Source: a virus (Duplodnaviria > Heunggongvirae > Uroviricota > Caudoviricetes). Taken from it: DNA of 12,422 nt. The stretch lies in IMG/VR virus record IMGVR_UViG_2619619131_000008, positions 1 through 12,422 of that record; one strand, 5' to 3'. The notes under the pieces are model-generated. The model did not search any database and was not told the DNA's origin. It saw only the letters and a program-made list of their open reading frames with translations. This document shows positions 1 to 12,422 of this stretch, piece after piece (positions within the stretch are counted from its first letter, which is position 1; the number at the start of each line of letters is the position of its first letter). The translations under genes and the position numbers were made by a program.

Positions 1-312
1 AGGCTCCGGAAGACGGTTGTTGCGCACGTATTCGGTGAACGCACTATGGCGACGCTGGGGCGTCTTATGAGCCTGCTGTCACCCTTTGACGTGGTGATAT
101 GGATGACGGATGGCTGGCCGCTGTATGAATCCCGCCTGAAGGGAAAGCTGCACGTAATCAGCAAGCGATATACGCAGCGAATTGAGCGGCATAACCTGAA
201 TCTGAGGCAGCACCTGGCACGGCTGGGACGGAAGTCGCTGTCGTTCTCAAAATCGGTGGAGCTGCATGACAAAGTCATCGGGCATTATCTGAACATAAAA
301 CACTATCAATAA
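1..312 (+). CDS. insB: IS1 transposase InsB, C-terminal part (5'-truncated by window edge)
   Basis: Frame 1 is open from position 1 to TAA at 310-312. Translation [48 protein letters not shown]… matches recalled InsB. Confidence 0.85.
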
Positions 313-327
313 GTTGGAGTCATTACC
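1..327 (+). mobile_element. IS1 insertion sequence, 3' portion (5' part lies outside the window); right terminal inverted repeat ends at about 327
   Basis: Window starts inside a sequence I recognise as IS1 (…CTCCGGAAGACGGTTGTTGCGCACGTATTCGGTGAACGCACTATGGCGACG…). ORF translates to the InsB C-terminus (…HYLNIKHYQ). Characteristic IS1 end …CACTATCAATAAGTTGGAGTCATTACC at 301-327. Confidence 0.9.
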
Positions 328-392
328 TCCAAATCTGAATAATTAAGTTCAGCACTGTAAATAAAATTTAATCCTTAACTGGAGGTATATCT

Positions 393-605
393 ATGTCAAA
401 TACACAGAAAATTATTAACACTGAAAAATATAACGAGTGGGTGAAAAAATTCTCTGAACAGATTTTTAAAATTACTGGCGACGAGAATGTGGCAAAAAAT
501 GAATTAGAACCGTGGACACCTGAAGGAAACGCACCAAATTATTGCTGGTGGGAGGTTGATCCGGTTGATGCTGCAAATGAAGCCATGAGTTACCACAACG
601 ATTAA
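393..605 (+). CDS. hypothetical 70-aa protein (AT-rich moron gene)
   Basis: ATG at 393 preceded by GGAGG (381-385) at good spacing. Visibly AT-rich sequence immediately after the IS1 end. No recognisable family. Confidence 0.5.
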   Translation: MSNTQKIINTEKYNEWVKKFSEQIFKITGDENVAKNELEPWTPEGNAPNYCWWEVDPVDAANEAMSYHND

Positions 606-615
606 TGTCGGGAGG

Positions 616-631
616 CCGCCCGAAAGGGCGG
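616..631 (+). other. intergenic GNRA-tetraloop stem-loop (CCGCCC-GAAA-GGGCGG), not followed by a U-tract
   Basis: Perfect 6-bp GC-rich stem with GAAA loop between the stop at 605 and the ATG at 638. No downstream T-run, so it is not a canonical intrinsic terminator. Confidence 0.5.
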
Positions 632-637
632 TAAGAA

Positions 638-856
638 ATGACTACATTATTCAGAAAAGAATATCCGCAAAAAAGTAGAGCGACAGAATTTTTGTTTCTC
701 ATTCTGTTTATCGTATTGATGATACCGATATCCCCTCTAATTTTTGTCTGGGCAATCGGGAAAATAATTGAGCCAGTTACTGAATTGTATACCGACGTTG
801 TATGGGCGTCGTTCAACACACTGCACAATAAAATTAATCCGTATAAGGAAAACTGA
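638..856 (+). CDS. hypothetical small membrane protein (72 aa, one predicted TM helix: FLFLILFIVLMIPISPLIFVWAIG)
   Basis: ORF in the same AT-rich island with a long hydrophobic segment. Weak RBS. Stop TGA 854-856 is directly followed by the next start at 858. Confidence 0.45.
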   Translation: MTTLFRKEYPQKSRATEFLFLILFIVLMIPISPLIFVWAIGKIIEPVTELYTDVVWASFNTLHNKINPYKEN

Positions 857-857
857 T

Positions 858-1121
858 ATGGCAACTTTGACAAAAAAAGAACGGGCATGGTTGAACGAAT
901 TACAGGAAGTTCTTGATCGCTGTCCATCACCGAAAAAAATTGGCTTTTACACCATTGGCGATAAAAGCATTTACCTGTATGACCTACGTCGCATGGATGA
1001 AATCATGGAGGCTCTTGATAATCGTTCGTCGATGGATTGGTGTGTTGCTGTTCATGATATGAATGCAGGGTTTGATGAAAAGATTTTGTTCCCCTCATCA
1101 GTTGAAAGCACTGCGGGTTAA
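858..1121 (+). CDS. hypothetical phage protein (87 aa)
   Basis: ATG at 858 preceded by AAGGAAAA. The longer ORF-track form (768..1121) would overlap the upstream gene and was not used. No family recognised. Confidence 0.55.
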   Translation: MATLTKKERAWLNELQEVLDRCPSPKKIGFYTIGDKSIYLYDLRRMDEIMEALDNRSSMDWCVAVHDMNAGFDEKILFPSSVESTAG

Positions 1122-1131
1122 GGAGTAACAC

Positions 1132-1299
1132 ATGACCACTATTACCAAAGAACGTATTGAATTGTTCATTAAAAACCCGCTTGAAAACGGGCTTACCCGT
1201 GGTGAACAAATGGAACTGGCACGGATTGCGCTGGCATCGCTGGAAGCAGAGCCGGTTGTGTTCTGGTTTGAAAAATATCAAGAAGGGGCTACGGCATGA
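1132..1299 (+). CDS. hypothetical small protein (55 aa), paralogous to the next gene
   Basis: Absent from the ORF track (<60 aa). ATG at 1132 with AGGAG at 1121-1125. Translation [55 protein letters not shown]. Stop overlaps the next start (ATGA at 1296-1299). Confidence 0.5.
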
Positions 1300-1541
1300 C
1301 GACTTTTACCAGAGAGCAGTTAATAGCTCACGCAGAGGAGACTATTGAAGCACAGAGACTGTGCATACCGGGCACAATCGACCATGACATCATCCGCACA
1401 TATAAGATGGATATTGCTGTTCTGGAAATCGCACTGGTATCGCTGGCAGCAGAGCCAGCCGGTAAATTGCATGAATACAAACCAGTGGGATATCAGCGTC
1501 TGGTCGATGAGTTAACCATGCTGGTAAAGCAGTTAACCTAG
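1296..1541 (+). CDS. hypothetical small protein (81 aa), paralogous to the previous gene
   Basis: Starts MTTFTREQ… (compare MTTITKER…) and contains [10 protein letters not shown] (compare [10 protein letters not shown]). Translationally coupled to the upstream ORF. Confidence 0.55.
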
Positions 1542-1636
1542 CAACTGAGGAAAGCGAAGCCAGACTGCAAATTACCGGATAAGGCGATGAGTTATCTGGA
1601 GCGGAACGGACTGATAAGCGTGGAGGATATTTTACG

Positions 1637-1720
1637 ATGACCTGGCCTGAAGCATTAACAACGGTAGGAATTGCGATGGCGGTGGCGCTGGTGGTGTATT
1701 CGATTTGCCGCTGGGGATAA
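1637..1720 (+). CDS. possible 27-aa hydrophobic peptide (MTWPEALTTVGIAMAVALVVYSICRWG), coupled to a 17-aa upstream ORF (1587-1640)
   Basis: GGAGG at 1622-1626 precedes the ATG at 1637. ATGA overlap with the tiny upstream ORF. Single hydrophobic helix. Below ORF-track size; speculative. Confidence 0.25.
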   Translation: MTWPEALTTVGIAMAVALVVYSICRWG

Positions 1721-1889
1721 AAACGGTTTGCGGGAAAAGGAGAGTTAAGTAGAATTGCAGCGGGTGCTTGAGGCTATCTGTCTCAGGCATGAACACCAAA
1801 AGGCAGATAGAGAAAAGCCCCAGTTAACATTACGCGTCCGGCAAGACGCTTAACATTAATCTGAGGCCATATCTATGCTCTACACACGT

Positions 1890-1918
1890 AGGTTAGCCTC
1901 TTACGTGCCGAAAGGCAA
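1890..1918 (-). promoter_or_regulatory. candidate Sok-like antisense promoter (minus strand: TTGCCT - 17 bp - TAACCT) directing transcription across the upstream in-frame ATG of the hok ORF
   Basis: Hexamers read from the reverse complement. Position and orientation match the canonical hok/sok layout. Not verified. Confidence 0.3.
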
Positions 1919-1931
1919 GGAGAAGCAGGCT

Positions 1932-2087
1932 ATGAAGCAGCAAAAGGCGATGCTAATCGCCCTGATCGTCATCTGTTTAACCGTCATTGTGACGGCACTG
2001 GTAACGAGGAAAGACCTCTGCGAGGTACGAATCCGAACCGGCCAGACGGAGGTCGCTGTCTTCACAGCTTACGAACCTGAGGAGTAA
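1932..2087 (+). CDS. hokD: Hok/Gef family type I toxin (51 aa), HokD/RelF-like
   Basis: Translation MKQQKAMLIALIVICLTVIVTALVTRKDLCEVRIRTGQTEVAVFTAYEPEE matches the Hok family signature (TM helix, conserved Cys, C-terminal periplasmic tail). AAGGAG at 1916-1921. An in-frame upstream ATG at 1875 could give a 70-aa form. Confidence 0.85.
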   Translation: MKQQKAMLIALIVICLTVIVTALVTRKDLCEVRIRTGQTEVAVFTAYEPEE

Positions 2088-2155
2088 GAGACCTGGCGGG
2101 GGAGAAATCCCTCGCCACCTCTGATGTGTCAGGCATCCTCAACGCACCCGCACTT

Positions 2156-2182
2156 AACCCGCTTCGGCGGGTTTTGTTTTTT
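2156..2182 (+). terminator. rho-independent terminator downstream of hok (AACCCGC-TTCG-GCGGGTT followed by a T-run)
   Basis: GC stem-loop followed by TTTGTTTTTT, seen directly. Confidence 0.6.
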
Positions 2183-2254
2183 CCTGGCATTCTGGTTTAC
2201 AATTCGCACGTCAGCCTGAACACCTGACACCTGCTGCGCCAGCAGAGAAAACAG

Positions 2255-2527
2255 ATGGCGCACAAAACCAAATTTCACAATTCTGATACCGACCTTGCCA
2301 TCCGGCATGAGCGGCGTTCACACGCATTTAAAACCGACTGGTACCAACACCCACCATGTACTGAAGAACAGGCCGAATGGCTGATTCATTCTTACCGCAG
2401 GCGCGGGTTCGAGGTTAAGAAAGCTCTCAGCCTCGATTATCGTCACTGGATAATCTCCGTCAGGCTTCCTTACTCTGAACGCCCACCGCGTCCGTCCCGC
2501 ACATTCCAGCAACGCATCTGGAGGTAA
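2255..2527 (+). CDS. hypothetical protein (90 aa) in the position occupied by rem in the Qin prophage
   Basis: ORF between hokD and the ydfU-like gene. Weak RBS. Synteny only; the K-12 Rem sequence is not recalled well enough to confirm. Confidence 0.45.
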   Translation: MAHKTKFHNSDTDLAIRHERRSHAFKTDWYQHPPCTEEQAEWLIHSYRRRGFEVKKALSLDYRHWIISVRLPYSERPPRPSRTFQQRIWR

Positions 2528-2528
2528 C

Positions 2529-3578
2529 GTGCGGGTATTACTTCGACCTGTTCTGGTACCGGAACTCGGGCTGGTGATCGTTAAGCCGGGCCGTGAATCC
2601 ATGCCGGTATTCCACAATACCCGGGTACTGGTGGAGCCGGAACCGAAAAGCATGCGTAATCTGTCGTCCGGGGTCGTTCCTGCCGTTCGCCAGCCGCTGG
2701 CGGAGGATAAATCATTACTGCCATTTTTCAGCGACGAACGAGTGATTCGTGCTGCTGGTGGCGCTGGCGCATTGTCTGACTGGTTACTGCGCCATGTTAA
2801 ATCCTGCCAGTGGCCACACGGCGATTATCACCACAGTGAAACCGTCATTCACCGTTATGGTACCGGCGCAATGGTGTTGTGCTGGCACTGCGACAACCAG
2901 TTGCGTGACCAGACCTCCGAATCACTTGAGCAACTTGCTCACCAAAACCTGTCAGCATGGATGATTGACGTCATTCGTCACGCAATGAATGGCACACAGG
3001 AGCGTGAATTATCGCTGGCTGAATTATCCTGGTGGGCGGCCTGCAATCAGGTGGTGGATGCACTACCTGAGGCAGTAGCGCGTCGTTCGCTGGGATTACC
3101 AGCGGAAAAAATCCGCTCCGTATACCGTGAGAGTGACATCGTACCGGGAGAACAGACAGCCATCAGCATACTGAAGCAGCGCACAAAAAATATTGCGCTG
3201 CCACTTCACGTCCACCAGCAACAAAATCCACCACAGGAAAAGACGGTGGTCAGCATTGCCGTTGATCCGGAGTCTCCGGAATCCTTCATGAAACGACCTA
3301 AACGTCGCCGCTGGGTTAACGAGAAATACACGCGCTGGGTGAAGACACAGCCGTGTGCGTGTTGTGGTAAGCCAGCCGACGATCCCCATCACCTGATTGG
3401 TCATGGTCAGGGCGGAATGGGGACAAAATCTCACGATATTTTCACGCTACCGCTGTGTCGGGAGCATCACAACGAGCTTCATGCGGATCCGCTGGCGTTC
3501 GAAGAAAAGCATGGCTCTCAGGTTGATTTAATTTTTCGTTTTCTTGATCACGCCTTTGCAACCGGCGTGCTCGGGTAA
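2529..3578 (+). CDS. ydfU: DUF968/YdfU-family lambdoid prophage protein with C-terminal HNH-like zinc-binding motif (CACCGKPADDPHH … CREHHNELH)
   Basis: 349-aa ORF from GTG at 2529 (GGAGG at 2520-2524). Strong resemblance to recalled Qin YdfU (MRVLLRPVLVPELGL…). Synteny hokD-rem-ydfU-Q. Confidence 0.8.
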   Translation: MRVLLRPVLVPELGLVIVKPGRESMPVFHNTRVLVEPEPKSMRNLSSGVVPAVRQPLAEDKSLLPFFSDERVIRAAGGAGALSDWLLRHVKSCQWPHGDYHHSETVIHRYGTGAMVLCWHCDNQLRDQTSESLEQLAHQNLSAWMIDVIRHAMNGTQERELSLAELSWWAACNQVVDALPEAVARRSLGLPAEKIRSVYRESDIVPGEQTAISILKQRTKNIALPLHVHQQQNPPQEKTVVSIAVDPESPESFMKRPKRRRWVNEKYTRWVKTQPCACCGKPADDPHHLIGHGQGGMGTKSHDIFTLPLCREHHNELHADPLAFEEKHGSQVDLIFRFLDHAFATGVLG

Positions 3579-3590
3579 AAGAGGTTACTG

Positions 3591-3965
3591 ATGCGTATAG
3601 AGTTTGTTTTGCCTTACCCGCCGACGGTGAACACCTACTGGCGACGTCGTGGCAGCACATATTTTGTATCAAAAGCCGGTGAGCGTTATCGCCGGGCTGT
3701 GGCGCTTATTGTTCGCCAGCAGCGGCTGAAATTAAGCCTGTCCGGAAGGCTGGCGATAAAGATTATTGCCGCGCCACCGGATAAGCGCCGCCGTGACCTG
3801 GACAATATTCTGAAAGCGCCGCTGGATGCGCTGACGCATGCGGGGTTGCTAATGGACGATGAGCAGTTTGATGAAATCAATATCGTTCGTGCTCAGCCAG
3901 TATCTGGTGGACGTCTGGGGGTGAAGATTTACCCCATAATGCTTGCAGGGCAGGTCAAAAAATGA
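3591..3965 (+). CDS. rusA: RusA-family Holliday junction resolvase
   Basis: 124 aa. RusA-like motifs (YPPTVNTYW near the N-terminus, RRRDLDN acidic catalytic motif). AAGAGG RBS. Typical nin-region position just upstream of Q. Confidence 0.85.
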   Translation: MRIEFVLPYPPTVNTYWRRRGSTYFVSKAGERYRRAVALIVRQQRLKLSLSGRLAIKIIAAPPDKRRRDLDNILKAPLDALTHAGLLMDDEQFDEINIVRAQPVSGGRLGVKIYPIMLAGQVKK

Positions 3966-4783
3966 AACTGGAAGATTTACCGAAATACTACTCCCCAAAA
4001 TCCCCCGGCCTGACTGATGCATCGGCCTCAACGTCGAAAGATGCGCTGAGTATCACTGATGTGATGGCCGCGCAGGGCATGACACAGAATCGGGCTGAGA
4101 TGGGGTTTTCTGCGTTCCTTGGTAAAATGGGCATTAGTATGAATGACAGAGAGCGGGCAACAGAATTGCTGACAGAATATGCACTCAGTCGGTGTGATCG
4201 CGTGGCGGCGTTAAGAAAACTCCCGGCAGAAATAAAACCGGTAGTGATGCGCATTATGGCTTCGTACGCTTTTGAGGATTATGCCCGTAGCGCAGCGAGT
4301 AAAAAACAGTGCCCCTGCTGTCACGGAAAAAAATTTATTGAAAGCGAGGTTTTTACAAACAAGATCCAGTATCCGGATGGTAAGCCGCCGGTATGGGCAA
4401 AGTGTACGAAAGGTGTGTATCCGTCTTACTGGGAAGAATGGAAAAAAGTCAGGGAGGTGGTAAAAGTTGCCTGTCCGGAGTGTGGCGGAAAGGGTGAGGT
4501 TTCCACCGCCTGTAAGGATTGCCGTGGGCGTGGTGTCGCCATTCATCGTGAAGAGTCGGTAAAACGTGGTATGCCTGTTATCAGAGACTGCCAGCGTTGT
4601 GGTGGTCGTGGCTGTGAAAGACTACCATCAACGGAGGCATTTAATGCCATATGCAAAGTGACGAGTGCTATCACGCTTGATACGTGGAAAAAATCAGTGA
4701 AACGCTTTTACGATACGTTGGTGGTTCGGTTTGACATTGAAGAGGCATGGGCGGAGCGGCAGTTAAAGAGGGTAACGCGATAG
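3962..4783 (+). CDS. putative late-gene antiterminator (Q-like, QuuQ/YdfT-like) with four DnaJ-type CxxCxGxG zinc-finger repeats
   Basis: 273-aa ORF coupled to rusA (ATGA overlap). Sits immediately upstream of a lambda-like pR' promoter and tR' terminator. Contains CPCCHGKK, CPECGGKG, CKDCRGRG, CQRCGGRG. Assignment rests on synteny and recalled Qin organisation. Confidence 0.6.
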   Translation: MKLEDLPKYYSPKSPGLTDASASTSKDALSITDVMAAQGMTQNRAEMGFSAFLGKMGISMNDRERATELLTEYALSRCDRVAALRKLPAEIKPVVMRIMASYAFEDYARSAASKKQCPCCHGKKFIESEVFTNKIQYPDGKPPVWAKCTKGVYPSYWEEWKKVREVVKVACPECGGKGEVSTACKDCRGRGVAIHREESVKRGMPVIRDCQRCGGRGCERLPSTEAFNAICKVTSAITLDTWKKSVKRFYDTLVVRFDIEEAWAERQLKRVTR

Positions 4784-4788
4784 TGTTG

Positions 4789-4828
4789 TTGATTTTTCCC
4801 GAATCTGTGGTAAATTCGCTCTAACGAT
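4789..4828 (+). promoter_or_regulatory. pR'-like late promoter (-35 TTGATT, extended -10 TGgTAAATT) with downstream AACGAT pause-like element (putative Q engagement region)
   Basis: The -10 hexamer TAAATT and the downstream …AACGATGGG… closely resemble the lambda pR' region as recalled. Located 6 bp after the Q-like stop. Confidence 0.6.
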
Positions 4829-4865
4829 GGGCGTTTTATGCCTGACGTTAGAAGATTTTTTACAC

Positions 4866-4887
4866 CCCGCCGCCTGGCGGGTTTTTT
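4866..4887 (+). terminator. tR'-like intrinsic terminator (CCCGCC-GCCT-GGCGGG + TTTTTT)
   Basis: Perfect 6-bp GC stem followed by a T6 run about 45-65 nt downstream of the pR' start region; would yield a short 6S-like leader RNA. Confidence 0.7.
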
Positions 4888-5009
4888 ATGACTGAAATCG
4901 CGTCAGTACAGTAAACGCGCTGGTGGCGGTGAATACCTGTCTTTCAGCTTGCTGGCTTTTTCGACAAGAGTTATTGGTGTGTCACGTTAACCGGAAAAGG
5001 GAAAAAGAC

Positions 5010-5207
5010 ATGCTAAAACAGCAGGATATGACAGAAACCGCCAGAGTAGTGTTTAATGAATTAAGCGTTACCGAACCGGCGACAGTCGGGGAGATTGCAC
5101 AGAATACTTACCTTTCACGCGAACGCTGCCAGTTAATACTGACCCAGCTGGTTATGGCGGGTCTGGCAGACTATCAGTGCGGTTGTTACAGACGCCTTCA
5201 GTCCTGA
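5010..5207 (+). CDS. hypothetical 65-aa protein, possibly a small helix-turn-helix DNA-binding protein
   Basis: ATG at 5010 preceded by AAAAGGGAAAAAG. Segment TVGEIAQNTYLSRERCQLILTQLVMAGL resembles an HTH. Start chosen over the longer 4923 form. Confidence 0.45.
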   Translation: MLKQQDMTETARVVFNELSVTEPATVGEIAQNTYLSRERCQLILTQLVMAGLADYQCGCYRRLQS

Positions 5208-5220
5208 AGGCTTTTTATTT
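5193..5220 (+). terminator. rho-independent terminator (GCCTTCAG…CTGAAGGC + TTTTTATTT) overlapping the stop of the 65-aa gene
   Basis: Near-perfect 8-bp inverted repeat followed by a T-rich run. Confidence 0.5.
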
Positions 5221-5274
5221 GTGGTGAATGGGCGGCTGGTGGGGGGCGACACCTGTCAGTCCTTTGCTTATGTG

Positions 5275-5305
5275 TTGATGATAATTTACCTTTTGGGGCT
5301 ATAAT
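5275..5305 (+). promoter_or_regulatory. candidate sigma70 promoter for the AraC-family gene (-35 TTGATG, -10 TATAAT)
   Basis: Consensus TATAAT at 5300-5305. The -35 spacing is slightly long (about 19 bp), so uncertain. Confidence 0.35.
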
Positions 5306-5340
5306 TGAGCTAACCAATTGCTAATGAAAGTAAAATTATA

Positions 5341-6054
5341 ATGGCTGTTGTCTGTTCAGTTATCATGGTTTGCTCCCCAATTAATATTTTTCTTGAAAAG
5401 GATACGTTGTCACTTAAGCCAGGCTCAGTTGTTCTGGCCACCAAATGCATCAGGGAGCTTTTCCTTATGCATTATGGCAAAGTTAAAATTGTCGATATAA
5501 GCGAATCCGTCGTAAGTCAATATCTGGAAAGTCAGCATAAGCTGACGAGGACTCGTCTGACTGACATTCCGCTTTACCTGTTGCTGGAACCCAACAATCC
5601 TGCGTTGGCTGCGGCTTTAATTACCAGCCAGGGATTTTCCGGAGAGGCCACGGATATGTTTCTTATGATGGCCTGCCTGTCTCTGTTTGAAACAGATGAA
5701 CGGATGTCATTGTTTTTAAGTGGATGTTTATCCAGCATAAGTGCCAAAGTCAGGGCGATAATTCAGACAGATATATCAGCAAGCTGGACGCTTTGTGCGA
5801 TTGCTCTACAGTTGCATATGAGTGAGAGTTTGTTAAAGACAAAACTGAAAAATGAAGGGGGCATGTTCAGTCGCTTGTTGCTGGAAGAGCGGATGCGTGT
5901 TGCTGTAAATATGTTATGTTCCCGGCATGGATATGGACAGGCTATAGCAGAAAAATGCGGTTATTCAAGCAGGTCCTACTTTATTTCTGTATTTCACCGC
6001 TATTATGGCTTCCCGCCAGACAGATATGTATCCAGGCAAGGGCTTGATTATTGA
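5341..6054 (+). CDS. AraC/XylS-family transcriptional regulator (prophage-encoded, AppY/Psr/PatE-like class)
   Basis: 237 aa. C-terminal double-HTH signature of the AraC family (…AIAEKCGYSSRSYFISVFHRYYGFPPDRY…). N-terminus MAVVCSV… resembles prophage AppY-type regulators as recalled. Visibly AT-rich gene and upstream region. Alternative downstream starts are possible. Confidence 0.8.
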   Translation: MAVVCSVIMVCSPINIFLEKDTLSLKPGSVVLATKCIRELFLMHYGKVKIVDISESVVSQYLESQHKLTRTRLTDIPLYLLLEPNNPALAAALITSQGFSGEATDMFLMMACLSLFETDERMSLFLSGCLSSISAKVRAIIQTDISASWTLCAIALQLHMSESLLKTKLKNEGGMFSRLLLEERMRVAVNMLCSRHGYGQAIAEKCGYSSRSYFISVFHRYYGFPPDRYVSRQGLDY

Positions 6055-6082
6055 TTTTCATCTGATTATTATTTTTTGGCTC

Positions 6083-6158
6083 GGCCCTTTAGCTCAGTGG
6101 TGAGAGCGAGCGACTCATAATCGCCAGGTCGCTGGTTCAAATCCAGCAAGGGCCACCA
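6083..6158 (+). tRNA. ileZ: tRNA-Ile2 (anticodon CAU, lysidine-type; ileZ/ileX-like), with encoded CCA
   Basis: Cloverleaf readable by eye: GGCCCTT acceptor, D arm GCTCAGTGGTGAGAGC, anticodon loop CTCATAA, T arm GGTTCAAATCC, 3' CCA. Very similar to recalled E. coli ileX. Anticodon alone would also fit Met. Confidence 0.85.
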
Positions 6159-6165
6159 TCACATA

Positions 6166-6239
6166 CCGCCATTAGCTCATCAGGAAAGAGCGCCAGCCTT
6201 CGAAGCTGGTTGCGCGGAGTTCGGATCCCCGAAGGCGGT
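6166..6239 (+). tRNA. argN: tRNA-Arg-like (anticodon read as UCG; argN-like), with non-canonical stem pairs
   Basis: Acceptor CCGCCAT/AAGGCGG (one A-A mismatch), D arm GCTC…GAGC, anticodon stem-loop CCAGC-CTTCGAA-GCTGG, T arm CGGAG-TTCGGAT-CCCCG (one A-C mismatch). 3' end is TCA rather than CCA. Confidence 0.55.
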
Positions 6240-6255
6240 TCATTATCTGTATCCT

Positions 6256-6332
6256 GCGTTGTTAGCTCAGCCGGACAGAGCAATTGCCTTCTAAGCAATC
6301 GGTCACTGGTTCGAATCCAGTACAACGCGCCA
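6256..6332 (+). tRNA. argO: tRNA-Arg (anticodon UCU; argO/argU-like), with encoded CCA
   Basis: Acceptor GCGTTGT/ACAACGC, D arm GCTCAGCCGGACAGAGC, anticodon loop CTTCTAA, T arm CTGGTTCGAATCCAG, discriminator G + CCA. Confidence 0.85.
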
Positions 6333-6346
6333 GACTTATTTTTCCC

Positions 6347-6370
6347 GGCTCGCTTTTGCGGGCCTTTTTT
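6347..6370 (+). terminator. rho-independent terminator after the tRNA cluster (GGCTCGC-TTTT-GCGGGCC + TTTTTT)
   Basis: 7-bp stem with one G-U pair followed by a T6 run. Confidence 0.55.
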
Positions 6371-6502
6371 GTATCCGCGCCACGCCCGGCGCATATCAAC
6401 CACAGAGCCTTTCGGGGGTGAGCTTACGGAGTGGTCAGTGTGACTTTCTCTGTGGGCAGATCGCTCCCGGGCGTTGGCTCACCCACCCAAAGGAACGTCA
6501 CG

Positions 6503-6934
6503 ATGTTTGGTATTTTTGGTAAAAAAGCCCGCCGAGCGGCAGTGGAAATTAAAAAGTTTGAGAAACGTGATCTGGCACAGGCGGTTATTAATGCTGCCTA
6601 TCTGGTGGCCTATGCAGATGGTGAATGTGAGGCTTCAGAGAAAGCGAAGATCGAGCAGGTCTTGCGTAACCAGCCTGCGTTGTCCGCGTTTACGTCAGAA
6701 ATTAATGCGATTAGCGCAACCATTATCGGTCAGCTGGATACGAACTTTAAAATTGGTCGTCGAGCGGCGTTACGTGAGATCGAGGATGTGAAACACGATA
6801 CGCGTGAAGCGGAAGACGTGCTGGATGTGGCGGTGGCCATTGCCGAAGCAGACGGCGAAATAGAGCCGGAAGAGCGCAAGGTGCTGGAAGAGATTGCCGG
6901 TGTTCTGGGCCTTCGTCTGGAGAATCATCTGTGA
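6503..6934 (+). CDS. TerB-like domain protein (tellurite-resistance TerB / DjlA-N-like fold), 143 aa
   Basis: ATG at 6503 with AAGGAA 7 nt upstream. Two TerB-type acidic motifs (AYADGECEASEKAKIEQVL and AEADGEIEPEERKVLEEIAGVLGL). The earlier GTG at 6431 lacks an RBS. Confidence 0.65.
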   Translation: MFGIFGKKARRAAVEIKKFEKRDLAQAVINAAYLVAYADGECEASEKAKIEQVLRNQPALSAFTSEINAISATIIGQLDTNFKIGRRAALREIEDVKHDTREAEDVLDVAVAIAEADGEIEPEERKVLEEIAGVLGLRLENHL

Positions 6935-6942
6935 CGGTAAAA

Positions 6943-7104
6943 ATGCGTCTGGCTGTGGTTGCGCTCCTGCTGTTTCTGGTAGTGATGGTGGTGATGGTGG
7001 ACTTCAGCAGCCGGATAATGTCAGTGCTGGCTGACGGTGTGCTGGTGGCGGGTGTGGTGGTTGTTGCTTTCCCGTTGCTGAAAAAGAAAGCATCAGGCGA
7101 TTAG
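6943..7104 (+). CDS. possible small hydrophobic membrane peptide (53 aa: MRLAVVALLLFLVVMVVMVDFSSRIMSVLADGVLVAGVVVVAFPLLKKKASGD)
   Basis: Absent from the ORF track (<60 aa). Starts 9 nt after the TerB-like stop. Two hydrophobic segments and a KKK tail. Weak RBS; contains a 9-bp tandem repeat GTGATGGTG x2. Confidence 0.35.
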   Translation: MRLAVVALLLFLVVMVVMVDFSSRIMSVLADGVLVAGVVVVAFPLLKKKASGD

Positions 7105-7344
7105 CAGGGTATCAGTTACCCGTTGAAATTTTTAAATACCTCACAATTCAGGCGGTTGACTGTTGTCTGGTTTGCGGGGAGTTTGTTAAAAGAAACTGGC
7201 ATGGTGAATCCCCCTGTGCGGAGGGGCAATCAGCAACTGGTGTTTTGTCACCGACCCTTATCCTTTCTGTGCGGGTTCAGGTGCTGATACTGAACTCACC
7301 GGGAGGCACCCGGCACCATGCAAAATTGTCTACACTACCACTGT

Positions 7345-7373
7345 AAAAAGCCCCTCTCCGGAGGGGCTTTTCT
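7345..7373 (+). terminator. strong intrinsic terminator (AGCCCCTC-TCCG-GAGGGGCT + TTTCT), A-run upstream makes it potentially bidirectional
   Basis: Perfect 8-bp GC-rich stem with tetraloop, flanked by AAAAA and TTTT. Confidence 0.65.
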
Positions 7374-7378
7374 ATGGG

Positions 7379-7407
7379 CAAAAAAAAGCCCGCAGTGAGT
7401 GGCGGGC
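7379..7407 (-). terminator. intrinsic terminator oriented for the minus strand (GCCCGC…GCGGGC preceded on + by A8, i.e. followed by U8 on minus-strand RNA)
   Basis: 6-bp GC stem with 8-nt loop. The poly-A on the + strand corresponds to poly-U on a leftward transcript. Confidence 0.45.
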
Positions 7408-7471
7408 GGGGCGCATGAATATACATCAGGTATTTTTATTATCGTGTTCTGATTTTTACCATCTGTGATAA

Positions 7472-7502
7472 GGCTGCGCAACTGCGCGGCCTTTTTCGTT
7501 TT
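7472..7502 (+). terminator. intrinsic terminator (GGCTGCGC-AACT-GCGCGGCC + TTTTTCGTTTT)
   Basis: 8-bp stem with one G-U pair followed by a T-rich run, about 90 bp upstream of the nanS-p-like start. Confidence 0.55.
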
Positions 7503-7590
7503 GCGGGCTGCGGTTCTCCTCTTTTGATTCTCCGTGTAGCCGGACCGTGGCCCGCAACTGTTGAGGAAAATCCCGGAAAGGGGAGGAATA

Positions 7591-9534
7591 ATGGCATTTA
7601 AACACTATGACGTGGTCAGGGCGGCGTCGCCGTCAGACCTTGCGGAGCGACTGACACAAAAACTGAAGGAAGGCTGGCAGCCGTTTGGCAGTCCTGTGGC
7701 TATCACGCCTTATACACTGATGCAGGCCATTGCCGCAGAGGGTGATGTGACCACGCCTGTGGTTGTGCCCGACACAGGGGCTGGTGGCTCTCCGGGAGTG
7801 GCTACCACTGAACCGGAGTATTACTACGTTATTCCCCTGGCCGGGCAGTCGAACGGTATGGCCTATGGTGAGGGGCTTCCTCTGCCGGAGACCTATGATC
7901 GCCCTGACTCCCGTATTAAGCAGCTGGCCCGTCGCAGCACTGTGACGCCGGGTGGTGATACCTGTGCATACAATGACGTTATTCCGGCAGACCACTGTCT
8001 GCATGATGTTCAGGACATGAGCGCACTTAACCATCCTCATGCAGACCTGAGTAAGGGCCAGTACGGGACTGTCGGTCAGGGGCTGCATATTGCCAAAAAA
8101 CTTCTGCCTTATATCCCGCAGAATGCCGGGATTCTTCTGGTGCCCTGTTGCCGTGGCGGGTCTGGTTTAACCGTGGGTAATGACGGCACGTTCAGCGAAA
8201 CGTCTGGCGCATCGGCAAATTCAGCCCGCTGGGGAGTGGGTAAACCGCTGTATCAGGATTTTCTCTTCCGTACAAAAGCGGCGCTGTCGAAGAACCCGAA
8301 AAACAGGCTTCTGGCCGTGGTATGGATGCAGGGGGAAAATGATCTTGCGGACGGCAGTCAGCAGCACAGCGGCCTGTTTACCACTATGGTGCAGCAGTTC
8401 AGGGCTGATATGGCTGCATATTCTGCACAGTGTGTTGGCGGAAGTGCTGGCTCGGTGCCGTGGATTTGTGGTGACACCACGTATTACTGGAAGAATCTTA
8501 ACGCCGATAAATATGAGGCGGTATATGGCGGTTACAAGGGCAGGGAAGCACAGAATATTTTCTTTGTACCGTTCCTGACGGATGAGAATGGACAGAGCAC
8601 GCCAACGAATGCTCCGGCGGAAGACCCGGATATTGTGGCTGTCGGGTATTACGGTGCAGCATCCCGAACCCAGGGCAGTTTTGTTTCGACACAGCGTGAC
8701 AGCCATTTCAGCTCATGGGCACGCAGGGGCGTCATTTCAGACCGTCTGGCCTCAGCTATTATGCTCCATGCAGGGCGCACGGCTGAATTGATGCGCGGGC
8801 AGACCGTGACACCACCGGATGAGAAGCCGTCACCTGATACACCATCAAAACCGTCCACGCCACCCGCAGACACCACGACGATGAGTACGCTATTTGCTTA
8901 CCGGGCATCTGAGTCTGAAGGACGGTTGACACCACAGGGTTGGGCTGCTGGAGGTGGCAAGGCTCAAATCGTGGATGATGCCGGAGCCAGCGGGGGTAAG
9001 GCAATGAAACTGACCAAGGAAACAGGAAGAGCCCCCTGGTACCTTGAGCATGATGCTGGTAATGGTGCGGACCTGCTGGGTAAAGGTGGTCTTGTCAGTT
9101 GTCGTTTTAAACTCGATGGCGCGCTTACGGCTAATCAGTACGCACTGGCGCTGTACTGGCCGGTTTCTTCATTGCCTCAGGGTGTCACACTGGAAGGTAA
9201 TGCCGGTAACAATCTGCTGGCGTCGTTTTACGTACAGAGCGATGCCACAGACCTCAACGTGATGTACCACAAGGGTAACGCTGACCAGAACACGAAGCTG
9301 GGGTCATTCGGCGCATTTAATAACGAATGGCATACGCTGGGCTTCCGTTTTGCCGGTAATAACAGTATTCAGGTGACGCCGGTGATTGATGGTCAGGATG
9401 GTGCACCGTTCATGCTGTCGCAGTCTCCGGTAGGTTCTTTTGCGGCAGACAAATTACGTGTAACGGATATCACAAAAGCGGCGACGTATACGGTGCTGAT
9501 TGAAAGTATAACAGTGGAAGTGAATAACCCGTAA
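7591..9534 (+). CDS. nanS: NanS-p-like prophage 9-O-acetyl sialic acid esterase (N-terminal DUF1737, SGNH/SASA esterase core with GQSN motif, C-terminal beta-rich domain)
   Basis: 647 aa from ATG 7591 (AAGGGGAGGA RBS). N-terminus MAFKHYDVVRAASPSDLAERL… is DUF1737-like. IPLAGQSNGMAYGEG carries the SGNH catalytic Ser block. Pro/Ser/Thr-rich linker (TPPDEKPSPDTPSKPSTPP). Same position as yjhS/nanS-p downstream of the toxin site in Stx phages. Confidence 0.8.
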   Translation: MAFKHYDVVRAASPSDLAERLTQKLKEGWQPFGSPVAITPYTLMQAIAAEGDVTTPVVVPDTGAGGSPGVATTEPEYYYVIPLAGQSNGMAYGEGLPLPETYDRPDSRIKQLARRSTVTPGGDTCAYNDVIPADHCLHDVQDMSALNHPHADLSKGQYGTVGQGLHIAKKLLPYIPQNAGILLVPCCRGGSGLTVGNDGTFSETSGASANSARWGVGKPLYQDFLFRTKAALSKNPKNRLLAVVWMQGENDLADGSQQHSGLFTTMVQQFRADMAAYSAQCVGGSAGSVPWICGDTTYYWKNLNADKYEAVYGGYKGREAQNIFFVPFLTDENGQSTPTNAPAEDPDIVAVGYYGAASRTQGSFVSTQRDSHFSSWARRGVISDRLASAIMLHAGRTAELMRGQTVTPPDEKPSPDTPSKPSTPPADTTTMSTLFAYRASESEGRLTPQGWAAGGGKAQIVDDAGASGGKAMKLTKETGRAPWYLEHDAGNGADLLGKGGLVSCRFKLDGALTANQYALALYWPVSSLPQGVTLEGNAGNNLLASFYVQSDATDLNVMYHKGNADQNTKLGSFGAFNNEWHTLGFRFAGNNSIQVTPVIDGQDGAPFMLSQSPVGSFAADKLRVTDITKAATYTVLIESITVEVNNP

Positions 9535-9682
9535 GCAGGAAAAAAAGACCGCCGTGGCAGGGAAAACAAGGAGCCAGAACCGGCGGCAGAAGTCGCTACA
9601 TCCTTAGCAAAAATATGCTGAGCAAAAAATGCAGGAGTTTTTTACTGGCAGGCATTGACCATGTCAATAATGGAGATGAATA

Positions 9683-9865
9683 ATGACATTTTTACAGCTG
9701 ATTATGTTGTATTTCTGTACAGCAGTTTGTGTGCTGTATCTTCTTTCTGGTGGGTACAGAGTCGTGAGAGATTTCTGGCGCAGGCAGATTGACAAAAGGG
9801 CCGCTGAGAAAATCAGTGCCAGTCAGTCAGCCGGAACAAAACCCGAAGAGCCTCTCATTCCGTAG
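9683..9865 (+). CDS. hypothetical small membrane protein (60 aa)
   Basis: ATG with GGAG upstream. N-terminal hydrophobic helix (LQLIMLYFCTAVCVLYLLSGG). Confidence 0.45.
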   Translation: MTFLQLIMLYFCTAVCVLYLLSGGYRVVRDFWRRQIDKRAAEKISASQSAGTKPEEPLIP

Positions 9866-9902
9866 CAACTTTCTTAACAACACCTTTCAACGAGAAAATA
9901 CC

Positions 9903-10172
9903 ATGTCAGAAATAAAATCGCTGGTCACTGCTGAAGCAGTGAAGGAAGTCCTGCGCTCTGAAGAAGTCAGAAGCGCACTGAAACAGCAACTTCGGCAGAA
10001 CCTTGAGGCGCGTCTTGATGCAGAAGTGGATGCCATTCTGGATGAACTGCTGGGCGCACCGACTGTTCCGGAGCCGGAAGGCATTGCGGATGACAGTGCT
10101 GTTTCAGATGGCGTCGGGTCTCAGCCTGATGGTAGCAGTGAGCCTCAGCCTGACGGCGAAATGATGATGTAA
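9903..10172 (+). CDS. hypothetical acidic protein (89 aa) with C-terminal low-complexity SQPDG/EPQPDG repeat
   Basis: ATG at 9903 chosen over the upstream in-frame ATG (9789), which would overlap the previous gene. Helical N-terminal part and acidic tail. Confidence 0.5.
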   Translation: MSEIKSLVTAEAVKEVLRSEEVRSALKQQLRQNLEARLDAEVDAILDELLGAPTVPEPEGIADDSAVSDGVGSQPDGSSEPQPDGEMMM

Positions 10173-10247
10173 CCATGCGCAGGGGCTGTCGGTGTGAGCT
10201 GATGCCCCTCTTGTTGTTGTGAGCTTCCGGATTGCGGGAGACGGGGT

Positions 10248-10463
10248 ATGTACCAGATGGAAAAAATCACAACAGGTGTGTCATACACCACGTCAGCGGT
10301 GGGGACGGGCTACTGGTTCCTGCAGCTGCTGGACAGGGTTTCCCCGTCTCAGTGGGCGGCAATAGGCGTACTGGGAAGTCTGCTGTTTGGGCTGCTGACA
10401 TATCTGACTAACCTGTATTTCAAAATCAGAGAGGACCGTCGTAAGGCGGCGCGGGGAGAGTAA
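10248..10463 (+). CDS. S: class II holin, phage 21 S-type pinholin (71 aa) with possible dual-start motif (Met1/Met4)
   Basis: [71 protein letters not shown] is near-identical in the C-terminal two thirds to recalled S21. Two TMDs and a charged C-tail. Confidence 0.85.
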
Positions 10464-10467
10464 AGCG

Positions 10468-10812
10468 ATGAAGAAAAAATACGAACTGGTTGTTAAAGGG
10501 ATAAATAATTACCCGAATAAGATTACTGTTACTGTGGCACTGGAAATTGGTGGGTATCCGTCACTGTTGTTGCCAGATGTGGCGATTAGTCTTGACCGTA
10601 CTGAAGATGCCACGCTGGAGTTTTACGAAGCTGAGGCGAAAAAGCAGGCGAAGCAGTTTTTCATGGATGTTGCTGCCGGGTTATGTGAAGGGGATGGTCC
10701 GTTGCCGGAAAAGCGCCCCGTAATTTTAGAGGCGCAGGATGTGTTGATAACCTACAGAGGAAAACTACCGGGAATAATTACTGGTTCTCTGAAGACTCCA
10801 CCGCTGGCCTGA
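10468..10812 (+). CDS. hypothetical 114-aa protein inserted between pinholin and endolysin genes
   Basis: ATG at 10468 with GGAGAG RBS, 4 nt after the holin stop. No TM segment or family recognised. Confidence 0.55.
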   Translation: MKKKYELVVKGINNYPNKITVTVALEIGGYPSLLLPDVAISLDRTEDATLEFYEAEAKKQAKQFFMDVAAGLCEGDGPLPEKRPVILEAQDVLITYRGKLPGIITGSLKTPPLA

Positions 10813-10862
10813 AGACTTAACATATCCAGGGATTTGAAATCGATAAACCCTGATAAATATCC

Positions 10863-11396
10863 ATGAACACCAAAATCAAATACGGCCTGTCGGCTGCCGT
10901 TCTGGCGCTGATTGCCGCAGGTGCGCCTGCGCCTGAAATCCTCGACCAGTTTCTGGATGAAAAGGAAGGTAACCACACCACGGCATACCGTGATGGCGCG
11001 GGTATCTGGACCATCTGCCGCGGTGCCATCCTGGTGGATAGTAAACCTGTCGTCCCGGGCATGAAGTTGTCGAAGGAAAAATGCGACCAGGTCAACGCCA
11101 TTGAGCGTGATAAGGCGCTGGCATGGGTGGAGCGCAATATTAAAGTGCCGCTGACCGAACCCCAGAAAGCGGGTATCGCGTCATTTTGTCCCTATAACAT
11201 TGGCCCCGGTAAGTGTTTCCCGTCGACGTTTTACAGACGGATTAATGCTGGTGACCGCAGGGGAGCATGCGAAGCGATTCGCTGGTGGATTAAGGACGGT
11301 GGCAGAGACTGCCGTATCCGCTCAAATAATTGCTACGGTCAGGTATCCCGGCGAGACCAGGAAAGTGCGCTGGCGTGCTGGGACATCGACAGATAA
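10863..11396 (+). CDS. R: SAR endolysin (T4-lysozyme-like muramidase, R21 type) with N-terminal signal-anchor-release domain
   Basis: 177 aa. N-terminal weakly hydrophobic Gly/Ala-rich segment (GLSAAVLALIAAGAPAP). Catalytic E-x8-D-x5-T pattern (E…NHTTAYRD…GIWT). Expected partner of a pinholin. Confidence 0.8.
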   Translation: MNTKIKYGLSAAVLALIAAGAPAPEILDQFLDEKEGNHTTAYRDGAGIWTICRGAILVDSKPVVPGMKLSKEKCDQVNAIERDKALAWVERNIKVPLTEPQKAGIASFCPYNIGPGKCFPSTFYRRINAGDRRGACEAIRWWIKDGGRDCRIRSNNCYGQVSRRDQESALACWDIDR

Positions 11397-11486
11397 GCAG
11401 AATATTTTGCTGAAAAATAAGGCATGAGCACGCGGACGGATAACACGAAATCCTGCGAACTGGCGAAACGTAAGTGAATAAAAGTA

Positions 11487-11526
11487 AAAACCCCGTTTGT
11501 TGGCACCAAGCGGGGTTTTGTGTTTC
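11487..11526 (+). terminator. intrinsic terminator downstream of the endolysin gene (CCCCGTTTG…CAAGCGGGG + TTTTGTGTTT), A-run upstream
   Basis: 9-bp stem with one G-U pair and 7-nt loop followed by a T-rich run. Confidence 0.5.
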
Positions 11527-11552
11527 TGACCTTGAGTAAGGCAAGGGAGAAC

Positions 11553-11735
11553 ATGGCGAAGTATAAACGAATTCTGTTGAGGTTGACCATGAAAAACGGC
11601 CTTGAACTGAAAGCGCCTGTAACTGATGACATCAGCAGAGCACTGGCTTTTGCCATTAAGTGGGTGGCGGTCGGTGTTGCTGTGTCCCCGATGCTGTATG
11701 GGCTGGCAAAACTGGTCATTGCGTTGAAATCGTGA
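11553..11735 (+). CDS. hypothetical small protein (60 aa) with C-terminal hydrophobic helix
   Basis: ATG at 11553 with AAGGGAGA upstream (short spacing). Hydrophobic segment [22 protein letters not shown]. Function unknown. Confidence 0.35.
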
Positions 11736-11749
11736 AGGGAGGATTAAGC

Positions 11750-11881
11750 ATGTCAGACAAACTCATAACGCTGGCGAAGATCCTCTGTGTAATTGTCGGC
11801 ATTTCATTTTCACTAATGCTGGTTGCTCTTTTTCTTTCCATGGCCTGGATGATGTTGTCTTCGTCGGGGCTGCTGGGGTGA
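11750..11881 (+). CDS. hypothetical small membrane peptide (43 aa)
   Basis: Strong RBS GAAGGGAGG before ATG 11750. One TM helix ([26 protein letters not shown]). Stop overlaps the Rz start. Confidence 0.35.
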
Positions 11882-12351
11882 ACATAAACCGAATGCTTTC
11901 CGCGTTTACCGTTATTCTGCTGGTGGTCTGTGGTGCGCTGTGGCTGGCAACAGACCATTACCGTGATAACGCCATCACCTACAAAGCGCAGCGCGATAAA
12001 AAAGCCAGAGAGCTGGAGCTGGCAAACGCAACCATTACTGACATGCAGCAGCGCCAGCGTGATGTTGCTGCGCTTGATGCCAGATACTCAAGGGAATTAG
12101 CCGATGCGAGAGCTGAAAATGAAACTCTGCGTGCTGATGTTGCCGCTGGTCGTAAGCGCCTGCGGATCAACGCCACCTGCTCCGGTACCGTGCGTGAAGC
12201 CACCGGCACCTCCGGAATGGATAATGCAACCGGCCCCCGACTGGCAGACACCGCTGAACGGGATTATTTCACCCTCAGAGAGCGGTTGATGACAATGCAG
12301 AAGCAACTGGAAGGGGCGCAGGAATATATCCGCACTCAGTGTATTAACTAG
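11878..12351 (+). CDS. Rz: Rz i-spanin (inner-membrane spanin subunit)
   Basis: Strong similarity to recalled lambda Rz (…[15 protein letters not shown]…[17 protein letters not shown]…TMQKQLEG…). N-terminal TM helix. Start may be GTG 11878 or ATG 11893. Confidence 0.85.
12104..12289 (+). CDS. Rz1: Rz1 o-spanin lipoprotein, embedded in the +1 frame inside Rz
   Basis: [61 protein letters not shown]: lipobox VVSAC, Pro-rich, very similar to recalled lambda Rz1. Confidence 0.85.
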
Positions 12352-12374
12352 TATTTTTGTTATCCGGAGAATGC

Positions 12375-12422
12375 ATGAAGAAATTACTGGTAACCGTAAA
12401 GCCTTTTCAGGGAACAATTCCG
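12375..12422 (+). CDS. start of an ORF running off the window (MKKLLVTVKPFQGTIP…), unidentified
   Basis: GGAGA RBS before ATG 12375. Only 16 codons visible. Confidence 0.2.
   Translation, partial: MKKLLVTVKPFQGTIP

Follow-up and report, generated by a model that had tools for sequence, protein, structure and literature searches.

The window, by which we mean the whole stretch of 12,422 nucleotides of viral DNA that was analysed, opens inside an insertion sequence and runs on into a series of small phage genes. The features at this end of the window are as follows.

1..327, + strand: 3' part of IS1, consisting of the end of the insB' transposase frame and then the right terminal inverted repeat, whose last bases (...GTCATTACC) finish at 327
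328..392, + strand: 5' two-thirds of an intergenic linker (identified using nhmmer), forming the leader of ORF1 and carrying the first Shine-Dalgarno (SD) sequence, GGAGG 381-385
393..605, + strand: ORF1, encoding a 70-aa acidic soluble protein (phrog_4659), located inside the linker and without a Pfam family
606..637, + strand: 3' third of the linker (identified by recurrence of a 21-mer), with GGAGG 611-615, a hairpin G615-U632 and the 5-nt spacer AAGAA
638..856, + strand: ORF2, encoding a 72-aa single-pass membrane protein (DUF4014, Pfam E-value 3.7e-26; phrog_1832)
858..1121, + strand: ORF3, 87 aa (phrog_1714), with its ATG 1 nt past the ORF2 stop codon; the next annotated gene in relatives that lack IS1

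The open reading frame at 46-312 encodes the C-terminal portion of the IS1 transposase, as its match to Pfam DDE_Tnp_IS1 indicates (E-value 5.7e-48), and the canonical IS1 right end (...AAGTTGGAGTCATTACC) terminates at base 327. The transposase domain and the canonical terminal inverted repeat identify the element as IS1, of which the window holds the right end only. The original prediction described an AT-rich island of two genes, 328-856, directly abutting this IS1 end, and the junction was placed correctly, as homology to IS1-free relatives begins exactly at base 328. The spacer of an IS1-free relative reads ...GAAAGCATAA|TCCAAATCTG, with the IS1 of the window located exactly at the bar, 40 nt past the stop codon of a DUF977 gene in the coordinates of that relative. 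Genomes of Shigella sonnei carry an identical ORF1 with an IS1 approximately 30 bp further downstream in the same spacer, and this IS1 copy is flanked by a CAGCACTGT/CGGCACTGT duplication. Because the IS1 sites differ between the window and S. sonnei, the AT-rich spacer has been struck by IS1 at least twice independently, and IS1 is not the carrier of the genes. We searched species-representative genomes for the junction of IS1 and linker in its exact form and found no match.

We compared the segment against 5426 complete E. coli genomes using megablast. The segment from 328 onwards was recovered without IS1 in every E. coli match, with identities of up to 99.8%, and the contiguous segment is present in 400 to 484 of the complete genomes. 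Composite-transposon cargo is bounded by IS1 and travels with it; the segment in the E. coli genomes is free of IS1. Judged by these comparisons, IS1 is a secondary, later insertion that is incidental to the gene module. It had been suggested that the genes are separately acquired cargo. A link of such cargo to IS1 fails, as hundreds of E. coli prophages contain the same DNA but no IS1 beside it. The pair itself, when looked for in the absence of IS1, was found in approximately 480 complete E. coli genomes at the same prophage position.

The gene order in an annotated IS1-free relative is LexA-like repressor, Cro, YdaT, replication protein, DUF977, then the block of ORF1, DUF4014, ORF3 and two small ORFs, followed by hokD, DUF968, RusA and Q. 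Further loci keep the same order. By this synteny, the segment belongs to a Qin/Rac-like lambdoid prophage, with the replication genes on one side and hokD/RusA/Q on the other, and the block is identified as a nin-like region of small accessory genes in the rightward early operon of this prophage. Both genes are also present in Stx, P22-like and epsilon15 phages, and phages that carry ORF1 and/or ORF2 genes include 933W, VT2-Sakai, ArgO145, epsilon15, ES18 and HK225. The two genes are therefore not set apart from the phage genes around them, as the original prediction had it, but are phage genes themselves.

Variation among relatives is concentrated at third codon positions when the genes are read on the + strand. 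The numbers of variable sites at codon positions 1, 2 and 3 are 9, 10 and 25 in ORF1, 19, 11 and 26 in ORF2, and 4, 6 and 18 in ORF3. This third-position excess indicates that the + strand genes are real. A 152-aa minus-strand ORF (472-930) was rejected as it is unannotated in relatives and the variation in ORF1 tracks the + frame.

The segment is AT-rich, as was predicted. The GC content of 328-856, calculated in windows of the same length, is 37.4%, compared to a mean of 51.2 ± 3.5% (minimum 41.4%) in all other 529-nt windows. The leader (328-392) has a GC content of 27.7%, ORF3 of 41.7% and the two following genes of 46-47%. Low GC content runs on into ORF3 and then fades over the next two genes, so that no compositional boundary lies at 856. 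The AT-richness is a gradient and not a sharp two-gene island, so that of the proposed contrast in composition with the downstream genes the deviation of 328-856 is upheld but its end at ORF2 is not. Like phage morons, ORF1 and ORF2 are small AT-rich accessory genes of deviating composition between conserved phage genes. Unlike morons, which consist of a promoter, a gene and a terminator, they have no detected promoter or terminator of their own, and they belong to an early operon and appear translationally linked to their neighbours.

Homology searches with both proteins placed ORF1 in phrog_4659 and ORF2 in DUF4014/phrog_1832. The strong ribosome-binding site that was predicted for the 70-aa soluble protein is present, with GGAGG 7 nt ahead of the ATG of ORF1. 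Conserved positions in ORF1 include Y13, W16, F20-S21, E37-L38-E39, W41 and D56-P57-V58-D59. The ORF1 family is narrow: an exhaustive HMMER search of 1.8 billion representatives recovered phrog_4659 and two distant relatives (P0242 and P0243), and matches to giant proteins were discarded as spurious and inflated by repeats. ORF1 had no match in Pfam, NCBIfam, PADLOC or the sequences of the PDB. Its AlphaFold model consists of three helices (pLDDT 75), for which Foldseek found no match in the PDB or BFVD.

ORF2, which had been correctly recognised as a 72-aa single-pass membrane protein, matches the Pfam family DUF4014 (PF13198) over profile positions 1-72 of 72 with a score of 91.8 bits (gathering cut-off 23.2). 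It contains a single hydrophobic stretch (FLFLILFIVLMIPISPLIFVWAIG) and a basic N-terminus, from which the positive-inside rule predicts an N-in/C-out topology. An alignment of the family contains a conserved C-terminal LHNKINPYKE motif. A homologue is present in 127 phage records, among them those of 933W (L0067) and epsilon15 (gp46). The sequence suggests an envelope-facing function, and ORF2 probably acts on an envelope target. Our best guess, made with low confidence, is an envelope role such as exclusion or the modulation of a membrane enzyme. Database entries describe DUF4014 as a 'sugar/O-polysaccharide acetyltransferase inhibitor' or as 'released from the phage upon host infection'. 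These descriptions exist as annotation text only, the original epsilon15 record names the homologue gp46 hypothetical, and the labels should not be trusted. No mention of DUF4014 was found in the literature searched. The small O-antigen-modifying Gnarl proteins (PMC12373910) were considered and retained as a conceptual parallel only, not as homologues.

ORF1 and ORF2 assort independently of each other. The stretch 393-856 is matched by 1056 E. coli genomes, and the two genes are adjacent in 484 of these, which does not fit the two-gene unit of the original prediction. The remaining genomes carry one gene, and the partial matches begin or end at 608-649, which is the location of the hairpin. 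Phage records match either ORF1 together with the hairpin (328-638, in ArgO145 and Ro157c2YLVW) or ORF2 alone (642-860, in 933W, VT2-Sakai, Min27 and many others). Both genes are present in ArgO145, with three other genes between them. The DUF4014 gene of 933W follows a different gene, with a stop/start overlap (GGAGAGTGATGTG) and without the hairpin. On this distribution, ORF1 and ORF2 are independent and individually shuffled phage accessory genes and not an obligate pair.

The distribution also bears on whether ORF1 and ORF2 could form a two-component module, such as a toxin with its immunity protein or an exclusion system, that was acquired as IS1 cargo. Adjacency in 484 genomes, the combination of one soluble with one membrane protein, and an AT-rich region would all be consistent with such a module. 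However, the pair is free of IS1 in every complete E. coli genome that was examined, either gene is often found without the other, IS1 sites vary between lineages, and the defence models of PADLOC match neither gene. Two-component toxin/antitoxin and defence pairs are recognised by obligate co-occurrence and by a known model, and neither was found here. This explanation is largely refuted by the distribution of the genes and we consider it very improbable.

The DNA surrounding ORF1 belongs to an intergenic linker of approximately 105 nt, which we identified in 2413 of the 5426 complete E. coli genomes (44%), in up to 7 places per genome. The Stx phage ArgO145 has two copies. The intact linker reads ...CTGAATAATTAAATTTAG...AAATTTAATCCTTAACCGGAGGGATTTCTGCACCCTCAGAACATCA-GGAGG-CCGCCCGAAAGGGCGG-TA..ATG. 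In the window the linker is split around ORF1. Positions 6-67 of the linker profile match 329-392 (nhmmer, E-value 9e-9), an exact linker motif (AAATTTAATCCTTAACTGGAGG) is located at 364-385, and the 3' third follows the ORF1 stop codon. The form that consists of the 5' part only was found ahead of ORF1 in 43 of 43 cases. A 21-mer from the 3' third (GGAGGCCGCCYGAAAGGGCGG) is present in more than 120 IMG/VR viral contigs, ahead of unrelated genes, and most of its copies belong to an intact linker. From these two arrangements, ORF1 may have been inserted into the linker or, conversely, deletion of ORF1 may have left the intact linker behind. No promoter or terminator was called in 328-640 by a promoter/terminator scan.

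The linker is reused between many different genes. More than 40 combinations of flanking genes occur among the loci sampled, with at least 8 ORF ends upstream of it. The families downstream number at least 6, namely DUF4014, DUF7167, a Phage_antitermQ protein, MTELTKE-type proteins (122-277 aa), MQEIKEN-type proteins and a 43-aa ORF. A P2-like small terminase (L044) was dropped from this list as the 21-mer lies within its coding sequence. Several unrelated upstream proteins end alike (..TE* or ..PE*) because their stop codon falls inside the linker. We read these common last residues of unrelated ORFs as the signature of junctions that formed within the linker. We infer that the genes were shuffled by recombination there, but the varied flanks could also stem from illegitimate insertion beside a conserved element and not from homologous exchange within it. 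The linker was found in Escherichia/Shigella-type phages only (two species representatives were matched, one of which is a probable contaminant), and given this narrow taxonomic range its conservation may reflect recent spread rather than selection.

The 3' third of the linker contains the stable GAAA-tetraloop hairpin that had been noticed ahead of ORF2. It has a 7-bp stem (GCCGCCC-GAAA-GGGCGGU) and a predicted free energy of -15.5 kcal/mol when folded alone (z -3.8), being formed in 96% of the ensemble. It also folds within a 71-nt context (z -3.5). An outer helix around the hairpin (600-608 with approximately 645-653) was rejected, as it is unconserved where the upstream sequence differs.

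The hairpin separates a strong SD sequence from the start codon that it faces. In linear sequence, 22 nt separate GGAGG 611-615 from the AUG of ORF2 (638), and 5-6 nt remain with the hairpin looped out. The only nearer SD-like string is AAGG, which is buried in the loop and the 3' arm; AAGGG in this position could act as a weak SD upon melting of the hairpin. Across copies of the hairpin the distance to the start codon is regular: in 166 of 187 copies the start of an ORF (at least 30 aa) lies 6-11 nt past the 3' arm, and in 151 of them at 6-9 nt. An SD sequence in the spacer itself is present in 9 of these 166 copies and absent in 157. The GGAG directly 5' of the stem is invariant in 44 distinct variants, and DUF4014 genes that lack the hairpin have a canonical GGAG at -12 to -8. 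The arrangement has the sequence anatomy of a split ribosome-binding site. Its strong SD is separated from the start codon by more than 15 nt, a canonical SD at 5-12 nt is absent, and a stable hairpin would give a spacing in the functional range, both here and past the arm of the other copies. It had been proposed that the hairpin influences translation or mRNA stability, and the regular spacing, together with the GGAG of hairpin-less DUF4014 genes, lends comparative support to this. We infer that the hairpin enhances translation.

Substitutions in the stem are consistent with an RNA structure formed by the + strand. There are 16 alignment cells with a C-to-U change opposite G in the 5' arm and one cell with a G-to-A change in the 3' arm. 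The C-to-U bias in the 5' arm keeps the pairing in + strand RNA only, which fits a + strand RNA stem. Paired cells make up 95.8% of the hairpin alignment. Covariation was not significant among the 44 variants, whose sequences are too conserved for a firm judgement: a single compensated double change was seen, and the observed values were equalled in 132-169 of 500 shuffles. Given this result and the narrow taxonomy, the structural argument rests on thermodynamics and anatomy.

The hairpin could instead be mainly an element for mRNA stability or processing, either shielding the upstream cistron from 3' exonucleases or serving as a protective 5' structure after cleavage, with ORF2 translated from the A-rich leader or the weak AAGGG. 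We regard this as unlikely, although several properties would suit it: the GC-rich stem with its GNRA loop is very stable, the hairpin lies just past the ORF1 stop codon, and it is kept even in the 9 copies whose downstream gene is preceded by an SD of its own. A stabiliser, however, needs neither the tight distance between stem and start codon nor an invariant GGAG directly 5' of the stem, and it leaves the canonical SD of DUF4014 genes without the hairpin unaccounted for. Furthermore, the hairpin of the intact linker is located approximately 60-90 nt past the previous stop codon and not at the end of a cistron.

In lambda-type nut sites, which lie a short way downstream of pL or pR, boxA is followed by a boxB hairpin whose GNRA-like loop has 5 nt. 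The GCCC-GAAA-GGGC core of the hairpin, which we take to be similar to the stem and GNRA-like loop of lambda boxB, and its location in an early operon raise the question of whether it is a boxB/nut-type RNA site for an N-like antiterminator, or alternatively an intrinsic terminator. But a boxA-like CGCUCUUA is absent upstream, the loop is a true tetraloop and not a pentaloop, and the site is far downstream of the immunity region, after the replication genes. Up to 7 copies per genome ahead of start codons are equally hard to reconcile with a nut site, and a scan of 1-2600 against Rfam gave no match within 328-860 at E-values of up to 10. As for a terminator, the stem is followed by UAAGAAAUGAC, without a U-tract, and the terminator scan called none on either strand. 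We give both forms of this explanation very little credence.

It is also conceivable that the linker has no function and is intergenic DNA that spread recently, perhaps as the remnant of a deleted ORF1-like gene, in which case its conservation would reflect recency. The narrow taxonomic range, the very high sequence identity and the non-significant covariation would be expected under this explanation, and on a direct reading of the sequence the central part of the intact linker bears a weak resemblance to the ends of ORF1. We nevertheless consider it improbable. More than 40 flank combinations with unrelated genes would require many independent junctions exactly here, the spacing to the start codon is regular across unrelated downstream genes, and 44% of complete E. 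coli genomes contain the linker, often in multiple copies.

The reading that we favour, and consider probable, joins these observations: an accessory block equivalent to the lambda nin region, starting with 328-1121 and with an incidental IS1, genes that are shuffled individually, and a reused linker with a probable split ribosome-binding site at its 3' end. IS1 entered the AT-rich upstream spacer later. The 3' end of the linker would be a portable translation-initiation unit, made up of GGAGG, the stable GAAA hairpin, 5-10 A/U-rich nucleotides and a start codon. The hairpin would loop out 17-18 nt and so draw GGAGG from 22 nt to an effective 5-6 nt of the ORF2 AUG. The shared linker DNA would provide homology for recombining different upstream and downstream genes, in the manner of a mosaic boundary sequence. 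The two genes are routine prophage accessory ORFs and the linker is the part worth keeping; if this reading of it is right, it is an example of lambdoid phages swapping accessory genes at fixed joints while their translatability is kept.

Split ribosome-binding sites have been demonstrated by experiment for genes 38 and 25 of phage T4, in work by Nivinskas et al. 1999 and Malys and Nivinskas 2009 as reviewed in PMC3014915. The distance between SD and AUG in gene 38 is 22 nt and is cut to 5 nt by the intervening structure, and in gene 25 a distance of 27 nt is cut to 11, with mutations that destabilise the stem lowering translation (PMC3014915). The linker resembles these sites in having a distant strong SD (22 nt both here and in gene 38), a hairpin and no canonical alternative. 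It differs in that it is unrelated to them in sequence and is predicted from sequence and folding. Moreover, the T4 split ribosome-binding site is a feature of single genes, whereas the linker unit is portable, located before at least 6 unrelated genes, and carried by temperate lambdoid phages. If our reading of the linker is right, the split ribosome-binding site, so far known from single T4 genes, would be extended to a reusable cassette that is present in approximately 44% of complete E. coli genomes, and the annotation of start codons that follow the hairpin would be helped.

Two other systems resemble the linker in its role at gene junctions. Promoter-early stem-loop (PeSL) cassettes of T4-type phages contain a sigma-70 promoter and a terminator; their short conserved stem-loop motifs are repeated between small non-essential genes of plastic regions, and gene gain, loss and replacement map there (PMC2839356, PMC4122927). 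The linker is likewise a conserved intergenic motif that is repeated at many junctions of variable genes but, unlike PeSLs, it has SD elements and no detectable sigma-70 promoter or terminator. The conserved 'boundary sequences' that lie where modules of lambdoid phages meet (Clark et al. 2001 for HK620; Susskind and Botstein 1978; both as cited in PMC3029335) were proposed, according to the citing paper, to be sites of homologous exchange that generate mosaics. As boundary sequences are characterised there, the linker is similar in being short, conserved and located at gene boundaries of lambdoid early operons. This match is one of concept, made through the citing paper, and the anatomy of the split ribosome-binding site and the statistics of copy number and combinations come from the present analysis.

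A more specific proposal, which is possible but which we put forward as tentative, is that the linker is a dedicated 'landing pad' that combines a portable SD-hairpin initiation unit with a homologous-recombination site for capturing small genes in Escherichia/Shigella lambdoid phages. Captured genes would then be expressed at once and could be exchanged between pL and pR operons. In temperate phages the linker would in that case correspond to the PeSL cassettes of T4, but would act via translation and not transcription.

Small RNAs were noted at other positions. The Pas sRNAs (bioRxiv 2026.05.13.724894) were considered as candidates for the segment and dropped, as they are located by Q and the lysis genes. 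In the Rfam scan of 1-2600, sok, at 1762-1937, is the only family above its threshold.

An IS1 element in Shigella sonnei lies in the same AT-rich spacer upstream of ORF1, and in the same orientation, as the IS1 of the window, but its insertion site is ~30 bp further downstream (L173, an S. sonnei chromosome, compared with the IS1-spacer junction at window position 327/328). The S. sonnei element is accompanied by a 9-bp duplication, CAGCACTGT/CGGCACTGT (L173 4740-4780 and 5950-5970). It is a second, independent insertion into the AT-rich leader. In three S. sonnei chromosomes (L172, L173, and L178) the prophage breaks just after the DUF4014 gene (ORF2 in the window), such that ompW and host genes come after ORF1 and DUF4014. 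The remainder of the block, with the small ORFs and the hok, DUF968, RusA, and antiterminator genes, is inverted and separated from them by an IS3-family (rve) element plus IS1. This arrangement points to an IS-mediated inversion that is absent from the genome of the window.

In the window, the genes that follow DUF4014 and ORF3 include the following.

Features of the window downstream of ORF3
1132-1299: ORF4, 55 aa, N-terminus MTT(I/F)T(K/R)E
1296-1541: ORF5, 81 aa, N-terminus MTT(I/F)T(K/R)E
1762-1937: sok RNA, Rfam match (117 bits, E 2e-27)
1875-2087: HokD-type ORF with a 51-aa core, MKQQKAMLIALIVICLTVIVTALVTRKDLCEVRIRTGQTEVAVFTAYEPEE
4784-10250: 237-aa ORF, 657-aa ORF, and holin/lysozyme genes, downstream of the Q-like antiterminator

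ORF4 and ORF5 both match PHROGs 660, 60, 3323, and 5117, and they look like short paralogues of MTELTKEQLIEE-type proteins, which have a common N-terminus and variable C-termini and are elsewhere among the commonest genes 3' of the linker (the ~105-nt intergenic element reused at many gene junctions). Several phages (L002 3103-3306; g341c; HK225) have a gene with the annotation HNH endonuclease directly 3' of DUF4014, and its product starts with MALTKK..., similar to the MATLTKKE... start of window ORF3. ORF3 may be a relative or remnant of such a gene. Pfam identified no HNH domain in it. The product name given to DUF4014 homologues in RefSeq phage records (NC_000902, NC_004913, NC_010237, and others) is "released from the phage upon host infection", which also appears in the description of phrog_1832. 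This name looks like propagated annotation text without an experimental basis.

Window positions 1762-2087 make up a full hok/sok type I toxin-antitoxin locus. The segment at 2096-2177, immediately 3' of hokD and ahead of the DUF968-RusA-Q genes, resembles the Salmonella prophage sRNA isrK, with an Rfam score of 27 bits (E 0.003) that is below the gathering score of 50. At the 3' end of this segment, positions 2156-2173 together with a T-run form a good intrinsic terminator. In related prophages, the neighbourhood downstream of Q carries a sialate esterase gene as well as the sRNAs PasA, PasC, and PasD (bioRxiv 2026.05.13.724894).

An exact copy of the 21-mer from the hairpin region of the linker, GGAGGCCGCCCGAAAGGGCGG, lies within the coding region of a P2-like small terminase gene (L044 11448-11468), where it codes for ...EAARKGG.... 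The context of this copy is unrelated to the linker, and it is either a coincidence or an internal start signal. The enterobacterial phage motif was also found on a 3-kb contig from a MAG labelled "Collinsella sp." (L180); this contig is probably a fragment of an Escherichia phage that was assigned to the wrong bin.

Follow-up and report, generated by a model that had tools for sequence, protein, structure and literature searches.

Gene content of the locus

The window, by which we mean the whole stretch of 12,422 nucleotides of DNA that was analysed, is part of an Escherichia coli lambdoid prophage. Its start falls inside a copy of IS1 that ends at position 327, which is 65 bp upstream of the first gene in a block of small, tightly packed genes that all lie on the same strand (positions 393–1720). 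The members of this block and the elements that directly follow it are listed here.

393–605, plus strand: 70-aa ORF, member of the block
638–856, plus strand: DUF4014 gene, member of the block
858–1121, plus strand: 87-aa ORF of the WP_000224233.1 type (PHROG 1714, function unknown), left neighbour of the pair described below
1132–1299, plus strand: 55-aa ORF (MTTITKER...) of the WP_000207997.1 type, apparently a chimera that holds only an N-terminal module and a foreign tail of 14 residues
1296–1541, plus strand: 81-aa ORF (MTTFTREQ...), a nonsense-truncated allele of the 114-aa gene WP_000206826.1
1637–1720, plus strand: 27-aa hydrophobic ORF, MTWPEALTTVGIAMAVALVVYSICRWG, last in the block
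1762–1937: sok (Rfam match), downstream of the block
ending at 2087: hokD-type toxin gene, followed by a terminator at 2156–2173

Downstream of hok the order is DUF968, RusA, a homologue of antiterminator Q, cargo that includes three tRNAs and STnc100, and a lysis cassette. The pair formed by the 55-aa and 81-aa ORFs (here also gene 1 and gene 2) is thus located in an accessory region, with replication genes and DUF977 on one side and hok/sok, DUF968, RusA and Q on the other. Positions 600–2182 of the window recur at 99.8% identity in E. coli E7476, where the block sits after immunity genes of the racR/ydaS/ydaT type, replication genes and DUF977.

The small genes are probably transcribed within a tightly packed early rightward operon spanning 393–1720. 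Across positions 300–2400, promoter-like and terminator-like sites show no excess over shuffled sequence. Two candidate features were rejected as not above chance expectation, namely a terminator-like hairpin at 1239–1256 and an antisense ORF of 92 aa at 1003–1281.

The spacing of the genes around the pair is very tight. The TAA stop of the 87-aa ORF (1119–1121) overlaps the Shine–Dalgarno sequence AAGGAG (1120–1125) of the 55-aa ORF, and the stop of the 55-aa ORF overlaps the start of the 81-aa ORF in an ATGA at 1296–1299, ahead of which lies a Shine–Dalgarno-like AAGGGG (1283–1288). Both ORFs and their overlap are present as an initial annotation of this DNA had described them, and the 87-aa ORF, which it called unrecognised, is a real ORF with no Pfam or NCBIfam match whose sole assignment is PHROG 1714. 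The same annotation had assigned the pair to a region where lambdoid phages keep toxin–antitoxin and anti-defence cargo. The regional part of this proposal stands, as an early accessory location of the lambdoid or P22-like kind fits the pair, and further relatives occur in the ea region beside int. For a toxin, antitoxin or defence function, domain searches gave no support: NCBIfam and PADLOC, run on the two ORFs, the intact 114-aa allele and the neighbouring genes, yielded nothing relevant, with no toxin, antitoxin or defence match for either product of the pair, and a Pfam scan gave one sub-threshold match (TPR_ANAPC2, E = 0.14) that is unrelated to toxins or defence.

A common N-terminal module in the two ORFs

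The two ORFs begin alike and carry a common internal motif, IALxSLxAEP. This likeness had been noted in the initial annotation, which allowed that it might be due to chance; alignment places it beyond chance. In a single BLASTP comparison, residues 1–41 of the 55-aa ORF align with residues 1–54 of the 81-aa ORF (18 of 54 positions identical, two gaps, E = 4e-6). The Smith–Waterman score of 56 was reached by none of 5,000 shuffles, for which the mean was 22, the s.d. 3.9 and the maximum 45. Moreover, both ORFs match the same PHROG profiles at equal profile positions: the match to phrog_60 begins at position 116 in each case (116–165 and 116–169 of 461), phrog_660 is matched at 3–60 and 3–61, phrog_3323 from position 1 and phrog_5117 at 1–50. 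Given the BLASTP score, the shuffle test and the agreement in four PHROG families at the same positions, the common N-terminus and motif form a homologous module rather than a chance resemblance.

Both ORFs belong to a modular ‘Eaa’ family represented by PHROGs 60, 660, 3323 and 5117. The N-terminal module (N-module) that serves as the membership feature is present in both and can be aligned with those of 36–48 family members. The two copies, N1 in the 55-aa ORF and N2 in the 81-aa ORF, are 33% identical as proteins with two gaps, and their DNA likeness is patchy. It comprises the first roughly 20 nucleotides and a 29-nucleotide stretch (1225–1253 compared with 1428–1456; 25 of 29 identical) that encodes IAL(A/V)SL(E/A)AEP. 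The core between these two similar stretches has diverged and differs in length by 13 codons. N1 and N2 look like distinct old alleles, not recent duplicates.

Size, architecture and predicted structure of the family

Members of the family follow a common plan, with a constant N-module, a variable middle that may be absent and a constant C-terminal module (C-module). The N-module is about 40–55 aa long, starts with M-T-T-x-T-K/R-E and ends with (I/V)AL(A/V)SL(E/A)AEP, and the C-module, of about 45 aa, reads ELTMLVKQL..QLKKAKPDCKLPDKAMDYLxRNGLISVEDxLR. The 114-aa gene, of which the 81-aa ORF is an allele, represents the minimal member with N- and C-modules and no middle.

Word-indexed searches returned 238 and 134 homologues. 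A profile built from 36 members, with 103 positions over the N- and C-modules, matched 1,749 cluster representatives (clusters at 50% identity) at E ≤ 1e-3, of which 299 reached E ≤ 1e-10. The best 150 of these profile matches are proteins of 55–395 aa that hold both modules, the N-module only or the C-module only, members with a single module being common. A Pfam domain was found in nine of 126 representatives, namely DUF551 in five (its profile has no match in either window ORF), Ead_Ea22 in two, and dATP-dGTP_PPHyd and DUF5490 in one each. Neither of the two constant modules has a Pfam or NCBIfam model. Literature searches on DUF551 and prophages, on Eaa with lambdoid phages and the nin region, and on P22 turned up no functional study of the Eaa-type family; a paper on Gifsy-1 mentions ‘an eaa homologue’ in passing.

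An AF2 model of the 114-aa protein, made from a 48-sequence alignment, has a mean pLDDT of 79 and a pTM of 0.43. In this model the N-module is predicted to be a two-helix hairpin (helices 6–26 and 30–51, block pLDDT 89–95), and the C-module is predicted to consist of helices 64–87, 95–103 and 109–113 with pLDDT values of 48–84, the last helix lying at about 48. A Foldseek comparison of the model with the PDB recovered generic helical hairpins only (best E = 0.73), and the 48-member profile searched against PDB sequences recovered designed coiled coils only, at E > 1. The model of P0001, a natural frameshift fusion of 55 and 114 aa, has a mean pLDDT of 54.7; its first module was modelled without alignment depth, MAFFT having put the N-only homologues on the second.

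Composition of the 55-aa ORF

Residues 1–41 of the 55-aa ORF correspond to an Eaa-type N-module and residues 42–55 to the C-terminal tail of a 121-aa HNH endonuclease, as mapped here.

1132–1253, plus strand: N-module N1, 41 residues of the 55-aa ORF
1252–1299, plus strand: 3′-terminal segment of an HNH endonuclease gene, matching the last nucleotides of the 121-aa HNH gene of STEC711 without a mismatch

The catalytic part of the HNH protein (CAYCG...HADH...CHPCN) is absent from the ORF, whose match to PHROG 2118 is weak (E = 0.002) and covers residues 31–54 only.

Each of the two parts is found in other settings. The DNA of N1 (query nucleotides 1–127, window positions 1132–1258) is 97.6% identical to the start of a family gene in O157:H7 strain 8368, in which the 87-aa gene is followed by a family member (Eaa-167) that opens with the same N-module as the 55-aa ORF. 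As a protein, N1 matches, at all but two of its 41 residues, the start of a 197-aa Salmonella ‘Eaa protein’ (P0090), and elsewhere it is joined to more than ten unrelated downstream sequences, mostly straight after EAEP(V). When positions 1132–1640 were compared with complete genomes by megablast, coverage split at query nucleotides 118–127. The portion from nucleotide 1 to about 125 matches the 5′ ends of genes annotated as hypothetical, DUF551, DUF550 or dATP/dGTP pyrophosphohydrolase, and nucleotides 118–509 recur as an HNH endonuclease gene followed by a gene for a hypothetical protein. The gene for the endonuclease concerned, WP_001229294.1 (121 aa), is what usually adjoins the 114-aa gene on its upstream side in STEC711, ArgO145 and Stx2a phages. 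In STEC711 its stop overlaps the start of the 114-aa gene in an ATGA, and the Stx2a phages likewise have the HNH gene and then the 114-aa gene.

A four-way DNA alignment resolves the junction between these parts. On its left, the window tracks O157:H7 strain 8368 up to GAGCC with two mismatches within the ORF; on its right, from CCGGTTG onwards, past the ATGA and into gene 2, the window shows no difference from STEC711. The crossover is placed between positions 1251 and 1254, in the shared CC of GAGCC/GGTTG. Because the alignment joins the O157 arrangement on the left to the STEC711 arrangement on the right, the 55-aa ORF appears to be a chimera in which N1 runs on into the final 14 codons of the HNH gene, kept in their original frame, with this endonuclease gene as the donor of both those codons and the ATGA junction. 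Hence the overlap that the initial annotation took for translational coupling between duplicated genes has an arrangement that suits coupling, but it seems to be the inherited junction of the HNH and 114-aa genes and not a product of duplication.

Among complete genomes, about 330 contain the chimeric junction and 324 contain the pair in full. By a 55-mer count the HNH-type junction is present in eight genomes, which is an underestimate, as exact 28-mers are needed and the HNH gene varies. In the isolated phage vB_EcoS-689R5 the pair is intact; a copy of the small ORF with a frameshift comes next, hok lies after it, and gene 1 is labelled ‘EaA protein’ (URC08896.1). An allele reading LEADPVVFW (L016) was considered as an independent crossover into the HNH gene and rejected; its codon is GAC, which is neither the GAG of the window nor the GAT of the HNH gene, so a point change in the same junction is the simplest reading.

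A nonsense allele of the 114-aa gene

The second ORF of the pair is cut short by a single base change, with the remainder of the gene left in place behind it.

1539–1541, plus strand: premature TAG, TGG in the common allele (W82stop; A for G at 1540)
1542–1640, plus strand: untranslated remainder of the 114-aa gene, QLRKAKPDCKLPDKAMSYLERNGLISVEDILR, the most conserved part of the C-module and identical to the intact allele

In E7476 the second gene encodes 114 aa (WP_000206826.1), and position 1540 is the sole difference in 481 aligned columns. The 33 residues lost are the most conserved part of the family, QL(K/R)KAKPDCKLPDKAMxYLxRNGLISVEDxLR, for which the coding sequence is still intact behind the TAG. 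What the 81-aa ORF retains is the N2 hairpin, which is all but identical to the start of a DUF551 protein of 198 aa (P0066), and the first part of helix 3. In the pair as found in the window, the C-module is absent from the 55-aa ORF, which has the HNH tail instead, and is cut by the TAG in the 81-aa ORF; the intact 114-aa allele has it (phrog_660, 145–193).

Counts of a 55-mer centred on this site, with exact 28-mers required, found the TGG allele in 553 of 5,426 complete E. coli genomes and the TAG allele in none of them. This absence, together with the single-base distance from the common allele, would suit a sequencing or assembly error in a window that truly encodes the 114-aa protein. 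Such an error is nevertheless highly improbable, as independent samples in ENA, Logan and NCBI yielded at least 15 contigs that encode the exact 81-aa product, in two upstream contexts. One of these contigs shares the IS1...hok context of the window, and two have a 171-aa gene upstream and no 55-aa ORF. Being found behind two different upstream genes, the TAG allele may have persisted long enough to recombine or may have arisen twice, and it may be tolerated or even useful.

Collapse of the pair and shuffling of its modules

The two conserved coding stretches that end N1 and N2 form a direct repeat.

1225–1253, plus strand: direct repeat copy 1, ATTGCGCTGGCATCGCTGGAAGCAGAGCC
1428–1456, plus strand: direct repeat copy 2, ATCGCACTGGTATCGCTGGCAGCAGAGCC

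A crossover in the octamer common to both copies, ATCGCTGG (1236–1243 and 1439–1446), deletes 203 bp and yields a 101-aa gene that is found in nature (P0031). Its product follows N1 through IALASL and then continues with AAEPAGKL... of gene 2. The gene resides in the same context from the 87-aa ORF to hok, its flanks equal those of the window except at the TAG/TGG position, and exactly 203 bp are missing. This context and the size of the missing segment indicate that the tandem pair collapses by recombination between its own 29-bp repeats. A 55-mer for the collapsed junction had no full-length exact match in complete genomes; this probe is non-specific, its best matches being other alleles or the pair in two pieces.

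Other arrangements point to further exchange of modules. N-only ORFs that end in the HNH tail occur with two further N cores (in P0230, 54 aa, and P0240, 61 aa), and in both of these nucleotide identity to the window resumes at GCACGGATTGCGCTGGCATCG. Downstream of the N-core variants comes either the 114-aa gene (in a nin-like region) or a DUF551 gene of 271 aa (in an ea region that adjoins int). One locus (L019) has three consecutive N-module genes, and one polypeptide (P0276) contains two N-modules. In a further recombinant (P0017), a 5′ end similar to that of the 87-aa gene type (MATLTKEER) is joined to the start of the 114-aa gene.

Origin of the pair

We regard lambdoid mosaic recombination within a large modular family of accessory early genes as the likely explanation of the locus, and hold it with good confidence. 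In the proposed course of events, a crossover at the CC/GTTG microhomology would have taken the start of another family member (N1) and attached to it, in frame, the final 14 codons of the HNH gene, whose usual place is ahead of gene 2; the overlap of the HNH stop with the gene 2 start would thereby have been preserved in the chimera. The TGG-to-TAG change cuts the 114-aa gene to 81 aa, and most of the C-module is gone. At the protein level, the monomer model suggests that the N-module could be a docking or oligomerisation hairpin placed ahead of varied effector parts, with the C-module as a second constant part. As the coding ends of the modules are conserved, they might double as crossover points and so give rise to new combinations. 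In the window, gene 1 would then supply a hairpin and a foreign tail only, and gene 2 a hairpin and part of one helix only. In this prophage, where gene 2 has a nonsense codon and IS1 lies a short way upstream, the pair is most probably functionally degraded. The recurrence of an N-only ORF with the HNH tail, seen with three N cores, in two prophage regions and in about 330 genomes, could reflect selection and be more than a scar.

The initial annotation had read the pair as one small phage gene recently duplicated in tandem; on that model the two copies would since have diverged. Adjacency, the same orientation, and the common N-terminus and IALxSLxAEP motif are what such an event would leave. 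However, the protein identity of 33% and the confinement of DNA identity to the two ends of the module do not suit a recent event, and each module has relatives that are 93–100% identical and attached to other genes, closer than the two are to each other. Gene 1 shares its tail and the ATGA junction, base for base, with the 3′ end of the HNH gene, and both parental arrangements exist apart, the 87-aa/Eaa-167 order in O157:H7 and the HNH/114-aa order in STEC711 and the Stx2a phages. We therefore give a recent duplication almost no weight. The annotation had further named an obviously pseudogenic copy as something that would speak against it, and this description applies in part, in that gene 2 is nonsense-mutated relative to the 114-aa allele and gene 1 is a fragment comprising an N-module. 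A different proposal is that the two genes form a functional unit, in which a selected N-only hairpin of 55 aa pairs with the downstream N-hairpin as a decoy, a dominant-negative form or an assembly partner, with translational coupling setting the stoichiometry. It draws on the recurrence of N-only ORFs with the same tail and ATGA, with three N cores and before either the 114-aa gene or the 271-aa DUF551 gene in two regions, on the spread of the window's version through some 330 complete genomes and an isolated phage, and on the existence of tandem N-module genes and of the double N-module in P0276. We nonetheless judge it unlikely, since a hitch-hiking segment of HNH tail, ATGA and N2 start, combined with swaps of the upstream core through recombination within an identical coding stretch, would explain the recurrence equally well, the pair collapses readily to one gene, and an N-only partner is lacking beside many relatives of gene 2.

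It is also conceivable that the module ends are kept mainly as DNA homology arms for cassette exchange, the short proteins being by-products. Breakpoints do fall in or beside the conserved stretches: N1 is joined to its many partners mostly after EAEP(V), the P0031 crossover is inside the coding repeat for IALxSL, swaps of N cores resume at GCACGGATTGCGCTGGCATCG, and P0017 is a recombinant of the same sort. Two papers (PMC2327257 and PMC3945230) deal with homeologous or relaxed recombination in temperate-phage mosaicism. Yet the motifs are conserved in protein across alleles that differ at synonymous sites and the AF2 fold of the N-module is confident, which together argue for a function of the protein, and selection for folded products would also cluster breakpoints at domain borders. 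On balance, a role chiefly as DNA arms seems quite improbable. A broader and equally doubtful idea is that the Eaa-type family is a polymorphic effector system of temperate enterobacterial phages. The N-hairpin, the C-module and a coupled 27-aa membrane peptide could then be a fixed scaffold that also provides recombination arms, and hypervariable N cores and middle ‘warheads’ could be shuffled under arms-race selection, with N-only ORFs as modulators or decoys. An architecture of this kind has no description in the literature searched, and it is without a Pfam or NCBIfam model.

If lambdoid mosaicism is indeed the source, the pair would be one of its ordinary by-products and would matter little for the window. 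RefSeq already lists its 55-aa product, as well as the 114-aa allele in full length, as hypothetical proteins. The locus does offer a clean, base-resolved example of how a short in-frame chimeric ORF can originate, and of tandem family members collapsing through 8–29 bp of common sequence. A family of at least 1,749 clusters at 50% identity that is without a model could reasonably be given a formal definition and be screened for function. Only the architecture at the family level and the 27-aa ORF without annotation, described below, seem to us worth carrying forward.

Relation to known systems

The nearest counterparts are the prophage proteins of lambdoid and P22-like phages of Salmonella and E. 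coli that are named ‘Eaa’, such as P0090, which share an N-module like that of the 55-aa ORF, a C-module like that of the 114-aa gene and an early-operon location. Compared with these, the genes in the window are the shortest forms, gene 1 being N-only with a foreign tail and gene 2 having no middle and being cut by a stop. Phage N15 gp45 (139 aa) is a full member, with the N-module MITITKEW...KLASLAVD, a middle and the C-module ELTMLVKRLAYSLRHAKPDSKLPDDAMSYLSGKGLIRIEDILR, and its stop overlaps the next start in an ATGA, as in the window. The downstream N15 gp45.1 (18 aa) is unrelated to the 27-aa ORF of the window, and N15 is a linear plasmid prophage.

Similar in architecture and evolution are the Ead/Ea22 proteins (PF13935) of the lambda exo–xis region, which are found in the same prophages and often adjoin members of the Eaa-type family. 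The Ea22 family is mosaic, with a common N-terminal segment and coiled coil and swapped, unrelated C-terminal domains that include DUF551 (PMC10834534). PF13935 has no match at E ≤ 1 to either ORF or to the 114-aa allele, and a pro-lysogenic role is reported for Ea22, whose C-terminal domain has a solved structure, with nothing comparable for the Eaa-type family. Some Eaa-type members carry DUF551 (PF04448) as a middle or C-terminal part. YfdS of CPS-53 belongs to the DUF551 proteins and is the only one of them with a reported phenotype (PMC4776307). As to mechanism, homeologous or relaxed homologous recombination is addressed as a source of temperate-phage mosaicism in PMC2327257 and PMC3945230, and the title of the former states that lambda Red proteins promote efficient recombination between diverged sequences.

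A conserved 27-aa ORF at the end of the block

The start of the 27-aa hydrophobic ORF overlaps the stop of the intact 114-aa gene in an ATGA (1637–1640), and the ORF has its own GGAGG at 1622–1626. It is conserved, with changes that are mostly synonymous. RefSeq has no annotation for this conserved membrane ORF, which is coupled to the C-module. In the window, where translation of gene 2 ends at the premature TAG 96 nucleotides upstream, the ATGA coupling to the 27-aa ORF is likely to be lost, and its own GGAGG is kept.

Recurrence of tandem N-modules

The homologous protein P0276 (186 aa) carries two N-modules within a single polypeptide, and at locus L019 three N-module genes lie in succession (positions 1550–2506), encoding 149, 54 and 114 aa. 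Tandem N-modules are therefore a recurrent feature of the Eaa-type family.

Within the window, a near-identical N-terminal peptide opens four successive genes:

638, + strand: start of the DUF4014 gene, MTTLFRKE
858, + strand: start of the 87-aa ORF, MATLTKKE
1132, + strand: start of the 55-aa ORF, MTTITKER
1296, + strand: start of the 81/114-aa gene, MTTFTREQ

The similarity of these four starts may stem from recombination, from a preference in translation initiation or from chance. In P0017 (120 aa), a start of the 87-aa type (MATLTKEER) seems to have been joined to the 114-aa gene by recombination.

Premature stops and contexts of the TAG allele

In Escherichia coli O157:H7 strain 8368 (locus L009, 2501–2986), a TAT-to-TAG nonsense mutation splits a 167-aa family member into annotated ORFs of 53 aa and 81 aa. 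This family member is the donor of the N1 type, the N-module of the 55-aa ORF, and its amber codon is an independent premature amber in the Eaa-type family.

For the 114-aa gene, the TAG allele also occurs behind a different partner. On two metagenome contigs (L004, 231–746; L007, 252–767), a 171-aa gene (MALTHRELCQIAYRFLKRNGF...) replaces the 55-aa ORF and is followed by the TAG allele, again through an ATGA overlap; the roughly 20 nucleotides preceding this ATGA are similar to those of the window. Another metagenome contig, L003, carries the TAG allele together with the same IS1 junction as the window. Relative to E. coli E7476, the IS1 insertion lies 40 bp downstream of where the DUF977 gene stops, and 65 bp 5′ of the 70-aa ORF:

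1–327: 3′ end of IS1, ending at 327, with the InsB C-terminus at 46–312

A candidate small membrane protein

A short ORF follows the 114-aa gene:

1637–1720, + strand: 27-aa hydrophobic ORF, MTWPEALTTVGIAMAVALVVYSICRWG

Its start codon and the stop codon of the intact 114-aa gene overlap as ATGA, and the GGAGG at 1622–1626 belongs to the 27-aa ORF itself. The ORF is conserved behind the C-module at loci whose downstream genes differ (hok, ParDE, DUF4222). Because the changes in the L004 copy are five synonymous versus one non-synonymous, the sequence suggests a real small membrane protein. The ORF is without annotation in the RefSeq records inspected, and in phage vB_EcoS-689R5 it is frameshifted.

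Other features of the window

A hok/sok module spans 1762–2173:

1762–1937: sok (Rfam, 117 bits)
1932–2087: HokD-type toxin, inside a 70-aa ORF at 1875–2087
2156–2173: intrinsic terminator

Downstream of the Q antiterminator homologue lies a cargo block (4923–9534):

within 4923–9534: 94-aa ORF
5341–6054: 237-aa ORF, unannotated
6083–6332: tRNA-Met/Arg/Arg
6431–6934: 167-aa ORF of the cargo block, unannotated
7170–7379: STnc100 sRNA
7561–9534: 657-aa ORF; E7476 annotates a DUF6645 protein at the corresponding position

Follow-up and report, generated by a model that had tools for sequence, protein, structure and literature searches.

Sequence and folding evidence for a complete hok/mok/sok type I toxin-antitoxin module of the prophage hokD/hokW type

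Introduction

The current model of hok regulation (PMC9841398) rests on alternative folds of the hok mRNA. A metastable 5' hairpin blocks translation while transcription is running, and the full-length mRNA is locked by pairing of the tac and fbi elements, with the Shine-Dalgarno (SD) sequence of mok held by ucb. Trimming of the 3' end leads to pairing of tac with ucb and of the mok SD with dcb, a form that permits both translation and binding of the antisense RNA Sok. Among prophage-borne systems, hokW-sokW of Sp5 has been studied by Takada et al. 2021 (PMC8621323), who reported that HokW is toxic, that sokW RNA transcribed from its own promoter neutralises it, and that the locus brings lysis forward and, after mitomycin C, doubles the release of phage. 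HokD has been used as a toxic control in another study (bioRxiv 10.1101/2025.08.07.668861).

Here we describe a hok locus in a 12,422-nt stretch of viral DNA (IMG/VR record IMGVR_UViG_2619619131_000008, positions 1 to 12,422), referred to below as the window. An original prediction made from the letters of this DNA described an intact hok gene with an in-frame upstream start, a minus-strand promoter, a repeat-flanked hairpin in the leader and no relBE, and proposed a functional rather than a decayed toxin-antitoxin system. Judging from the sequence, it is very likely that positions 1728-2183 hold all the parts of a type I toxin-antitoxin module, hok/mok/sok of the prophage hokD/hokW type. Such a module is known already, both in kind and in sequence.

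Results

Genomic context and distribution

The window is part of a mosaic lambda-like prophage, and the locus lies in its nin region. Small phage ORFs on the plus strand are followed by hok, a 90-aa ORF (orf90) and the genes for a DUF968 protein, RusA and the Q antiterminator, and at an identical locus elsewhere all genes from cro to Q share the strand of hok. A 27-aa ORF precedes the module, within the region that matches phage 933W. Landmarks around the locus are as follows.

46-312: IS1 transposase fragment
2529-3578: DUF968 gene
3591-3965: RusA gene
3962-4783: Q antiterminator gene

Further downstream, the window also carries three tRNA genes and the sRNA STnc100. The IS1 fragment and an amber codon in a neighbouring gene are signs of prophage decay. 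We found no relBE in the window, the upstream neighbours of hok being small phage ORFs; the original prediction was right on this point, and K-12 hokD, by comparison, directly follows relE. The relBE-hokD (relBEF) arrangement of Qin, in which a leaderless hok follows relE, is absent from the window.

The 701 nt that span the locus occur at 100% identity in eight E. coli chromosomes, in which the gene is annotated as hokD. Strains that carry the identical locus include E. coli 300709 and ETEC6. The leader (1740-1931), counted per genome at a coverage of at least 80%, was found in 4210 of 5426 complete E. coli genomes, with a median of 2 and a maximum of 8 copies. The window as a whole, at a threshold of at least 80%, was found in no complete E. 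coli genome. In RefSeq, the identical and related E. coli loci carry no annotation over the leader, neither for the leader itself nor for mok or Sok. The RefSeq label "hokD" therefore hides a full regulatory apparatus in these copies, one that is absent from the namesake K-12 hokD.

The hok and mok reading frames

Two overlapping reading frames were read directly from the sequence, in agreement with the prediction of an intact hok ORF with an in-frame upstream ATG at 1875.

1932-2087, plus strand: hok toxin ORF of 51 aa, with its SD AGGAGA at 1918-1923; assigned by Pfam and by identity to K-12 HokD
1875-2087, plus strand: mok reading frame of 70 codons, in the same frame as hok and with a common stop codon at 2085-2087

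The hok ORF matches Pfam PF01848 (HOK_GEF) with 82.9 bits against a cut-off of 22, and its peptide is 100% identical to K-12 HokD. The mok frame has its own SD, GAGG, 8 nt upstream of the ATG at 1875 and at the position usual for the family. In most of the 35 related sequences compared below, including that of an R1-type plasmid, the mok ATG lies 57 nt 5' of the hok ATG and in frame; several Kluyvera and Escherichia loci have it 58 nt 5' of hok and out of frame. Among the sequences compared, an in-frame mok start is the family norm and no peculiarity of the window.

The hok mRNA and its folding elements

The Rfam family RF01794 matches the plus strand at 1762-1937 with 117.1 bits (gathering score 59), covering the full model (1-157). 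The match has plus-strand orientation and a length of 176 nt, and hence describes the leader of the hok mRNA, not the short Sok RNA that gives the family its name. The following elements of the mRNA were identified.

1728-1755, plus strand: putative hok mRNA promoter, read from the sequence (TTGCGG at 1728-1733, 16-nt spacer, TAGAAT at 1750-1755, +1 at about G1762)
1762-2181, plus strand: predicted full-length hok mRNA of about 420 nt, from RF01794 position 1 to the intrinsic terminator
1762-1773, plus strand: tac (translational activator element), GGGUGCUUGAGG, from folds of the full-length and 5' RNA
1774-1810, plus strand: apical hairpin of the tac stem, CUAUCUGUCU / AGGCAGAUAG, a 10-bp helix in both closed and open folds
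1815-1823, plus strand: ucb, an anti-Shine-Dalgarno element, AAGCCCCAG, paired with the mok SD region 1861-1867 in the closed form and with tac in the open form
1863-1900, plus strand: Sok-target hairpin of the open form, mok SD GAGGC (1863-1867) with dcb GCCUC (1896-1900)
2094-2117, plus strand: GC-rich 3' hairpin of 10 bp with a GAAA loop, by alignment the counterpart of R1 GGCGGGC...GCCCGCC
2137-2149, plus strand: fbi (fold-back inhibitory element), CCUCAA-C-GCACCC, 12 bp with tac
2156-2183, plus strand: intrinsic terminator of the hok mRNA, AACCCGC-TTCG-GCGGGTT (2156-2173) and a T run, from a terminator scan

The -10-like box of the putative promoter lies 6-7 nt 5' of the conserved GGGTGCTTGAGG 5' end in the aligned relatives. 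A simple promoter scan missed this promoter because its -35 is weak. At the other end, the intrinsic terminator sits 3' of fbi and is common to the window and K-12 hokD.

The predicted mRNA (1762-2181) folds with a minimum free energy (MFE) of -173.1 kcal/mol, corresponding to z = -7.7 relative to shuffled sequences. In this full-length MFE structure, 1762-1773 pairs with 2137-2149 to form the 12-bp tac-fbi helix, GCC and CAG (1817-1823) pair with CUG and GGC (1861-1867) and thereby sequester the mok SD, and the regions of the hok SD and AUG are paired too. Stepwise folding of the 5' end gave a metastable hairpin at 30 nt (1764-1774 with 1780-1790, -16.9 kcal/mol) and the tac/ucb stem at 62 nt, and the MFE structure of the first 140 nt is the open one, with GAGGC 1863-1867 paired to GCCUC 1896-1900. 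In these folds, the tac element changes partner with the state of the RNA, from 1781-1790 in the nascent transcript to ucb (1815-1821) in 5' RNAs of 62-140 nt and fbi (2137-2149) in the full-length molecule. RNAs truncated at the 3' end, at 2119-2137, gave no open form: their MFE structure stayed closed, with the mok SD on ucb and the metastable hairpin formed, and thermodynamic prediction consequently fails to reproduce the activation step in the whole RNA.

The original prediction had proposed RNA folding as a check and had named a leader lacking the conserved hok mRNA folding elements as evidence against itself. We found tac, fbi, ucb, dcb and the metastable hairpin, and the tac-fbi, ucb-mok SD and mok SD-dcb pairings were all recovered by folding. 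The inverted repeat CTATCTG...CAGATAG that had been noticed in the leader was located at 1774-1780 and 1804-1810 and is the apical hairpin of the tac stem, which is 92.9% paired over the 35 relatives and has 3 pairs altered on both sides. A repeat search recovered the repeats that had been noticed and added the pairs GCGGGTGC (1760-1767) / GCACCCGC (2144-2151) and GAGGCTA (1770-1776) / TAGCCTC (1894-1900). The 2094-2117 hairpin is 85.6% paired across the relatives; by analogy with PMC9841398, it is likely to be the 3' end protector of the processed mRNA.

Comparative alignment and covariation

Scanning one genome per species yielded 53 Hok loci from Escherichia, Shigella, Kluyvera, Citrobacter, Pseudocitrobacter, Photorhabdus, Pantoea and Erwinia. 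The alignment comprised 35 distinct tac-to-fbi RNAs, including those of the window, 933W and an R1-type plasmid. The presence, position, conservation and covariation of the module elements are direct observations on these sequences. On the alignment, the full-length structure of the window was 85.9% paired, as against 39-47% with partners slid by 1-3 columns, a structure here scored on an alignment that contains the very sequence from which it was derived and for which the first 6 tac-fbi pairs had served as selection criterion. Pairs altered on both sides numbered 34, compared with 14-23 for slid partners, over the same 35 sequences.

Covariation was seen in tac/fbi at columns 4/428 (UA in 23, CG in 12) and 12/419 (GC in 20, AU in 5), and in ucb/SD at columns 77/121 (AU in 23, GC in 11). 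Compensatory variants of tac/fbi among the relatives include GGGUGC/GCACCC changed to GGGCGC/GCGCCC and GAGG/CCUC changed to GAGA/UCUC. The helices of the open form, tac/ucb and mok SD/dcb, are fully paired and invariant in the 35 sequences (100% for the five SD/dcb pairs), and covariation is therefore uninformative about them. Variation among the eight closest sequences is concentrated at 1862-1891 (target loop and 5' tail of Sok), 1792-1801 (tac-stem loop) and 2102-2121 (3' hairpin), and is close to nil in tac, fbi, the two promoters and most of the ORF.

A YUNR (U-turn) motif in the Sok-target loop was reportedly described as a feature of the family by Franch et al. in 1999. We found no YUNR in the window at 1875-1889, at and just after the mok AUG. 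It is present in 20 of the 35 relatives, 933W and the R1 type among them, and is thus not universal in the hok family. The review PMC4147584 makes no mention of the motif.

Predicted Sok antisense RNA and the repeat-flanked hairpin

The antisense side of the module comprises three features.

1890-1918, minus strand: putative Sok promoter, TTGCCT at 1918-1913, 17-nt spacer, TAACCT at 1895-1890
1813-1883, minus strand: predicted Sok RNA of about 71 nt, with coordinates carried over from the 933W sokW annotation
1817-1867, both strands: the "repeat-flanked hairpin", on the minus strand the Sok stem-loop and terminator, on the mRNA strand the hairpin that closes ucb on the mok SD

Taken alone, the antisense promoter is no more than would be expected by chance. 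Its -10 has 3 of 6 matches to the consensus, and a simple promoter and terminator scan flagged neither the Sok promoter nor the Sok terminator. The sole promoter-like match of that scan, TTAACA-N18-TATGCT on the plus strand at 1850-1879, was itself at chance level (1 found, 0.7 expected). The predicted hexamers are nevertheless there as described, and the candidate promoter occupies the same aligned position, with a spacing of 17-18 nt, in all 35 distinct hok loci, the R1-type plasmid included. Most loci have TTGCCT or TTGACC with TAACCT, TAATCT or TATCCT, and the hexamers at the -10 position differ in hokC-type and a few other loci; the R1 promoter reads TTGCGC-N17-TATCCT. The promoter of the window equals that of 933W/Sp5 sokW in both hexamers and in the spacer, and in Sp5 mutations of the sokW promoter, drawn around the -10 element, abolish the antitoxin effect (PMC8621323).

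The predicted Sok RNA would start 7 nt downstream of the -10 with a 15-nt single-stranded 5' tail complementary to the mok start codon, continue into a long hairpin and end in UUUU; its folding energy is -28.6 kcal/mol (z = -5.4). In the folding models, its body and terminator stem are the repeat-flanked hairpin, which is no extra element of the leader. In its 12.4 kb, the window has just two copies of the 9-nt sequence TTAACATTA, one at 1824-1832 and one at 1850-1858, and these flank GCGTC at 1834-1838 and GACGC at 1845-1849. Repeats and palindrome were thus found as predicted, although the coordinates first given for the repeats were one base too far to the right.

The fold of 1817-1867 reaches -26.5 kcal/mol on the Sok strand and -16.8 kcal/mol on the mRNA strand. 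In all 35 relatives the Sok strand of the hairpin is the more stable, by 6-10 kcal/mol with one exception (L027, 4.5 kcal/mol). On that strand, UUAAUGUUA pairs perfectly with UAAUGUUAA by way of one U·G and one G·U wobble, which become C·A mismatches on the mRNA strand. Comparing the two strands gives a simple test: the wobble pairs stabilise the middle hairpin on the Sok strand alone, which identifies it as the body of Sok. Since the arms of the stem pair by wobbles, the direct repeat TTAACATTA is best seen as a by-product of an A/U-rich stem and not as a duplication.

The GCGTC/GACGC tip and its flanking arms make the hairpin about 20 nt longer than in hokC-type, Photorhabdus and R1-type loci. 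This extension is found in 14 of the 35 sequences, namely the HokD/HokW clade, Kluyvera and an unclassified Enterobacteriaceae bacterium, with Escherichia and Shigella included, and it shows one compensatory change from GC to AU (columns 91/106). One might read the 9-nt repeats as the target-site duplication of a small foreign insertion with no regulatory role in hok/sok, given that they are exact, lie 26 nt apart and have no further copy in the window, that the segment of about 17-20 nt between them is missing from hokC-type, Photorhabdus and R1-type leaders, and that it appears in the Rfam alignment as an insertion against the consensus of the family. This can hardly be right. The repeat copies pair perfectly on the Sok strand through wobbles and lengthen the hairpin to its full stability, the segment falls right on the tip of a hairpin found in all relatives, it has been kept in 14 sequences with a compensatory exchange, and 17 nt is too short for any mobile element. 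We therefore rejected the target-site duplication and regard the repeats as the paired arms of the Sok stem.

Discussion

The proposal that the locus is an intact hok/mok/sok system rather than a decayed one was borne out at the sequence level, at which every required element that we looked for is present, and our findings support a structurally complete module of the hokW-sokW type as opposed to a decayed hokD. The transcription, processing, toxicity in context and biological role of the window allele are inferred from its relatives, and the mechanism outlined here is drawn by homology with R1 hok/sok and Sp5 hokW-sokW. A weak promoter would give rise to a hok mRNA of about 420 nt starting near 1762. 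In the nascent RNA, the 5' tac would be kept in the metastable hairpin with 1781-1790. The finished RNA would be inert, locked by tac-fbi (2137-2149), with the mok SD on ucb and the hok start region paired. Slow trimming of the 3' end to the 2094-2117 hairpin would take off fbi; tac could then shift to ucb, and the mok SD would enter the target hairpin with dcb. The open mRNA would be either translated, with hok coupled to mok, or bound by Sok, an RNA of about 71 nt running from 1883 to about 1813 that would reach over the mok start codon with its single-stranded 5' tail; the duplex would be degraded. If Sok were lost, the 51-aa Hok would be produced and would damage the inner membrane.

A complete module may nonetheless be silent, a conserved passenger from which Hok is never translated at effective levels and which kills no cells when it is lost or when transcription is blocked. 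The target loop of the window without YUNR, the MFE structure of the truncated RNA that remains closed and the partly decayed state of the prophage all speak for this view, and some chromosomal hok loci tested earlier showed no post-segregational killing, as cited in bioRxiv 10.1101/2025.08.07.668861. We consider a silent locus very unlikely, in that the regulatory elements are all intact and visibly constrained, as seen in covariation and invariant synonymous sites, that the leader has been kept in more than four thousand of the E. coli genomes counted (4210/5426), and that the 92%-identical hokW-sokW is active and required for normal lysis timing and phage yield (PMC8621323). It is a more serious possibility, a little short of an even chance, that the module works by the mechanism above in a role other than prophage maintenance, either as a helper of lysis and release coupled to induction or in anti-phage defence. 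In Sp5, treatment with mitomycin C leads, dependent on RecA, to the disappearance of sokW RNA and to the appearance of HokW about 1 h before the endolysin, and deletion of the locus halves phage release (PMC8621323); in the window, hok is co-directional with the genes of the early-right operon and lies upstream of Q. On the other hand, the sequence contains nothing that separates these roles, the 933W/Sp5 module is located elsewhere in the phage genome, so that a position in the early operon is not required, and the prophage of the window may no longer be inducible.

Returning to the complete module, we can sketch a joint reading of its position, hairpin and loop, which we put forward as speculative and unlikely. 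Prophage induction might send read-through sense transcripts over hok, which lies in the direction of the early-right operon and upstream of Q. Such transcripts would be without the tac 5' end and could form no tac-fbi lock, and they would meet the Sok promoter head-on and lower Sok, making the module a switch coupled to induction. In addition, Sok lifetime could be adjusted by the GC-tipped hairpin extension that is specific to the clade, and the variable target loop could prevent cross-talk among the several copies per genome. If true, the switch would offer a way to account for the unexplained loss of sokW RNA that depends on RecA in Sp5. The importance of the present findings is mostly limited to annotation, and the question of what prophage hok/sok modules do is not made newly testable here.

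Comparison with known hok/sok systems

The alignments to K-12 hokD and to R1 hok/sok that the original prediction had suggested gave different results: K-12 is homologous from 1918 only, and the architecture of R1 matches. The parB locus of plasmid R1 has the same tac, ucb, mok SD and dcb, a mok start 57 nt upstream and in frame, the 3' hairpin and fbi, as well as the same Sok promoter position and 17-nt spacing, and it falls in the same Rfam and Pfam families. Its Hok is 42% identical to that of the window, its tac-stem loop is about 16 nt longer, and the R1-type Sok hairpin measures 34 nt and -16.4 kcal/mol, compared with 51 nt and -26.5 kcal/mol in the window. R1 hok/sok serves plasmid maintenance, whereas the window copy is in a prophage.

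The hokC/mokC/sokC (gef) type likewise shares tac, fbi, ucb and dcb, with mok in frame in most loci (L020-L023), and its Hok is about 80-82% identical to the window peptide. Its Sok hairpin is short and without the GC tip, its Sok hexamers differ (-35 TTGACC, ACTCTA at the -10 position), and it occupies a fixed chromosomal site, in contrast to the prophage module described here.

K-12 hokD (relF) in Qin encodes the identical Hok peptide and sits in the same slot, followed by rem, an unannotated orf90 homologue, ydfU/DUF968 and Q. Its nucleotide identity to the window, 98.1%, is limited to 1918-2181, which takes in the SD, the toxin ORF and, 3' of it, the hairpin, fbi and the terminator. What the window has 5' of the hok SD, from the promoter, tac and ucb to the mok start, the Sok promoter and Sok itself, is replaced in K-12 by relB-relE, and K-12 hokD thus keeps fbi without its tac partner. 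Since the K-12 homology starts only at 1918, the window carries the complete form.

The hokW/mokW/sokW module of the Stx2 phage 933W, which is identical in the Stx2 phage Sp5 (VT2-Sakai), is 92.4% identical to the window at the nucleotide level over 1637-2159, a span that includes the 27-aa upstream ORF. The two have the same Sok promoter hexamers and spacer, the same extended Sok hairpin and the same tac and fbi sequences, and mok is in frame 57 nt 5' of hok in 933W as well. They differ at 7 positions between 1868 and 1887, in the target loop and the 5' tail of Sok, where YUNR has been lost in the window, and in the C-terminus of Hok, which reads FTAYEPEE in the window and FVDYESEK in HokW. 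A canonical terminator follows fbi in the window and not in 933W, and the module lies in the nin region in the window but at the right end of the 933W genome.

A small ORF shared with the hok/sok module

We identified a small hydrophobic ORF that travels with the hok/mok/sok type I toxin-antitoxin locus of this prophage. The features on the left side of the locus are:

46-312 (+), C-terminal fragment of an IS1 transposase, matching positions 44-131 of the 131-position Pfam profile DDE_Tnp_IS1
1296-1640 (+), gene directly upstream of the module, with an amber codon at 1539-1541 recognized by comparison with E. coli strain 300709
1637-1720 (+), hydrophobic ORF of 27 aa, MTWPEALTTVGIAMAVALVVYSICRWG

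Homology with the Stx2 phages 933W and Sp5 starts at 1637, which is the exact first base of the 27-aa ORF, and the ATG of this ORF overlaps the stop codon of the upstream gene (ATGA). The ORF and hok/sok move together as a single 523-bp module (1637-2159). No annotation covers the ORF at 1637-1720, and no match to it was found in Pfam or NCBIfam. It is also present on L024, a 431-bp contig assigned to Xanthomonas pisi. This contig and L019 (Acinetobacter idrijaensis, 275 bp) are tiny, come from non-enterobacterial assemblies and carry an E. coli-type hok with 96-100% identity, which looks like contamination.

In the gene directly upstream, codon 1539-1541 is TAG, compared with TGG (Trp82) in strain 300709, and the 114-aa protein is thereby shortened to 81 aa. 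Together with the IS1 transposase fragment located at the left end of the window, this amber codon suggests that the prophage is decaying.

Leader, Sok target and coding region of hok

The Rfam model RF01794, named "sok antitoxin", matches the sense strand at 1762-1937 (+). Its 157-position structure represents the hok mRNA leader in the open form and not the antisense Sok RNA of ~70 nt. Among the eight closest relatives, differences are concentrated at 1862-1891, comprising the Sok-target loop and the Sok 5' tail; the sequence on either side is almost invariant. Since up to 8 copies of the leader are found per genome, this variation could limit cross-talk between co-resident copies.

Sequence and alignment also revealed a possible mRNA editing site within hok:

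2070-2073 (+), Tyr47 codon TAC followed by G, within TTACGAA

The heptamer is unchanged in all 35 hok relatives, including its synonymous positions. TAC followed by G is the context of A-to-I editing by TadA, and a Tyr-to-Cys change through such editing has been reported for mRNAs of the hok family (bioRxiv 10.1101/2025.08.07.668861).

Downstream genes and comparison with K-12

The following features lie on the 3' side of hok:

2129-2308 (-), hypothetical protein WP_001112736.1, 59 aa, annotated by RefSeq in identical loci
2255-2527, ORF of 90 aa with a homologue in K-12 Qin
6083-6332 and 7170-7379 (+), three tRNA genes (Met-CAT, Arg-TCG, Arg-TCT) and the sRNA STnc100 (145.6 bits)

The frame of WP_001112736.1 covers the hok 3' UTR, fbi and the terminator on the opposite strand, and this 59-aa protein is probably a spurious call. 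The tRNA genes and STnc100 are located downstream of Q, as is usual for lambda-like and Stx-type prophages. In K-12 Qin, the homologue of the 90-aa ORF (80% amino-acid identity; L003, 1310-1585, -) is unannotated and sits between rem and ydfU.

The relBE-hok operon appears to be an architecture conserved across genera rather than an accident of K-12, because in Kluyvera sp. CHPC 1.2972 (L029, about 1300-1650) a hok gene adjoins the relE 3' end at the same point as in K-12 relBE-hokD, even though its Hok is only 70% identical.

Follow-up and report, generated by a model that had tools for sequence, protein, structure and literature searches.

An intact psrB allele in a moron cassette between the Q gene and a tRNA cluster of a lambdoid prophage

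Through prophage-borne regulators such as PsrA, PsrB, PatE, and AppY, phages plug into the acid-resistance and virulence circuitry of their hosts. Such regulators affect survival during gastric passage and colonization by pathogenic Escherichia coli. PsrB is reported to bind the gadE and hdeA promoters directly, to increase acid survival, and to repress type III secretion (T3SS) indirectly through GadE and YhiF (PMC10877973; PMC8565820; PMC10057817). Induction of PsrB helps cells to survive acid and to pass through the mouse stomach (PMC10877973). Deletion of psrB alone from EHEC has little effect on secretion, with effects seen when the gene is supplied in trans or induced (PMC10877973), so psrB may be poorly expressed under laboratory conditions. 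Of the two copies in strain Sakai, it is psrA that affects secretion when deleted (PMC10877973), and the PsrA pathway is as reported for PsrB, with GadE/YhiF up and T3SS down (PMC10877973; PMC8565820). Expression of the small RNA HnrS, a repressor of hha, raises psrA (PMC13502914). The hdeA promoter segment on which PsrB acts is reportedly also a target of PatE (PMC10877973). Prophages that encode Psr regulators have also been described as carrying T3SS effector loci and Pch regulators (Tree et al. 2011, per the review PMC10877973).

Here, we analyzed a window of 12,422 nucleotides from a tailed phage (IMG/VR record IMGVR_UViG_2619619131_000008, positions 1 to 12,422). The regulator gene within it is a near-identical, intact copy of the characterized psrB (prophage-encoded secretion regulator B); as such, it is already known and adds no new biology. 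We consider it very probable that the window holds a psrB allele carried as a lambdoid-prophage moron between Q/PR'-tR' and the tRNAs, and that this allele acts in the manner proposed below. The features of the locus are as follows.

4789-4816, + strand: putative late promoter PR' (TTGATT-16 nt-TAAATT; a TG lies two bases 5' of the -10)
4866-4888, + strand: tR'-like intrinsic terminator (hairpin 4866-4881 with six G-C pairs, then TTTTTT)
5010-5207, + strand: 65-aa conserved phage ORF, phrog_331 (PHROG match, 2.1e-37)
5194-5221, + strand: intrinsic terminator of the small ORF, GCCTTCAGTCCTGAAGGC (5194-5211) followed by TTTTTATTTG, overlapping the stop codon of that ORF
5278-5305, + strand: candidate sigma-70 promoter of psrB (ATGATA-16 nt-TATAAT, 10/12, with a perfect TATAAT)
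5278-6078, + strand: psr moron cassette (promoter and psrB), bounded by homology breaks relative to Stx2_EH2201 and phiP27
5341-6054, + strand: psrB allele, AraC/XylS regulator (237 aa, intact frame)
5740-6039, + strand: double helix-turn-helix (HTH) DNA-binding domain, aa 134-233 (phmmer and Foldseek matches to 3mkl)
6044-6072: further promoter-like site (TTGATT-17-TATTAT), within the 3' end of the cassette and shortly before ileZ
6083-6158, + strand: tRNA of ileZ type (CAT), tRNA-Ile in RefSeq
6165-6241, + strand: tRNA argN, Arg (TCG)
6256-6332, + strand: tRNA argO, Arg (TCT)
6347-6372, + strand: intrinsic terminator past the tRNAs, GGCTCGCTTTTGCGGGCC (6347-6364) followed by TTTTTTGTAT

The original prediction placed the gene among the prophage AraC/XylS regulators of the Psr/PatE/AppY group, and a protein search against PsrA/PsrB, PatE, GadX, and AppY bears this out. 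PsrB is closest, with Sakai ECs_2191 being 98.3% identical over all 237 residues (99.0% at the nucleotide level); identity to Sakai PsrA (ECs_1087) is 90.3%. Four substitutions separate the product from Sakai PsrB (A103V, C152G, H196Y, and I202V), three of which lie in the DNA-binding half, and 23 separate it from PsrA, of which the N-terminal domain accounts for 17. The slot, upstream promoter region, and 237-aa frame all match those of PsrB (Z2104/ECs_2191, CP-933O/Sp11, O157:H7), and the cassette, promoter, and flanks are likewise as for PsrA in Sp4. In older annotations, ECs_1087 and ECs_2191 are 195 aa long and miss a conserved N-terminus of 42 residues. The exact 237-aa protein is already present on 252 public contigs, and an intact psrB ORF of at least 99% identity occurs in 591 records. 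Values of dN/dS for psr are 0.22-0.43, lower in the DNA-binding domain, which indicates purifying selection on the protein.

Profile searches detected the AraC-family HTH, with both Pfam models scoring past their cut-offs: HTH_AraC in two stretches (45.5 bits; cut-off, 26.6) and HTH_18 across aa 155-230 (39.8 bits; cut-off, 33.6). The DNA-binding domain of GadX (3mkl) is the closest solved structure and matches aa 134-233 of the psrB product (phmmer, E 6.2e-19); the predicted model superposes on it with a target-normalized TM of 0.87, an rmsd of 1.9, and 42% identity (Foldseek). Model pLDDT over this domain is mostly 82-94, with one block at 62. The N-terminal domain of the full-length model has low confidence (pLDDT 42-75); for this reason, we do not read a ligand pocket from the matches to Rns, CsvR, and ToxT. 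The best full-length NCBIfam match of the regulator is YdeO (NF007407, 108.6 bits against an equivalog cut-off of 348), followed by GadX (NF007432, 87.4 bits against 500). Both cut-offs are far from being reached, and the regulator is therefore a paralogue of the same subfamily rather than an orthologue.

Among the E. coli K-12 proteins, identity to the window regulator is 35% for GadW, 31% for YdeO, 29% for AppY (DLP12), and 42% for GadX over the DNA-binding domain. These proteins share the subfamily and two-domain architecture of the window regulator, and all feed the gadE acid-resistance circuit; unlike the chromosomal K-12 paralogues, the window regulator is encoded by a mobile gene and restricted to lambdoid prophages. 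PatE (Z0321) is likewise AraC-like, encoded on a prophage, and an activator of gadE and hdeA. It aligns with the window regulator over the full length, N-terminal M-x-x-x-C-S-V-I motif included, at only 37% identity. In Sakai, we infer that PatE is ECs_0287, judging by its position in OI-8/Sp1. ECs_0287 lies in a different, degraded prophage beside tail-fibre and invertase genes, not in the Q-tRNA slot.

Published accounts differ on the whereabouts of psrA. Sp11 of Sakai carries nleG5-2, nleG6-2, nleG2-3, and pchB, which are the z2149-z2151 markers of O-island 57, and this island also encodes PsrB z2104 (PMC8565820); through these markers, ECs_2191 on Sp11 (O-island 57) is PsrB, or Z2104 in EDL933. 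Sakai has only two psr copies, ECs_2191 and ECs_1087, the latter called psrA by the Tree laboratory (PMC13502914). The two are 90.7% identical, which fits the published PsrA-PsrB identity of 90% (PMC10877973) and supports the same assignment. PsrA has been reported as Z1789, and reviews put psrA in CP-933N/Sp6 (OI-50). Both complete assemblies of Sp6/CP-933N lack an AraC gene there and have a deletion corresponding to window positions 5005-6552, and Sp12 likewise has none. Instead, psrA was found in Sp4, in agreement with PMC13502914.

The locus sits where Psr regulators are expected in a lambdoid prophage. Upstream are genes for DUF968, RusA, and Q; downstream are the ileZ-argN-argO cluster (6083-6332, + strand), which lies directly 3' of psrB, and then TerB, the NanS-p esterase, holin, lysozyme, and Rz. 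The order Q, small ORF, psr, ileZ-argN-argO is common to the window, Sp11, Sp4, and phiSTEC1575, although Sp11 lacks the middle tRNA, argN. Homology to Stx2_EH2201 ends at 5243 and that to phiP27 at 5277, and both resume at 6079. In Stx2 phages and phiP27, the slot is filled by a DNA-methylase cassette of 1,059 bp, and the alignment of psr- and methylase-bearing phages diverges at the -35 element of the psrB promoter. Because the same small ORF precedes the methylase in Stx2 phages, psr and its promoter (~5278-6078) form an exchangeable moron cassette that alternates with DNA methylase in one late-region slot.

Close psr copies occur in 726 of 5,426 complete E. coli genomes, including O104:H4 strains, a LEE-negative lineage. 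Neither the window nor the closest genome has a pch or nleG gene beside psrB, unlike Sp11. The window, which covers only part of the prophage, contains no pch genes and no T3SS effectors, and the closest genome has unrelated genes after the lysis genes, at the place that pchB takes in Sp11. Thus, psr-type genes are common and are not limited to O157 or to prophages bearing effector or pch genes.

Given 98.3% identity to the characterized PsrB, the window allele would be expected to activate gadE/yhiF and hdeA. On the strength of this orthology and the published work, the allele most likely activates gadE and hdeA and, in LEE-positive hosts, represses T3SS indirectly. In a lysogen, psrB would be transcribed from the cassette promoter at 5278-5305; upon induction, Q-modified polymerase starting at PR' would also read through the gene. 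The C-terminal double HTH would then bind AT-rich sites at the gadE and hdeA promoters and raise GadE/YhiF-dependent acid resistance (AR2, HdeAB). Indirect repression of type III secretion would follow from the higher GadE and YhiF where the host is LEE-positive. As the window lacks pch genes and T3SS effectors, this repression may not matter in the host of this prophage.

The transcription signals behind this proposal vary in strength. A candidate promoter with TATAAT, as predicted, is present at 5278-5305 inside the cassette. It is nearly identical upstream of Sakai psrA, Sakai psrB, and the phiSTEC1575 copy (one -35 base differs in the last) and is absent from methylase cassettes. The motif alone is weak evidence, because the three promoter-like sites in 4700-6500 do not exceed the count in shuffled sequences (2.1 +/- 1.3). 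The Shine-Dalgarno sequence of the leader is weak (GAAAG, 10 nt 5' of the ATG). Around this promoter, the only repeat is an imperfect inverted one of 16 nt (5278-5293/5327-5342, 81%) in AT-rich DNA, which is probably due to chance.

Upstream, the putative PR' sits directly past the Q stop codon and scores 8/12, under the threshold of the scanner. Positions 4809-4831 resemble the -10 and initial transcribed region of lambda PR' (lambda 44573-44595; 87.5% over 24 nt, E 0.054). For the tR'-like terminator, RNA folding of 4822-4890 predicts its hairpin behind another hairpin on the 5' side, the two joined by an A/U-rich linker (-23.3 kcal/mol, z -2.88). The PR'-tR' segment was also considered as a counterpart of the Sp12 Q-tRNA spacer, a possible HnrS site, and this was rejected as the two have no nucleotide similarity. 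Terminator-like sites number 7, compared with 2.2 +/- 1.7 in shuffles. The one at 6347-6372 is the first 3' of the psrB promoter, and none lies between psrB and the tRNAs.

The regulator and its upstream region had been described as more AT-rich than the flanking genes, in the manner of acquired regulators silenced by H-NS. The AT bias is present, albeit modest (~7 points below the window mean): GC content is 43.7% for psrB and 40.6% for the spacer at 5208-5340, compared with 50.5% for the whole window, 49.6% for Q, 55.2% for the tRNAs, and 54.6% for nanS-p. The lowest 300-nt stretch at the locus has 38.3% GC (5251-5550), whereas window positions 301-600, at 36.0%, fall below any 300-nt stretch of the locus; the psr region is therefore not the most AT-rich stretch.

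This AT bias of gene and leader, together with a promoter motif at chance level and a weak ribosome-binding site, would suit a psrB that is silent cargo: silenced by H-NS/Hha or without an active promoter, redundant with chromosomal GadX, GadW, and YdeO, and with no measurable effect on regulation under normal conditions. The small effect of the EHEC psrB deletion on secretion points the same way (PMC10877973), and the rise of psrA under HnrS, which represses hha, fits Hha/H-NS silencing of such loci (PMC13502914). Against this reading, the ORF is intact at 99% identity or more across the 591 records, the dN/dS range indicates selection on the protein, and induced PsrB benefits acid survival and mouse stomach passage (PMC10877973). 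We regard silence as somewhat unlikely, and it bears on when psrB acts rather than on what psrB is.

A further reading would give the cassette and its left neighbor wider roles: the cassette could supply lysogenic transcription of ileZ-argN-argO and, separately, phrog_331 could gate the next cassette, be it psr or methylase. The cassette could feed tRNA transcription because no terminator stands between its promoter (5278-5305) and the one at 6347-6364 and a second promoter-like site lies at 6044-6072. If true, the supply of rare-codon tRNAs would be coupled to a regulator of acid resistance and virulence in which 11 of 237 codons are AUA/AGR, a high share, and phrog_331 would be an uncharacterized late-region regulator. 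We consider this wider reading improbable.

The small ORF was predicted to be an HTH-like gene with its own terminator and a partner of the regulator; the gene and the terminator (5194-5221) hold up, and the partner role does not. The ORF list extends the frame to a GTG (4923-5207, 94 aa), whereas the gene of 65 aa begins at the ATG at 5010. RefSeq annotates the closest genome with a 65-aa gene from the same ATG as a "TrmB family transcriptional regulator." On the 65-aa protein, Pfam TrmB (PF01978) reaches 17.0 bits (E 0.0054), below its cut-off of 25.6; NCBIfam gives no match, and a PDB sequence search with the small-ORF profile returned nothing below E 0.07. AlphaFold2 confidently predicts four helices (pLDDT 84.8) and no strands that would form a wing. 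The best PDB folds for this model are winged HTH domains (PcaR, Z-alpha, and PefI, with an IclR-type domain among them), with a TMq of ~0.65 and probabilities of 0.93-0.98, but at E >= 0.4. Judging from the model, the product is probably a small winged-helix-like phage protein. Relative to phiSTEC1575, the ORF has 11 synonymous and 3 non-synonymous codon changes, with 13 of 17 differences at third positions. Lambda has orf-64 at this position after PR'; equivalence of the small ORF to it was rejected for lack of similarity.

The two genes are adjacent on one strand, the small ORF lies upstream of psr in 725 of the 726 psr genomes, and its product has an HTH-like predicted fold, as would fit a two-gene module with the small protein as a co-regulator, anti-activator, or partner of PsrB. 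Distribution argues otherwise: the small ORF is found at 4,122 places in 2,214 genomes and psr at 1,324 places in the 726, making the former roughly three times as frequent. The small ORF also occurs in Salmonella, Klebsiella, Citrobacter, and Buttiauxella, where psr was not found. In Stx2 phages and phiP27, a DNA methylase follows it. The phiP27 counterpart, L23, also of phrog_331, is ~95% identical as a protein and alike in its position after Q/tR' and in its terminator; L23 and the Stx2-phage small ORFs are followed by DNA methylase and stx2, in contrast to psr in the window. The terminator, kept in both psr-bearing and methylase-bearing phages, intervenes before the psr promoter, and in O157 a frameshifted small ORF lies beside an intact psrA. 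The adjacency of the two genes is explained by the cassette slot. A shared module is thus very improbable. The small ORF, first taken for an HTH partner, is an independent and widely conserved phage gene unrelated to psr; it marks the left edge of the cassette slot and is not a dedicated partner of PsrB.

It is also very improbable that the regulator serves the phage by controlling late genes, the tRNA cluster, or the lysis-lysogeny decision: psrB does lie in the late operon directly 3' of Q/PR', with no terminator splitting it from the tRNAs, but it is dispensable for related phages (they hold methylase or nothing in the slot, and Sp6 and CP-933N have all of 5005-6552 deleted), its published targets are host acid-resistance promoters (PMC10877973), and its closest paralogues, PatE, GadW, YdeO, AppY, and GadX, regulate host acid-stress genes (PMC10057817). 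Beyond the cassette, the window prophage differs from Sp11 in its Q type, encoding a Q of 273 aa like that of Sp6/CP-933N, in contrast to 184 aa in Sp11.

The AraC-type regulator encoded at 5341-6054 (+) is an allele of psrB, an already known gene in a known context whose departures from the textbook description are small. The original prediction of a 237-aa AraC-family protein of the Psr/PatE/AppY type holds: the ORF scores above the cut-off for both Pfam AraC-type HTH models, and protein comparison places it in Psr, the family comprising psrA and psrB of E. coli O157:H7 Sakai. The gene shares 99.0% nucleotide identity with its counterpart in Sakai prophage Sp11, ECs_2191. When ECs_2191 is extended to the upstream ATG used in the window, it likewise encodes 237 aa, and the two proteins are 98.3% identical, with four differences (A103V, C152G, H196Y, and I202V). 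Sakai holds exactly two psr copies; the other, ECs_1087 in Sp4, shows 90.3% identity to the window protein and 90.7% to ECs_2191. A 2026 paper by the family-defining (Tree) laboratory names ecs1087 psrA (PMC13502914), and according to reviews PsrA has its closest homologue in PsrB (z2104, O-island 57), with 90% identity between the two (PMC10877973, PMC8565820). The gene content of Sp11 includes nleG5-2, nleG6-2, nleG2-3, and pchB; NleG2-3, NleG6-2, and NleG5-2 (z2149-z2151) are carried by OI-57 (PMC8565820). The two-copy count, the naming of ecs1087 as psrA, the 90% identity, and the OI-57 nleG markers in Sp11 identify ECs_2191 as PsrB and thus the window gene as a psrB allele. Public data already include an identical protein, generically named, on 252 contigs. 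Of 5426 complete E. coli genomes, 1195 gave a match to the psrB gene in a sensitive nucleotide search, and in 797 the match covered at least 80% of the gene length.

Conservation of the N-terminus shows the long, 237-aa start to be the correct one for psr genes. The Sakai annotation begins both ECs_2191 (7127-7714 in its locus, L004) and ECs_1087 (38803-39390 in its locus, L012) at an internal ATG, yielding 195 aa. The window protein opens with M-A-V-V-C-S-V-I, which aligns with the N-termini of PatE, GadW, YdeO, and AppY and is kept in all homologues down to 38% identity. Given this conservation, the two Sakai models are 42 residues short.

Among paralogues, Sakai ECs_0287 (the OI-8/Sp1 regulator, which we take to be PatE) is 37% identical to window PsrB, followed by GadW (35%), YdeO (31%), and AppY (29%). 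The score of window PsrB falls far under the YdeO and GadX equivalog cut-offs; it shares a subfamily with these regulators but is an orthologue only of Psr. The DNA-binding half is modeled confidently (pLDDT mostly 82-94) and superimposes on the GadX DNA-binding domain (3mkl), to which it is 42% identical, with a target-normalised TM of 0.87 and an rmsd of 1.9. Fold matches of the full-length model are the virulence regulators Rns, CsvR, and ToxT, while the N-terminal domain model (pLDDT 42-75) is too poor for any ligand statement. The psr protein is under purifying selection, with pairwise dN/dS among alleles of 0.22-0.43 overall; the range is 0.13-0.41 for the DNA-binding domain and higher, 0.30-0.57, for the N-terminal domain. 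The rare codons that the neighboring tRNAs decode are frequent in psrB: AUA specifies 5 of 15 Ile and AGA or AGG 6 of 13 Arg, and rare codons number 4.6 per 100, versus 1.1-2.1 in DUF968, TerB, and nanS-p. The predicted AT-richness is present to a modest degree (gene, 43.7% GC; leader, 40.6%; window, 50.5%; neighboring genes, 50-55%), and positions 301-600 are even more AT-rich than the regulator region.

The window spans the region of late regulation and lysis in a lambdoid prophage of E. coli; it opens within an IS1 copy that has inserted into the early or nin region of this prophage. Its features are as follows:

46-312, IS1 transposase tail, C-terminal 88 residues (Pfam DDE_Tnp_IS1, 5.7e-48)
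393-1541, four small ORFs without a Pfam match (42.5% GC)
1762-2087, hok/sok-type type I toxin-antitoxin module
1762-1937, sok RNA (Rfam sok, 117 bits)
1875-2087, mok/hok ORF, 70 aa (Pfam HOK_GEF, 2.9e-23)
2529-3578, DUF968 protein
3591-3965, RusA
3962-4783, Q antiterminator, 273 aa (Pfam Antiterm, 2.6e-49)
5010-5207 (+), small ORF, 65 aa
5341-6054 (+), psrB
6083-6332, three tRNAs (ileZ-arg cluster)
after the tRNAs, in order: TerB-family protein, DUF3927, STnc100 sRNA
7561-9534, NanS-p-type sialate esterase
downstream of the esterase: DUF1378, DUF826, then holin, lysozyme, and Rz

The STnc100 sRNA family match is full length (7170-7379; Rfam RF02076, 145.6 bits) and lies between DUF3927 and the esterase gene. 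The closest complete genome, E. coli S1-CAM-01-A, is 99.5% identical across 4784-6082 and 96.7% across 2155-10719; annotation of its counterpart region agrees with the window. At 393-1541 the two differ, S1-CAM-01-A carrying an NgoMIV-type restriction-modification pair there. The carrier prophage differs from the textbook description in combining a CP-933N-type Q with a PsrB-type allele, and neither a pch nor an effector gene can be seen next to psrB in the window or the closest genome.

Match breakpoints and alignment divergence define ~5278-6078 as a moron of promoter plus gene that can be exchanged for a methylase moron. In Stx2-converting phages and phiP27, the match to the window extends from the tR' terminator across the small ORF, stops at 5243 (Stx2_EH2201) or 5277 (phiP27), and restarts at 6079, four bases before ileZ. 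Between these ends the phages carry a 1059-bp DNA methylase (window 5244-6078 versus 3379-4587 and 3416-4587 in the methylase-bearing loci L013 and L014). In the multiple alignment, the candidate psrB promoter marks the point of divergence between psr- and methylase-bearing sequences, precisely at its -35 hexamer, and the promoter-leader region is nearly identical upstream of Sakai psrA, Sakai psrB, and the phiSTEC1575 copy. The slot is bounded by the small ORF terminator on one side and the tRNA cluster on the other. It is empty in Sp12, where Q leads directly to the tRNAs, and in phiSTEC1575-Stx2k the psr cassette sits directly upstream of the tRNAs and stx2k. Sp6 (L005 14172-14390) and EDL933 CP-933N (L009), which have the Q type of the window, show a clean deletion equal to 5005-6552 that removes the small ORF, psr, the tRNAs, and the 5' end of TerB. 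The psr family is not confined to a single moron slot of the late region: a distant homologue in another lambdoid prophage (L015 4001-4726; 68% nucleotide identity, 241 aa) lies 3' of the ileZ-arg tRNAs, where stx would be, and adjoins a methylase remnant. Reviews place psrA (z1789) in OI-50/CP-933N (PMC10877973), a discrepancy with its assignment to ecs1087 in Sp4 (PMC13502914); the OI-50/CP-933N position holds no AraC gene in the complete assembly of Sakai or the re-sequenced one of EDL933.

The small ORF had been proposed as an HTH partner of the regulator with its own terminator. The gene and terminator (5194-5211) are both present, the 65-aa frame being 5010-5207 and coordinate 4923 belonging to a GTG-extended frame only. 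The gene is genuine: of the 17 differences from its phiSTEC1575 counterpart, 13 affect the third position of a codon, and codon changes are 11 synonymous to 3 non-synonymous. It belongs to phrog_331, a functionally unannotated PHROG; RefSeq assigns it to the TrmB family, and its Pfam TrmB score is under the cut-off. The AlphaFold2 model is confident and has four helices (pLDDT 84.8), and its best structural neighbors are winged-helix domains (IclR-type PcaR, Z-alpha, and PefI, a 71-aa fimbrial regulator) at TM ~0.65 with non-significant E-values, leaving "HTH-like" plausible and unproven. A dedicated partnership with PsrB is contradicted. The small ORF occurs at 4122 places in 2214 genomes versus 1324 places in 726 genomes for psr, and it extends to Salmonella, Klebsiella, Citrobacter, Buttiauxella, and Scandinavium, whereas the psr homologues retrieved are all from Escherichia and Shigella. 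In Stx2 phages the gene that follows it is the methylase cassette, it is ended by its own terminator, and in O157 a frameshifted copy stands beside intact psrA. That O157:H7 copy (ECs_1086, L012 38343-38582; L011 19667-19863) is shifted near codon 49, giving an altered C-terminus, and is flagged by PGAP. It is improbable that the winged-helix-like protein regulates whichever cassette follows, or that in the lysogen the neighboring rare-codon tRNAs are expressed from the psr cassette as well.

The predicted psrB promoter was located as a perfect TATAAT at 5300-5305 with ATGATA at 16-nt spacing (10/12), a candidate in a region where promoter-like sites do not outnumber those in shuffled controls. 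A 16-nt imperfect inverted repeat (5278-5293/5327-5342; 81% complementary) flanks this promoter and the start codon; it may serve a regulator but, in DNA this AT-rich, is more probably due to chance. Hairpins with T-tracts resembling terminators lie at 4866-4881 (tR'-like), at 5194-5211, overlapping the small ORF stop, and at 6347-6364, after the tRNAs; the terminator scan found none between psrB and the tRNAs. The original label tR' is reasonable, since the segment made up of TTGATT-16-TAAATT (4789-4816) and the CTCTAACGATGGG after it is similar to lambda PR' plus initial transcribed region. Within 4789-4890, the strong tR' terminator follows the PR'-like site by ~50 nt, from which a short RNA of ~66-69 nt is predicted; it would have a hairpin at its 5' end, continue as a single-stranded, A/U-rich linker, and finish in a terminator hairpin carrying a U-tail (z -2.88). 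Hfq-dependent phage sRNAs such as StxS and HnrS are built in this way; the segment and the Sp12 Q-tRNA spacer are unrelated in sequence. A further promoter-like site, TTGATT-17-TATTAT (6044-6072; 9/12), overlaps the last psrB codons 11 nt upstream of ileZ. Because this site is part of the psr cassette, promoter activity for the tRNAs would, if it occurs there, be cassette-specific.

According to reviews, PsrB binds the gadE promoter and the hdeA promoter segment from -132 to -45, raises AR2/HdeAB acid resistance, and when induced improves survival through the mouse stomach (PMC10877973). Given 98.3% identity, the window allele would be expected to bind the gadE and hdeA promoters and activate AR2/HdeAB likewise. 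In support stand the GadX-like model of its DNA-binding half, the full-length fold matches to virulence regulators, and the purifying selection on the protein. Upon prophage induction, Q-modified polymerase would pass all three terminators and transcribe psrB as well. Copies are also found in O104:H4 strains, a LEE-negative lineage, so only the acid-resistance arm can matter in many hosts. In Sakai, deletion of HnrS, an hha-repressing sRNA, lowers psrA and gadE, and its pulse expression raises both (PMC13502914). This indirect evidence is compatible with Hha/H-NS control of psr loci but no proof of it.

Follow-up and report, generated by a model that had tools for sequence, protein, structure and literature searches.

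A tciA-tciB gene pair preceded by a conserved structured RNA leader occupies the stx position between Q and the lysis genes of a phage

On the plus strand of the window (the whole 12,422-nt stretch of phage DNA analysed here), gene Q (3962-4783, identified by a match to Pfam PF03589) is directly followed by a pR'-tR' block (4786..4887). In this block, the promoter pR' (4786-4814, TTGATT-17 nt-TAAATT) was read from the sequence, with an AACGAT pause-like element after it, and tR' (4866-4887) was found in a scan for terminator-like sites as a stem at 4866-4881 plus a T run; as read by eye, pR' is lambda-like. Between tR' and the tRNA genes come an AraC-like gene (5341-6054) and a small TrmB-like ORF, and the promoter scan gave a promoter-like site (6044-6072) ahead of the tRNA genes. 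The tRNA triad, tRNA-Ile2(CAT)/Arg(TCG)/Arg(TCT) (6083..6332, plus strand; ARAGORN, Rfam and PGAP names), is composed of tRNA(CAT) (6083-6158), which ARAGORN names Met whereas PGAP names it Ile in an identical RefSeq locus, and of tRNA-Arg(TCG) (6165-6241) and tRNA-Arg(TCT) (6256-6332), both called by ARAGORN. Then come the tciA-tciB cargo, a nanS-p-like SASA esterase gene (7561-9534), and the holin (10248-10463), lysozyme (10863-11396) and Rz (11878-12351) genes. A preliminary description of this DNA had proposed the backbone order Q, pR'/tR', tRNA triad, cargo, nanS-p, lysis genes; every element was found at the place given, and the AraC-like gene and the TrmB-like ORF have to be added between tR' and the tRNAs.

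The cargo slot is bordered on its left by an intrinsic-terminator-like hairpin (GGCTCGC...GCGGGCC plus a T run, 6347..6370, plus strand) and on its right by an STnc100/PasD-like sRNA region with terminators (7170..7379, plus strand; Rfam RF02076, 145.6 bits). The slot was compared with that of Stx2 phages by use of alignments and of the annotated regions of Stx2k, Stx2a_95 and PPyecE_EH1910. Similarity to Stx2 phages extends past the post-tRNA terminator to about 6398 and resumes at about 7137, approximately 30 nt beyond the tciB stop; stx2A-stx2B occupy the interval between these same flanks in Stx2 phages. The pair therefore sits, as first proposed, in the exact stx slot, with stx2AB replaced. 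The terminator is invariant in Stx2k, Stx2a_95, JLK-2012 and PPyecE. The right-hand region is common to Stx2 phages, where it lies downstream of stx2B, and an STnc100-like element also follows tciB in two other loci (L001 and L005). The slot is a cargo hotspot: in other prophages, the cassette has methylases, ParE toxin-antitoxin pairs and type I restriction-modification (RM) genes as neighbours.

The first gene of the cassette, tciA (6503..6934, plus strand), runs from ATG 6503 to a stop at 6934 and encodes a protein of 143 aa. TciA matched the Pfam TerB profile (PF05099) with 59.8 bits for a cut-off of 24.4 (E=3.9e-16), residues 26-138 covering profile positions 2-109 of 118, and matched phrog_632 over residues 1-143 of 143 (E=3e-69). 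A profile match was also obtained with KP-TerB (PDB 2JXU, E=2.8e-14), which is alignable over residues 13-137. The AF2 model (pLDDT 86) has six helices, and its top Foldseek matches were the TerB-like structures 2h5n and 2ou3 (probability 1.00 and 0.89), with TM-scores that are only moderate (0.42-0.61, E>=0.013). The initial assignment of this ORF to TerB, for which an HMM search and a structure prediction had been suggested as checks, is thus upheld by both. There is no hydrophobic segment in TciA (the maximum 19-residue hydropathy is 1.0); TciA is a soluble, cytoplasmic single-domain TerB protein. Two ADGE motifs are present (residues 38-41 and 116-119), and the acidic motifs of which they are part, A38-D39-G40...E46 and A116-D117-G118...E124, are invariant or nearly so across 36 homologues. 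Such paired acidic motifs (ADG-x5-E) have been proposed to be putative metal-binding elements of TerB domains.

The second gene, tciB (6931..7104, plus strand), encodes a DUF3927 membrane peptide of 57 aa and most probably starts at GTG 6931 rather than at ATG 6943. This GTG shares 4 nt with the tciA stop (GTGA) and is the start placed by PGAP; the N-terminal xxK(x)R of TciB then lines up with P1, P7 and N4-like homologues, whose starts likewise overlap the TerB stop. In PPyecE the codon equivalent to ATG 6943 is CTG. The gene had been described as starting 9 nt after tciA (ATG 6943, 53 aa) and its product as ending in KKK; the overlapping start is to be preferred, and the C-terminus reads KKKASGD. 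The peptide is indeed a hydrophobic membrane peptide, as judged from its match to Pfam DUF3927 (PF13064; 71.2 bits, cut-off 25) and from a hydropathy profile with two segments (residues 6-23 and 29-49), both ends being basic. It also matched phrog_1470 (E=1.6e-18), and no holin-family HMM match was found in Pfam or PHROGs. TciB carries the conserved motif VDF(S/T)xR/K..S..ADG...WP..K, and the gene studied here has a 9-nt in-frame duplication relative to JLK-2012.

The preliminary description regarded this pair as a candidate undescribed system. In fact tciA-tciB is an already named and widely annotated phage cassette. The names have been in use since the P1 genome annotation, where they were assigned 'by homology' only; tciA/tciB are annotated in phage JLK-2012 and 'TciA/TerB-like' in STEC prophages. 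The pair corresponds to Pfam TerB plus DUF3927 and to PHROG 632 plus 1470, and PGAP annotates it in about 790 of 5,426 complete Escherichia coli genomes (about 15%). In a P1 CRISPRi screen, tciA, tciB and tciC were scored non-essential (PMC10695390); beyond this, no experimental study of TciA/TciB function was found in the literature searched, nor any functional study of DUF3927.

The proposal that the two genes form a conserved unit was confirmed from both sides: a TciB gene lies directly downstream in 102 of 111 TerB matches, and TerB lies upstream in seven out of seven look-ups begun from DUF3927. A local HMM, for which 13 TciB sequences were used, served to detect TciB homologues; the protein scan of genome contigs yielded only nine loci. 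A tblastn search of phage records with TciB gave no match, probably owing to low-complexity filtering of the hydrophobic query. The gene junctions read GTGA, TGATG or TAATG in 13 lineages (including P1, P7, D6, jumbo Machinavirus, N4-like UTK0002, Pantoea LIET2 and Klebsiella); 11 of the 13 have GTGA or a 1-nt overlap, and the jumbo phages have a 3-nt gap. The coupled pair is kept in lambdoid, P1-like, N4-like and jumbo phages, temperate as well as virulent, with TciA identities of 33% to 100% across co-travelling pairs. In Pseudomonas phage ZY21, an unannotated TciB-like ORF follows TerB; the distant phages Pseudomonas PMBT3 and AF and Vibrio K481 have TerB without TciB. Fused TerB-DUF3927 proteins (P0127, P0185, P0260) were considered as Rosetta-stone evidence for an interaction, an argument that was rejected because their junctions look like frameshifts, chimeras or assembly artefacts.

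Between the terminator and the tciA start codon lies a structured 5' leader of about 125 nt (6377..6502, plus strand). It opens with hairpin H0 (6377..6392; stem GCGCC and GGCGC, loop ACGCCC), whose five pairs all show double changes and which is replaced in jumbo phages by the stems UCUGUC:GACAGA or CACAUC:GAUGUG. The CGCCC of the H0 loop (6383-6387) is complementary to GGGCG of an internal loop (6469-6473); this pairing, called K, covaries (CGCUC:GAGCG, UGCCCA:UGGGCA, GUGCC:GGCAC). The long-range helix A (6400..6455) pairs CCACAGAG (6400-6407) with CUCUGUGG (6448-6455); it shows compensatory changes (AU to GC in three sequences, CG to UA in two), with 95.8-98.2% of cells paired. The minimum-free-energy fold of most lineages is an extended hairpin (6408..6493) that would sequester the ribosome binding site (RBS). 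It contains the predicted anti-Shine-Dalgarno (anti-SD) pairing of CCUUU (6408-6412) with the SD AAAGG (6489-6493), helix B (6416-6424 with 6476-6484), helix C (6428-6438 with 6457-6467) and a conserved 3' internal loop (6468-6475), all on the plus strand. Helix C has four pairs with double changes and lineage-specific sequences, such as GAGAAAA:UUUUCUC in L154. The anti-SD:SD pairs are 94-98% paired and nearly invariant, so that this helix is backed by conservation and not by covariation. Helix A, which ties the 5' flank to the apical loop, crosses helices B and C and would thus be either a pseudoknot or an alternative fold.

From the MAFFT alignment, RNAalifold predicted no more than helix A and a doubtful inner hairpin; the nested fold was derived from the minimum-free-energy folds of single sequences and manual comparison, then tested by pair counting. 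The minimum-free-energy fold of the leader of this phage is itself an alternative pairing (-43.6 kcal/mol). The B/C internal loop was also considered as a K-turn or box C/D element; this was discarded because the pattern GUGAUGG...CUGA is restricted to particular lineages, does not occur in the window, and does not abut the helix, as it would have to in a K-turn.

Among the 43 proposed pairs, 14 change on both sides, a number reached by none of 500 shuffles (unfitted MAFFT alignment), and 91.8% of cells are paired, compared with at most 50.7% when the pairs are slid. The covariation score of the leader was 0.228 versus 0.133. The control measure 'further pair types' was non-significant (49/500), and the z-score of the whole leader was only -2.0. 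Nucleotide identity is 63-84% in the leader and 32-50% at four-fold synonymous sites of tciA. Some gene callers extend tciA to GTG 6431 (167 aa, e.g. P0125), which could have accounted for the conservation of the leader; this coding explanation was rejected because of 1-nt indels among close relatives and because of the covariation pattern. In conclusion, these comparisons show that the leader is under selection for an RNA fold.

The covariance model (R1) scored 119.9 bits on 6396-6505, its sole match in the window. Rfam gave no match beyond noise in 6320-6530 at E<=10, and neither the window nor any of 11 related loci had a match for the leader at gathering score. No existing annotation or literature description of the leader was found, and it is apparently the one feature of the locus that had not been described previously. 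The leader lies inside the region treated in the preliminary description, where it was missed. About 14% of complete E. coli genomes have the leader, the usual number being three copies, and it is particularly frequent in EHEC. It is shared with strictly virulent jumbo phages; the covariance-model search found none in P1/P7/D6, N4-like, Klebsiella, Pantoea LIET2, Pseudomonas, Vibrio or Stx phages. Its phylogenetic range is narrow (Enterobacterales phages and prophages), and a metagenome pattern scan gave mostly noise, 87 of 96 unique matches being spurious. The start of the leader is always about 10 nt beyond a terminator or beyond tRNA genes, and the leader stands almost exclusively ahead of one gene family, the one exception being a different gene in L315.

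The cassette is positioned behind pR'-tR', the tRNAs and a terminator, and the promoter scan gave no consensus promoter between the post-tRNA terminator and tciA. Such a placement after pR'/tR', with the cassette itself lacking a consensus promoter, fits induction-coupled expression; the promoter-like site at 6044-6072 together with leaky termination could allow some expression in the lysogen. A 'lysogen-protective or induction-coupled' function had been suggested for the pair. The second term agrees with the position of the cassette, and the first is weakened because strictly virulent phages (jumbo Machinavirus, N4-like) carry the pair and because a terminator lies immediately upstream.

tciA-tciB is thus a mobile cargo, with its own leader, in the Q-to-lysis moron slot of a lambdoid prophage. 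We consider it somewhat probable that it constitutes a late, leader-gated, membrane-tethered TerB module acting in lytic growth. Transcription would be ensured mainly by Q-modified, terminator-resistant RNA polymerase after induction, the P1 equivalent being presumably the repressor-controlled ban operon. The leader would switch between an SD-sequestered and an open state on some cue and thereby gate tciA translation, which tciB translation would follow through coupling. TciB would tether or partner TciA at the inner membrane, the two forming a split version of membrane-anchored TerB proteins; we infer this physical interaction from gene coupling and co-occurrence only. The complex might serve in lytic development as a membrane-surveillance or membrane-protection module, for example by excluding superinfecting phage or colicin damage or by countering host membrane-acting defences, and would not act as a tellurite-resistance determinant. 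A role in the lytic phase is proposed because the cassette is found in virulent phages and in the C1-controlled ban operon of P1.

The leader itself can be read in two ways. It may belong to a new class of signal-responsive RNA switch, either an ion or metabolite riboswitch or the sensor of a trans-acting factor, which would gate TerB-TciB translation in temperate and virulent phages; we regard this as possible but rather doubtful. In some translational riboswitches and riboregulators, for example those of the SAM-II and preQ1-II types, a pseudoknotted fold conceals the SD. The tciA leader resembles them in its length (100-130 nt), in its crossing long-range pairings, in helices backed by covariation, in a conserved internal loop and in a predicted anti-SD:SD helix directly before the start codon; it differs from them in having no Rfam match, a narrow range and nearly a single gene family. 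It is plausible, without being probable, that the leader senses no signal and is a static 5' structure that stabilizes the mRNA after processing of the tRNA precursor, a platform to which CsrA or another protein binds, or a conserved recombination border of the cassette. The leader starts about 10 nt after the terminator or the tRNA genes (the processing of the latter produces a monophosphorylated 5' end), GGA motifs are present in the leader and in the SD, no ligand is known, and a single gene family bar one exception follows it. However, a border or any role at the DNA level leaves the base-pair covariation in six helices unexplained; the length of about 125 nt, the two crossing long-range pairings, the anti-SD and the conserved internal loop are more than a hairpin with a simple protective role would require; and the element recurs before a different gene in L315.

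The function proposed for the cassette also has to be weighed against others. One is lysogenic conversion, in which a resident prophage would express tciAB against other phages or colicins, with TerB as the sensor and the TM protein as the effector, as in Dionysus. Expression would have to come from terminator read-through from the tRNA promoter, for which the promoter-like site upstream of the tRNAs is a candidate, or from an unrecognized promoter; the cassette is directly preceded by a strong terminator, and the stretch from there to tciA has no consensus promoter. TerB domains are part of validated defence systems, among them one in which a TerB-like protein is paired with a membrane pore protein, but neither a partner helicase, ATPase or pore-forming-toxin domain nor a PADLOC match was found here, and TciB has only 57 aa. 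The location in a cargo hotspot beside RM, toxin-antitoxin and methylase genes, the 3-6 copies retained in EHEC genomes and the historical Ter phenotypes, which include phage inhibition and colicin resistance (PMC9603915), are in keeping with defence; virulent jumbo phages, which have the pair and the leader, and N4-like phages, which have the pair, nevertheless have no lysogen to protect. On balance this role seems unlikely to us. We find it improbable that TciB and TciA are accessories of lysis timing or membrane energetics, modulating holin triggering or the proton-motive force before lysis. The cassette is transcribed in the late operon and lies directly upstream of holin-endolysin genes in Fostie, in the Actinobacillus/E. 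coli-like pPE4 and in L350-L353, and TciB is similar to class II holins and pinholins in size and topology, with charged intramembrane residues. Nevertheless, TciB matches no holin family, in P1, N4-like and jumbo phages a long distance separates the pair (in early or tRNA regions) from the lysis genes, and the proximity of the pair to these genes in lambdoid phages is explained by the shared cargo slot, which is also home to stx, RM and toxin-antitoxin genes. That TciA, alone or with TciB, raises the tellurite or colicin resistance of the host is very improbable: homology to the TerB of the ter operon extends over the full length of TciA, and 'tellurite resistance' annotations are found in PHROGs, PGAP and many phage records, but terZ, A, C, D and E are absent from the window and from about 30 annotated cassette neighbourhoods, the P1 names are homology-based only, the gene belongs to a late or lytic-phase transcription unit, and the authors of the PMBT3 study expect no resistance from terB without other Tel-R genes (PMC8421299).

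The gene pair by itself adds nothing new; the leader provides a testable regulatory handle. If it responds to a signal, identification of the cue would for the first time give direct access to what triggers TerB modules; a ligand, should one be sensed, would indicate the physiological signal linked to TerB. TerB-domain proteins have been without a mechanistic explanation for decades and are now found in several validated anti-phage systems. tciA-tciB is a minimal natural TerB module, composed of one soluble domain and one 57-aa membrane peptide, and its presence on genetically tractable phages therefore makes it a good system for working out TerB function.

Like stxAB and other Q-S morons, the cassette uses an insertion site delimited by the post-tRNA terminator on the left and by the STnc100-like region before nanS-p on the right. 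It is also similar to stxAB in its RBS context and in its presumed reliance on pR'/Q read-through. It differs in that its cargo is unrelated to the toxin and brings a long structured leader, which stx lacks (the covariance model found nothing in L003/L004). Prophages with tciAB are the equivalents, without stx, of Stx phages at this position of the backbone, which is useful for the interpretation of stx gain and loss; the presence of the cassette in the stx slot was already visible in published prophage annotations.

The closest named relative is tciABC of P1, where the TerB protein is 41% identical to TciA; the DUF3927 peptide encoded after it has an overlapping start and shares the motif VDF(T/S)..S.L(A/S)DG..V...WP..K. 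The P1 copy, like the present one, adjoins phage tRNA genes; it is non-essential for lytic growth. In contrast with P1, there is no tciC homologue here, no TciC-like ORF being found downstream of tciB in the window or in other lambdoid versions, and the genes belong to a presumably Q-dependent late operon instead of the C1-controlled ban operon. P1, P7 and D6 are devoid of the tciA leader and have an STnc100-like hairpin upstream instead. With the TerB of terZABCDE(F) (KP-TerB, 2JXU), TciA shares a single all-helical domain of about 150 aa in which the second acidic ADG...E motif is conserved; however, it lacks Ter partners (TerC, TerD, TerZ etc.), its partner being the 57-aa DUF3927 peptide, and it is phage-borne and probably transcribed in the lytic phase.

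TerB domains are present in the validated defence systems Shango, Bunzi and Dionysus, as a membrane-associated sensor, and Dionysus combines a TerB-like protein (DinB) with a pore-forming TM protein, DinC (bioRxiv 10.1101/2025.09.30.679545, PMC10250203). In Shango (SngA), Bunzi (BnzA) and Dionysus, as may be the case for TciA-TciB, a TerB-type domain is associated with membrane-embedded partners, with a proposed amphitropic membrane surveillance; a soluble TerB protein with a TM protein offers an analogy in the way of working. These systems belong to host defence islands, whereas tciA-tciB is encoded by phages, virulent ones included, and has no helicase, ATPase, MAEBL or pore-forming-toxin gene. 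PADLOC-DB v2 gave no significant match, TciA matching only PDC-S48 (E=0.0032, 35 residues) and TciB nothing. Finally, the N-terminal region of DjlA and YebE/DUF533 illustrate the concept of a TerB-like domain held at the inner membrane. TciA scored 28.9 bits against NCBIfam DjlA and 23.6 bits against Pfam DUF533, and is not assigned to either family because both matches are below the curated cut-offs. In DjlA, which adds a J domain, and in YebE/DUF533, the TM segment and the TerB domain are carried by one polypeptide, whereas here they are encoded by two coupled genes.

The window covers the part of a lambdoid prophage that carries its late regulation and lysis genes. A DUF968 gene (2529-3578), a RusA gene (3591-3965) and the gene for antiterminator Q (3962-4783; PF03589) lie upstream of the tciA-tciB cassette; just downstream of Q are a promoter (TTGATT-17-TAAATT, then AACGAT) resembling lambda pR' and a terminator, tR' (4866-4887). 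Three tRNA genes (6083-6332) directly precede the cassette, which is followed by an STnc100 (PasD-related) prophage sRNA on the plus strand (7170-7379; Rfam, 145.6 bits), a nanS-p-type esterase (SASA/DUF1737/DUF6645; 7561-9534), and a class II holin, a lysozyme and Rz/Rz1. An insert between tR' and the tRNAs (4923-6054) carries a small TrmB-like ORF (about 5010-5207) and an AraC-family ORF (5341-6054; YdeO/GadX-like, phrog_1450) with its own promoter-like site (5278-5305); a 91%-identical block is present in the Stx2k phage OQ243220. A hok/sok-type toxin-antitoxin (Rfam sok 1762-1937, 117 bits, overlapping a Hok-like 70-aa ORF at 1875-2087) and, at the left edge, a C-terminal fragment of an IS1-type transposase (46-312) were also observed.

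ORF 6503-6934 (tciA) encodes a TerB-domain protein of 143 aa. It matches Pfam PF05099 (TerB) at 59.8 bits (cut-off 24.4) and phrog_632, 'tellurite resistance', end to end (E=3e-69), and a profile of 36 TciA homologues matches the solved Klebsiella TerB 2JXU over residues 13-137 (E=2.8e-14). Searched against the PDB with Foldseek, the AlphaFold2 model (six helices, pLDDT 86.3) is closest to the TerB-like proteins 2h5n and 2ou3; the match probabilities are high, the TM-scores no more than moderate. Both ADGE...E motifs are invariant or near-invariant in the 36 homologues, and the hydropathy profile of TciA contains no hydrophobic segment. In two other loci (L085 354-463 and L306 8909-8996) tciA is broken after its third codon (ATGTTTG followed by TAAGCG...), presumably by insertion of a mobile element; in L085 the remainder of TerB is found about 2.6 kb downstream of the break.

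The small ORF, tciB, belongs to Pfam DUF3927 (71.2 bits, cut-off 25) and to phrog_1470, 'TciB-like'. The preliminary description, confirmed in its observations with small corrections, had this ORF start 9 nt after tciA and encode 53 aa; the start is almost certainly GTG 6931, which overlaps the tciA stop codon (GTGA) and gives a 57-aa product (6931-7104). This start is also the PGAP call in the identical RefSeq locus, it brings the N-terminus into line with homologues, and the STEC prophage PPyecE_EH1910 has CTG in place of the downstream ATG. TciB has two hydrophobic stretches, basic ends and the conserved motif VDF(S/T)x(R/K)..S..ADG......WP..K. A 9-nt stretch of the gene is repeated in tandem (GTGATGGTG, two copies, about 6985-7002); the repeat keeps the frame and lengthens the first hydrophobic segment, making TciB 57 aa in the window versus 54 aa in Escherichia phage JLK-2012 and most homologues. 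The DUF3927 family is small, with only 40 clusters (50% identity) at E<=1e-3 among 1.84 billion representatives. The two overlapping genes encode a soluble TerB protein and a peptide with two transmembrane segments.

The position of the cassette was compared with the Stx2k phage phiSTEC1575 and the Stx2a phage Stx2_95. Homology to these phages spans the tRNAs and the terminator GGCTCGC...GCGGGCC-T6 up to about 6398, and restarts about 30 nt past the tciB stop, in the STnc100-like region; between these shared flanks both phages carry stx2A-stx2B. Stx2_95 and PPyecE_EH1910 share a backbone, the former carrying stx2AB and the latter tciAB. Since the STnc100 element is also found 3' of stx2B in an Stx2a phage (L004) and 3' of tciB in two further loci (L001, L005), it delimits the cargo slot on the right. 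A hairpin, CACCGGGAGGCACCCGGCACC, lies within the STnc100 region of the window (about 7297-7320) and recurs about 60-90 nt 5' of tciA in P1, P7 and D6.

A total of 131 phage records contain a TerB homologue of about 143 aa, and 19 diverse neighbourhoods were compared. The start of a TciB-type ORF overlaps or abuts the TerB stop in P1, P7, D6, Fostie, a Klebsiella prophage, the N4-like Salmonella phage UTK0002 and Pantoea phage LIET2, as well as in the virulent jumbo phages pSal-SNUABM-04 and ChrisDB; in Pseudomonas phage ZY21 it follows TerB unannotated, and it is absent beside TerB in Pseudomonas PMBT3, Pseudomonas AF and Vibrio K481. TciB adjoins TerB in 102 of the 111 TerB hits from all loci compared; near-identical E. 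coli prophages dominate this count, which leaves roughly ten lineages as independent support for the pairing. Conversely, starting from DUF3927 proteins, TerB was found upstream with a 4-nt overlap in all seven places, amid variable flanking genes (N6/N4 methylase, ParE-HTH toxin-antitoxin, type I RM, tRNAs, Q) and with either the holin directly or the esterase on the 3' side.

In other E. coli prophages (L350-L355) the cassette is directly preceded by a gene for an N6/N4 DNA methylase, by ParE-HTH toxin-antitoxin genes or by hsdM/hsdS of a type I RM system, which suggests that the Q-to-holin interval is a general hotspot for defence and virulence cargo. In L001, L006-L010 and IMG/VR loci, the distance from tciA back to the upstream tRNA array is 146-170 nt, or about 765 nt where there is an extra insert; these arrays, from lambdoid, P1-like and jumbo phages, are of unrelated identity (Ile2-Arg-Arg, Asn-Thr-Gly, Asn-Thr-Ser, Trp-Cys). 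This proximity may be functional or may simply reflect a shared accessory-gene region. Four tandem TerB-like ORFs, with no TciB detected, were seen in Candidatus Pantoea communis (L107 1897-5085), the first preceded by the leader considered below.

The interpretation offered in the preliminary description holds in part. The backbone order, the TerB identity, the conserved unit and the exact stxAB slot are all borne out; the claim of an undescribed system is not, as the pair is already annotated in phage, prophage and PGAP records and is a known family. The same DNA is present at 98% identity in JLK-2012, annotated tciA/tciB, PPyecE_EH1910 carries the label 'TciA/TerB-like protein', and PGAP gives 'tellurite resistance TerB family protein | DUF3927 family protein'; the slot position is likewise readable straight from existing annotations. 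A search of 5,426 complete E. coli genomes found at least 80% of the query in 790, in up to eight places per genome. In the literature searched, the only functional experiment on tciA/tciB was a P1 CRISPRi screen, in which tciA, tciB and tciC were all non-essential (PMC10695390); tci genes are also mentioned in some transcriptome descriptions, and, according to a 2026 preprint on Pas sRNAs, TerB is one of the genes that typically accompany PasA/PasC in prophages of this kind. The finding as first stated is thus ordinary, and the part of the locus that deserves follow-up is the leader RNA.

This leader (6377-6502) separates the post-tRNA terminator (6347-6370) from the tciA ATG. It is strikingly conserved in prophages of E. 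coli, Pantoea, Pseudescherichia, Franconibacter, 'Enterobacter' pulveris and Buttiauxella and in virulent jumbo phages, with 63-84% identity to the window versus 32-50% at four-fold synonymous tciA sites; in Fostie the leader is 82% identical, the TciA protein only 43%. Pattern scans of IMG/VR and JGI metagenomes gave 47 unique versions. Among 72 unique IMG/VR-plus-local matches, 66 were directly before TerB, and the other six were four spurious matches, one contig end and one IS-disrupted tciA. The single true exception is a metagenome contig (L315 1225-1822), where Q and the leader are followed, instead of TerB, by a TAXI/NMT1-like periplasmic binding protein with a signal peptide, 74% identical to the product of the gene after tciAB in pSal-SNUABM-04 (L009 2233-3027). 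Among complete E. coli genomes, 771-779 carry the leader, at a median of three copies; many of them are EHEC, and none has an RNA feature annotated there. A covariance model built from it found one copy in the window and none in Stx, P1-like, N4-like, Pseudomonas or Vibrio phages; Rfam 15 gave no match even at E<=10, and literature searches returned no published description.

The MFE fold in most lineages is one long hairpin made of helices S (anti-SD CCUUU, 6408-6412, with SD AAAGG, 6489-6493), B (6416-6424 with 6476-6484) and C (6428-6438 with 6457-6467), preceded by a hairpin, H0 (6377-6392). Two long-range helices cross the S-B-C hairpin: A (CCACAGAG:CUCUGUGG; 6400-6407 with 6448-6455 in the apical loop) and K (H0 loop CGCCC, 6383-6387, with GGGCG, 6469-6473, of the conserved internal loop that separates C from B). 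Both vary in a compensatory manner, A to CCGUAGAG:CUCUACGG in jumbo phages and CCGCAGAG:(G)UCUGCGG in Buttiauxella, K to CGCUC:GAGCG, UGCCCA:UGGGCA and GUGCC:GGCAC; the jumbo-phage H0 stem is wholly different in sequence, and helix C is formed by unrelated sequences from lineage to lineage. In a MAFFT alignment unfitted to structure (18 sequences, 43 pairs), 91.8% of cells paired, versus 39-51% with slid partners; both sides had changed in 14 pairs, versus 7.9±1.7 in shuffles (14 reached by 0/500), and the covariation score was 0.228 versus 0.133 (0/500). The 'further pair types' measure was not significant (49/500). An earlier test on 21 sequences, leaving out H0 and K, gave the same picture. 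Helix S is near-invariant and supported by conservation alone, the MFE of the window's own leader is an alternative pairing of similar energy, and the whole-leader shuffle z-score is only -2.0. We consider that the leader is probably a genuine selected RNA structure. Helices A and C may coexist in a compact pseudoknotted fold or may instead represent alternative states. That the leader is a signal-responsive switch of a new class is a reading we regard as rather unlikely; the rival reading of a static leader also has less than an even chance.

The cassette belongs to the Q-dependent late transcription unit; the interval from the upstream terminator to tciA contains no consensus promoter, and the homologous P1 genes lie within the C1-repressed ban operon. 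We propose that the cassette would serve the phage in lytic development: the leader would gate translation, TciB would hold or partner TciA at the inner membrane, and the module would sense or protect the membrane. True tellurite resistance, which the annotations name, is very improbable. A role as a lysis-timing accessory seems improbable. A defence module protecting the lysogen would agree with the restriction-modification genes beside the cassette in other prophages and less well with its presence in virulent phages; it is unlikely, if less so than the other two.

The membrane step of the proposed lytic function is suggested by analogy, because historical Ter phenotypes include phage inhibition and colicin resistance (PMC9603915) and because TerB domains are part of Shango, Bunzi and Dionysus, validated defence systems in which a role as amphitropic membrane sensor is proposed for them (bioRxiv 10.1101/2025.09.30.679545; PMC10250203). 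In Dionysus, TerB is paired with a pore-forming membrane protein; by HMM, however, TciA is not a member of the Shango, Bunzi or Dionysus families.

Follow-up and report, generated by a model that had tools for sequence, protein, structure and literature searches.

A convergent sRNA dyad upstream of nanS-p in a lambdoid Escherichia coli prophage: an STnc100-family RNA and a predicted anti-sRNA variant

Lambdoid prophages carry convergent pairs of small RNA (sRNA) genes between a moron coding sequence and a conserved open reading frame (ORF), an arrangement whose RNAs have been crosslinked to Hfq, verified by Northern blot and found to be Hfq-dependent (Tree et al., 2014; PMC4104026). One member of such a pair, EcOnc27 (prophage Sp5), gives Northern bands of ~235/247 nt, of which the 247-nt one loses stability when Hfq is missing (PMC4104026); EcOnc05 (Sp4) is seen at ~222 nt (PMC4104026, Table S2). 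EcOnc27 is the sRNA103 of EDL933 and 86-24, overexpression of which increases the transcript levels of fimZ and espA, an effect that is probably indirect (PMC12711010; PMC5030294; PMC7873438). On the other strand are short anti-sRNAs such as AsxR, AgvB and EcOnc03, whose primary 5′ ends have been mapped by RACE downstream of a TTGCGC element, a spacer of 17-18 nt and TAAAAT (PMC4104026). AsxR acts on FnrS and haem use, and AgvB on GcvB and growth in bovine mucus; through such dyads, horizontally acquired phages can rewire core Hfq networks. Variation in the adjoining EcOnc27/STnc100 region has been statistically linked to haemolytic uraemic syndrome (HUS) outcome (PMC12711010). A review counts dyads in at least eight Sakai prophages and describes their rationale as unclear (PMC7873438), and a 2026 preprint relates the STnc100 family to PasD1 and PasD2 of enteropathogenic E. 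coli (EPEC) and reports its association with esterase genes.

The locus described here is a known prophage sRNA dyad of the kind published in 2014, located between a pR′ moron and nanS-p. Its plus-strand RNA is already represented in Rfam, and conceptually the window holds nothing new. The sole new element is predicted to be the minus-strand RNA, which appears from its sequence to be a rare, unannotated anti-sRNA variant scoring below the Rfam thresholds.

Setting of the region and its plus-strand sRNA

The window is the whole stretch of DNA that was analysed (12,422 nt), and forms the late-regulatory part of a lambdoid E. coli prophage. The region studied is the 456 bp between DUF3927 and nanS-p. 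A locus 99.8% identical to the window occurs in strain S1-CAM-01-A, where the gene order is RusA, antiterminator Q, an HTH protein, three tRNAs, a TerB-family protein, DUF3927, an unannotated gap, a SASA-family esterase (nanS-p), DUF1378, DUF826, holin and lysozyme. The flanking genes lie in the window as follows.

6083-6332: tRNAs
6431-6934: TerB
6931-7104: DUF3927
7591-7593, plus strand: ATG start codon of nanS-p (SASA esterase), as placed by RefSeq

The original prediction described the region as gene-free, which holds true for proteins. Five ORFs of 48-54 aa within it matched no Pfam family, and the RefSeq annotation of near-identical prophages contains at most a broken pseudo-ORF; small proteins were rejected on both grounds, and are also disfavoured by indels between homologues that are not multiples of three. 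The hairpins on which the prediction rested were all recovered by folding and a consensus scan, at or within 1-2 nt of the positions given for them. Their density is indeed high, with three terminator-like sites in 456 bp against ~0.46 expected from the shuffle mean (12.5 such sites per 12,422 bp), and the hairpin energies are well under those of shuffled sequence.

The proposal that these hairpins mark an sRNA locus was borne out on the plus strand, where cmscan returned a full-length match to the STnc100 family that spans model positions 1-206 of 206 (E = 5.8e-33) and, at 145.6 bits, is well above the gathering score of 47. The plus-strand RNA is a member of this family, to which EcOnc27/sRNA103 and EcOnc05 also belong, and has both the terminator of its own (T1) and the late-region position in a lambdoid prophage expected of STnc100. 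The features of the gene and its candidate promoter are listed below.

7132-7191, plus strand: sRNA promoter region, candidate elements only
7132-7137, plus strand: -10-like TTAAAT, candidate promoter element
7156-7161, plus strand: TTGACT, candidate promoter element
7163-7168, plus strand: TTGTCT, candidate promoter element
7186-7191, plus strand: -10-like TTAAAA, candidate promoter element
7170-7379, plus strand: STnc100-family sRNA (Rfam RF02076), full-length cmscan match
7199-7206 / 7314-7321, plus strand: closing helix of the sRNA
7210-7226, plus strand: P1 hairpin of the sRNA
7299-7313, plus strand: hairpin CCGGGAGGCACCCGG of the sRNA
7322-7344, plus strand: variable single-stranded linker of the sRNA
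7345-7373, plus strand: T1, intrinsic terminator of the sRNA, from the fold and the 3′ end of the Rfam model alignment

Covariation, which had been put forward as a check on the original prediction, was found in the core of this RNA. Using the invariant hairpin as a pattern, 120 IMG/VR loci were gathered, from which 68 non-redundant cores were aligned. RNAalifold gave 17 consensus pairs for these diverse homologues, eight of them with compensatory changes, and the window forms all of the pairs. The covariation is located in P1 and in the closing helix GCAUGGUG/CACCAUGC, which varies among homologues (GUGGUG/CACCAC, GCAGUG/CACUGC, GAUG/CAUC), while the CCGGG..CCCGG hairpin is invariant in the alignment because it served as the search pattern. 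The family structure is also reproduced by the centroid fold of the window sRNA. Across the 68 cores, variability within the family peaks in the linker that joins the closing helix to T1 (7322-7344). Its PasD counterpart contains the seed UGUGAG derived from RIL-seq; by this analogy the linker next to T1 is likely to be the seed of the plus-strand sRNA.

T1 consists of A5 (7345-7349), a stem GCCCCTC/GAGGGGC (7350-7356 / 7361-7367) and TTTTCT, and folds as RNA at -23.1 kcal/mol (z = -3.95), a value that none of 200 shuffles equalled. Given that it is flanked by both an A-run and a T-run, T1 has the form of a terminator on both strands, and could therefore also back up the minus-strand terminator T2 described below.

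Two candidate starts of the plus-strand RNA are compatible with the sequence. TTAAAA and its distance to the closing helix are kept in all of the relatives aligned, and a sigma-70 scan of the promoter region returned no strong promoter. The 5′ end of PasD2 in RNA-seq is the first G of the closing helix (the G of GCAUGGUG) and is preceded by TTGACT, a 17-nt spacer and TTAAAA, a geometry that the window matches. By analogy with PasD2, transcription would thus begin at 7199 and yield a ~178-nt RNA. Alternatively, the lengths seen on Northern blots for EcOnc05 (~222 nt) and EcOnc27 (~235/247 nt) would be compatible with a start ~50 nt earlier, around position 7145, which is preceded by a conserved TTAAAT/TGTAAT.

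Four prophages that differ in their morons have nearly the same sequence from ~7258 rightwards and diverge leftwards, which places a recombination junction inside the plus-strand sRNA gene. As the right-hand block is nearly identical among its carriers, conservation within it is uninformative on selection.

The predicted minus-strand RNA, the T3 hairpin and the nanS-p leader

A minus-strand terminator with no evident minus-strand gene was the puzzling element of the original prediction. This is explained by a predicted RNA of ~64 nt (7444 to 7381) which T2 ends, and which occupies the slot of AsxR, AgvB and EcOnc03. The elements to the right of T1 are as follows.

7380-7407, minus strand: T2, intrinsic terminator of the minus-strand RNA, GCCCGC-CACUCACU-GCGGGC then U8
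7381-7444, minus strand: predicted convergent short sRNA of the AsxR/AgvB/EcOnc03 anti-sRNA type, ~64 nt, 5′-CGAUAAUAAAAAUACCUGAUGUAUAUUCAUGCGCCCCGCCCGCCACUCACUGCGGGCUUUUUUU
7453-7481, minus strand: predicted promoter of the minus-strand RNA, aligned to the AsxR, AgvB and EcOnc03 promoters
7470-7502, plus strand: T3, conserved intrinsic terminator, AAGGCTGCGC-AACT-GCGCGGCCTT then TTTTTCGTTTT
7505-7553, plus strand: stem 4, long-range helix in the nanS-p leader, GGGCUGCGGUUC with GGACCGUGGCCC
7571-7593, plus strand: candidate small hairpin UCCC..GGGA and start codon, read from the sequence

Read along the minus strand, the order is the T3 hairpin with TTGCGC, a spacer, TAAAAA, CACGAUAA, an A-rich stretch, GUAUAUUCAUGC and T2. 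The putative promoter comprises a -35 element TTGCGC (7481-7476), which sits in the loop and stem of T3, a 17-nt spacer and a -10 element TAAAAA (7458-7453), without the final T of the TAAAAT in the known genes. This is followed by a 2-nt insertion and then by CACGAUAA, identical to Sp9 and Sp10. From its sequence the element would function as a promoter, and the loop of T3 would double as its -35. T2 has its stem at 7407-7402 / 7393-7388 and its U8 at 7387-7380 (fold -12.5 kcal/mol, z = -3.0); the sixth pair is C-G in place of the A-U of the AsxR/AgvB hairpin GCCCGA..UCGGGC, a compensatory change.

Slot and strand match those of AsxR (locus L001, 4630-4682, minus) and AgvB (L006, 1921-1982, minus), and the predicted RNA has in common with the class-I members the CACGAUAA start region and the GUAU..UCAUGC motif, with GUAUAUUCAUGC in the window against GUAUCUCAUGC in the known anti-sRNA genes. 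Its nearest relative is an IMG/VR variant (L041, CGAUUAUAAAAAUGUAUAUCUCAUGC), compared with which the window carries a 6-nt insertion. The RNA fails the Rfam AsxR model (RF02703), its 18.7 bits (7383-7444, minus) falling short of the gathering score of 63, and has no match to the AgvB model (RF02702) at E <= 10. The published conserved 3′ region of ~42 nt is only partly retained, as GUAU(A)U-UCAUGC and the GCCCG..CGGGC frame, and the 5′ region before the motif is ~20 nt long against the published variable 14-18 nt. Global identity, at 64-69% to class I and 63% to the unrelated class II, does not separate the classes and was dropped as a classifier; the class assignment thus rests on the shared motifs and the promoter. 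Of 5,426 complete E. coli genomes, 17 carry the variant, and none was found in phage records. Strains S1-CAM-01-A, NMBU-W12E19 and ST866 are carriers of this block. In strain ST866 the variant lies downstream of stx1c, and in two of the three other copies aligned a G-to-T change weakens the T2 stem.

Possible targets were sought among 21 E. coli sRNAs with RNAduplex and a search for helices. AgvB-GcvB was recovered as a control, ranking first (-23.7 kcal/mol), with AsxR-FnrS second. The window RNA formed no helix above noise with any of the 21 sRNAs; at noise level were a 7-bp helix with the OmrA/B seed, AU-rich helices of 9 bp with MicA and MicC, and an 11-bp helix with GcvB R1 that includes three G.U pairs and depends on the exact start site. 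The 8-bp pattern by which AsxR pairs with the FnrS terminator loop is absent from the window RNA, and its specificity should therefore differ.

T3, with its stem at 7470-7479 / 7484-7493 and TTTTTCGTTTT extending to 7502, folds at -19.2 kcal/mol (z = -4.3), and a U.G pair, read from the sequence, favours the plus strand. The hairpin is kept in all five aligned prophages and in ~20 IMG/VR sequence types, including where the convergent partner is a long class-II RNA (EcOnc08 type). Two variants (L113 and L108) retain it via a register shift or a shortened stem, and the independent sequence types are too few for covariation. At loci of another type (L034) T3 lies directly 3′ of the sRNA core, without a minus-strand gene. 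Furthermore, EPEC PasD2 (NC_011601 741157-741328) ends at the U-run of a T3-homologous hairpin, 86 nt from the esterase ATG, compared with a T3 spacing of ~90 nt in the window. Given its conservation, the L034-type arrangement and the PasD2 3′ end, T3 most plausibly represents a plus-strand terminator of the sRNA family that is ancestral or serves as a back-up. In the dyad loci a module of T1, minus-strand gene and promoter lies between core and T3, presumably as the derived arrangement, so that an ancestral PasD-type terminator would have been reused in an anti-sRNA promoter.

Downstream of T3, stem 4 pairs 7505-7516 with 7542-7553 over 12 bp (fold -21.6 kcal/mol, z = -2.5), with G.U pairs that make sense on the plus strand alone. 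The pairing holds in 90% of cells but in 21-51% in the controls with a slid partner. Two compensatory pairs occur between sequence types, although shuffle controls were not significant because of the few independent types; a genome-contig search for more diverse nanS-p leaders yielded seven loci only. The candidate UCCC..GGGA hairpin is weak (4 bp) and overlaps the GGAGG Shine-Dalgarno sequence (7582-7586), and an equivalent CCCGGCCGGG hairpin is present in other types.

Proposed function and rival explanations

The region very probably holds two convergent, independently terminated prophage sRNA genes, followed by a conserved terminator and a leader before nanS-p. In the lysogen each sRNA would probably be transcribed from a promoter of its own and owe its stability to Hfq. 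The plus-strand product is envisaged as an RNA of ~180-230 nt with a structured 5′ domain, a single-stranded linker and T1, which, by analogy with EcOnc27/sRNA103 and PasD, may act in the lysogen as an Hfq-binding, trans-acting base-pairing sRNA. The minus-strand RNA is most likely an Hfq binder that, in the manner of AsxR and AgvB, uses its variant 5′ end to titrate a host sRNA or lower its stability. In the lysogen, T1 and T3 would stop polymerases that start at the sRNA and moron promoters from reaching nanS-p and the lysis genes, and the DNA of T3 would in addition supply the -35 element of the minus-strand promoter. Read-through of terminators by Q-modified polymerase is established lambda biology; during lytic growth, Q-modified polymerase from pR′ would thus be expected to ignore T1 and T3.

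The hairpin cluster might instead serve mainly as an insulator, keeping moron transcripts (TerB/DUF3927, tRNAs) from running on into nanS-p and the lysis cassette and shielding the moron from transcription that enters from the right, with any RNAs as by-products. In favour of this, nanS-p and the lysis genes are directly preceded by two strong plus-strand terminators (T1 and T3), T1 is bidirectional in form, and T3 is retained in loci without the minus-strand gene. However, the sequence between the terminators is a structured RNA family of 206 positions with covariation rather than spacer, its homologues are abundant, Hfq-bound and Hfq-stabilised (PMC4104026; PMC8550237), and the minus-strand terminator is preceded by a conserved promoter and a short gene. 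A conserved closing helix and a variable seed linker would be unneeded for insulation, and the hairpin density can be explained without it, since the two genes account for one terminator each and T3 for a conserved ancestral or back-up one. Insulation as the main role is therefore improbable, and may be a side effect of T1 and T3. Far less probable still is the reading of T3 as a regulated nanS-p attenuator of leader-peptide or riboswitch-like type rather than a constitutive terminator. A 17-codon ORF (7416-7469) ends at the foot of T3, a weak match to the Rfam Leu_leader model covers 7414-7497 (24.3 bits against a gathering score of 50; E = 0.013), and stem 4 and the hairpin overlapping the Shine-Dalgarno sequence lie 3′ of T3. 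The ORF is not conserved, though, having five codons in Sp5 and three in Sp10, and a leader-peptide attenuator was rejected for this reason; its ATG is simply the reverse of the conserved anti-sRNA CAUG, no alternative anti-terminator pairing was found, and the T3-homologous hairpin is the plain 3′ end of PasD2.

The dyad reading is itself open to a narrower version, in which the plus-strand sRNA alone is functional and the minus-strand element is a decaying anti-sRNA remnant, unexpressed or without a target. This is a possibility of some substance, though not the favoured one. The element is below threshold on both Rfam anti-sRNA models, has the altered -10 TAAAAA, is rare (17/5,426 genomes), carries the stem-weakening SNP in two of three other aligned copies of T2, and gave no convincing target in the screen of 21 E. 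coli sRNAs. Against decay, the 17-nt promoter spacing, CGAU start, ARN-rich 5′ end, 6-bp GC stem and U8 are all intact, and T2 differs from the AsxR terminator by the compensatory change of A-U to C-G. Under the reading of two functional sRNA genes, a bolder extension can be offered tentatively, in which the minus-strand RNA is a functional undescribed sponge with a new 5′ specificity, carried on a mosaic block that also occurs downstream of stx1c, and retunes a host network other than those of FnrS and GcvB, while T3 and stem 4 together form a conserved leader that gates nanS-p in lysogens.

Relation to described prophage sRNAs

In O157 Sakai, STnc100 matches occur at the equivalent site in Sp5 (207.7 bits), Sp9 (175.2), Sp10 (145.8) and Sp4 (138), the Sp5 match beginning 75 nt after stx2B. 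Immediately 3′ of STnc100, on the opposite strand, lie AsxR in Sp5, EcOnc03 (the AgvB-model match) in Sp9 and AgvB in Sp10. The window aligns column by column to this Sakai dyad, promoter and T3 included, and such regions should be annotated as ncRNA genes rather than as empty or as pseudo-ORFs.

With EcOnc27 and EcOnc05 the plus-strand RNA has in common the closing helix, P1, the CCGGGAGGCACCCGG hairpin, the terminator and the position between a pR′ moron and nanS-p. Whereas EcOnc27 lies downstream of stx2B in Sp5, the upstream moron in the window is TerB/DUF3927, and the Sp5 RNA has other variable internal hairpins and another linker ahead of T1. Identity over the region is 68.6% to Sp5 and ~76-77% to Sp4 and Sp9. 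If the linker is the seed, the targets of the window RNA may differ from those of the Sp5 RNA.

PasD1 and PasD2 of EPEC E2348/69 (homologue EcOnc13) have in common with the window the structured core family and the site upstream of a SASA esterase, and the Rfam STnc100 model scores 41.4 bits on PasD2. The PasD seed/probe CCUUGUGAG (CCUUGUGAGUUCUGGCUGCGCAUG) has no match in the window with up to three mismatches, and the PasA and PasC probe sequences are likewise absent; identity with PasA, PasC or PasD was rejected accordingly. Unlike PasD, the window has its own T1 and a minus-strand gene between core and T3. The class-II RNAs (EcOnc08/21/42 and the sRNA of the E2348C_1409-1408 intergenic region) occupy the same slot, convergent with STnc100, and share with the window a similar GCCGCCCGC...GCGGGC U-run terminator. 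They are ~180-270 nt long and start near or inside the 5′ end of nanS-p, whereas the window lacks the class-II body and has the class-I promoter and CGAUAA start.

The closest counterparts of the predicted minus-strand RNA are AsxR, AgvB and EcOnc03, with which it has in common a convergent position abutting the terminator of an STnc100-family RNA, a -35 element in the T3 hairpin, a 5′ CGAU, an A-rich 5′ region of ARN type, the GUAU..UCAUGC motif and a GC hairpin with a U-run. It differs from them in its predicted length (~64 nt against 51-60 nt) and in the altered stem and loop of its terminator. The same dyad that adjoins toxin genes also accompanies non-toxin morons (TerB/DUF3927), and sequence variation in the anti-sRNA slot exceeds what Rfam covers.

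Sequence around the sRNA gene and T3

Alignment of the window block with other carrier prophages placed a mosaic junction within the sRNA gene, at about window position 7258. To the right of this position, identity was nearly 100% among four prophages with different morons (TerB/DUF3927, stx1c in strain ST866, and others), and the sequence to the left was divergent. Further downstream, a 17-codon ORF (MNIHQVFLLSCSDFYHL; window 7416-7469, plus strand) stops at the foot of the conserved terminator T3 and was considered as a leader peptide. This candidate was rejected because its ATG mirrors the conserved CAUG of the predicted anti-sRNA, and its length is not maintained among the Sakai prophages, the counterparts read from the alignment being 17 codons in Sp9, 5 in Sp5 and 3 in Sp10.

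STnc100-like units in other genomes

Some environmental phage contigs carry STnc100-like units in tandem (two to three copies). The repeat period is about 254 nt, matches amount to 81%, and every unit has its own terminator.

Tandem STnc100-like arrays in three environmental phage contigs
L025, 330-1054
L038, 1683-2407
L075, 4436-4994

PasD2 of E2348/69 (locus L134, 858-1029) scored 41.4 bits with the Rfam STnc100 model, slightly below the gathering score of 47; PasD-type members of this structural family are thus missed by automatic annotation. An 888-bp contig assigned to 'Xanthomonas pisi' (NZ_JPLE01000080.1; L133) matches the stx2B-nanS-p intergenic region of E. coli O157 Sp5 over the 492 bp that were compared, comprising 480 bp 5' of the nanS-p start and the first 12 bp of nanS-p. 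The contig most likely entered that assembly as a contaminant.

Other RNA elements of the window

Additional features in the window
1762-1937, plus strand, sok antitoxin RNA (Rfam RF01794, 117.1 bits)
3962-4783, Q antiterminator gene
4817-4881, plus strand, two terminator-like hairpins, candidate tR' (terminator scan)
6083-6364, plus strand, tRNA cluster and terminator GGCTCGCTTTTGCGGGCC (tRNA and terminator scans)

The sok match exceeds the gathering score of 59 and points to a toxin-antitoxin locus of the hok/sok type in the prophage early region. The hairpin pair lies immediately 3' of the Q gene and is a candidate tR', so that an StxS-type short transcript from pR' is a candidate as well. 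The three tRNAs, in the order CAT (Met/Ile2)-Arg(TCG)-Arg(TCT) and followed by the terminator, resemble the ileZ-argN-argO cluster of Stx phages. In Sakai Sp4 the same terminator is directly upstream of the sRNA.

Follow-up and report, generated by a model that had tools for sequence, protein, structure and literature searches.

A YdfR/DUF1327-family gene in the variable slot between the pinholin and SAR endolysin genes of a lambdoid prophage

The gene wedged between the pinholin and SAR endolysin genes of the analysed window (the whole stretch of 12,422 nucleotides of the IMG/VR virus record IMGVR_UViG_2619619131_000008) is, with high confidence, an ordinary member of the known YdfR/DUF1327 family, occupying the usual position of this family in E. 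coli and representing a truncated form that consists of an N-domain and a middle module. The gap between holin and endolysin is a hypervariable slot; in E. coli prophages, YdfR is the gene most often found in it. A function can be proposed tentatively, by analogy with the homologue of E. coli K-12: the product may be a late-expressed cytoplasmic accessory protein acting on RNase E and/or RNA, and not an antiholin.

The gene, its family and the lysis cassette

The window covers a lambdoid late region, in which genes for DUF968, RusA and the Q antiterminator are followed by cargo (an AraC-type regulator, three tRNAs, a TerB-like gene, a NanS-p-type esterase, DUF1378 and DUF826) and then by the lysis cassette (Table 1). 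The order running from the Q antiterminator to holin-ydfR-endolysin-Rz is that of the late region of a lambdoid prophage. No stx gene is present in the window.

Table 1. Features of the lysis cassette and of the ydfR-family gene in the window
Feature	Position	Strand	Evidence
P21-type class II holin (pinholin), M1/M4 dual start	10248..10463	+	PF04971 E=9e-33; phrog_9876/phrog_20 holin
GGGGAGAG Shine-Dalgarno sequence within the holin 3' end	10453..10460	+	sequence
ydfR-family gene, DUF1327, 114 aa (ATG 10468 to TGA 10812)	10468..10812	+	PF07041 E=2.4e-45; phrog_406 E=4e-64; RefSeq name
ydfR N-domain, aa 1-74	10468..10689	+	AlphaFold2; alignments A1 and A2; BLASTP against K-12
ydfR middle module, aa 75-112, GDGPLPEKRPVILEAQDVLITYRGKLPGIITGSLKTPP	10690..10803	+	alignments; AlphaFold2; comparison with long forms
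Deletion junction, CCACCG microhomology at 10798-10803, then codons L-A-stop	10798..10812	+	blastn against L006, L017 and L005; long-form ORFs
AT-rich endolysin leader without Shine-Dalgarno sequence	10813..10862	+	interval comparison
SAR endolysin (T4-type lysozyme)	10863..11396	+	PF00959; phrog_7
Rz i-spanin	11878..12351	+	PF03245/PF06085 matches (Rz and Rz1)
Rz1 o-spanin, embedded in Rz	12104..12289	+	PF03245/PF06085 matches (Rz and Rz1)

The ydfR ATG follows the pinholin stop codon after 4 nt, and 50 nt separate the ydfR stop codon from the SAR endolysin gene, whose product carries a G/A-rich SAR segment at its N terminus and the E-X8-D-X5-T motif. The last codons of the holin gene contain the Shine-Dalgarno sequence, located 8-9 nt upstream of the ydfR start. 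The initial annotation of a well-initiated 114-aa ORF between the two lysis genes thus holds in all its coordinates, and the start is served by a strong Shine-Dalgarno sequence. Its proposal that the ORF is co-expressed with the lysis genes is also correct. A scan of the + strand revealed no promoter-like or terminator-like site separating ydfR from the holin gene; likewise, no sigma-70-like promoter upstream of ydfR and no terminator downstream of it were found on this strand.

The predicted protein matches the Pfam family DUF1327 (PF07041) with 153.1 bits over residues 1-112, the gathering cut-off of this family being 25 bits, and belongs to phrog_406 of the PHROG collection. Sequences identical to it carry the RefSeq name "YdfR family protein." The assignment of the ORF to no recognisable family is contradicted by all three resources. 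Since the Pfam score far exceeds the cut-off, the dN/dS ratio is frame-specific and nucleotide-identical copies exist in RefSeq, the ORF is a real gene and not a chance ORF. The YdfR/DUF1327 family is already catalogued; the gene is not new and its presence here is ordinary.

The family is small: a set of 5.8 billion proteins contains 274 of its clusters at 90% identity, and a set of 1.84 billion contains 93 representatives at 50% identity. It is limited to Enterobacterales, with homologues only in prophages of Escherichia/Shigella, Citrobacter, Salmonella, Yersinia, and Sodalis. The 345-nt gene is present as a 100% identical copy in many complete E. coli genomes, O104:H4 strains among them. 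Some match to the ORF was found in 3006 of 5426 complete E. coli genomes, and a holin-ydfR-endolysin query was covered by at least 80% in 2601 of them. A 97% identical copy is present at the corresponding position of phage H-19B, where the record leaves it unannotated. Because the same order occurs in the Qin prophage of K-12, in H-19B and in these 2601 genomes, the position of ydfR is not unusual. The expectation that pinholin and endolysin genes are adjacent is true for most Stx2a phages, but E. coli prophages in general do not conform to it. The gene is therefore conserved and catalogued but not characterised as a component of the lysis cassette, which weakens the original idea without refuting it.

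The closest known system is YdfR of the K-12 Qin prophage (b1555, P76160, 103 aa), which belongs to the same Pfam family and is encoded in the order essQ-ydfR-rrrQ, again with 4 nt between the holin gene and ydfR. The C-terminal parts of the two proteins are, however, unrelated, K-12 YdfR ending in a basic helical tail and the window protein in the conserved 'GDGPLPEKRP...KTPP' module. In addition, K-12 ydfR overlaps the start of rrrQ, whereas a 50-nt leader precedes the endolysin gene in the window.

The holin-endolysin slot and the origin of the short form

The P21-type holin was found in 434 phage records, 101 of which (23%) also contain YdfR. Among Stx-converting phages, with the type assigned by record name, YdfR and the holin are present in 41 vs 47 records of Stx1a phages and 15 vs 17 records of Stx2c phages, as against only 2 vs 124 records of Stx2a phages. 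Two comparative papers on Stx phages (PMC8136144, PMC10462455) do not mention the ydfR gene in the holin-endolysin slot.

Lysis cassettes were surveyed at 73 loci (71 IMG/VR viral contigs, one E. coli genome, and phage H-19B), with a holin at least 97% identical to that of the window in all except H-19B (92%). The insert proved to be optional: a DUF1327 gene lies in the holin-endolysin gap at 50 of the 73 loci, 11 loci (~15%) are insert-free, with the endolysin gene 1-4 nt downstream of the holin gene, and 12 contain another gene of ~185-213 aa that has only a coiled-coil module in common with long YdfR. In an annotated Stx2a phage with a 100% identical holin, the endolysin gene follows after 4 nt. 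Holins sharing 97-100% identity are combined with N-domains 100%, 85%, or 55% identical to that of the window, or with no insert at all. The suggestion that the gene is a moron or cargo fits these data, given its optional occurrence next to identical holins, its precise insertion between the holin stop and the endolysin start, and its GC3 of 47%, compared to 65% in the holin and 62% in the endolysin gene. Lambdoid morons (bor and lom of lambda, those of HK97) are likewise discrete and optional insertions of atypical composition between otherwise adjacent genes. Classical morons come with a promoter and a terminator of their own and are active in the lysogen. Unlike them, ydfR has neither element and relies on the late transcript and on the holin-coupled Shine-Dalgarno sequence.

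Where the insert is absent, 4 nt separate the holin stop from the endolysin ATG (GCTG-ATG), which relies on the GGGGAGAG embedded in the holin gene. Exactly this position is taken by the ydfR ATG in the window (AGCG-ATG), and the endolysin begins with MNTKIKYGLS vs MSRKLRYGLS in insert-free cassettes. The AT-rich endolysin leader lacking a Shine-Dalgarno sequence is conserved in nearly all insert-bearing cassettes. Comparison of the two arrangements shows that the insert uncouples endolysin translation from that of the holin, leaving the endolysin gene with this leader. The loss of coupling could change endolysin dosage. The 50-nt spacer gave no indication of a regulatory RNA structure (fold z = 0.18) and no Rfam match.

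The fullest forms of the slot gene encode 296 aa (phrog_1085) and also 268, 287, 305, and 325-333 aa, and consist of four modules in the order N-domain (residues 1-74), middle module (residues 75-112), coiled-coil module, and a ~125-aa C-terminal domain that matches no Pfam family. At least three sequence types of the N-domain exist. The middle module is highly conserved in sequence, predicted to be disordered, and shuffled independently of the N-domain. Long mosaic YdfR proteins residing in the same slot (176, 183, 268, 287, 296, 305, and 325-333 aa; phrog_2091, phrog_1085) have an N-domain and middle module identical or nearly identical to those of the window protein, but extend into the coiled coil and often into the ~125-aa C-terminal domain, both of which the window copy lacks. 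The possibility that the extra domains of the long forms are diverged DUF1327 repeats was rejected (hhalign E = 0.12 and 0.49).

The genes found directly downstream of the holin gene as slot alternatives code for 185 aa in loci L063 and L019 and for 213-214 aa in L004 and L023. Their products comprise only the coiled-coil and C-terminal modules of long YdfR, are assigned to phrog_36381/phrog_26186 and have no Pfam match. In L004 a separate, standalone DUF1327 gene of 75 aa (phrog_2735) comes after the slot gene, so the modules of YdfR occur both fused and split.

The holin-endolysin interval of the window (399 nt) corresponds in blastn to nucleotides 1-340 of the 868-nt interval of locus L006 (99.4% identity), joined to the last ~65 nt of the latter (88%). 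Because it matches both ends of the L006 interval, the 114-aa gene is a ~460-nt deletion derivative of the 176-aa form, produced at the CCACCG microhomology. The missing ~460 nt encode the coiled-coil module of the 176-aa form, and the last two codons and the stop codon of the window gene derive from the pre-endolysin leader. In L058 and L071, an independent deletion, located at a CTGAAGACT repeat, resulted in a 110-aa form. At least five endings of short forms are observed (PPLA, PPESQP, PPKW, PPE, and LKT, the last in L058). Since these independent truncations fall right at or after KTPP, the N-domain and middle module are kept intact each time. The short forms composed of these two modules make up the most populous clusters, several of which contain 450-1100 member sequences, and are present in the inducible phages H-19B and BP-4795.

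A conserved hairpin, GCCAGTG-CCCAC-CACTGGC, is located upstream of the endolysin leader in most long-insert cassettes, ~70-90 nt from the endolysin gene (e.g., L006, L012, L017, L023). Of this hairpin, the window has kept only the right arm, which lies at the deletion junction.

Protein properties and possible function

AlphaFold2 predicts a beta-beta-beta-alpha fold for the N-domain (residues 5-73, pLDDT 71-88) and disorder for residues 74-114. The middle region is disordered also within the 296-aa form, whose model is poor (mean pLDDT 51.6), with the N-domain and a beta3-alpha unit at residues 190-228 alone being moderately confident. In an alignment of 21 diverse members (A2), Y53 and E54, at the start of the helix, are invariant and Y5 is at least 90% conserved. 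The N-domain of the window protein is acidic (pI 5.1), as are those of the family (pI 4.5-5.1), while the tails are mildly basic. The maximal Kyte-Doolittle hydropathy over 19 residues is 1.18 for the YdfR protein vs 1.70 for the holin and 1.74 for the SAR segment of the endolysin. No transmembrane segment, signal peptide or enzymatic domain was detected in the YdfR protein, which is thus predicted to be soluble and acidic. Fold searches gave no significant match and no relative with a solved structure; the weak hits to beta3-alpha folds that bind nucleic acids (dsRBD, Rad52/Mgm101) and to Dip of phiKZ do not rise above noise. The pooled dN/dS values, 0.44 in the N-domain and 0.59 in the middle module vs 0.86-0.91 in the two other frames, indicate real but moderate purifying selection. 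In view of these other-frame values, a 58-aa alternative-frame ORF inside ydfR (10547-10723, +) was rejected as a gene; its recurrence in homologous loci follows from conservation of the DNA.

The sole biochemical study of a member of the family concerns K-12 YdfR, which was obtained in a two-hybrid screen (Gopel et al., RNA Biol 2026, PMC13232886). A bacterial two-hybrid signal was reported for full-length YdfR with Rne 1-597, residues 1-72 of YdfR being sufficient, and Rne1-598 co-eluted with Strep-YdfR (PMC13232886). DNase-resistant nucleic acid also co-purified with YdfR, for which the authors considered a contaminating protein possible (PMC13232886). Overproduction of K-12 YdfR changed few transcripts, which argues against a strong global effect, and the gene yielded almost no RNA-seq reads in normal growth (PMC13232886). 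The N-domain of the window protein is 47% identical to residues 1-74 of K-12 YdfR (BLASTP) and corresponds to the reported RNase E-binding region 1-72. RNase E is a known target of phage proteins: T4 Srd binds its catalytic half, phiKZ Dip binds it by means of acidic patches, and T7 gp0.7 phosphorylates the enzyme (PMC4980113). In parallel with these modulators of host RNase E, the N-domain of YdfR is acidic and its K-12 homologue is reported to bind the N-terminal half of the enzyme; homology of ydfR to Dip, Srd, or gp0.7 was not found.

The ydfR gene is transcribed on the Q-dependent late transcript and translated from the holin-embedded Shine-Dalgarno sequence. By the above analogy, it would yield a soluble cytoplasmic product, the acidic beta3-alpha N-domain of which could dock on the catalytic N-terminal half of RNase E and/or on RNA. 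This product, made alongside the lysis proteins, would modulate the processing or decay of RNA late in the lytic cycle and would have no part in pinholin timing. A more far-reaching version of this proposal, which we consider unlikely, is that the DUF1327 N-domain is a temperate-phage RNase E effector, a lambdoid counterpart of Srd or Dip that is delivered from the late operon and occurs in over half of the complete E. coli genomes, protecting or reprogramming the ~25-kb late transcript or host mRNA decay just before lysis, and that the slot is a hot spot in which modular host-takeover proteins are assembled and trimmed. If YdfR acts on RNase E, it would be the first RNase E effector of temperate phages, and the stability of the late transcript could be affected, including that of stx mRNA located on the same transcript in Stx phages. 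YdfR is encoded in the lysis cassette of many E. coli prophages, including Stx1a and Stx2c phages, and toxin release depends on late-operon expression and lysis.

Distant homologues were found outside lysis cassettes. Standalone N-domain proteins of 72-86 aa, 25-36% identical to the N-domain of the window protein, are encoded in Sodalis, Yersinia, Citrobacter, Salmonella, and metagenomic prophages. In all five independent distant lineages examined, their genes belong to lambda-like tail-tip clusters and are read in the direction of the tail genes, i.e., in the late operon; they are located downstream of the tape-measure gene, between M and L, downstream of L, or upstream of J. Hence the DUF1327 domain belongs to the late operon but is not bound to lysis genes. 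This distribution argues for a putative trans-acting factor directed at the host or the infection cycle over a specific partner of holin or endolysin.

A convergent gene coding for ~95 aa with no Pfam hit comes after the standalone DUF1327 gene in prophages of Citrobacter/Salmonella and Yersinia (L085 4001-4553, L091 4001-4525, also L084 and L093). The product of this gene is 38% identical between genera (E=3e-18), despite differing positions in the tail cluster, and the pair looks like a conserved two-gene mobile module.

The frequent presence of a DUF1327 gene between holin and endolysin (50/73 cassettes), the capture of the endolysin's coupled start by ydfR and the Shine-Dalgarno-free leader left to the endolysin could point to a lysis modulator, with either the protein adjusting lysis timing or the dosage of the endolysin, or the insert acting in cis by displacing the endolysin from its coupled start. 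Consistently, the Keio delta-ydfR mutant of K-12 was CPRG-positive in an envelope-integrity screen (PMC3879167 supplement), although this phenotype could, as we infer, result from polarity of the kan cassette on rrrQ, the endolysin gene downstream. Such a role nevertheless appears improbable: the product is acidic and soluble, lacks a transmembrane segment or signal peptide and does not co-vary with the holin, 97-100% identical holins being accompanied by three or more N-domain types or none; the distant homologues reside in tail clusters, away from lysis genes; and the holin has an antiholin of its own through its dual start. Antiholins and holin-binding regulators such as S21-71, T4 RI, and P1 LydB are membrane or periplasmic proteins, or alternative products of the holin gene. 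YdfR is encoded by a separate gene and displays neither membrane or periplasmic localisation nor a specific holin partnership. The antiholin-like option of the initial annotation is therefore disfavoured by the soluble acidic product, by the pairing of the same holin with any YdfR type or none, and by the tail-cluster homologues.

The same slot could instead harbour cargo for defence, superinfection exclusion or anti-defence. Its hypervariability, with unrelated genes as alternatives, the low GC3 of ydfR, the association of the domain with the ~95-aa convergent gene in Citrobacter/Salmonella and Yersinia prophages, and a 3-fold higher streptomycin MIC upon ASKA overexpression of K-12 ydfR (PMC12924614) are all compatible with such cargo. 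We regard this role as doubtful, because neither the 114-aa nor the 296-aa form matched PADLOC-DB 2.0 (E up to 0.1), no enzymatic or membrane domain is present, and a gene without its own promoter is not expected to be expressed in the lysogen, K-12 ydfR giving almost no RNA-seq reads. Nor is it probable that ydfR is a decaying remnant, that is, a tolerated and itself functionless fragment of the larger mosaic gene. The window copy is indeed a deletion derivative, independently truncated as well as frameshifted variants are frequent, dN/dS lies only moderately under 1, and ~15% of cassettes with near-identical holins lack the gene. Against decay, the forms with N-domain and middle module are the most abundant clusters and occur in the inducible phages H-19B and BP-4795, every independent truncation leaves both modules intact, constraint on the annotated frame clearly exceeds that on the alternative frames, and the strong Shine-Dalgarno sequence is retained. 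An action on RNase E and/or RNA late in the lytic cycle remains our preferred, if tentative, reading.

Other features of the window

The gap between the endolysin and Rz genes contains two overlapping ORFs on the + strand, at 11520-11735 (71 aa, phrog_1115) and 11660-11881 (73 aa, phrog_4906), the products of which have hydrophobic C-terminal or central segments. As these ORFs are present only in a subset of related cassettes, this gap constitutes a second variable slot. Being membrane proteins, their products are more plausible than YdfR as lysis or exclusion factors. Just downstream of the endolysin gene, a strong 13-bp hairpin (11487-11519, +), flanked by an A-run and a T-rich tract (AAAACCCCG...CGGGGTTTT), abuts the start of the 71-aa ORF and looks like a bidirectional intrinsic terminator inside the late operon.

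Stx phages carry stx at a position downstream of Q. In the window, the region downstream of Q contains genes for an AraC-family regulator (5341-6054), three tRNAs (6083-6332), and a TerB-like protein (6431-6934), all on the + strand. The tRNAs were identified by ARAGORN as Met-CAT, Arg-TCG, and Arg-TCT; Met-CAT is likely the tRNA of the ileZ type that is annotated as Ile by RefSeq in locus L001. Rfam searches revealed the sRNA STnc100 at 7170-7379 (+, 145.6 bits), just upstream of the NanS-p-type esterase gene, and the sok antitoxin RNA of a hok/sok element at 1762-1937 (+, 117.1 bits).

Between the esterase and holin genes, DUF1378 and DUF826 proteins are encoded at 9683-9865 and 9789-10172 (+), respectively. 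The mechanically called DUF826 ORF (TTG 9789, 127 aa) overlaps the DUF1378 gene. Since its Pfam match starts at residue 39 and the RefSeq version in L001 has 270 nt (89 aa), the true start of DUF826 is probably the internal ATG (MSEIKSL...).
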